IMG/VR virus record: IMGVR_UViG_3300030098_005070
From: an uncultured virus (IMG/VR IMGVR_UViG_3300030098_005070)
Lineage: Duplodnaviria > Heunggongvirae > Uroviricota > Caudoviricetes
Direction: 5' to 3' (one strand)
Length of the DNA: 36,111 nucleotides
Below the pieces are notes generated by a model. It worked only from the letters and a program-made list of their open reading frames with translations. It was not told where the DNA came from and made no database searches. The position numbers were made by a program, and so were the translations under genes. This document shows positions 1 through 36,111 of this stretch, one piece after another (position 1 is the first letter of the stretch; each line of letters begins with the position of its first letter).

Positions 1-3000
1 CCCATTCTTTCAAATTCAGGAGTGTCTCTTTTGCCTCTTTTTACTGCCTCTTTCATTCTATCTTCTATTGTAGTGTACTTGCTAAATTGACCATGATTAT
101 CATAAATTTCAGAATCATAATCTTCTTCAATCCCTGACGCTTCATGGGCTATATTCTTTACAGATTGAATAAATCTCTCTTCACCATCAGGAATTGTTGA
201 AAGTGTTTTATTCAAATGTTCTCTATGCTCAGAATCATTTGGGAAACCTAAATCTTCAATAAAATCATCAATAGAAGTTTTGTTAGTTACTATAAACCCA
301 TCTCGCATTTTTTGTGATAAACCTCTTACATTTTCATGAACAGGTAAAGATGTTTTTTCTATTCCAAAATCTCTAGTAGTTGGTGATAGTCCCTCAACAC
401 CCTCATAATATTCACTGGGTAGATGGTGTAAGGCTAAATTAGCATCAGCAAATAAAGCGGCCATATTTTGTTTGAATTTAGGATTATCTACACTCAAAAA
501 ATCAGGTGGTAAAAATTCAGCAAGATGTTTTACCATATTGATGATAGTTAATGTATCATAATCTAATTTATCGTTGAACGGTCCTGACCTTATTTCTCTA
601 CTCGTTTCAACTTTGTTTTCTAATTTAGCCTTATGGTCGCCATTTATTCTTGACATTATGTTCGCTTCGTGTAAAGCATTTCTACCTGAAATACTATCTC
701 GGTATATTTGATTATCAAACGTTTTAGTATAAATCTCTTCAGCCCTTCTAGTTTCACCAGTATCATAATCGGTAACTAACATATCGGGGTCTAAAATTTC
801 AGGTAAACCCATTGATATTTGCCCACCATAAGGCTGTCTGCTATCTTTATGTTTGCTATTCAGCCAATCGCTCACCATATGAGCAGTAGTACTTTTTCCA
901 AATTTTTCAAGCGACTCTTGAGGTGTAAGTCCACTTAAAGCATCAATAAAATTAGGATGGGTTGATTCTGTTAAATTTGTATTTTGAAGTCTTTTAGACC
1001 TACTTAACTGTCTTTTAGGATGTTGAAGTGAGTGTAATGAAAGGGTAGAAGATTCAGGATGTGGGTGAATTAAGAATCCAAATAACCCTTCCAATCCGTC
1101 TTTTACTGAAAATCTAGTTCCATCTATATTAGCAAATAAACCCTCTTCTGTCCCATAAGATGGGTCACTCACCATAGTTGGACCAAGTAAAGCCTCAGCG
1201 AAAATATGCCTATCTATCCCAGCAGCCGGTCCTAAAAATGCAGTAGCAAAATCATTAGCAGGGTAAACTCCACCTAATTCTCTAACAGCATCTTGTATTT
1301 CAGGTGGTAAAGCGAGTAATTCCTTGTGAGGTTTATTACTACTAAAGAAACTAAAACCATCTTCTATTGAGCCTCTTTGAGCACCTATTTTTTGAAAATC
1401 TCCAATATTATCAAGAATTTCATTCATGTGTCTTGAATCTATCAGTGGTCCACTATGGTTTGGATAATGATGCTCACCGGCCTCAATTTCTTTTCCATTT
1501 TTATCAAACCCTAATGAATACAAAAGAGACTCTTTGCTATGTTCTTTTTTCTCAACCTCTTTTTCTTTTAATGTTGAAAACAAAGAGTCACCAAATCCTT
1601 CACCTAAATCTCTTTTTAATTTAGCAAAATCACTCTTTGTGAGTTTAGGGATATGACTTAAACTGCCTGTAAATTCTTCATCTAACCCTAAAGCGTCATG
1701 AATATTTTCTATGGCCCTTTCGACTAGAGGTGTGGTTTCTTCCCCTTCTTGAAAAAATATTTTTCCTTCATTATCAATATGTGCAGAATGTAAAGCCGCT
1801 AATAAAGAGGAGGATTCTTCATAAATTTCGGGTTGTAAGGAATGAAATAAATTAGGTTTTACGTTATTTGGTCCTGAATGAATAGTCGAATTTTCAACAT
1901 GACCTAACATATTCGTTGCTCTCATACGCATATTTCGCTTTAATCTACCCATAGGTAACTCAAAATTATCATCAAATTTTACAAATTGGTCTTTAGAATC
2001 TGACGTTTTATCAATAAGATGTTCAAACACTTTAGTTCGCTCTTCAGGACTTAACCATTCCAAACCCATATGCCATGCTAAATCAGACAAATAAGATGGA
2101 TGAGCCAAATCTTTAGGTGTTCCACTAGCAATTCCATAATAGTCTGCTAATAATGGGTCAACCCCACCTTCAAATTCAGGTGTTACTTCTTCAGTTTGCC
2201 ATTCCTGCATTCTATCAGCAAAATGACGTTTTCTTAAATCAAAATCGCTAGATAAACCATCGTCATTTTCCTCTTTCCATCTCTCAAAATCTCTTTGATA
2301 CATATCTTCTTCATGGGAAAGTGTATTTGGTGATTTTCCTGTATGTAATGAACCTAAAAATGGAGTTTTGCCGCTACTAAGTTTATTTGTACTGGTTCGT
2401 GTATGTGGTGTATTTTTATCGAGCCAAGACTCTACAGCAATTTCAAAACTTTTTACTTTAGATGCACGATTAGGCTTTCCTTCTACTGGTGGTAAAAACC
2501 TCTTTGCAAGAATATGATATTTCCAAGGTAAACCACTAGATGGTTCAATTTTATTCAAAGGATTGTGCTTTCTATCTAAGGGGTGTGAATCCCCAAAATG
2601 CCTTGACAAATCTGCTTGAACTTGAAATGGGTAACCGTGAGAACGAGCGAGTCTATGCTTTATGTGCTCTTCCCTATCATCTAATGGTAAATCCTTCTCA
2701 ACGTGAGAAACTATTCTTTTATGCCAGTGACTTGAAGGTGAACCTGCTCTTCTTGAAGCGTGACCTTGGTGACGAGCAGACCTAAGTTCTCTTTTCTGCT
2801 GTCTAGTTAACTTAGTCTTAGTAAAACCACTCTCGTTTTTAATTATGCTGTCGGCTAAAAAATCGCAAACATCTTCTTTCCAAGTCTTTTCTAATTCAAA
2901 CTCATGCAAATCTAAATTAGCCTTGGCAAAAGTATATTCTACTAAAGAAGATTCTATGTCAGTGAAGTCATTAATGGAAACAAGAAGATTATCTCTTGCC

Positions 3001-3032
3001 CTCACAAATGTGTCGGCAGCATCTTCACGCAC
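1..3032 (-). CDS. Large hypothetical protein (>1000 aa, 3' end beyond the window), probably virion-associated
   Basis: Absent from the ORF track because no stop lies in the window. Hand translation from GTG at 3032 gives MREDAADTFVRARDNLLVSINDF...; the same frame was open wherever spot-checked (1-60, 1320-1500, 2520-3032). Lies downstream of the portal cluster. Confidence 0.8.
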   Translation of the reverse strand, partial: MREDAADTFVRARDNLLVSINDFTDIESSLVEYTFAKANLDLHEFELEKTWKEDVCDFLADSIIKNESGFTKTKLTRQQKRELRSARHQGHASRRAGSPSSHWHKRIVSHVEKDLPLDDREEHIKHRLARSHGYPFQVQADLSRHFGDSHPLDRKHNPLNKIEPSSGLPWKYHILAKRFLPPVEGKPNRASKVKSFEIAVESWLDKNTPHTRTSTNKLSSGKTPFLGSLHTGKSPNTLSHEEDMYQRDFERWKEENDDGLSSDFDLRKRHFADRMQEWQTEEVTPEFEGGVDPLLADYYGIASGTPKDLAHPSYLSDLAWHMGLEWLSPEERTKVFEHLIDKTSDSKDQFVKFDDNFELPMGRLKRNMRMRATNMLGHVENSTIHSGPNNVKPNLFHSLQPEIYEESSSLLAALHSAHIDNEGKIFFQEGEETTPLVERAIENIHDALGLDEEFTGSLSHIPKLTKSDFAKLKRDLGEGFGDSLFSTLKEKEVEKKEHSKESLLYSLGFDKNGKEIEAGEHHYPNHSGPLIDSRHMNEILDNIGDFQKIGAQRGSIEDGFSFFSSNKPHKELLALPPEIQDAVRELGGVYPANDFATAFLGPAAGIDRHIFAEALLGPTMVSDPSYGTEEGLFANIDGTRFSVKDGLEGLFGFLIHPHPESSTLSLHSLQHPKRQLSRSKRLQNTNLTESTHPNFIDALSGLTPQESLEKFGKSTTAHMVSDWLNSKHKDSRQPYGGQISMGLPEILDPDMLVTDYDTGETRRAEEIYTKTFDNQIYRDSISGRNALHEANIMSRINGDHKAKLENKVETSREIRSGPFNDKLDYDTLTIINMVKHLAEFLPPDFLSVDNPKFKQNMAALFADANLALHHLPSEYYEGVEGLSPTTRDFGIEKTSLPVHENVRGLSQKMRDGFIVTNKTSIDDFIEDLGFPNDSEHREHLNKTLSTIPDGEERFIQSVKNIAHEASGIEEDYDSEIYDNHGQFSKYTTIEDRMKEAVKRGKRDTPEFERM

Positions 3033-3046
3033 ACACTACCCACCCT

Positions 3047-3475
3047 TCATTCAGTTGTTGGTGTTTTCCCACCAGTGTCTATCTCGTGACTCTCTACTGG
3101 TCTGTCGTGAGTATTTACACGAGCAGACAAAGCATCCATATTATAGGATTGAGATGTTGCTCCCTTGTTTGCTACATCTTCTACATCCAAAGTGTAATTG
3201 TTAGTAGTGTAATAGGCGTTTCTTGTTTGACCGCCGGATTCTGCAACAAAAGTTACATTTTGAGGTTCTGTGTTAAAAGAAGTAGAAAAATCAGGTTGAG
3301 CCTTAGCCATAGTACCGCAACCAGCCTTTACACAAGCCGCTTTATTGGCGGTTTCACCACATTCAGGACAAACTTTAGCCTTCTCTAAGGTATCTGCTCT
3401 TTCTAATAATTGCTGTGCTTTTTGAAACATAGCAACTGCTTCGTCACTTACATCAGTATATCTCGGTCTCACCAT
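3047..3475 (-). CDS. Hypothetical head-associated protein with CPEC motif
   Basis: 142-aa ORF tightly packed downstream of the portal; CPEC...C..C; several hydrophobic-x-K-A motifs. Confidence 0.7.
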   Translation of the reverse strand: MVRPRYTDVSDEAVAMFQKAQQLLERADTLEKAKVCPECGETANKAACVKAGCGTMAKAQPDFSTSFNTEPQNVTFVAESGGQTRNAYYTTNNYTLDVEDVANKGATSQSYNMDALSARVNTHDRPVESHEIDTGGKTPTTE

Positions 3476-3476
3476 A

Positions 3477-3815
3477 TCAGTACAACTCCAGCGGCGGTTT
3501 TACATTTTCGGCCATTTCGTGAATGTCTTCCCAACTCATTTCATGAATTTCTTCGTTGGTAAAATTGTTTAAATCTGAATTATCACTTTTTATTATAGCC
3601 TCATCATTTCGGAATGGGTCTGCTTCAACATCTTCCGAAAATGGGGTATCAACCCTAACAAAGCCTGATTTTCTTAGGATTGCAGTAGGGTTGTTGAGCA
3701 TTTTTTTAAGTTCTTGGTTTTGCCTTTGCACAGCCTTAATATCGTTATCCATAGTTTCCATTTTAGAAATTAGAGCGTTCATAAGTTGCTCCTCTGTGCT
3801 AGGTTCTTCACTCAT
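3477..3815 (-). CDS. Hypothetical acidic coiled-coil protein (scaffold-like)
   Basis: 112 aa; heptad-like N-terminal half; GGTGA RBS upstream. Confidence 0.7.
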   Translation of the reverse strand: MSEEPSTEEQLMNALISKMETMDNDIKAVQRQNQELKKMLNNPTAILRKSGFVRVDTPFSEDVEADPFRNDEAIIKSDNSDLNNFTNEEIHEMSWEDIHEMAENVKPPLELY

Positions 3816-3824
3816 TCACTTCAC

Positions 3825-4187
3825 CTACTGTGGCCTAAATCCGCCATATGTTCCTGTATGTGGGCGCATTTGGTGGTTAGTACGAGCAGGGATGACTGTA
3901 CCGGGTAAAACTCGGTCTCTTTGTGCTGTGTCGAAATTTGCACCTCTTTCATTGAATTTCATTACTGGGACTCCACTAGCAAATTCATTCAGTGGGTTTT
4001 CGTTCTCAGCCTTTTCAATTGTGAAATGCAAGTCATCGTTCAAGAAAGTTCCAACTTTTAGAACCTCTTGGAGATGTGATTTTGCTAGTTCAGCGTCACC
4101 ATCATCTATTGCTCTAGAGAGCGCTTTTACGTGTACATCCATCTTTCTTGCAAACGAGTCCATCTTGGCTAGGTCCATGATACTCAA
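3825..4187 (-). CDS. Hypothetical protein
   Basis: 120-aa ORF directly after the portal gene, same strand. Confidence 0.7.
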   Translation of the reverse strand: MSIMDLAKMDSFARKMDVHVKALSRAIDDGDAELAKSHLQEVLKVGTFLNDDLHFTIEKAENENPLNEFASGVPVMKFNERGANFDTAQRDRVLPGTVIPARTNHQMRPHTGTYGGFRPQ

Positions 4188-4217
4188 CCCACCGACTACA
4201 TACTCACTTAATTACAC

Positions 4218-5945
4218 TTATGCTCCACGAGGCCTTCTAGAGTCTATCAAAGCGTTAGAAACGTTCTGTGCTAAAGTTGGGTCGCCACCTCTTTGTTGGA
4301 CACTTGAGACTGGTGAACCCGAACCTGCGGTTGCTCTTCTTTCAGGAGAGGCTGGCCCTCTAGGAGTTCTTAGACCGACCCCTTCGCCACCGGGCTGTGA
4401 ACCGGGCATCACTCGTTGCATTACTTGCGGAGGGACTCCTTGCGGAGGGACTCCTTGTGACATTCCTCCTTGTGGCGGCATACCTGTCATAGGTGGCGCT
4501 CCACCAACAGGTTGTGGTTGCATTTCAGCACCTTCTTGTTTTCGATAAACGAATCTAATATCACGCTTTCCTTCTTCTAATAATTCAGGCTGATAACCTA
4601 ACATCATCATTCTTTGTGCCAAGTTAGCCTCCATCTCATCACGGCGTAGTCTAGTAATTTCGTCTTCTTCTTCGTTTGGATACAATGTTAGTTTCCAATC
4701 GTAAACATTCATTTCCTTTAGCATACGAGGGAATAGAACCTCAGTGTACACTTTCTGTCCAAATTCAACTGCTCTATTGGTAACTAAGATTTGCATACCT
4801 TCGTTGTTCAGCCCACCTGATTTACCATTATCAATCATAAATATAGCACTCACACCATAATAAGCGGCTATTCTGTTACGAATTTCATCTCTTACGGCGA
4901 TATACTGCATCTCTTCAAGAGTATCCATGAACTTAACCCAGTTCACACCGCCACGGCCTGAAGAAGATTCAATACCGACTTTAGGAACATAGTGTGGGTC
5001 TCTTTCCATCTTTTCATCAACAGACTTCCAAAAAGACTTCATTGATTCAAGATTATCTGTGGTAACCGAAATAATACCTTTTGGAATTCTTCGTTTTTGA
5101 TAAGCAGTGTACATATAATTGTCCATTGCGGTAAGAGTCATTGCTTGTCTCCACATTGTATTTACTGGACTCTTTCCGTAAAGTTTGGAAGGATTGTACT
5201 TACTTATGTGGATAACTTCTCCCTTGATGTAATATTGAGTTTTTCCACTCCCAGCCATATTGACGTAGTGAGCGTCTTCCATTTCTGAGCCGCAGACTTG
5301 ACACTTATCTTCTTGACCGGGATAAGAAACTTCACTTCTGTGAAGTGGACACACCTTGTACCTTCCACCACGAACACCTCTCTTATCTGCTACAATTCGC
5401 ATAAATATGGGGTCACCACGCATGATATCTTTCACACGATAAAACTCTATTTCACCACTATCAGGATTGACGTAGTACTCTTTTATGAGAATTAAGAATG
5501 CATCATCTACAATGTTAAGGTCGTTTTCAATTTCTTGAAGGACATTCATAAATGACTGTTCCATACTGTTTTCTTGCTTTAACAACCACTTGGGGTAGAT
5601 AATTTCCTGAGCATCCGGTCCTCTAACTTCCCCCTCACACAATTTACAAAAATCTACAGAATGTTGGTATTCTTCACCACAATCAACACATTTCTTTTCA
5701 AATGACTTTTCCCAGTAATATCCCCTTCGGAACACTTCTTGGCTTAATTTAGATAAAACTGTCCTCAAAATTAAATTTTCACGAGATACAGCATATAGCG
5801 CTGGTAGCGTAATCCCTTGAGCGAGAACAGGCTCTTGAATACCAGTTGTGTAAAGAGGCATCTGTGGTTGTGGAGTAGTCCTCCTTCGGAAAGGGGCAGA
5901 AAGGGCTGAAAGAAATCTACTCACTCTACTATCATCATCTGCCAT
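4218..5945 (-). CDS. Probable portal protein with Zn-ribbon-like insertions
   Basis: About 575 aa, downstream of the terminase. Portal-like segments (IENDLNIVDDAFLILIK; IHISKYNPSKLYGKSP; IRNRIAAYYGVS) and a P/Q/G-rich C-tail. Start placed at ATG 5945, overlapping the upstream TGA. Confidence 0.8.
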   Translation of the reverse strand: MADDDSRVSRFLSALSAPFRRRTTPQPQMPLYTTGIQEPVLAQGITLPALYAVSRENLILRTVLSKLSQEVFRRGYYWEKSFEKKCVDCGEEYQHSVDFCKLCEGEVRGPDAQEIIYPKWLLKQENSMEQSFMNVLQEIENDLNIVDDAFLILIKEYYVNPDSGEIEFYRVKDIMRGDPIFMRIVADKRGVRGGRYKVCPLHRSEVSYPGQEDKCQVCGSEMEDAHYVNMAGSGKTQYYIKGEVIHISKYNPSKLYGKSPVNTMWRQAMTLTAMDNYMYTAYQKRRIPKGIISVTTDNLESMKSFWKSVDEKMERDPHYVPKVGIESSSGRGGVNWVKFMDTLEEMQYIAVRDEIRNRIAAYYGVSAIFMIDNGKSGGLNNEGMQILVTNRAVEFGQKVYTEVLFPRMLKEMNVYDWKLTLYPNEEEDEITRLRRDEMEANLAQRMMMLGYQPELLEEGKRDIRFVYRKQEGAEMQPQPVGGAPPMTGMPPQGGMSQGVPPQGVPPQVMQRVMPGSQPGGEGVGLRTPRGPASPERRATAGSGSPVSSVQQRGGDPTLAQNVSNALIDSRRPRGA

Positions 5946-7168
5946 CACAATCCCTCCGACCACTTAGCGATATCATCTGAACTACAATCCCATTCTTGCA
6001 ACAAGGAGTCGGCTTTCAAAGCATCATCTTTCCAGTTGTTATACCTCACGACCCGCTGCAATTCTGTCTTACGAAGAGGGTCGCCTTCATGGATATATTG
6101 CAAAACCGCCTTTGCTTGAACGTCTTTCATTTTTAGATGTGGAAGTATAGATTTTAGTAATTTCTCAATATCACTTTTAGAGTAAAATTGTAATCTATGT
6201 TGGGTTCTATTACTATTTTTAGATATTTTTTGGTCTAATTGTAAAACCCCACAATCTAGAGTTTTGTGTAATTGCTCACAATGCGACCTACCTCTTTGCC
6301 CAGTCGCAACGAAACCGGCTCTTGGTTCACCACGACCTGTAATTGTAATGTAGCCGTCAGCATCTAAGAAACCCGCTGCATAAGCAAACGGGTCTTTCAG
6401 AATAAGGCCATTTTTATCCATCTTTACAAAAGTGCCCTTTTTTGCACCCTGAGTTACATCAACTTCTTCCCCATACATTTGAAGCAATTTTGATAATTTA
6501 GAAGCAGTCATACTTTTATGGAGAATGTTATCATCTGTAAGAGACTCAAATATAGCACGAGAACCCATTGGTCCATTCTTTTGAAGAACTTCTGCGGATT
6601 TTTCTATAGTTTCACGGTCTTTTTGATTTAATTTATCTATTTGATGAAGAGATGTTTTCCACATTTTTCGGGCATCAGTACGCATTTTCATAGCACTAGC
6701 CCATGCATTTTGCTCTTCTTCTCCCCAAACATCTTCAAATTCATCTAAAGTTTTGAGAGTTTCATCTGCTTTTTCCCAAAGCAAACAAGCCTTGACGAGT
6801 CCGACTTCTCTAGAATCTGAAAATCTTCTTAGACTTTTCAAATCTCTATCGCTTAATCCTAAATTACGAAGTGTTTGCTGTCGCTCTTCTGCCCACGGAA
6901 TTTGATTCAATGTAGCCTCTACTTCTAACCTTTTAAGTAATCTAATATCAGAAATTACATCGTCAATATCGTATTTTGCATCTTTGTGAATTCTTCGCAT
7001 TTTGCGTAGTTTATCCACAAAATCAGCAGCACTACACCCTAAATGTGTCTCAAACCAGCCCTCTCCGGTATTAGAAAAGAATGATTGTTTTATTACCACT
7101 GGTGTTTCTTTTTCGGGTTGAGATTTCTCAATAGGATAAGAGTCTTCAAGAAATGCGCTACCCCACAT
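5945..7168 (-). CDS. Protein with C-terminal LAGLIDADG endonuclease-like domain
   Basis: YAAGFLDADGYI motif near residue 265 and a LAGLIDADG-like tail (LLKSILPHLKMK); about 250-aa helical N-terminal region of unknown function. Confidence 0.8.
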   Translation of the reverse strand: MWGSAFLEDSYPIEKSQPEKETPVVIKQSFFSNTGEGWFETHLGCSAADFVDKLRKMRRIHKDAKYDIDDVISDIRLLKRLEVEATLNQIPWAEERQQTLRNLGLSDRDLKSLRRFSDSREVGLVKACLLWEKADETLKTLDEFEDVWGEEEQNAWASAMKMRTDARKMWKTSLHQIDKLNQKDRETIEKSAEVLQKNGPMGSRAIFESLTDDNILHKSMTASKLSKLLQMYGEEVDVTQGAKKGTFVKMDKNGLILKDPFAYAAGFLDADGYITITGRGEPRAGFVATGQRGRSHCEQLHKTLDCGVLQLDQKISKNSNRTQHRLQFYSKSDIEKLLKSILPHLKMKDVQAKAVLQYIHEGDPLRKTELQRVVRYNNWKDDALKADSLLQEWDCSSDDIAKWSEGL

Positions 7169-7254
7169 AGTAATTGACCCCTTAAATGACCTTTATCTAT
7201 GTTCCTGTACCCACAACGTTGTATTCATATTTTCTTCTTCAATAATAGTCAAAT

Positions 7255-7560
7255 TCAACAGTTCCACCTCTTCAATGCTGCACCTTTCGGTGTTAATTTA
7301 CCCTTTTTACTTGTCGGCCCTTTAACACCAGTCATACGTGCACAGAACGACTTTCGCCTTTTTGAAGCCTTGCTACCACGTTTGAGTTTACTCGGTTTCT
7401 TAGTTACAGGTCTTTTGAGATTAGCACCTGTCGTTCTTTTGAAATGTGCTCGCCCTTTAGCACTCAAACCACCAGTCTTTGCGTGTTTCTTAGGATTATA
7501 TCCATGAAACGGCTTCTTTTTAGATTTCAAAAATTCCCAACTTTCCTCAAATGCATTCAT
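7255..7560 (-). CDS. Small very basic phage protein (DUF6321-like) with AWxxLK-type leader
   Basis: GGLSAKGR...NLKRPV...RRKSFCARM...ALKRWNC pattern recalled from a phage family; N-terminus MNAFEESWEFLK. Confidence 0.7.
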   Translation of the reverse strand: MNAFEESWEFLKSKKKPFHGYNPKKHAKTGGLSAKGRAHFKRTTGANLKRPVTKKPSKLKRGSKASKRRKSFCARMTGVKGPTSKKGKLTPKGAALKRWNC

Positions 7561-7568
7561 TTAATCAC

Positions 7569-9044
7569 CTACGGTATCATCCAACTTGAATTTGCTTTTG
7601 TAGCCCCACCATACCAATCGTCAATGCCCGGTAAAACGTCGTCAAGAAGTACAACTGACCCTTTGAATTCTTTAGTAGCCCAATTTGCTAAAGCGATACT
7701 CATTGCCAAGTCATCATGAGTACCGACACTTTCTAGACGACCATTTTTCTGCATACCAAATCGGTTTAATTCTTGTTCTAATTTATGAGTATATTCTCGA
7801 CTCTTCTCATCACCATATGGTGTTTTGATGTGGCCTTGCTCAAAGGCTAGTAACAAAGACATGAATAGAGATTCTTTCTTTGTACGAGTTGTCATGAACA
7901 CCTTAATCGGCATATCAGCAGCCATTTCCCTCATTTCTGCTTCAAGCATACGTTGGAAATTGTTACCTTCTAATTCTATTAAATCAGGTTGAAATCTATT
8001 ATTCAAAACAACCATCATTCTTTTTTGCGCCATAGAAGACATTCCCCTTTCATGTACCACATGGACAATTTGTTTTACATCTTCATCAGGTAACATACGC
8101 ATAACAGTCATGGCAGTAAAGTCAGCGTTCTTATCAGAAGAAATTGCAGGGTCATGACCTATGAAATGCTGACCCCATACCCCATCAGGCTCTCCTTCTT
8201 CATTATAATTTGATTCTGCTCTTTCCATAAGAGTCAAATTTTCATCTCTAGCCATTTCTAAAATGTCCATTGGGAACATACTCGCTACATCATGAATCGG
8301 TTCACACAGATACTCACGGCTAAACTGAATCGCTGGCATGGATAGTCTTCGTTCTTCTAACGCTTCAAGATTCCATCTAGAAGGCCAAAGCGCCTCTCCT
8401 TTGGTATTTATTGCGGGATAAGTCTCAACAGTAAAAGTCTCTTTCTTTTCTAATTCAGCGTATAAGTCGTTGTATGAGAAAGGTGTACCTACCATCATCA
8501 AGCGACTAGAATGGTGGAGAACAGGTAGTAAAACACCGTAAAACCAATCTGCTGCTCTTTGCAACTCAGTTCCAGTAGTACCCCAAAGAATATCATCACA
8601 AACTACAACATCAGGGTGGAAACCACGAGTAGCACCACCAACGGACTTAGCCATAATACGAGAGCCATTTGAAAACTCAAAGTAAGATTTAGCCCACGGT
8701 TTTCCTTGTGGTTTTAATGAACGAAGGCAATCAGCCCCTTCAATATTGTTTCTAATAAAACGCATATGTTCAAGAGTTTGTTCCAAAGAATGTGAAAAAA
8801 TCATTATATGTGTGCCGGGATTAAAAGCCGCTAACCAAAGAGCATAAGACATGAAAAATACAGATTTACCGTGGTCACGAGACGCTTTAACGCAATAATA
8901 TCGGTTAGAATCTAACCCTTTACCCCATTTTTCGTGATGCCAACTTAACTCAAAACCTAAGATTTCTGTAAAAAAATAATCGAATGACTTCTTGCTCATT
9001 TCCCTATCCATCTGCTGGATAAAGTCTTGCATATCTTCAGCCAT
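7569..9044 (-). CDS. terL: Terminase large subunit
   Basis: Walker A (ASRDHGKS), Walker B (RGFHPDVVVCDD), motif VGTP, RNase H-like nuclease residues (GHDPA, D-F-T, HDDLAMS). Confidence 0.95.
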   Translation of the reverse strand: MAEDMQDFIQQMDREMSKKSFDYFFTEILGFELSWHHEKWGKGLDSNRYYCVKASRDHGKSVFFMSYALWLAAFNPGTHIMIFSHSLEQTLEHMRFIRNNIEGADCLRSLKPQGKPWAKSYFEFSNGSRIMAKSVGGATRGFHPDVVVCDDILWGTTGTELQRAADWFYGVLLPVLHHSSRLMMVGTPFSYNDLYAELEKKETFTVETYPAINTKGEALWPSRWNLEALEERRLSMPAIQFSREYLCEPIHDVASMFPMDILEMARDENLTLMERAESNYNEEGEPDGVWGQHFIGHDPAISSDKNADFTAMTVMRMLPDEDVKQIVHVVHERGMSSMAQKRMMVVLNNRFQPDLIELEGNNFQRMLEAEMREMAADMPIKVFMTTRTKKESLFMSLLLAFEQGHIKTPYGDEKSREYTHKLEQELNRFGMQKNGRLESVGTHDDLAMSIALANWATKEFKGSVVLLDDVLPGIDDWYGGATKANSSWMIP

Positions 9045-9048
9045 TCAA

Positions 9049-9802
9049 TTAACCCCCCATAATTGTCGAGCCACTAGCACCACCAGTTAAATCGGGTTGA
9101 TTTTCCTGTGCTTTATCTCTTTTATCTTGGAAATTAGACTTGTCATACTCATCCAAAAGTGTTCGCATTTGTTGTGGCGTTACTGTTGGTTCTGCTAAAT
9201 TGGCTGTAGGTCTTTGAGATAAAACACCCACTTCTTTACCAGTCATAGTAGGTGTTGCTTCAACTGTCGGTTGGTTCAAGGATGGTAACCCACCTGTAAT
9301 TTCAGGTGAAAAGGTAGTTTGCCCTTCTTGGGTAGCATAGCGTCTTGTTTCAGCAGGTGTTTGAGGTCTAAGTATTTCTTCTACTGGCGGTTTTACTGCT
9401 ACTCTTCCAAATCCATCTTCTTGCTCTTGCGCCTCTCTTGCTGCTTCAATGTTAGATAATGCCCTTCTAGTTAATACAGGTTCAACCGAAGCACCCGCCA
9501 TCTGTGCACTTTGTACGCCTTGCATAATAGACTCAATAGGTCTAGGTCTACCTCGTAAATATCCTTGACCTAAATATCCCAAACCTCTTCCTGCACCGTA
9601 AAGATTAGCGAGCATTCTTGCTCTTTTTTGAGCAGTACTAAATTTTTCTCTTTCAGGTTCTGTAAGATTTAATTTATCAGCACGTTGCCTAACCTGTGCT
9701 CCAGTAAGATAGCCAATTCCTGTGCTAAACAAATCACTTAGCCCGGAATTAGCAGCAGCCCCCACACCAACGGGAGAGGCTTCATTCTTCAAAACGAGAA
9801 CT

Positions 9803-9810
<8 letters not shown>
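9049..9810 (-). CDS. Ala/Gly/Gln-rich hypothetical virion protein starting MSKVLVLK
   Basis: ATG 9810 has a GGTGA RBS; low-complexity composition. Confidence 0.7.
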
Positions 9811-12006
<2,196 letters not shown>

Positions 12007-12010
<4 letters not shown>

Positions 12011-13203
12011 GCAGTTCTACCTCCACGACCTACATCATGCCCAGTAGAATCTAAGCCGAAATGCCTTGGGTCAGTCTTAGCATCTTCCGTTGCACCCTCC
12101 GGTCGTGTGGTTTGTTTTGGTCCATTTTCAGGATGTTTTGGAAGATTTGAGCCTCCCCCACCTGTATCTTTAGTACCGTATCCTTTCTTCTTTTGCTCCT
12201 TTTCTCTCAATAATTTCTTGGTTCTATTCAATAAGTGTCGTAATTCTTGAACAGTAGCCCAATCATACCTCTTTTGAATATCACTTCCTTTGAAATCATC
12301 AAAACTCATAGCGACTTGAGATGCCCCACTCATAGCGAGATGTGGTGCTCCTGCAATAGTGGGTGGTTGAATTGGTGGTGGTCTATGTGGTTTTAGTTTG
12401 GGTTTTGGCATTCCTCTTGTTGAATACCCATACCCTTGAGTAATTTGTGGGGTTATAGGTTGTGTTCTAATTTGACCTTGTTGTGCACGAGAAGCCTGTT
12501 GTGCTTGGAATTTTTGATATTTACGAGGGTCTTCTAATCGCATTGGTTGTTTTGTTTTGATACCGCGGTGACTCATCTCTACAGCAAGATGCGCTCGACC
12601 AAGACCTGTTTTCTTTGAGCCACCTAATGAACGACTAAGCGCTTTGGCTCTTCTAGAAGTTGCACTTTTAGGACTGTATCCACCTTTTGGTTTTTTGAAA
12701 TCACCAGTGCTCGGCTTACCTTTTGCTCTAGCCTCCTGCTTCATTCTTTTTTCTCTTTCTTTTTTGGAGGCTTTGAGTAATTCAGACCAAGCGTGTTCCA
12801 TCGGCTCGCTCATAGCGACCATTTCTCCACGAGCAGCACCCGGTCCTTTTGCGCCACCAGCGAGACTTGAAAGATAACCAAAATTACCAGCAGCGCCAGT
12901 CTGAGAATGTAACTCACGGTCAGCATCTATTTTTTCTGAATCATCACGGTCTTCTTCTTCATCTTCGTCTTCTTCAAACTCTCTAAGCATCTTAGGTTTA
13001 ACCTTGATATGCTTGCGAGATTTCTCTTTTTTCTCCTGCTCTTCTTTTTTCTTTTGTTTCTTCTCTTTTTCAGCGTCAGCATACCTTGGGTCTGAAGGAG
13101 AATAGTTGTCTTCTTCACCATTATTTCTGAACATATATGACGATTCTGACCTAGGATTGTAGATTCGGGTATCAGAACCCCTTCCCATCATTCCTTCAGT
13201 CAT
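12007..13203 (-). CDS. Highly charged, probably disordered protein (acidic N-half, basic C-half)
   Basis: Start placed at ATG 13203; internal EHAWSELLKA motif separates the acidic and basic halves. Confidence 0.75.
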
Positions 13204-13609
13204 AGATAGAATCCCCCATGATGTACATCGAAGAGCGGTATAGCGCACTGGCTATGTCTTCATAAAAGTCTTGAATGGAAGAAGGGCTTGTAAAACACTT
13301 ACCCATCTTAGATAATTCATCTTGAACAAGGGGAATTGTCTTCCTTAATTCGGCCCTAACATGGAAAACAATTTCCGGCTCATCTGTTTCACAAAGTGCC
13401 CTTAACATCTCTATCAAGTCAACAATTTGGTCGCCAAAATGCAAACCATATTCTGACCTTTCAACGTATGAATTGAATTTTTGAAATACAAGAGAAACAT
13501 AATCTAAGAAAGTTGGAAGTTGTTTTTCATTTATGATTGGATAATTATTTAGAAGTTGGAAACCGGGGTGGTTTGAAACAAATAACTCATCAATGTAAAT
13601 CGGCCTCAA
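13196..13609 (-). CDS. Hypothetical protein
   Basis: 3' part of the track ORF; likely start TTG 13609 after GGGGTGA (GTG 13618 also possible). Confidence 0.6.
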   Translation of the reverse strand: MRPIYIDELFVSNHPGFQLLNNYPIINEKQLPTFLDYVSLVFQKFNSYVERSEYGLHFGDQIVDLIEMLRALCETDEPEIVFHVRAELRKTIPLVQDELSKMGKCFTSPSSIQDFYEDIASALYRSSMYIMGDSIYD

Positions 13610-14291
13610 AAGTTTCACCCCCAGTATTTTCAAGCAATTGTGCCTTAATTCGTTTCCAACTATCAGGACTTTCTTTTGCAAGTTCGACCTTAAGGACATT
13701 AATCGTTTGATTGATAGTTGTCTCAGTGGTATCTCCTCCCCACTGGTCATTAAATTTGAGTAAATCTTTCACAGTTTCACGAACTTCTTTGTGAAGAGAT
13801 ACAGCATCACGAACAAAACCGTCTTCATGGACTGAACCTTCGGAAAGTAGTTCTGATAATTTATAATTTAACCTCTCAGCGTTGCTTCTCAAAAGATTAA
13901 GTTCCTGACCTACAGAAAAAGCAACCTCTATTGCTGCTGATTTTTGAACTAAAGGTTGGAAGTGGTGCTTCATATGATGGTAAACCGTATTCTCAGCAAC
14001 TTCTAATTCATCGGCTATGCTATCAATTTCATTACCATCAGCGAAAAAACGACTCTCGTAATTAGCACGTTCAGGATGAGAACAAATTACACAAGAAGGA
14101 TTAGCAGCCATATGGTATTCACCCATATGATTTCTGAAGTGTCGGTCAGCGGTATTCGCCCTCCAACCCATATCTTTGTCTAACTGTTTTGCTGAAAACT
14201 CACCAGCCAAAAGCGAGGCTTCCAAAGCATCTCTTTCTTCTGATTGACAGAAGGCGCAAGAGCGTTTAGAAACACGAGCGTTATCACTCAT
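13590..14291 (-). CDS. Putative terminase small subunit / Zn-HTH DNA-binding protein with duplicated domain
   Basis: Two copies of CxxC-x3-R...HTH...HxxxH (CAFC...RHFRNH; CVIC...HHMKHH), then a coiled coil; upstream of terL. Confidence 0.55.
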   Translation of the reverse strand: MSDNARVSKRSCAFCQSEERDALEASLLAGEFSAKQLDKDMGWRANTADRHFRNHMGEYHMAANPSCVICSHPERANYESRFFADGNEIDSIADELEVAENTVYHHMKHHFQPLVQKSAAIEVAFSVGQELNLLRSNAERLNYKLSELLSEGSVHEDGFVRDAVSLHKEVRETVKDLLKFNDQWGGDTTETTINQTINVLKVELAKESPDSWKRIKAQLLENTGGETFEADLH

Positions 14292-14323
14292 TAGTATCGC
14301 TTATGAGGGGTAGCCCAATAAAC

Positions 14324-14584
14324 TTAATTCTGCATCTGTGTTATTCTACCGTAAACAGCGGATAAAAATACCAAAGACGTGAACAAACCAAATATGAAAA
14401 AAGTAGCCTCATTTGTGTTCAAAGAGTCCCCTTTAAATAACAAAACTGCAACCATTAACACTATCAAACTAATTAGTTGCACCATAATCATATCTATGAC
14501 TACACTTCTTTTTGGACTCCACATATCTAATGATAAATTTGTCAATTGATTAGGAATTATAGTTAAGGGGTTATTATCTAACAT
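14324..14584 (-). CDS. Small membrane protein (2 TM)
   Basis: Two hydrophobic stretches (MIMVQLISLIVLMVAVLLF; FFIFGLFTSLVFLSAVY). Confidence 0.75.
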   Translation of the reverse strand: MLDNNPLTIIPNQLTNLSLDMWSPKRSVVIDMIMVQLISLIVLMVAVLLFKGDSLNTNEATFFIFGLFTSLVFLSAVYGRITQMQN

Positions 14585-15240
14585 TATGCTCTACCTCCAA
14601 ACATCAAAGAGCGGGCAGTTGAACCTAATGCGTTGCCCATGCTTTCCATCATACCCGGATTTTCCAAAGCAGCGCCAAGAGCGCCTTGAAGCATACTTTG
14701 ATTTGCTGTTGCTAAAATTTGTTGCCTTTTCATTTCAGCATTTTGAATTATGGCGTTAGATTGATTTTGTAGATTAGATAATTGAGCAACAATGTTTTCT
14801 GCACTTAAAGTTTGTAAATCACTAGGAAGAGAGGTTACATCCAAAGTTAAAGAGGCATCTTCTTCATTTAAAGAAAATGTAGAGTTTTTTAATACATTTA
14901 GTAAAGAAAAAGTCATAATATTTGTTAGCATATCAATGAATACAGGCATTTGTTGACTCACAAAGAACTTATCAATCGGGTTCAAAGTTTGCAACATTGC
15001 ATCTAAAATTTCACTATCTGAAGGGGGTGCTACTGGGGCGTTAGCGTATTGATTGTACTGGTCTCCATACCCCATTCCGCCAAAAAGACCCTGCACCATA
15101 GGATTTCCAACCATACCATTTTGCATAGGCGATTGTGCAAATCCGTTCACACCAGCACCCATAGGAGCACCAGTTTGGCTTAGGTTAAGTGAATTTGACG
15201 CTAATTGTTGTGATTGATTATTACTGAAAAGGCCGACCAT
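14584..15240 (-). CDS. Q/N/M/G-rich hypothetical protein
   Basis: 218 aa; GAGGTGA RBS; low-complexity N-terminus and helical C-terminus. Confidence 0.75.
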   Translation of the reverse strand: MVGLFSNNQSQQLASNSLNLSQTGAPMGAGVNGFAQSPMQNGMVGNPMVQGLFGGMGYGDQYNQYANAPVAPPSDSEILDAMLQTLNPIDKFFVSQQMPVFIDMLTNIMTFSLLNVLKNSTFSLNEEDASLTLDVTSLPSDLQTLSAENIVAQLSNLQNQSNAIIQNAEMKRQQILATANQSMLQGALGAALENPGMMESMGNALGSTARSLMFGGRA

Positions 15241-15251
15241 TTCTTCTCACC

Positions 15252-16193
15252 TCATTGCGGTTGTTGTGGTGGCACAGGGGGGGTCGCCTCATTAGTCTGT
15301 TGATTCAAGATTTCTTGGAAAGCAGGTGTGGGTTGATTCATTTGCATCAATTCTTTTTGGAATATTCTTAAGTCAAAATGGACCGATGTTAAATCATTCA
15401 TACCAGTTTCAGGGTTTTTGTAATGAATAATATTTATACCACTAGTTTTTCTTGAATCTCTTTCAAGCATTTCAAAGAATGGTTCGTATTTTTGTAGCAT
15501 TTCAGGAACAGGTGTCTCATCTTTTTTAGCAATACTAACTGGGACAGTAACAATTGAGACTCCTTTTTTCACTTTATCTCTAAATCTAGAAGGTTTCATT
15601 TCATTTTCTTTTTCTTCTTCGGCTTCCCACTTACAAAGAAGATGGTATAAATGAAGATGTTCAGGACAATAAGTACCTCTCATTTTCCTACCACTAGTAA
15701 CGTTTTCCATAGCCAAAAACGCCTCAGCCTCTCCAGTCACAGGGTTTTGCCAATACATATCCCAAAGACTTCGGCCAGTCTCATCATCACATATTTTTGC
15801 ATAGAGATTGTCATATTGAATTAACTCTTTACAGTCGCAACCATCAACCACACAAAGATGAGATTGTTTGTTGTATAGATATTTTGAACCAAACCACCTT
15901 CTTGGGTCAAAAAAACTTCTTTTAGTCGGTCTAAGTAATTTGTACGCTTGTCTAATATCTTGACTTCTAGCCTTTCTAGGATTAGCATGAGTACTTGGAT
16001 AAAAGTTAACTTTTGGAACTTCAAGATTTCTTTGATTTGCAATTTGTTGCATTTCTCTTTGAGCAGCAGCCTGTTCCATTAAAACCGCTCTAGTTAATTG
16101 TGGATTCCCCTGTGCTGCTAAAGCCATAAGTGCGGCATCATTTGAAAATCCTAAGTTTGAGTATTGATTATCACCCGAAAAAGGTATATTCAT
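15252..16193 (-). CDS. Hypothetical protein with probable Zn-binding motif
   Basis: 313 aa; CVVDGCDC ... YCPEH. Confidence 0.75.
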   Translation of the reverse strand: MNIPFSGDNQYSNLGFSNDAALMALAAQGNPQLTRAVLMEQAAAQREMQQIANQRNLEVPKVNFYPSTHANPRKARSQDIRQAYKLLRPTKRSFFDPRRWFGSKYLYNKQSHLCVVDGCDCKELIQYDNLYAKICDDETGRSLWDMYWQNPVTGEAEAFLAMENVTSGRKMRGTYCPEHLHLYHLLCKWEAEEEKENEMKPSRFRDKVKKGVSIVTVPVSIAKKDETPVPEMLQKYEPFFEMLERDSRKTSGINIIHYKNPETGMNDLTSVHFDLRIFQKELMQMNQPTPAFQEILNQQTNEATPPVPPQQPQ

Positions 16194-16197
16194 TTAC

Positions 16198-16383
16198 TTA
16201 CACTTCCTTTACTGGATTCACTTTGATACAAAAATCCCCATCTTCTATGTCTAACTTCCATGCTAATCGGTCGCCGGGTCTTAAGTCAAATTGCTCTATA
16301 ATCCAAATTGGAACTGTAGAGCGTAGACTATTCGACCCACCTCCGGTGGCTACGAGGGTGGTATCGTTTTTTACTCTAGCCAT
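16198..16383 (-). CDS. AbrB/MazE/SpoVT-family DNA-binding protein
   Basis: SLRSTVPIWIIEQFDLRPGDRLAW matches the swapped-hairpin pattern; GGTGAT RBS. Confidence 0.8.
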   Translation of the reverse strand: MARVKNDTTLVATGGGSNSLRSTVPIWIIEQFDLRPGDRLAWKLDIEDGDFCIKVNPVKEV

Positions 16384-16445
16384 AGTATCACCGAAATGTT
16401 AGTTCTTCAAAAGGATATTGGTGGGGTCATTCAAAAGGATAATTG

Positions 16446-17159
16446 TTAGCCGCTCAATAAATCGAGCATAGTTACTTCTACATTCCATCCAATTCTTGTA
16501 GCCATGAAAGAACGTTTTGTCCTAATACCTGCTTTTTGTAATCTAATTAAATCATCACGAAATGGGTCGAAAATTTTGTGCTCTCCTATTCTTCCCTGTT
16601 GCCAAAGCATCGCTGCATTCTCATCGAAAAAGCGGTCTGCTTTATTACCAACTAACATGATAACTTTAGGGGCATATCTTTTACCTCGCCATCTACTTTT
16701 TAGGGTTCTATAGCGATAATTCCTTTTTATTAAAGTGTCAACTAAGAATTTGAAACCTGCAACTTGCTCAACCCCTTCCATACCTCCTTTGAAAGCCCGG
16801 TCGTCAAACATATAGACAACAGCCTCAACTTGGCGAGATACCATATCTTCAACCCATAAATTCCAATATCGTTCTTGACCACCAATATCTGCTGAATTTA
16901 CAACTCTCTTTTCACCCTTCCAATGAACTCGTTTTTTAGTAGCCCTTGGTAAAATGTATCTAGTTAGTATTTTGAAATGTTCTGTTCTTTCATCTTCTGA
17001 TATCTCCTCCATTTCACCCGGAGTAGTAAGATAACTGTCTAAAGTTGTTTTACCAACCATACTAGTTCCATAAACAGCAACTGACCTCGGTTTCCAAGAA
17101 TTATAGAGATTCTGACCCCAAAGGGCTGCGCCAATGAGAACACTGCCCGTCATGGACAT
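16446..17159 (-). CDS. Small GTPase, Ras superfamily (Arf/Sar-like)
   Basis: G1 GTSMVGKT, putative G2 Thr (ERTEH), G3 DIGGQ followed by ERYWNLW, G4 NKAD, atypical G5 (FMAT); hydrophobic N-terminal extension. Confidence 0.85.
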   Translation of the reverse strand: MSMTGSVLIGAALWGQNLYNSWKPRSVAVYGTSMVGKTTLDSYLTTPGEMEEISEDERTEHFKILTRYILPRATKKRVHWKGEKRVVNSADIGGQERYWNLWVEDMVSRQVEAVVYMFDDRAFKGGMEGVEQVAGFKFLVDTLIKRNYRYRTLKSRWRGKRYAPKVIMLVGNKADRFFDENAAMLWQQGRIGEHKIFDPFRDDLIRLQKAGIRTKRSFMATRIGWNVEVTMLDLLSG

Positions 17160-17163
17160 AGTG

Positions 17164-17427
17164 TCAACTCACTAAACCGACTAACCAGTTACCAAAATCT
17201 GCTACCTTTTGTAAAAACCACTCAACAGTTATAGACCAAAGTGAAACATCGTAATATAATTCAGTGGCGCTAACTGTAAGAACAGATACAACACTAACAA
17301 TTATTGTTCTAACCCAACCATAACCCCATTCGTAGACGTTATCTACAGTATTTGCTAAGTGCATAGCACGTAGCGTTTCTTCAACAGAGTCATCTTTTGG
17401 TGTTTTGAAAATCTTCCCCATGCTCAA
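17164..17427 (-). CDS. Small membrane protein
   Basis: Hydrophobic IIVSVVSVLTVSA and an amphipathic Trp-rich C-terminus; start may be ATG 17421. Confidence 0.7.
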   Translation of the reverse strand: MSMGKIFKTPKDDSVEETLRAMHLANTVDNVYEWGYGWVRTIIVSVVSVLTVSATELYYDVSLWSITVEWFLQKVADFGNWLVGLVS

Positions 17428-18092
17428 TCACGATTCTTACTATATCTCAAGTCAGGTGTGCCATCTTTTTTCAATGGTATGTCTGAAAGTTCGTCAGCCA
17501 TGTTGTTTAATTCACTAACACCAAGCGACTTTGACTCAGTAATTTTCGCTTTGTGAACAGGTGTTTTGTTAGGTGTGCTAGAAACTGGATTTTGCAAAGC
17601 CCATTGATATGCTTCTTCGTTAGTTGAAACCAAAGATGGATTTAGAGTGGAATGATAATCTAAACCTAGATTTGATTGGTTATCAACATCCCTCATAGCC
17701 GGATTAAATGTGTTCGGTACTTGGTCGGGATTTTGTTCCATCCACCTAAGTTCTTTTTCTAATTCTAATTCTTGCCTTCTCAATTCCATATCAGAACGGC
17801 GTTGGTCAAATGAAACCTGAATATTTCTAAATCGGTTTTGTTGTTGCCTTTGAAATTCTGTTATTCTTGCCCTTTCTCTCAGATTTCTTTCAAAGAACAT
17901 TTTAAACAAGTAATAAGCCAATCCTTGAACAGCGAAAGCCCCCATAGCATAATTCACCCCGTTCATCCACGTTTCATCATTTACTAACCACAGTTTACTA
18001 TCGAAAATAGCAACTGCTACACCTATCAATGCTGATTGGCTTATGATAAGCCCCATCAGCCTAATTTCTGAGTCGTTGTTATCGCCCTGCAT
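17424..18092 (-). CDS. Membrane protein (2 TM) with coiled coil
   Basis: Two N-terminal hydrophobic helices, an R/E/Q coiled coil and a C-terminal KKDGTPDLRY motif. Confidence 0.75.
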   Translation of the reverse strand: MQGDNNDSEIRLMGLIISQSALIGVAVAIFDSKLWLVNDETWMNGVNYAMGAFAVQGLAYYLFKMFFERNLRERARITEFQRQQQNRFRNIQVSFDQRRSDMELRRQELELEKELRWMEQNPDQVPNTFNPAMRDVDNQSNLGLDYHSTLNPSLVSTNEEAYQWALQNPVSSTPNKTPVHKAKITESKSLGVSELNNMADELSDIPLKKDGTPDLRYSKNRD

Positions 18093-18158
18093 ACTTTGAC
18101 CTCGACTGAGGCCACCAAAGGGGTCATCATAAAGGTTCTGAACAAAACCCCAGTAAAG

Positions 18159-18240
18159 AATCCAATAATCCGATGTATAGTATATACATAAGATATAATA
18201 TGTATGTAAAGTCTATATTATACATTAGACAAATTGGATT
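18159..18240. repeat. AT-rich imperfect inverted repeat (element A)
   Basis: Left arm AATCCAATAATCCGATGTATAGTATATAC; reverse complement of right arm AATCCAATTTGTCTAATGTATAATATAGAC. Confidence 0.75.
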
Positions 18241-18949
18241 ATTGGCTTCTGAGAGTTCCACGACCTTTGAAATGCCTAGCCCGGTTTGCGTGTTCACTCT
18301 CAAGGGTTAATTTCCCACCTTGTGTATGACTTACATCCATATGGTCACCTGACCCATAGATGCCCCTGCGCCGTCTCTCGCGATTTAGTTCCTCTCGATA
18401 TTTTACTCGTTCCGGGCTAGACTCGTATTTTTTGTCGTATTCCAACTTATGCTGCTTGGCTTCAGGAGATTTACGTTCTTTAAGAAAATCAAATGCTTTT
18501 TGAAATTCTGTTAATGATGTTTGAGTTGTAGAAGAATCAGCAGGTTTGGGTGTAGGCTGTGAAACCGGCTTTTTGAACCACTTATCGGCAGTAAGCGGGC
18601 TAGTAGTAGCACCTTGAGTTAAAGATGAAGGTAGTTTTTGTTGTTCTTTTACAATAGTAGGTTTTCCACCGACACCTTGTTTTTTGGCTCGTTTTCTTTT
18701 AGTAGCCGCTTGTTTTTGTCCTGAAGACATTGAGCCGCTTGTTTTAGGTGTTTCACTACTTACTTTAACAGAAGGTCTACATTTTGGGTATCCTTTACTA
18801 GATGTTTTTGCTTTACTTCTTCCACAAGGAGGGTGCTTACCATCCTTATCTTTTCTACTAACATCCACCCACTTTTCTTTGAACCAACGGTTCAAGTTCT
18901 TAATTACAAGAACATCATGGCAGGTGCAACGGTCAGTCATTTTACTCAC
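18239..18949 (-). CDS. Two-domain basic protein: DUF5872-like N-domain and HNH-like C-domain
   Basis: LNRWFKEKWVDV...CGRS...YPKCRP; S/T/P/Q linker; AFDFLK; then GSGDHMDVSH...NRARH. Family names come from motif recall. Confidence 0.65.
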   Translation of the reverse strand: MSKMTDRCTCHDVLVIKNLNRWFKEKWVDVSRKDKDGKHPPCGRSKAKTSSKGYPKCRPSVKVSSETPKTSGSMSSGQKQAATKRKRAKKQGVGGKPTIVKEQQKLPSSLTQGATTSPLTADKWFKKPVSQPTPKPADSSTTQTSLTEFQKAFDFLKERKSPEAKQHKLEYDKKYESSPERVKYREELNRERRRRGIYGSGDHMDVSHTQGGKLTLESEHANRARHFKGRGTLRSQ

Positions 18950-19340
18950 TCTTCTTTTGATTTTTCTTGGAAACTTCGTTTTCTGTTATTGGTCCACCTG
19001 CTGCCCAAGTGTAGCAGGTTCTATCTTTGTGGCACTTGAAATGATGCATCCAACAATAACCCAAGTCACCTTCTAACGGCATACATTTTCGCATTCTTGG
19101 GCTAATGTCAAAAGCAATACAGTTACTGCAATTAGAGTTCTTAGCAACATCAACTGTTGTGTTCCAATGCTCTGCTGCTTTAACCCAGTAATCTTCATCA
19201 GATAGATTAAGGGGACCATATTGAATATGTTCTGAATGTATAGCGTCATTACGATTTTTGGTGTTAAGTTCTAAGTCGCGTGTGGCTCTTGGACAAGCCC
19301 CTCTCTCTTTAATAACCGACCAAGCCATTTCAAGAGGCAT
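18942..19340 (-). CDS. Cys-rich metal-binding phage protein with AWxxIK leader
   Basis: Start placed at ATG 19340 (MPLEMAWSVIK); CSNC...C...GYC...KC...TC pattern. Confidence 0.7.
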   Translation of the reverse strand: MPLEMAWSVIKERGACPRATRDLELNTKNRNDAIHSEHIQYGPLNLSDEDYWVKAAEHWNTTVDVAKNSNCSNCIAFDISPRMRKCMPLEGDLGYCWMHHFKCHKDRTCYTWAAGGPITENEVSKKNQKKSE

Positions 19341-19344
19341 GAAT

Positions 19345-19536
19345 TCATTTCTTTTTTCCACCCTTTTTCCCCCTGAATTTCCCACGACAGTATTGGACCG
19401 CCCACCCATTTGCATAAGCAGATGGATAAACTTTGAATTTTCTTTTAGCAGCGGCTTTACCTTCAGGACACAATTTTTTGTACAAACCATCCCATACGGT
19501 ATCCATTGCGTGGCAATGGCCGCATTCACAAGTCAT
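19345..19536 (-). CDS. Small basic protein with YPSAYAN motif
   Basis: KRKFKVYPSAYANGW; N-terminal CECGHC and degenerate leader DTVWDGLYK. Confidence 0.7.
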   Translation of the reverse strand: MTCECGHCHAMDTVWDGLYKKLCPEGKAAAKRKFKVYPSAYANGWAVQYCRGKFRGKKGGKKK

Positions 19537-19545
19537 TTTACCACA

Positions 19546-19965
19546 TCATTGTATTTTCAAGATAGTCCACGCAAAGTCAAAAGCCTCAGACCTTCGTATG
19601 ATTGGAGCACCAGCGGCAGGAGGTAATTCTCCCTGAACCACCGTAGGTCTTGGAGCAAAAATTTGCCTTCCTCTCTCCAAGGATGCCGCCTCTCGTGCCG
19701 CTCTTTGCCTTTCTAATTCTCTTTGCCTAGACAAAGCCCCACCCGGAGTCGGCATTCTACCGACTCTCGCTCTTTCAGCAGCATAAGTAGGTGAGAGTGT
19801 CGCAGTTCCTTCAGGCATTTCGCCTAAATGAGATAGAGTTTCCATTTTCTCCTTTTTATCTTTATCAGGAGTAGCAGTTTCTGTAGGCTTTTTTGGGCTA
19901 GGTTTGGTTACTGAAATGACTAAGGCCATTCCGGGCTTTTTCTTATCTTCAGGCATCGCGGTCAC
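19546..19965 (-). CDS. Hypothetical protein ending in an AFDFAWTILK motif
   Basis: Coupled ORF; the leader-type motif sits at the extreme C-terminus. Confidence 0.65.
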   Translation of the reverse strand: MTAMPEDKKKPGMALVISVTKPSPKKPTETATPDKDKKEKMETLSHLGEMPEGTATLSPTYAAERARVGRMPTPGGALSRQRELERQRAAREAASLERGRQIFAPRPTVVQGELPPAAGAPIIRRSEAFDFAWTILKIQ

Positions 19966-20218
19966 GCTCCATCATTAATCTTGCAAGTTGAGACATTTTT
20001 GAATTCTTTTTCTCTTCTTCATCTTTAATTTCAGGTTTTTCGGTTTCACCGGGGTCGGATTCTGACCTTCTCCTAGCGACAGACATTTTTCCAGCACGAG
20101 AAGTACCCGGTGGGAAATCTGATTCACGAAGTTCAGCAGGGTTTCGATAGGGGTCATCAACTTCGTCATACCATGCTTTTTTCAAAGAATCCCATGCTAA
20201 ATCGAATGCTGTTGTCAT
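19949..20218 (-). CDS. Hypothetical protein with AWxxLK leader
   Basis: MTTAFDLAWDSLK. Confidence 0.7.
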   Translation of the reverse strand: MTTAFDLAWDSLKKAWYDEVDDPYRNPAELRESDFPPGTSRAGKMSVARRRSESDPGETEKPEIKDEEEKKNSKMSQLARLMMERDRDA

Positions 20219-20454
20219 CGTTGTCTTGCCACCCTTACTAATCCGGTTTGTCTTCTCATTTTTGGTCTAACTGCTCCTCTCGCCAAGTCCCGCTTGTACT
20301 TCGCTTTGGCTTTCTTGGTTTTAACCTTTCTCGCCATCCTTTGGACTTTGGCCTGTGCTACCTTTTTTGGTCGCTGAGAAACATAAGATTCTTTCTTGTA
20401 TCCGAATTGACCTTTCAAAAGGTCATAACAAAGAGAGAACTCTTCTCCACTCAT
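20215..20454 (-). CDS. Small very basic protein
   Basis: K/R-rich; degenerate leader EFSLCYDLLK; ATGA-coupled to the next gene. Confidence 0.65.
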   Translation of the reverse strand: MSGEEFSLCYDLLKGQFGYKKESYVSQRPKKVAQAKVQRMARKVKTKKAKAKYKRDLARGAVRPKMRRQTGLVRVARQR

Positions 20455-20513
20455 ACAGAACGGGCCAAAGGAGAAACAGTAAGTTCTTAGATATCTCCCT
20501 TCTTCGACCGGTC

Positions 20514-20873
20514 ATGAGTAAGGTGTTAGTGCTGAAAGCCGCCCCAGCACTAGCCCTTGCCGCACCAGCAGCAACAGGTGGTGCGATGACCACTACTGGT
20601 GCGGCGACAGGCGCAGCACGAATTGGTGCAGGTGCAGGTGCTGGCGCAGCAGCAGGGTCGAAATCTGCTCTTTCAAGGACAATGGGTGCTGGTGGTTTAA
20701 TTGGAATTTTAAATAAACCAAAAGAAATGGCTTCAAAAGAAACTCCTTTTGGAAATGAGCAACAAGTGGCTCAAAAAGAAGCAGAAAATAGGGCAGCGTA
20801 CCAGCGATTAGCCGGTGAAACCCGCCAATTAATGCGAGAAGGGGTTAATATTAACACCACGCAATTTTCGTGA
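20514..20873 (+). CDS. Ala/Gly-rich protein starting MSKVLVLK; lone plus-strand gene in the late block
   Basis: ATG 20514; first 8 aa identical to the 9810 protein; 3' end overlaps the HMG-CoA lyase gene by 45 bp. Confidence 0.65.
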   Translation: MSKVLVLKAAPALALAAPAATGGAMTTTGAATGAARIGAGAGAGAAAGSKSALSRTMGAGGLIGILNKPKEMASKETPFGNEQQVAQKEAENRAAYQRLAGETRQLMREGVNINTTQFS

Positions 20874-21761
20874 GATGTATCTTCTTGCTCTTTCTGCAAG
20901 TGGAATTTTGATTACTGATTGTAAATAAACTTCAGCAGCCTCTAGTTTCGCATTGTCTATTTTTTGCTCAAGTGGAATACCGTAATCATTCGCCCAGTCT
21001 ACTGCGAATTGAGTAGACAAGTTTCCAAAACTTCCCGGCACGAATGGGCAACCGCCCAGTCCCCCAACACTACAATCGAACTCTCTAACACCGGAAAGAT
21101 ATGCAGCATTGAGTAAATCCTCAAACCCAACACGTTTTGTTGAGGGCTTGTGAAAGTGAACAGCAACATTATCGAACACAGTTTTCGCTAACTTGATTTT
21201 TTCAACTGCAATTTTTGGAGTTGTGGAGCCATCGGTGTCTGCCAGCACAACTGTACCTACTTTTCCACTGCACCAGTTTAAAATTTCAATAAATGAAGCC
21301 TCATCATAGTCTTCAAACGGGCTAGAAAAGGCACAACTGATGTAAGCCCGAATAAAAGAAGGCGGCATTCCTAGAATTGTTTCTTCATATCTCTCAAAAA
21401 TTCGGTCTAATGACGGTGTTCCGAGATTTCGGGCGTTAAATTCGCCGGAAGGAGAAAAATAGATGTTGTAATATTCTATTTCTGTCTCTAAACCGCGCTC
21501 TAATCCTTCTCTATTGGGTACTAAAGCCGCAATTTCAGGTACAATATCGAGATTTTCAACGAGTTTAGTAAAAACCACGTCTGTATCTCTCATTTGTGGT
21601 ACGATTGCTGGGTGAACAAAACTTCCAATCTCAATTTTATCTAACCCAGCCTTGATTAGCATCTCCGCTAAGGCCACTTTTTGGTCCGTAGTGACCTCTT
21701 TTTCGATTGTTTGTAAGCCATCCCTCATTCCTACTTCGTAAAGTCGGATTGAGTCAGCCAT
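20829..21761 (-). CDS. Hydroxymethylglutaryl-CoA lyase family protein (DRE-TIM metallolyase)
   Basis: EVGMRDGLQ, IEIGSFV, LADT, HFH metal ligands, GGLGGCPF...GNLST; start placed at ATG 21761. Confidence 0.9.
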   Translation of the reverse strand: MADSIRLYEVGMRDGLQTIEKEVTTDQKVALAEMLIKAGLDKIEIGSFVHPAIVPQMRDTDVVFTKLVENLDIVPEIAALVPNREGLERGLETEIEYYNIYFSPSGEFNARNLGTPSLDRIFERYEETILGMPPSFIRAYISCAFSSPFEDYDEASFIEILNWCSGKVGTVVLADTDGSTTPKIAVEKIKLAKTVFDNVAVHFHKPSTKRVGFEDLLNAAYLSGVREFDCSVGGLGGCPFVPGSFGNLSTQFAVDWANDYGIPLEQKIDNAKLEAAEVYLQSVIKIPLAERARRYISRKLRGVNINPFSH

Positions 21762-21774
21762 GTAACCCCGGAAG

Positions 21775-21954
21775 TTACCTTTGCAAATCAACATATCGGG
21801 CGAAAAGCATCTCTGCCTCTTCTTGTAGAGCAACGTCACCACTGTTCATCATTTTCACTAGGGTCGTGAAGATAGTATTCTTCTCTTCCAAAGAAAATGT
21901 AAGACCCGATGGCTGTGTTTTAAGCAAAAGCCATGCCTCATTAAAAGCGGTCAT
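21775..21954 (-). CDS. Small protein with AWxxLK leader
   Basis: MTAFNEAWLLLK, 59 aa. Confidence 0.65.
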   Translation of the reverse strand: MTAFNEAWLLLKTQPSGLTFSLEEKNTIFTTLVKMMNSGDVALQEEAEMLFARYVDLQR

Positions 21955-22125
21955 CAGTAAAAACCCCACACATGGTATATAAATAAACCCTTCTTAGCCC
22001 CGACATTATGATATCCGAGGCTTTTATGGGGTTAATTATGGGGTCAATCAAAAAACAACTGTGGGATTTATCGCACTGGGTTTTAGTGATTGGAGTTTCG
22101 ATTTCACTGTACTTTATCGAAGAAT

Positions 22126-22596
22126 CTATCTTCGTATTTTTATCTTAGGCGGCTTGTACAAACCCCTTCTCCAGTTCGGGTCTTGTTTCCAATCCGGTTT
22201 TTCCGCACCAGTCTTTTCTCTACGAGCATCCCAAAATTTTTCGGCGGCTTCAGTTTGGCTGACCGCCTCATCAGCGACTGGTAAACCTGTGACTTTTTCG
22301 GCATGGTCGTACATATCGGTCGCAATACCTCCTCTTCTAAAAGCAGGTTGCACTTGAGCAGTACGTGGAACTAATTTATCGTCATGAACGTAAAAACTGG
22401 CAGTTCCATAGTTCATTGGTTTTTGGTCATAAGCCTCTAACCCTTGAGTTGCTGCTATGTTTAGCACATCAGGGCCATGCTCACCTCTTGGGAGAATGGA
22501 ATGCTGCATATAGAATTCTTCAGGGTCGCCATAATATGGGAAATCAGGCTTTGGCGGCATCTTGAGAATCTGCCATGCTCGGTCGAAGGGATTCAA
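22126..22596 (-). CDS. GNAT-like acetyltransferase with AWxxLK leader
   Basis: MNPFDRAWQILK; motif A-like VQPAFRRGGIATDMY; QTEAAEKFW. Confidence 0.65.
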   Translation of the reverse strand: MNPFDRAWQILKMPPKPDFPYYGDPEEFYMQHSILPRGEHGPDVLNIAATQGLEAYDQKPMNYGTASFYVHDDKLVPRTAQVQPAFRRGGIATDMYDHAEKVTGLPVADEAVSQTEAAEKFWDARREKTGAEKPDWKQDPNWRRGLYKPPKIKIRR

Positions 22597-23240
22597 AATC
22601 TAAAACCTCCACGCTTAATTCGCTCTTCTTCATCAAGCCGATGTTGACGATATGAATCTGCGGCAGGGTTCTTCACTTTCACTCTTTCATCATCACGTGC
22701 TTTTCCCCATTCATGAGAATGACTTACCGTAACCAACGGATGCCTCAAAGCCTCGGCAGGGTCATGCCTTGAAGCCATTAGTTCATGGACTAACTGTAAT
22801 TGAACCATAGGCTTAACATCCCCTTGTTCAAGACTTGCTTTTGCATCTTTGTAAGCAGCAATCATTTCAGGTGTATTCTGTATAGCCTCATGTGTACCTT
22901 CATGGGCAGCAGTATCTATGACTCCTTCCATTAGGTCTTGGTCATATTTCTTATCATAAGCATCCCAAGTGGTATTTCTAAAATCATCAATCTTGGGGTC
23001 ATAGTTTACACCAAAACGACCATGACCGGGTGAATAGTCACCCGCCTGTTGATACCAACTGTCATGTGCTAAGTTAATTCTACCTACAGAATTACCTGTT
23101 TCATCCAAGTCATAGAAGCCCCTTGGCATACTTGAAATTGGCACAGGGTAATGTTCTATCTCATCCTTAAATGGGCTATCTTCTGAATCTAGAAGGAAAT
23201 CTGTTTTGAGCAACGCCCATGCTTGGTCGAAGGGGTTCAT
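22593..23240 (-). CDS. HExxH-containing protein (possible zincin) with AWxxLK leader
   Basis: MNPFDQAWALLK; AAHEGTHEAI with a downstream HE; GGTGAT RBS. Confidence 0.6.
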   Translation of the reverse strand: MNPFDQAWALLKTDFLLDSEDSPFKDEIEHYPVPISSMPRGFYDLDETGNSVGRINLAHDSWYQQAGDYSPGHGRFGVNYDPKIDDFRNTTWDAYDKKYDQDLMEGVIDTAAHEGTHEAIQNTPEMIAAYKDAKASLEQGDVKPMVQLQLVHELMASRHDPAEALRHPLVTVSHSHEWGKARDDERVKVKNPAADSYRQHRLDEEERIKRGGFRF

Positions 23241-23245
23241 TTGTA

Positions 23246-23803
23246 TCACCTATAGTCCAAATCCTCAGATAATTCCGCCATAGCAGCATCTTCCCTATCT
23301 TTGATTCTCAATGCTTTCTCCCTTTCCTTTTTCCATTCTGTTAACTTATTATACACTGGTTTTGGGGCATCGGGACCAAATCTTCTCTCAAACTCAACCC
23401 CTCTAGCGTCATTTTCTTCCATAGCCCTAGATGGTATTTCGGGTTGTATCCTGTTAGCGAAATCAGCAGATTCTACACTTGGTTGTAAAGTTCTCGTTTC
23501 AATTCTAGTTGGACTGTAAAGACCCATAAACTCAGCCAACATTCTAGTTTTATCTAAATCACTGAACTCTTCATCGTCATCGCCCCAGTCTCCATCTAGT
23601 ATCCTTGCGTAATCTGCTATGTTATTGTAATTCTCACTAATATCGTCATCAATTTTTCGCCTGTGCAGTTCTACGTGTCTTTGTGTATATGGAACCTCTA
23701 CTTCCACATCTTCATATTGGGGTTTGAGAAAGCCCTGTATTCTTGGGTCATCTTCGGGATACTGCCCCTTAAGCAAAGCCCACGCTTGGTCGAAGGGGTT
23801 CAC
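23246..23803 (-). CDS. Acidic hypothetical protein with AWxxLK leader
   Basis: GTG start, MNPFDQAWALLK. Confidence 0.75.
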   Translation of the reverse strand: MNPFDQAWALLKGQYPEDDPRIQGFLKPQYEDVEVEVPYTQRHVELHRRKIDDDISENYNNIADYARILDGDWGDDDEEFSDLDKTRMLAEFMGLYSPTRIETRTLQPSVESADFANRIQPEIPSRAMEENDARGVEFERRFGPDAPKPVYNKLTEWKKEREKALRIKDREDAAMAELSEDLDYR

Positions 23804-23931
23804 AATTTTCCCCCCGTATAGACTGAAAGCAAGAAATTAGTCATAAATTGCGAGAAACTTATCGCCCCGAAAAGAAATCCGGTCACGGCAAACGGGCCGA
23901 CCACGATGAGTGCTAACACGGCCCAATCCAT
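23800..23931 (-). CDS. 43-aa hydrophobic microprotein
   Basis: Hand-translated MDWAVLALIVVGPFAVTGFLFGAISFSQFMTNFLLSVYTGGKL; fills the gap and overlaps the next start (GTGA). Confidence 0.6.
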   Translation of the reverse strand: MDWAVLALIVVGPFAVTGFLFGAISFSQFMTNFLLSVYTGGKL

Positions 23932-23940
23932 TTTATCACT

Positions 23941-24789
23941 TCAATCGTAACGAATAAACCTCGGTCTTTGTGCCGTATTCTCTTCCATTGCTTGACGGGC
24001 TTGCCGGTTTCGTTCTTGGATTTGCATAATCTGTGCTTGCTCTTGAGTTACAAAATTTCTTGAACCGGGAGGATATTCGACCATATCTATGATTTCTTCT
24101 TTGAGAAATTTCCAAGATTTTAAAAATTCAGGATTTAACGCCGGGTCATGATTCGGGTCTGATATTAGCGTTTTTGCATAGTTAGGATTATCATGTTCTA
24201 TAGCCCATAAATAATCTTTATTTCTGTAATAATAATCATATTTTGCGTCTTTGTAATCTCTTTCGCTCATAGGCTGTCCGGCTAATTTGAAAGTTTCAAG
24301 AGATGGGAATGGTATAGTTCTTTGAAACAATGAGTCATACCCTGCACTTCTTTTATCATAGTGATTAAAAATATCAATTTCGTGTTTTGCACTTCTAACA
24401 GCATCATCGTAACCGGGTGGGTAATCGGGATTACGAAAAGAATTAACTTCATCTGAATGCGCTTCGGGCCTAGGCATTCTCTCAGTCATAACTCCAGCGT
24501 TGAAGGTTTTCGGTTCATTAAATCGTTTATCCTTCCAAGGAGGTAATGCGACTTCTTGTATAGTGTCTTGTGCCGATGGTGGTTTTTGGAATAAAGGGGG
24601 TGTGTAATCGTAATCCCCCTCTTCTCCTGTAGGGTCTTCTAAAAGTGTAGCAGTTTCCGGTTCTTTTGTGGGTGCAGGATACATTCTATTTCCCGGTATT
24701 TTAGAGGCAGTTTCTCTAAAACCTTGTATCGAAGGATGGTAATACTCGCCTTTTAGCAGATTATCCCATGCTGCATCGAAGGCGGTCAT
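23941..24789 (-). CDS. Hypothetical protein with AWxxxLK leader
   Basis: MTAFDAAWDNLLK; second motif-like FLKSWKFLK near the C-terminus. Confidence 0.75.
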   Translation of the reverse strand: MTAFDAAWDNLLKGEYYHPSIQGFRETASKIPGNRMYPAPTKEPETATLLEDPTGEEGDYDYTPPLFQKPPSAQDTIQEVALPPWKDKRFNEPKTFNAGVMTERMPRPEAHSDEVNSFRNPDYPPGYDDAVRSAKHEIDIFNHYDKRSAGYDSLFQRTIPFPSLETFKLAGQPMSERDYKDAKYDYYYRNKDYLWAIEHDNPNYAKTLISDPNHDPALNPEFLKSWKFLKEEIIDMVEYPPGSRNFVTQEQAQIMQIQERNRQARQAMEENTAQRPRFIRYD

Positions 24790-24794
24790 GGTAA

Positions 24795-25277
24795 TCATCC
24801 GAATCTGTGCGCTTCGCCATTGATAGTTGGAGTGTAGTCACCGCCGGATAAATTATACCCCTCAATCGGCACTCTATCGTCATAATGCTTCTCATCATAC
24901 GCTCTTCTGTTGAATTCCGGCCCTTGGGCTATTGACCTTCCATGTAGGGGACTTGAAAAATGCCCAAGACTTCCACTACTAAGGCCTCGCTTTGCTGCTC
25001 TTTCATCTTCCGCGATTCTAGCATCATCATCTCTACCCATATCTAGGTTCAGATTAGGTGGAGTTCTATCTCCTATCGCTCTATTCCTTGCTAACATTCC
25101 CATTATTACAGGGTGAACAGTACCTAGCGACCTCGCACCGTACCTATCAATTTCGGGATATTTGGCATATTCCTCATATCCTTCATCTCCTGCATTTTCT
25201 CTAGGAGTTCGCTCAACGAACATTTGCTGTTCGGGCAGTGCTTTGAGTACAGACCACGCTGCATCGAAAGCGTCCAT
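24795..25277 (-). CDS. Hypothetical protein with AWxxLK leader
   Basis: Start placed at ATG 25277: MDAFDAAWSVLK. Confidence 0.75.
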   Translation of the reverse strand: MDAFDAAWSVLKALPEQQMFVERTPRENAGDEGYEEYAKYPEIDRYGARSLGTVHPVIMGMLARNRAIGDRTPPNLNLDMGRDDDARIAEDERAAKRGLSSGSLGHFSSPLHGRSIAQGPEFNRRAYDEKHYDDRVPIEGYNLSGGDYTPTINGEAHRFG

Positions 25278-25278
25278 C

Positions 25279-25500
25279 TTATTCCTCCCTCCTAGCGGGG
25301 CATTGATGATGATACAGATAGAAATCAACCTCGTCCGCATATTCTTCGGGCGAAAGAGCATCTTCCGGTGTGCTTGTCCCCCGAATGTTCTGCCTTATTT
25401 GATAACGAACCGCTTCTTCGGCATCAAAACCACAAAGAGGACACACACCATAGATGTCATATTTGATTACAGACCACGCTGCATCGAAAGCCTCGGACAT
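25279..25500 (-). CDS. Small Zn-finger-like protein with AWxxIK leader
   Basis: MSEAFDAAWSVIK; CPLC ... HHQC. Confidence 0.7.
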   Translation of the reverse strand: MSEAFDAAWSVIKYDIYGVCPLCGFDAEEAVRYQIRQNIRGTSTPEDALSPEEYADEVDFYLYHHQCPARREE

Positions 25501-25604
25501 GGATAGTGCGAAGGGGGCTAGGGTTATGAAATTTTTTTCAAATTTTTTTTTGGAAAAGGCCTTTCACCAAAATTTGCCACAGCGCTGTGTGGGGTCAAAG
25601 AAGG

Positions 25605-25725
25605 CGCTAAAGTATCCGCTAAAGTATGCCTCCGGCTAAGGTGGGTGCGCTAAAGTGGGGGGTGGGTGTGGCGCTAAAGGGTACTGCGGCGGTGCAGTTT
25701 CCACACCAAACCCACCTCGCTAAAG
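25605..25725 (+). repeat. Five CGCTAAAG direct repeats in the strand-switch region
   Basis: Copies start at 25605, 25617, 25648, 25672 and 25718. Confidence 0.85.
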
Positions 25726-25992
25726 CCCTAACTAAAAACAAGCATAGTAATCGGGTGGGCCTTTTGCTTTGTATAGCCCACCCCAAACCCTAACTAAATA
25801 CCACATTAGTCTTTGAGCAGTGTTCACTTTTTCAAAGGTTGGCTATAAGCCAAAAGCCACATTCCACCTTTATCCTCCCAACCATATGGTTGGTTATCTC
25901 AACTATCCTTTGGAACGCTTTTCGCTAATGATTGCTTGTCGCTAATGTCTTGATGGACTGTGTTAATCGGTGGAAAAATCGAGGCACTGAGG

Positions 25993-26022
25993 AGTTGGGG
26001 TACTTAAAGGAAACAATAACTG
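25993..26022 (+). promoter_or_regulatory. Early promoter-like repeat, copy 1
   Basis: AGTTGGGGTACTTAAAGGAAACAATAACTG; TTAAA box about 32 nt before ATG 26040. Confidence 0.75.
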
Positions 26023-26039
26023 TAGTTGCTGGAAACAGC

Positions 26040-26852
26040 ATGGAGTTGAATAAATTGACAAGAGAATTGATTGGAAAAGAAAATGTAAAACCTGTTGACT
26101 ATGGTCTTGATTTAGTTCAAGACTTGAGGAGTGGCACTAGATTAGTGCATACTCCTATATTCTTTGATGAGGCTCGCCTCTTTCTAGATAATACAAAGTT
26201 CAAGTGGCCTCGTACTTCTATAGTCCTAGAGACTGTTGAGACACCTAGAACAAGAGTCAAAGCGGCATTAGTAGAACTATTGGGTATGGATGGTCGAGCA
26301 ACCTACAAGTCTGTAACAGACAGACTTGAACAAGACCTAGAATCAAAAGATTCTTTGTTTGTCTCAGCAATGTGGGAAGCAAGAAAGACTCGTTCTAATG
26401 TAAGACTATCTAACAAAGTTGACTCAGGTCAAGTTTGGTGGGCTGCTGGAATTAACAAACCATTCAAGACTCAGTATGAGGCTTGTAAAGCATGGCTTAG
26501 AGAAAACTATGATGGTGAAGCAGTAAACAATTCAACAGAAAAGAGGCTCAAGAATATGCCTAACTGGTGCTTAGATGATGCTTTCCGAAGTCCTTCAGAC
26601 TATGCTGATGGAGCAATGAGAGTTGATGAAAACAAAGTAATCAAAGGAGTCGGTGCTAATGTTTGGTATGGACACCAAGATGGAACAGTCACTAAGACTG
26701 TGGCTAATCCTAACAGGATTACTGGTACAAAGAAAGTCAAGGCGCAGAACAAGTCAGCCAAGCAACTGGTTAAGGATAACCAGTCGGCTAGAATTGCTGA
26801 GTTGGAATCCCAACTTGCCGCTATAACAGCGGCACTTGGAAACTTGTCTTGA
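26040..26852 (+). CDS. Hypothetical early protein (270 aa)
   Basis: Start placed at ATG 26040 after the promoter; short C-terminal coiled coil; followed by a terminator. Confidence 0.8.
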   Translation: MELNKLTRELIGKENVKPVDYGLDLVQDLRSGTRLVHTPIFFDEARLFLDNTKFKWPRTSIVLETVETPRTRVKAALVELLGMDGRATYKSVTDRLEQDLESKDSLFVSAMWEARKTRSNVRLSNKVDSGQVWWAAGINKPFKTQYEACKAWLRENYDGEAVNNSTEKRLKNMPNWCLDDAFRSPSDYADGAMRVDENKVIKGVGANVWYGHQDGTVTKTVANPNRITGTKKVKAQNKSAKQLVKDNQSARIAELESQLAAITAALGNLS

Positions 26853-26890
26853 GTACTTGACAAAATTCAATCTGATTTACACAACAAACT

Positions 26891-26921
26891 GGGGGGAGGC
26901 TTCGGCCTCTCCCCTTTTTTT
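26891..26921 (+). terminator. Intrinsic terminator (hairpin plus U-tract)
   Basis: GGGGGGAGGC-TTCG-GCCTCTCCCC followed by T7. Confidence 0.85.
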
Positions 26922-27108
26922 ATTTAGCGACTTACTTTAGCGAGAAGTTTTCTCCCCGAACCTATCCCTTTGTCTAGAGCGACAGACAACCTGATAGGTT
27001 TCCCCTCTTGAATGGGGTGGGTTTTATGCCGGTCTTAGATAGACCACCCATCCTCAAACCTAATGATACTATGTACATATATGTACATGAGATAATACAG
27101 TTAGGAAG

Positions 27109-27270
27109 AATCCAATTGTCTGATGTATAGTATAGACATTATACAATACAGCCAGCCATTAGTCTAATTATTACTACTAGTTATACATACATATTAGTAT
27201 ATACATAAGAGTAGTATAGGATTATTGGATTAGTCGAGAGTCTTTTGTATGGACTATACATCGGACAATA
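27109..27270. repeat. AT-rich inverted-repeat element B, related to element A
   Basis: Shares AATCCAAT..TC(C/T)GATGTATAGTATA.AC arms, AGTATATACATAAGA and GGATTATTGGATT with 18159-18240. Confidence 0.75.
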
Positions 27271-27308
27271 AGACACGACCCAACAAATAAAAACGAAGGT
27301 GAAAACAA

Positions 27309-27494
27309 ATGAATGATAACATAACAGTGAAAACAACAACAGGAATGACAACGATAGCAAGGGAATCCATTATCGGTTTTACTATTGAAGGCCCAACTAC
27401 TATGAACATACACTTAGTATCCGGCACTATATTCACAGCCATAGATATGGATGTAAATTTACTAGCCCCAATAATCATAGGAAATGATGAGTGA
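27309..27494 (+). CDS. Hypothetical protein (61 aa)
   Basis: GGTGA RBS before ATG. Confidence 0.6.
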   Translation: MNDNITVKTTTGMTTIARESIIGFTIEGPTTMNIHLVSGTIFTAIDMDVNLLAPIIIGNDE

Positions 27495-27499
27495 AATCC

Positions 27500-27529
27500 A
27501 GTTGGGGTACTTAAAGGAAACAATAACTG
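27500..27529 (+). promoter_or_regulatory. Early promoter-like repeat, copy 2
   Basis: Identical 30-mer to copy 1. Confidence 0.75.
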
Positions 27530-27545
27530 AAGACGGTGATTAACG

Positions 27546-27710
27546 ATGAACAAAACTGAATATAAATGGATTGAAGCATTAACTTTGGCAGGTCTAATGA
27601 GGATGAGAGAAACTCAAGAAGGTGAGAAGTTAGAAACTTTTGAAGACCTTTATGCTGAACATGACAAAGTTATGGAAAGCCTAAACAACTTGCTAGGTGA
27701 TGAACAATGA
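27546..27710 (+). CDS. Hypothetical protein (54 aa)
   Basis: Hand-translated MNKTEYKWIEAL...LGDEQ; GGTGAT RBS; ATGA overlap with the next gene. Confidence 0.65.
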   Translation: MNKTEYKWIEALTLAGLMRMRETQEGEKLETFEDLYAEHDKVMESLNNLLGDEQ

Positions 27711-28117
27711 AGCAGAGACATAAGTGGGCTAAGTACCACATGGATGATGAAGAAAGACCATACTACAATCCAACATTTGGTGGTAACTTGAAAGAGTTCA
27801 TCAGAAGGATGGTGGAAGATGAGGGGTTCACAATCACTACATTGTTCCCATACCATTATGGAAGAAACAACTGTCTTCTGAAAGGTGGCATAGCAATTGA
27901 TGATTATGAGACTATGGCTTACGAAGCATTGAACCAGCATTCTAACATGGGCTTCAAGAAAGGTGACAACAGACAAACTATTTCGATAGACTATAGTGGA
28001 GATTCATACTGTGATGTTATACCAATCAACGATTGGTCTTTCCGTCATGGTCAAGAGGATGTTGTTGATAGAGTAATCAAAGATATGAGAGATGAAATAA
28101 TGGGTGATGAACAATGA
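27707..28117 (+). CDS. Hypothetical protein
   Basis: 136 aa, translationally coupled. Confidence 0.7.
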   Translation: MKQRHKWAKYHMDDEERPYYNPTFGGNLKEFIRRMVEDEGFTITTLFPYHYGRNNCLLKGGIAIDDYETMAYEALNQHSNMGFKKGDNRQTISIDYSGDSYCDVIPINDWSFRHGQEDVVDRVIKDMRDEIMGDEQ

Positions 28118-28677
28118 AGGTAACAATGGAAACACAACATGAAGAAAGAGTAGCATTAGGTTGCTTGTCTTGTTATAACGAAGGGCGTTTAACATACAAG
28201 TGGCTCAATGCTGAACAATTAGAGGAAGCATGGAACAGCGGGAACATGGCAAAGTATGTTTGCGATAGACCGGATGATGGATACCACATCAGAGATGAAT
28301 GGGAGATTCAAGACTACGATGGAGAGATTAGCAGACTAAGATTAGGTGGCTGGCCTAACATCGAGAACCTCATTAGTATGATGATGCTAATGGATGAAGA
28401 CCCATCAAGATATGTTCCGGCTTACGAAGCGGCACTCAATCACTACGGTGATGAACCCACCGCTGAACAAGTAGAAGAAGTAGCAGACAATCTAATCTAT
28501 GTTGGTGACCAATCTCTAGCAGACTACTTCATGGGACTGGCTTACGATTGTGGTCTTATCAAGAACGGCGACCCAATGGAATCATACATTGACTGGGAAC
28601 ACTATGCTCGTGACCAAATGTATCACTACTCCGAGTTTAATTATGGTGGAGATATATATCTACTACCGGATTACTGA
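28114..28677 (+). CDS. ardA: ArdA-like antirestriction protein
   Basis: L..YNEGRL..KW, EWEIQDYD and YIDWEHYARD match ArdA motifs; strongly acidic. Confidence 0.8.
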   Translation: MKVTMETQHEERVALGCLSCYNEGRLTYKWLNAEQLEEAWNSGNMAKYVCDRPDDGYHIRDEWEIQDYDGEISRLRLGGWPNIENLISMMMLMDEDPSRYVPAYEAALNHYGDEPTAEQVEEVADNLIYVGDQSLADYFMGLAYDCGLIKNGDPMESYIDWEHYARDQMYHYSEFNYGGDIYLLPDY

Positions 28678-28688
28678 GGTGAGATAAG

Positions 28689-28955
28689 ATGCAAGAGATA
28701 AAATTTAGGAAACAGTTTGTGGGATACCGATGGACAGAGGACGATGAAGGTGATTCTTACTTAGCCCCTCACTATGAACCTGCTTACTATTCTATGTTGA
28801 TAGATGCACTAGGTAAAGAAGAAGCATTACAACTAATCATTACTTCTATGTCTCATGAAGGATTTGACATTTTAATTGATGAGTTTGCTAAAGAACACTT
28901 TGAACATCTCATCAAAGAGAACCTATTGAAAGTAGAAGGTTGGGGTGATGAATGA
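28689..28955 (+). CDS. Hypothetical protein
   Basis: GAGGTGA RBS; 88 aa. Confidence 0.7.
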   Translation: MQEIKFRKQFVGYRWTEDDEGDSYLAPHYEPAYYSMLIDALGKEEALQLIITSMSHEGFDILIDEFAKEHFEHLIKENLLKVEGWGDE

Positions 28956-29497
28956 TGAATAAATTATGGAAACAAGAAAGACTAACAGATGAATGGCCGA
29001 AGGAATGCTCAACTGATTTCTTAACAGGCAAAGCAAAGATGCTGGCTGATGGTATCAGAGATATAATAGATGAAAACTTACATCTAAGACCTACAATAAG
29101 CACTGCTCAGTATGATGATGTTCCTTCTGATGAAAGACTAGCAGAGATGAACAGAGAGACAAGTAGCATGGGACTTGGTACATTCACCAAAGAAGAAATG
29201 ACAACAAGAAAAGGAGAGACTATGGAGAACCACATAGATTGTAGTGGCCCTCTCTTTGCTCAAACAGTATCATCTTGTTACTCAGTATCTTTTGATGATG
29301 AACTACGAACAGTAGAATCCGGTGGGTTGTTTGCTATTACTTATGACGGTGGTATTCTTTGGGACTTCCTATCTTGTGATAGCGAAGGGTCTTGGGGTAC
29401 TGATGGTACAAGAAGTAAGATTGAGAAGTTCGTTGAGTCTCATGGTTGTTACATTGAAGACTTTACTAACTGGGCTATGGTAGTAGTTGAGGAGTGA
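28952..29497 (+). CDS. Hypothetical acidic protein
   Basis: 181 aa, coupled. Confidence 0.7.
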   Translation: MMNKLWKQERLTDEWPKECSTDFLTGKAKMLADGIRDIIDENLHLRPTISTAQYDDVPSDERLAEMNRETSSMGLGTFTKEEMTTRKGETMENHIDCSGPLFAQTVSSCYSVSFDDELRTVESGGLFAITYDGGILWDFLSCDSEGSWGTDGTRSKIEKFVESHGCYIEDFTNWAMVVVEE

Positions 29498-29589
29498 TGA
29501 ACAATGAATAGAGAAGAGGTATACGAATTACTGTGGGAAGCGACAAGGTTCACTCACACACAAAGCGAAATGTTAGGACCGAGGTGGTG

Positions 29590-29784
29590 ATGATGAGTGA
29601 ACAATTAGATATAGACCCATACGACTATCCTGATTATTATTTCAGATTGTATAATGAAAACCCTACATGGCTTGAAGGATATGTACAAGGAATGCGTCAT
29701 GCTTTACAACTGAACAAAGGTGACGCTGAGTACTTTGTAGACACACTAGCAAGTATAATTGAGGTGGAGAAAGATGGTGAGTAA
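29590..29784 (+). CDS. Hypothetical protein
   Basis: Start placed at ATG 29590/29593 after GAGGTGGTG. Confidence 0.6.
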   Translation: MMSEQLDIDPYDYPDYYFRLYNENPTWLEGYVQGMRHALQLNKGDAEYFVDTLASIIEVEKDGE

Positions 29785-29893
29785 AAGTAAAGCAGCAAGA
29801 ATAGCAAGAAGAAAAGGAAAGACTGAGCGTAAGGCTGAAAGAAGAAAGTTAGCATACGCTGAAAAGAGAAACAACAGTGGAAGTAAGTGGTGA
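29774..29893 (+). CDS. 39-aa basic microprotein
   Basis: MVSKSKAARIARRKGKTERKAERRKLAYAEKRNNSGSKW; GAGGTGG RBS. Confidence 0.55.
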   Translation: MVSKSKAARIARRKGKTERKAERRKLAYAEKRNNSGSKW

Positions 29894-29899
29894 TGAAAG

Positions 29900-30253
29900 A
29901 TGGGTATAGGAAATATAATTGATAGAATTGATAGAGAAGCAAAGGAAAACAAGATAAACAAAAGAGACAAAAGAATGGTGGCTTGGAATGCCCACACAAC
30001 AGATGAGGTTGGAGTCATTTGGTGTATGGTTATTGAAGACGAGGCTGGCTACAGACCAATGACTGGTAGAGGAGAACTAAGTACTCCTTGGTACTTGGCT
30101 CGTCTTGCTGACCACACTGATGAGGATGGTAAGGTAAACTACACATCTTTGTGGGCTGCTGCCGAAGAAGTTGTTGACATTTACAATGAGGAACAAGGTA
30201 TCTCAAGGAGAGAGGCAATGGAGATAGTAGCATCTTCAATGAGGTTAGGTTGA
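29900..30253 (+). CDS. Hypothetical protein
   Basis: 117 aa; GGTGAT RBS. Confidence 0.7.
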   Translation: MGIGNIIDRIDREAKENKINKRDKRMVAWNAHTTDEVGVIWCMVIEDEAGYRPMTGRGELSTPWYLARLADHTDEDGKVNYTSLWAAAEEVVDIYNEEQGISRREAMEIVASSMRLG

Positions 30254-30266
30254 AGGAGGAATAAAT

Positions 30267-30848
30267 ATGGCATTGATAGTAGGAATAAAAGAAGGACATG
30301 AAAATTTTACAGAAGAAGAGAACGAACTAATCAGAAGTTTTGAGATGGCGATGATTGCTTTGAACGCTGGTGTCGGCACTATTGATAACCCCAACAGGAG
30401 TCATCTAATCTCTGTTGAAGAAGCAACAGATAGATTCAACATGGTGTTAGATAATTTCGGCTTTACAACTATACCAAAGTTTGAGCAAGAGTTTGTACAA
30501 AGACTTGCAGACAATGACTGGAGTTGTAATGTTGGTAACGAGACTACTGCTTGGTTTGTATTTAGGTTGGCTCACAGTTCAATAATGGTAGATGCACCAA
30601 GTAGTATCAAAGATAATCTTGACTATGATTTCTTCCCTAAGAGTTACAACATGATAAGAGACTACAAGAAATTAGTTGGTAGATTGCTTCACCCTAATTG
30701 GAAAGAATACGATAACACCGAACTCATTGACAATTTTACTTTCCCTAACAGTTGGTATAAGGGTGAGTTCTTTGATGGAAAGTATCTTGCTTGGGATATG
30801 GATAATGACCGATACTATCTAGCAGATGAAGAACAGGAGGAGTACTGA
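30267..30848 (+). CDS. Hypothetical protein
   Basis: 193 aa; GGAGG RBS. Confidence 0.75.
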   Translation: MALIVGIKEGHENFTEEENELIRSFEMAMIALNAGVGTIDNPNRSHLISVEEATDRFNMVLDNFGFTTIPKFEQEFVQRLADNDWSCNVGNETTAWFVFRLAHSSIMVDAPSSIKDNLDYDFFPKSYNMIRDYKKLVGRLLHPNWKEYDNTELIDNFTFPNSWYKGEFFDGKYLAWDMDNDRYYLADEEQEEY

Positions 30849-31817
30849 ATGAGTTACGGAACATCAGGATATCAAGAAAGTTACAGATTCCGTGATTACC
30901 GTTCTGAAGAATGGGCAGAGGATAGTAAACTAAAGTTTGAAACAATTAACATAGGAAAGAAAACTATTGATACTGCATTAGAAAAACCAACATGGGTTTG
31001 GGATGAAAATGCTGAGTGTATTAAAAATCCTACTGACTCTCAGATAAGAAAGTATTGGATTGAAAAGGTTTGTGAGTTAGGTGAGAATGAAATAACATTA
31101 CTTCTTGAATTGTTACCACAATTTGTAGGAGACTATCTATACACTTGGGATGGAAAGTGGGGAGAGTACAATCCTTATCTCATGGTGGCAAAGCAACAAA
31201 AGACAACATACCCAAGAAATTGGACATGGAGGCCAAGAGGTATCACTTCCACAAGAGCCGGCAATGCTTTCTTGTTTAGAATGGATAGAGTAGCAGAGGC
31301 GATTGAGATAGTTACCGAAGCCCAAACAAGACTAGGCGACTATGAGGATAATATAGAGTACGAAGAACACCTTTCGTCTATAACTACTTGGACAAAAAAT
31401 AATCAAAACCTACCTAAGTATCATGAGTATCATCATGATAAATCTGTTACAGACATTAGAAATTTAATTGCTAAGTCTCTAAAGAATAATTTCAAACAAG
31501 GTAGGGATGACCCTTTCAATGACCTCGGCTCATTTAAGTGGACAGATTATGTTACAGTTCTAGACCATGACACCATCATAACTGAGAAGGAATGGAAGGA
31601 CTCCGACTATCTGAGTGTGGGTAAAGGATGGGCGCATAAGAAAATTCACTTAGATGAATTACATCCAAAGATTACACAAGAGATGAAAGATGAGTACAGA
31701 AAGTCTGTGACTGAAGCATATCAAAGATATGTAGAACTATCTAGGATATGGATAGAGGCTTGGCGACCATACATGAAGTATGCTGTCATGGACCAACGTT
31801 TGCTACAGTTCAATTGA
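30849..31817 (+). CDS. Hypothetical protein
   Basis: 322 aa, Trp/Tyr-rich. Confidence 0.8.
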   Translation: MSYGTSGYQESYRFRDYRSEEWAEDSKLKFETINIGKKTIDTALEKPTWVWDENAECIKNPTDSQIRKYWIEKVCELGENEITLLLELLPQFVGDYLYTWDGKWGEYNPYLMVAKQQKTTYPRNWTWRPRGITSTRAGNAFLFRMDRVAEAIEIVTEAQTRLGDYEDNIEYEEHLSSITTWTKNNQNLPKYHEYHHDKSVTDIRNLIAKSLKNNFKQGRDDPFNDLGSFKWTDYVTVLDHDTIITEKEWKDSDYLSVGKGWAHKKIHLDELHPKITQEMKDEYRKSVTEAYQRYVELSRIWIEAWRPYMKYAVMDQRLLQFN

Positions 31818-31913
31818 TTATCAGATTGATGCGACCCTTAGTGTGGGGTAGGTATAGAATGCCCACCTCATACGAGGGTCATCAAAAGATGATAGTCGTT
31901 TTTGGTGGTTAAT

Positions 31914-32036
31914 ATGAAAGAAAGAAGAGTATGCAGTAAATGTAAAAACAAAAGGCGTATTTGGTTTAGTGGTATAATGAACGATAAACAAGTACAGTTT
32001 TGTAAAGAATGTAGTATTGAAACCCTAATGGAGTGA
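31914..32036 (+). CDS. 40-aa Zn-finger microprotein
   Basis: MKERRVCSKC...FCKEC; GGTGG RBS. Confidence 0.6.
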   Translation: MKERRVCSKCKNKRRIWFSGIMNDKQVQFCKECSIETLME

Positions 32037-32440
32037 AAAAAATGTATAAAATTAAGATGATAAACGGAAAACCTGACTATGAAACGGAATACCCATGCAC
32101 TATTGATGATGATAATATCATGCACTATCGTGGGTTCAGCACATTCCCTGATTACTCTGAGATGTGGGGTGATGAGATTGATAGTATTAGCACATTCGTT
32201 TGTCGAACTATTGACCTAAATGAAGCCAAAGCAAAGAAGCCGAAAGGTTGGAGTGTCAGGGGTTGCCGACACCCAATGCAAGGTGATGAGAAGGGCTACA
32301 AACAACGCCCATACTTCTTTGTTCCTGCAACTGATAGGTTCATCGCTGAAAGAGAACAGTACCTTGCTGACTCAGACCTTTCTGATGAAGAAAAAGATGT
32401 AGTTCGTACACTTTGGGAATCATATGGTTGGTATGCTTAA
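32033..32440 (+). CDS. Hypothetical protein
   Basis: 135-aa ORF; start may be ATG 32042. Confidence 0.7.
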   Translation: MKKMYKIKMINGKPDYETEYPCTIDDDNIMHYRGFSTFPDYSEMWGDEIDSISTFVCRTIDLNEAKAKKPKGWSVRGCRHPMQGDEKGYKQRPYFFVPATDRFIAEREQYLADSDLSDEEKDVVRTLWESYGWYA

Positions 32441-32454
32441 AATTGCAGATTTTG

Positions 32455-32484
32455 AGTTGGGGTACTTAAAGGAAACAACAATTG
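32455..32484 (+). promoter_or_regulatory. Early promoter-like repeat, copy 3
   Basis: AGTTGGGGTACTTAAAGGAAACAACAATTG. Confidence 0.75.
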
Positions 32485-32496
32485 AGGATGAGAAGG

Positions 32497-32589
32497 ATGA
32501 GTAAAACAAGAAAATGTAATGATGAATGTGAATGTGAATGCCACGATGTAGGGGCAGTTGGTTGTATTCACTGTATTGAATGGTTGTGA
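32497..32589 (+). CDS. 30-aa Cys-rich microprotein
   Basis: MSKTRKCNDECECECHDVGAVGCIHCIEWL directly after promoter copy 3. Confidence 0.5.
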   Translation: MSKTRKCNDECECECHDVGAVGCIHCIEWL

Positions 32590-32593
32590 TACA

Positions 32594-32965
32594 ATGAAGA
32601 ATCATCTAAATGTAAAAGAATATGTCTTTGAAATTGAAGAACTCCCTTTAGAAGTATGGAAACAATGTAAAGTAAACACTGCTAGTAGTACAGGAACTGA
32701 TTATTGTGGAAAATGTCCAACTAAAGATAATAATAAGGCTAAGTTATATTTGGCTAACGAGGAATGGGTTGATACTAAAAGAAAAAGAGGTGCAAACAGA
32801 AGGTTTAACGTTAGAATTTATTATCATTGTTGTGGTAGAACTCTTCGGATTGTATTTCCATTAGCAAAACCCAAACATGGTTTTAATGAATGGGATATGC
32901 ATTGTGATTTATGGAAATCTCTCATAGAAAATAAAGAGCCATTTAATTCCCAAATCTTTGTTTAA
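32594..32965 (+). CDS. Hypothetical Cys-containing protein
   Basis: Start placed at ATG 32594; CGKC...CCG. Confidence 0.65.
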   Translation: MKNHLNVKEYVFEIEELPLEVWKQCKVNTASSTGTDYCGKCPTKDNNKAKLYLANEEWVDTKRKRGANRRFNVRIYYHCCGRTLRIVFPLAKPKHGFNEWDMHCDLWKSLIENKEPFNSQIFV

Positions 32966-32979
32966 GGAAACAATAATTG

Positions 32980-33009
32980 AGTTGGGGTATTTAAAGGAAA
33001 CAACAATTG
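32980..33009 (+). promoter_or_regulatory. Early promoter-like repeat, copy 4
   Basis: AGTTGGGGTATTTAAAGGAAACAACAATTG, preceded by a partial copy at 32961-32979. Confidence 0.75.
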
Positions 33010-33037
33010 AGGACGAGAAAAACAACGGTGGTAAAAA

Positions 33038-33211
33038 ATGACAAAGAAAACATACACAGTAAGTATAACTTACGTAGGAGAAGTAGAAGCAGAAGATGAA
33101 GACGAACTTGAAGAATCACTATATGTGGTGCATACTGGTATATTCGGAGAACCATATGATGGGTTTCCGTTAGAAGCAGAACAAGTAGAGATAGAAGAAG
33201 TGGAGGAATAA
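33038..33211 (+). CDS. 57-aa acidic protein
   Basis: Hand-translated MTKKTYTVSITYVGEVEAEDEDEL...; GGTGG RBS. Confidence 0.65.
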   Translation: MTKKTYTVSITYVGEVEAEDEDELEESLYVVHTGIFGEPYDGFPLEAEQVEIEEVEE

Positions 33212-33405
33212 ATAATGTGTGGTAGTGAAGGTTTTACAAAAGAAGAAATTTTACAAATAATGAAAGAAAAGGAAAGAGAGATTGGTGATTGAATGAATGA
33301 AGATGTGAAGGATATAGAAATAATTTCTTCAAAAAGATGGAAAGATTTACTCGTTAAAATAACATTTGCTGACGGAGAAATTTTTCAAGGTTGGGTGGAA
33401 AAACA

Positions 33406-33552
33406 ATGAGCAGTGAAAAATGTAGGTACTGTGATGAAAAAGCAGAATACGAAGAAACAGTATGGGCAGATATATTTTGGTGTAGTAGTTGTGAAACTGA
33501 CGCTGCATGGGAAATATACAATGGAGTAGCAGAAAAAATAATGGAGGAATAA
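33406..33552 (+). CDS. 48-aa Zn-finger microprotein
   Basis: MSSEKCRYC...WCSSC...; coupled to neighbours. Confidence 0.6.
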   Translation: MSSEKCRYCDEKAEYEETVWADIFWCSSCETDAAWEIYNGVAEKIMEE

Positions 33553-33554
33553 AT

Positions 33555-33821
33555 ATGGTAACAAAAGAACAATGGGTAGATAAAACGAGAAAAGTGATGC
33601 AGTTTGGAGACAACGCTTCATCAGGTGAAAGGGCTGCTCACAAAGGACTACCTATGTTGTATAACGCTCTAGTAACACTTAGTTCACTAGACCCACACCA
33701 TAGGGACGAGGTTGTAAACATGGTAGTAAAATGGAAAGATGTGGGAAGTTCAGAACATATTTGGGGTATAGTACGAGAGATGTATAATGTAGAAGCAGAA
33801 TATAATGAAATGGAGGAATAA
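33555..33821 (+). CDS. Hypothetical protein
   Basis: Start placed at ATG 33555 after GGAGG. Confidence 0.7.
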   Translation: MVTKEQWVDKTRKVMQFGDNASSGERAAHKGLPMLYNALVTLSSLDPHHRDEVVNMVVKWKDVGSSEHIWGIVREMYNVEAEYNEMEE

Positions 33822-33823
33822 AT

Positions 33824-34846
33824 ATGCATAATTTAGCACAAACAAAAGACGGAAATTGGATGACAGCATGGAGTGGAGACACTCCTTGGCATGGTCTTGG
33901 TCAGTCAGCAGACGGACTAATGACCGGCACAGAAGCCTTAGAGATGGCTCACTTGGACTGGGAAGTTCAGAAGCGACCACTCTATACTTTGGCTGACGAT
34001 GGATATACACCATTGAGAGTACCGGATACCTTTGGGGTATTCAGACCTGATACAGATGGTGCATTAGTCCCTCTAACTCGTAAGGGTAAGAGTGTCGGAA
34101 GAGTATGGCAACCACTACAAAATGTAGATGCCTTCTCTTTCGTAGATGAATTGGTTCAAGACCAAGAAGCAAAGGTTGAGGTGGCTGGTGCTCTAGGGAA
34201 CGGAGAGAAGGTATGGATTCTAGCAAGGATGCCGAACTCTATTACAATTGAAGGTAAGGATGAGGTTCATCAATACCTTTTGATTAGTAATACTCACGAT
34301 GGTACTGGTTCAGTAAAGATACTTGAAACCCCAATCAGGGTTGTATGTCAGAACACATTGACTATGGCTCTAAGGGGAAGTAGTCAAGGGGTCGGACACA
34401 ACATTCGACACACTGGAAAAACTATGGAAAGAGTTGACCAAGCAAGAGAAGCAATGGGACTCGCCAACAAGAACTTCTACGAATGGGGAGAGATGGCTGC
34501 TGAACTATACAATACCGAAATGTCTGAGAAGGACATGAACTTATTCTTTATTGATACACTAGGTATCAAGAGAGATGAGGAAGGGAAGATTCACACTAGA
34601 GGTATGAACATTCTAAACCAAGCACATGAACTTCTATCTTCACCAACTAACAACGTTGGTGTAATGGATGGTTCGGTTTGGCAAGCATACAATGTTGTAA
34701 CTGAATTGGTTGACCACAAACTTACTACCCTCAAGGATGGTAAGAAGTCAGTTAAGAGACAGGAGTCAGCATTGTTTGGAGAACACTCACGAAAGAAGCA
34801 GAAGGCTTGGAAAGAAGCCGTTGCTTTTGCTAGGAAAGTAGCATAG
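33824..34846 (+). CDS. DUF932 family phage/plasmid protein (TIGR03299-like)
   Basis: PWHGLG, LDWEV, YLLISNTHDGTGS, TPIRVVCQNTL, RHT, WQAYNVVTE. Confidence 0.9.
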   Translation: MHNLAQTKDGNWMTAWSGDTPWHGLGQSADGLMTGTEALEMAHLDWEVQKRPLYTLADDGYTPLRVPDTFGVFRPDTDGALVPLTRKGKSVGRVWQPLQNVDAFSFVDELVQDQEAKVEVAGALGNGEKVWILARMPNSITIEGKDEVHQYLLISNTHDGTGSVKILETPIRVVCQNTLTMALRGSSQGVGHNIRHTGKTMERVDQAREAMGLANKNFYEWGEMAAELYNTEMSEKDMNLFFIDTLGIKRDEEGKIHTRGMNILNQAHELLSSPTNNVGVMDGSVWQAYNVVTELVDHKLTTLKDGKKSVKRQESALFGEHSRKKQKAWKEAVAFARKVA

Positions 34847-34995
34847 ATTTGTTGAGGTAGGTTTGCGAAGTAAAACGGATACTCACAACCTTGCTGGGCA
34901 AGTTAGGTTTGTTTGTTCATCACCAAAAACGCAAGTAGTTTTACATTCACTACTATCCGTTCCCTACTGAAACAAAAACTAAAGGAGAAATAAAT

Positions 34996-35187
34996 ATGAA
35001 AGATGAAAGAATAAGTTTTTTTTGGATTCAAACTAGCAGAACAGGAAGAAGTAATGCAACAATGAGTGCAGAAGAATATTTCAACAAAATAACAAGAAAT
35101 AATCAGGGTAATATAAAATTATTATCAGGTGATAAACTTATAGATTTTGATAATTATTTTGATAAATTAATGGAGGAAGAAGAATGA
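34996..35187 (+). CDS. Hypothetical protein
   Basis: AGGAG RBS; coupled. Confidence 0.6.
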   Translation: MKDERISFFWIQTSRTGRSNATMSAEEYFNKITRNNQGNIKLLSGDKLIDFDNYFDKLMEEEE

Positions 35188-35453
35188 CAGAAGAATATGA
35201 AGGAGACTGGCGACAGGATTGTAATGTAATTGGAGATTGGAATACAGAAGACGACTACCACTTCAGCGAAACAGTTTTGTGGAATGCTAGGAATGAAATT
35301 GACCCACCTTACGAAGGTTACATTATGTTTGCATCAAGTTGCCCTGATACAAATGTTCCACATTTAGTGAACGAATACGGAATAGACCCTGCTGATATAG
35401 CAGTGGTTTTTATCAGTGGTCACAAGACAGTGTGGTACAAACCGGAGGAATGA
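35184..35453 (+). CDS. Hypothetical acidic protein
   Basis: ATGA-coupled. Confidence 0.65.
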   Translation: MTEEYEGDWRQDCNVIGDWNTEDDYHFSETVLWNARNEIDPPYEGYIMFASSCPDTNVPHLVNEYGIDPADIAVVFISGHKTVWYKPEE

Positions 35454-35659
35454 ATATGGAAAAGAAATATACAGTAACAGAAAAAGAACTACGAGCGTTT
35501 TACGATGCAAATAAACGACCCATAGATGCTTTATGGGAGAGGCTATTGGAATACGAAGAAGAACATATTATTGAAAACCTATGGGATGATAACATCGGCT
35601 CATCATTTGTTTTTCTATTAGAAAGTTTGAGATTAAGAAATGGAGATGAAGAAGAATGA
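35450..35659 (+). CDS. Hypothetical protein
   Basis: Start placed at ATG 35450/35456. Confidence 0.65.
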   Translation: MNMEKKYTVTEKELRAFYDANKRPIDALWERLLEYEEEHIIENLWDDNIGSSFVFLLESLRLRNGDEEE

Positions 35660-35907
35660 GTCCGAGTGAGTATGTAGTGATGGTATGGGATGAGAAGCCA
35701 GTGGACTATCCTATGCTCGGCTGTGCCGATAGAGAACATAGCGTGGACACACTACCCGAAGCCATGAGATTGTATGAGGATATTCAGAAAGATGACATTA
35801 CAGGCCCAGTGTTTGCTATTGAATTGCATCACTACTACGAAGTAGATACGAAGGGATGGGAGTCTTCGTCAAACTGTCTGATATCATGGGAGGATGAGGA
35901 AGAATGA
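35656..35907 (+). CDS. Hypothetical acidic protein
   Basis: ATGA-coupled. Confidence 0.65.
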   Translation: MSPSEYVVMVWDEKPVDYPMLGCADREHSVDTLPEAMRLYEDIQKDDITGPVFAIELHHYYEVDTKGWESSSNCLISWEDEEE

Positions 35908-36083
35908 ATGAAGATTGGAAAGAGATTGTAGAGAAGGTATTAGATGCACAAGATGAGATGCAAGGCCAATTAACCGAAGGTGGTTTTTGTTTGAGTGATT
36001 TTAACAGACAAGAGCAAATTGAATGGCTCGTAGAGATTTTAGAAGATAATCCCGATTTCAAACAAGAAGGTGAAGAAGAATGA
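35904..36083 (+). CDS. 59-aa acidic protein
   Basis: Hand-translated MNEDWKEIVEK...GEEE; another ORF starts at 36080 and is truncated. Confidence 0.6.
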   Translation: MNEDWKEIVEKVLDAQDEMQGQLTEGGFCLSDFNRQEQIEWLVEILEDNPDFKQEGEEE

Positions 36084-36111
36084 GTAGAGGTATATTCAAC
36101 CAAGAACGCAC

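What the first reader, a model, noticed from the sequence alone, without database searches (positions are those of the whole stretch)
18942..25500. Shared N-terminal 'AFDxAWxxLK' tag on at least 10 unrelated proteins: candidate capsid-targeting/processing system
Seen: otherwise dissimilar ORFs start with one motif. 25500 MSEAFDAAWSVIK; 25277 MDAFDAAWSVLK; 24789 MTAFDAAWDNLLK; 23803 and 23240 MNPFDQAWALLK; 22596 MNPFDRAWQILK; 21954 MTAFNEAWLLLK; 20218 MTTAFDLAWDSLK; 19340 MPLEMAWSVIK; and 7560 MNAFEESWEFLK next to terL. Degenerate versions occur at 20454 and 19536. Similarity stops right after the Lys, and I saw no copy in the early block. Established: T4 internal proteins share a short N-terminal capsid-targeting sequence removed by the prohead protease. 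Inference: this amphipathic helix ending in L/I-K is an analogous address label and cleavage site that loads variable cargo into the head of a probable archaeal virus.
Basis: partly seen in the sequence, partly recalled or inferred. Interest (0 to 1): 0.9.

Follow-up and report, generated by a model that had tools for sequence, protein, structure and literature searches.

The report
Shared 12-residue tag on viral proteins
A marine archaeal-type tailed virus puts the same 12-amino-acid helix in front of many unrelated late proteins, most likely as a removable label cut by the capsid protease and perhaps used to load those proteins into the virus head.

Summary
A peptide M-x-[P/A]-F-[D/N]-x-A-W-x-[L/V]-L-K starts 8 clear and 3 to 4 degenerate minus-strand ORFs. 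It also lies inside three ORFs and at the C-terminus of one. A strict pattern gave 11 hits against 0 in 200 shuffles. Codons vary synonymously, so the peptide is what is conserved. The sequences after the Lys are unrelated: 10 of 10 window cargos fall in different BLAST clusters, and 102 cargos from relatives form 46 clusters. The window belongs to a family of 100-115 kb magrovirus-like viruses with thermosome, PolB, RFC and XPF genes, and all ten large relatives tested carry the tag on the late strand only. New here: in relatives the tag also sits at every module border of 'beads-on-a-string' ORFs. Its last residues ([W/F]-x-[L/I]-L-K) recur as the only invariant residues on both flanks of the HK97-type (S78) prohead protease domain, and as SELLK at residue 34 of the major capsid protein. 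HK97 protease cuts after Lys. Best reading, about 0.45: a propeptide and linker cut by the prohead protease after L-K, probably doubling as an encapsidation signal like the T4 capsid targeting sequence. Cleavage and packaging are both inferred, not shown.

The parts
25279..25500 (-). Tagged ORF, 73 aa, MSEAFDAAWSVIK followed by a Cys-rich cargo
   Evidence: 15.3 bits
24795..25277 (-). Tagged ORF, 160 aa, MDAFDAAWSVLK; GGAGG-like Shine-Dalgarno sequence upstream of this ATG; the 'ALPEQQ' cargo family is also tagged in relatives
23941..24789 (-). Two-module ORF, 282 aa: N-terminal tag MTAFDAAWDNLLK plus an internal tag EFLKSWKFLK (24100-24129). The second module aligns tag-to-tag with a stand-alone tagged 66-aa protein of locus L009
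   Evidence: 46% identity, E 1e-12
23246..23803 (-). Tagged ORF, 185 aa, GTG start, xNPFDQAWALLK, acidic cargo
22593..23240 (-). Tagged ORF, 215 aa, MNPFDQAWALLK. Cargo has invariant H113-E114-x-x-H117 and E125 (zincin-like signature); the tag is present in all 12 other aligned sequences (11 database homologues plus the G002 homologue)
22126..22596 (-). Tagged ORF, 156 aa, TTG start, xNPFDRAWQILK
21775..21954 (-). Tagged ORF, 59 aa, MTAFNEAWLLLK
20829..21842 (-). Untagged HMGL-like enzyme gene lying inside the tag cluster
   Evidence: PF00682, E 1e-17; no tag
20215..20454 (-). ORF, 79 aa, degenerate tag MSGEEFSLCYDLLK, very basic cargo
   Evidence: loose regex only
19949..20218 (-). Tagged ORF, 89 aa, MTTAFDLAWDSLK
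   Evidence: 9.1 bits
19546..19965 (-). ORF, 139 aa, with the tag at its C-terminus (..EAFDFAWTILK-IQ-stop; tag at 19555-19587). The next gene starts 3 codons later in the same frame
   Evidence: 10.9 bits; same layout in G002 (..AFSLAWNLLK-SE-stop)
19345..19536 (-). ORF, 63 aa, phrog_27331 domain; weak tag-like stretch AMDTVWDGLYK at residues 10-20
   Evidence: the resemblance was read by eye and not scored
18942..19340 (-). ORF, 132 aa, degenerate tag MPLEMAWSVIK, Cys-rich cargo
   Evidence: 1.8 bits
18239..18949 (-). Two-module ORF, 236 aa: DUF5872 domain, then an internal tag-like EFQKAFDFLK (18479-18508), then a phrog_6437 domain. This corresponds to the last module of the G002 960-aa multi-module ORF
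12007..13248 (-). Conserved ORF of the structural module, 413 aa, with an internal tag SEPMEHAWSELLK (12772-12807) about 150 residues from the N-terminus. Homologues in G002, L003, L005 and L006 carry it at the same place; the L006 homologue has three copies
7255..7560 (-). Tagged ORF, 101 aa, MNAFEESWEFLK followed by DUF6321, next to terL
   Evidence: DUF6321 homologues in 53 phage records; in the 40 rows listed the match never starts before query residue 11
7569..9044 (-). Large terminase (context: late, morphogenetic strand)
4218..5963 (-). Portal protein (context). The prohead protease and capsid genes lie beyond the window's left end; they were seen in the syntenic relative G002

Best explanation
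The motif is a self-contained 10-12-residue amphipathic helix (P/A-F-D-x-A-W-x-L-L-K) followed by a Pro/Asp/Glu/Gly-rich linker. In this magrovirus-like lineage it has been placed in front of dozens of unrelated late proteins. I propose that it is a propeptide and linker recognised by the virus's HK97-type (Peptidase_S78) prohead protease, which cuts after the final L-K. In single-module genes this would remove a 12-residue N-terminal peptide. In multi-module ORFs it would separate the modules. That protease family acts inside the procapsid, so the substrates would have to be inside it too. The N-terminal half of the helix (F4, A7, W8) would then serve as the encapsidation signal and the C-terminal half (L10, L11, K12) as the processing site. 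This is the division of labour reported for the T4 capsid targeting sequence. Shown: the motif, its peptide-level conservation, its restriction to the late strand, the unrelated cargo, its positions at module borders, and the matching invariant L-K motifs around the protease domain and in the capsid protein of relatives. Inferred: cleavage, the protease responsible, encapsidation, and delivery into the host.
For: (1) The motif is real and selected as a peptide.
(2) It is specific to the late strand and to the lineage. All 30 profile hits of at least 9 bits in the window, G002 and G006 lie on the late strand. Five of 5 tag-retrieved records and 5 of 5 capsid-retrieved large records carry it on one strand, with 0 control matches. 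Only 2 matches turned up in the 596-billion-base prokaryote genome collection, and neither sits at an ORF start.
(3) The cargo is unrelated and changes fast. 102 cargos form 46 clusters. Between the window and its syntenic relative G002, the flanking structural genes match at 24-80% identity, but only 3 ORFs in 18.2-25.5 kb match at all.
(4) Two cargo domains occur without the tag in cyanophages and pelagiphages: phrog_6437 and DUF6321. The tag therefore looks like an add-on.
(5) G002 has a 960-aa ORF with an N-terminal tag and four internal copies of G-E-P-M-[D/N]-I-A-F-Q-L-L-K at residues 279, 494, 665 and 877. A 352-aa ORF has two internal copies. A window ORF contains as its second module a protein that stands alone with its own tag in L009. 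Copies that stay conserved after fusion argue for a function at internal positions, which fits cleavage.
(6) In 41 protease-scaffold sequences, L18-K19 are the only invariant residues in the otherwise variable first 23 residues. F168, I170, L171 and K172 are also invariant. The two sites bracket the Pfam S78 match, residues 22-173.
(7) The capsid protein has G-S-E-L-L-K at residues 29-34 in 80 of 80 sequences, and the same S-E-L-L-K ends the internal tag at 12772-12807.
(8) HK97 protease cuts its capsid protein at K103/S104 (PMC10275583, passage).
(9) In the T4 CTS, residues 4 and 7 direct targeting and residues 8 and 10 direct processing. T4 internal proteins share only the CTS (PMC9026906 and PMC3012670, passages).
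(10) Pro is common at P2' and P3' (17 and 11 of 65), and the next 28 residues are rich in P, E, D and G.
Against: There is no proteomic, structural or experimental evidence that any tagged protein is cut or is in a virion.
The window itself does not contain the protease or capsid genes. They were read from relatives with 73-80% identity in portal and terminase.
The capsid N-terminus is conserved throughout its length in the 80 close relatives, so SELLK conservation there does not discriminate. That segment may simply be part of the mature N-arm.
[L/I]-L-K is a short motif. In G002's 37,373 residues the 5-mer [FW]-x-[LIVM]-[LV]-K occurs 19 times, of which 7 are outside tags and only one of those is the protease-scaffold junction.
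C-terminal copies followed by only 2 residues make little sense as pure cleavage sites.
N-terminal tags sit at a rigid distance from Met (M exactly 3 codons before F in 67 distinct N-terminal tags), which pure cleavage does not require.
Every tag-bearing genome tested also encodes a chaperonin (G002, plus 5 of 5), so co-occurrence does not single out the protease as partner.
Confidence: 0.45

Rival explanations
1. The motif is a processing signal only. The protease recognises and cuts it to separate modules or to activate proteins, as in polyprotein or zymogen maturation. The proteins are not loaded into capsids, and the helix has no address function.
For: Internal copies sit at every module border of multi-module ORFs. 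The tag's end resembles the L-K motifs flanking the protease domain.
Against: Prohead proteases of the HK97 and T4 types act inside procapsids (background in PMC9026906), so their substrates are normally encapsidated. The invariant F4 and W8 lie 4 to 8 residues upstream of the putative scissile bond. The protease's own sites lack them (I-S-[L/I]-L-K), so they seem unnecessary for cutting. C-terminal copies followed by two residues are hard to explain.
Confidence: 0.15
2. The motif is a docking helix for a different common partner and is not cut. Candidates are the virus-encoded thermosome-type chaperonin, the portal, the conserved P-loop protein at 16446-17159, or a host factor.
For: All six tag-bearing genomes examined encode a Cpn60/TCP1 chaperonin. 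A title in the reference list of PMC10052503 (the paper itself was not read) states that the T4 head protein N-terminus directs proteins to GroEL. N-terminal, internal and C-terminal positions are all compatible with a binding helix.
Against: Many cargos are short, highly charged or basic and look disordered, which makes them unlikely chaperonin clients. The capsid protein, the expected main client, lacks the F-D-x-A-W part. This reading does not explain why the tag ends in the same [L/I]-L-K that brackets the protease domain. The magrovirus paper places the chaperonin gene in the replicative block (PMC5434244).
Confidence: 0.15
3. The tag is mainly a recombination handle. A conserved stretch at gene starts lets cassettes be swapped by homologous recombination, and the peptide itself has little function.
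For: Tag DNA is often nearly identical between genes and genomes. For example, ATAGCCTTCCAGTTGCTCAAG recurs in the internal copies of G002, and near-identical versions (1 mismatch) occur in L002 and L003. The tagged region is the most variable part of the late operon. Mobile cassette boundaries are known in T4-type phages (PMC2839356, title and abstract only).
Against: Conserved residues are encoded by several synonymous codons: Ala7 by GCG, GCA and GCT; Leu11 by six codons; Lys12 by AAA and AAG. F4, W8 and K12 are invariant while codon third positions vary. Start codons and Shine-Dalgarno sequences differ between genes. Shuffling may be a side effect, but it does not explain the peptide constraint.
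Confidence: 0.05
4. It is an ordinary paralogous family whose N-terminus is the only part still recognisable.
For: Some cargos do form small families, with clusters of 8, 7, 4 and 3.
Against: The cargo set includes domains with independent, untagged homologues in bacteriophages: DUF6321, phrog_6437 and DUF5872-adjacent modules. There are 46 clusters among 102 cargos, and no consensus after K12.
Confidence: 0.03

Closest known systems
T4 capsid targeting sequence (CTS) of internal proteins IPI, IPII, IPIII and Alt
   Same: Both are short N-terminal propeptides (10-19 residues in T4) and the only element shared by otherwise diverse, fast-evolving proteins. In T4 the N-terminal part targets and the C-terminal part is the prohead protease site (PMC9026906 and PMC3012670, passages). 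Here the tag has hydrophobic residues at positions 4, 7 and 8 and a conserved last residue. One widespread cargo family in relatives gave a weak ADP-ribosyltransferase-like lead, which recalls Alt.
   Different: There is no sequence similarity. The protease here is Peptidase_S78 (HK97 type), not T4 gp21. The putative P1 residue is Lys, not Glu. The tag also occurs internally, at the module borders of multi-module ORFs, and at C-termini. The host is archaeal. Nothing has been shown experimentally.
HK97 prohead protease gp4 and its substrates
   Same: The relatives encode an S78 protease directly upstream of the capsid gene. HK97 cuts after Lys at K103/S104 (PMC10275583). Invariant L-K motifs bracket the protease domain here.
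   Different: HK97 processes its capsid scaffold domain, and I know of no set of tagged cargo proteins in HK97. In this virus the scaffold is fused to the protease rather than to the capsid protein.
P1 DarB N-terminal capsid localisation signal
   Same: It is an N-terminal signal (first 30 residues are sufficient; residues 6-10 are critical) that directs a protein into a capsid matured by an HK97-like protease (PMC9024508, passages).
   Different: That signal is described for one protein, not as a conserved tag on dozens. There is no sequence similarity, and no polyprotein arrangement.
Prohead-protease propeptides of jumbo phages (SPN3US, phiKZ)
   Same: Many head and ejection proteins lose N-terminal propeptides at a shared cleavage motif, and the protease cuts itself (PMC10052503, passages).
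   Different: Those propeptides are mostly long (111-254 residues) and share only a 3-residue motif, not a conserved 12-residue helix.
Encapsulin cargo-loading peptides
   Same: Short terminal peptides on unrelated cargo bind the inside of an HK97-fold shell. This description is recalled, not taken from any call.
   Different: They are not cleaved, they work in non-viral compartments, and the motif is different. Binding could not be assessed here.

Membership tests
T4-type capsid targeting sequence | Short N-terminal peptide shared by otherwise unrelated late proteins | tested here: met
   invariant M1, F4, W8, K12; 46 cargo clusters among 102 cargos
T4-type capsid targeting sequence | Peptide is necessary and sufficient for encapsidation | not testable with these tools
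   Needs reporter fusions in an assembly system
T4-type capsid targeting sequence | Removed by T4-type prohead protease (gp21 family) after Glu in an L/I-x-E site | tested here: not met
   The tag ends in L-K. The only head protease found in the relative G002 is Peptidase_S78 (111 proteins scanned)
Substrates of HK97-type (Peptidase_S78) prohead protease | The virus encodes an S78 protease in its head module | tested here: met
   Found in G002 and in 5 of 5 further tag-bearing records. The gene lies outside the window itself
Substrates of HK97-type (Peptidase_S78) prohead protease | The site resembles the protease's established sites (capsid N-terminus, self-cleavage sites) | tested here: inconclusive
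   Invariant L18-K19 and F168-x-I-L-K172 bracket the S78 domain, and the capsid protein has SELLK at residue 34. None of these sites is experimentally established in this virus
Substrates of HK97-type (Peptidase_S78) prohead protease | Observed neo-N-terminus after the site in mature particles | not testable with these tools
   No proteome is available
Prp/L27-type N-terminal extension (staphylococcal phage 80alpha capsid and scaffold; recalled) | A Prp-family cysteine protease is available to cut the extension | tested here: not met
   No Prp-like family among the Pfam matches of 111 G002 proteins. The host proteome was not examined
Encapsulin cargo-loading peptide | The peptide binds the interior of the HK97-fold shell protein | tested here: inconclusive
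   The only test tried gave no verdict (see Tried and rejected)
Magrovirus-like archaeal tailed viruses | Linear genome of about 100 kb with an archaeal-type replication module, a chaperonin and a halovirus-like head module | tested here: met
   G002 (115,554 bp, syntenic with the window) has thermosome, PolB, RFC-like ATPase, XPF, an S78 protease and an SU10-type capsid protein. This matches passages of PMC5434244. No phylogeny was made

The most novel reading that the evidence does not exclude
These abundant marine archaeal viruses use one 12-residue helix as a universal plug-in address. Any protein that acquires it, alone or strung together as cleavable beads in a polyprotein, is loaded into the procapsid, trimmed by the HK97-type protease after L-K, and delivered into the Poseidoniales host with the DNA. 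The tag would then mark the whole repertoire of injected effectors of an uncultured virus group: zincin-like, ADP-ribosyltransferase-like and basic DNA-binding modules, and dozens of unknowns. It would be the first capsid-targeting system described for archaeal viruses and for the S78 protease lineage.
Probability: 0.35. Interest if true: 0.8.

Novelty: new variant of a known kind. Interest (0 to 1): 0.62.

Why it matters
Magrovirus-like viruses are among the most abundant archaeal viruses in the surface ocean, and neither they nor their hosts are cultured (PMC5434244). Most of their late genes have no recognisable function. A sequence tag that marks protease-processed and possibly virion-packaged proteins would sort dozens of orphan gene families into one functional class, candidate injected effectors, from sequence alone. 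It would also give a precise predicted cleavage site that can be checked in viral metaproteomes. It would show that the 'address label plus protease site' solution known from T4 arose independently with a different protease family in an archaeal virus. Finally, it offers a compact, portable tag for loading foreign proteins into HK97-type capsids. I found no description of the motif. Three literature searches listed none. Term searches found 0 occurrences of 'N-terminal' in the two magrovirus/Poseidoniales virus papers; 'motif' has 0 occurrences in PMC5434244 and 2 in PMC11706807, both about a helix-turn-helix domain. Supplements of those papers were not read.

Tried and rejected
1. Complex prediction with capsid protein, protease-scaffold and a tagged 40-mer, each given as an alignment: no verdict (score 0.01, the mark is 0.32). 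This is not evidence either way.
2. AlphaFold2 of the HExxH cargo 22593-23240 with 13 sequences: mean pLDDT 46, too poor for a fold search, so none was run. The tag was modelled as a helix (residues 3-17) but at low confidence.
3. Internal 'G-E-P-M' as a hidden Shine-Dalgarno sequence plus ATG, meaning nested in-frame genes instead of a polyprotein. The internal copies lack the GGAGG/GGTGG element that lies about 6-10 nt upstream of nearly all true tagged starts. I consider this unlikely but not excluded.
4. PCNA-interacting (PIP-box) or other known short linear motif: compared by eye only, and the spacing of Q, aliphatic and aromatic residues does not fit. Not tested with a tool.
5. Solved-structure searches, to see where mature homologous capsid or protease chains begin: one weak capsid hit (6j3q, E 0.0075) covering only the core, and no protease hit. 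Uninformative.
6. Halovirus literature on capsid N-terminal processing: nothing usable in what I read.
7. Co-variation between the tag's end and the protease and capsid sites in more distant relatives: all keep Lys and [L/I/V] before it, so there was no variation to test.
8. Earlier findings of this scan: nothing held.
9. No whole genome is held for the window. The nearest held record, G001, is a 61-kb fragment with no tag match.

Full report
**Observation.** The window's minus strand from about 25.5 kb down to 1 carries a late, morphogenetic operon. It includes the portal (4218-5963) and large terminase (7569-9044). Positions 25.9-36.1 kb on the plus strand form a separate block with ArdA and DUF932.

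A strict pattern, [AP][FM][DENQ]x[AS]W-x(2,3)-[LI][KR], matches 11 times in the six-frame translation. All 11 are on the minus strand, against 0 in each of 200 dinucleotide shuffles. A loose pattern gives 19 matches against a shuffle mean of 4.2 and maximum of 10.

Conserved residues are written with several synonymous codons. In 67 N-terminal tags from the window and relatives, Ala7 uses GCG, GCA and GCT, Leu11 uses six codons and Lys12 uses AAA and AAG. Start codons (ATG, GTG, TTG) and Shine-Dalgarno sequences differ from gene to gene. The peptide is therefore what is conserved, not the DNA.

Past the Lys, the sequences are unrelated. Ten of 10 window cargos fall in different BLASTP clusters. 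Sixty-five aligned 40-mers have invariant M1, F4, W8 and K12, near-invariant A7 and L11, and no consensus afterwards. The next 28 residues are rich in Pro, Glu, Asp and Gly, and Pro is the commonest residue at P2' and P3'. The tag is thus a discrete amphipathic helix (hydrophobic face F4, A7, W8, L11) followed by a linker.

The motif also occurs inside ORFs, at 12772-12807, 18479-18508 and 24100-24129. It also occurs at the C-terminus of ORF 19546-19965 (..AFDFAWTILK-IQ-stop). The internal copy in the 24789 ORF precedes a module that aligns, tag to tag, with a stand-alone N-terminally tagged 66-residue protein of another virus (46% identity, E 1e-12). The internal copy at 18479-18508 separates a DUF5872 domain from a phrog_6437 domain.

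**The virus and its relatives.** No genome is held for the window. IMG/VR holds a large family of relatives, and a capsid-protein search estimated about 950 stored stretches. The complete 115,554-bp record G002 is syntenic with window positions 1-18.9 kb at 24-80% protein identity. In 18.2-25.5 kb, the tag region, only three ORFs match, so this region is the variable part of the operon.

G002 encodes a thermosome subunit, PolB, an RFC-like ATPase, XPF, terminase and portal. It also encodes a 455-residue Peptidase_S78 protease fused to a scaffold-like tail, followed by an SU10-type capsid protein. This fits the published description of magroviruses of Marine Group II archaea (passages of PMC5434244). 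That paper does not contain the words 'N-terminal' or 'motif' in its main text.

A back-translated DNA pattern of the tag hits 5 of 5 tag-retrieved records (26 matches) and 5 of 5 large records chosen only by their capsid gene (11 matches). Matches always lie on one strand per record, with 0 matches to the reversed control pattern. A stricter pattern found 28 stretches in 25 viral contigs. It found only 2 in 596 billion bases of prokaryote genomes, and neither is at an ORF start. By my own estimate from the pattern's information content, about one match is expected by chance.

A profile built from the tags gives 30 hits of 9 bits or more in the window, G002 and G006, all on the late strand.

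**Census.** Across the window, loci L001-L034, G002 and G006, a permissive pattern gave 116 non-redundant hits, a few of them obvious chance hits. They fall into three groups:
- 81 are N-terminal. In 67 distinct N-terminal tags the Met lies exactly three codons before Phe.
- About 20 are true internal copies of a distinct subtype, (G/S)-E-(P/A)-M-(D/N/E)-x-(A/S)-(F/W)-x-(x)-L-L-K.
- A few are C-terminal.

G002 has a 960-residue ORF that starts with the tag and repeats the internal form at residues 279, 494, 665 and 877. Its last module is the phrog_6437 domain, which the window encodes in ORF 18239-18949. A second G002 ORF has two internal copies. The conserved structural-module protein homologous to window 12007-13248 always carries the motif about 150 residues from its N-terminus, and one relative has three copies.

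The cargo domains DUF6321 and phrog_6437 exist without any tag in pelagiphages and cyanophages. DUF6321 is found in 53 phage records, and in the 40 rows listed the match never starts before query residue 11. phrog_6437 is found in 8 records, and one was read: it starts with an unrelated basic N-terminus. The unit of evolution is therefore 'tag plus module'. Modules are gained, fused and split, and the tag stays conserved even when it becomes internal.

**Link to the prohead protease.** In 41 protease-scaffold sequences (58-80% identical to G002), the first 23 residues vary in both length and sequence. Only L18 and K19 are invariant, as in ..ISILK|GAN..SIGLLK|AGN..NIQLLK|SSN and, in more distant genomes..IAIVK|SSS. 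A second invariant block, F168-x-I170-L171-K172, follows the conserved core (..ATF[S/R/K]ILK|ED). The Pfam S78 match spans residues 22-173, so the two L-K motifs bracket the protease domain.

The tag ends in W-x-[L/V]-L-K and its internal form ends in F-[Q/R]-L-L-K, the same five-residue pattern as the junction. The capsid protein has G-S-E-L-L-K at residues 29-34 in 80 of 80 sequences, and S-E-L-L-K also ends the internal tag at 12772-12807.

HK97, the type S78 system, cuts its capsid protein at K103/S104 (PMC10275583). In T4, the CTS is a 10-19-residue propeptide in which residues 4 and 7 target and residues 8 and 10 direct processing. The protease also has a cleavage-type motif near its own N-terminus, and the internal proteins share only the CTS (PMC9026906 and PMC3012670). 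The parallel with F4/A7/W8 and L11/K12 here is close in logic, but there is no sequence similarity.

**Mechanism proposed.** The tag is a propeptide and linker cut by the S78 prohead protease after L-K. Because that protease works inside the procapsid, the helix probably also brings the cargo there. Cleavage, the enzyme and encapsidation are all inferences.

**Weak points.**
- The [L/I]-L-K core is short. In G002, [FW]-x-[LIVM]-[LV]-K occurs 19 times: 12 in tags, 1 at the junction and 6 elsewhere.
- The capsid N-terminus is conserved along its whole length in the close relatives sampled, so SELLK there does not discriminate.
- C-terminal tags followed by two residues, and the rigid Met-to-Phe distance, fit a binding helix better than a mere cut site.
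- All six genomes checked also encode a chaperonin, so a chaperonin-docking role is not excluded.
- Near-identical tag DNA between genes may also promote cassette exchange, as a side effect.

**Cargo.** Window ORF 22593-23240 has 11 database homologues. All keep the tag and an invariant H-E-x-x-H..E signature, which is zincin-like. Its AlphaFold model was too poor to use. The commonest cargo family in relatives is not in the window. It starts ..RQSTLGEYHPDF.. and contains Y-H-G-T and G-V-Y-A motifs. It gave only a weak lead to PARP and Tox-ART clusters (score 0.92, 127 shared features, below the level the tool calls reliable). Other cargos are short and very basic (DUF6321, 20215-20454) or Cys-rich. 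An untagged HMGL-like enzyme gene sits in the middle of the cluster.

**Comparison and novelty.** The system works like the T4 CTS, but it fails the membership features that define that family: a gp21-type protease and cleavage after Glu. It is best filed as a new variant of the known kind 'capsid-targeting propeptide removed by the prohead protease'. It occurs in an archaeal virus lineage with an S78 protease, and its multi-module, tag-delimited ORFs are an additional feature. Three literature searches and term searches in two magrovirus/Poseidoniales virus papers found no description of it. Supplements were not read.

**Verdict.** The best explanation has a confidence of 0.45. Interest is 0.62.

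Noticed in passing
window 9049-9819 (-) and 20514-20873 (+): Two otherwise different proteins both start M-S-K-V-L-V-L-K followed by an Ala/Gly-rich stretch. The second lies on the opposite strand, inside the tag cluster. G002 has a counterpart, likewise on the strand opposite to its late genes, with ..SVLVVK-GKLG.. This may be a second shared N-terminal peptide ending in [L/V]-K.
   Followed up: partly
window 3477-3815 (-): The C-terminus of this 112-residue protein next to the portal (..EEIHEMSWEDIHEMA..) resembles the extreme C-terminus of the protease-scaffold protein of G002 (..EDLAKMSWDEVHNLA..). Pairwise E is 3e-4, and the same region gave a second weak hit in G007. It could be a shared capsid-binding tail, which would make this a second scaffold-like protein.
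   Followed up: partly
window 5945-7168 (-): A 407-residue ORF between terminase and portal has a LAGLIDADG-like stretch (..GFLDADGY..) and a PHROG 'HNH endonuclease' match at residues 259-368. It is conserved at about 60% identity in G002 and G006, so it is a fixed resident and not a sporadic homing element.
   Followed up: no
L035-L040 (G002) 88525-105075: The relative G002 has a single open frame of 5,516 residues downstream of the head genes. It contains two [FW]-x-L-L-K or V-L-K matches. [quoted passage not shown] The window stops before this region.
   Followed up: no
window 28114-28677 and 33824-34846 (+): The early block encodes ArdA (antirestriction) and DUF932, families typical of bacterial conjugative elements. 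G002 has an ArdC-like zincin in its early region. This is unexpected company for an archaeal-type replication module.
   Followed up: no
L037:8473-8946 (G002) and homologues in L001, L002, L005, L010, L011: This is the most widespread tagged cargo family (..RQSTLGEYHPDFPSP..YHGT..GVYA..GIREG..). It shows an H-Y-E-like motif pattern and a weak atlas lead to PARP and Tox-ART clusters. It is a possible packaged ADP-ribosyltransferase and is not present in the window.
   Followed up: partly
window 16446-17159 (-): A conserved 237-residue protein with a P-loop (..GTSMVGKTT..) sits in the late operon between small membrane-like proteins. It is 68.5% identical to its G002 counterpart and has no family match.
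   Followed up: no
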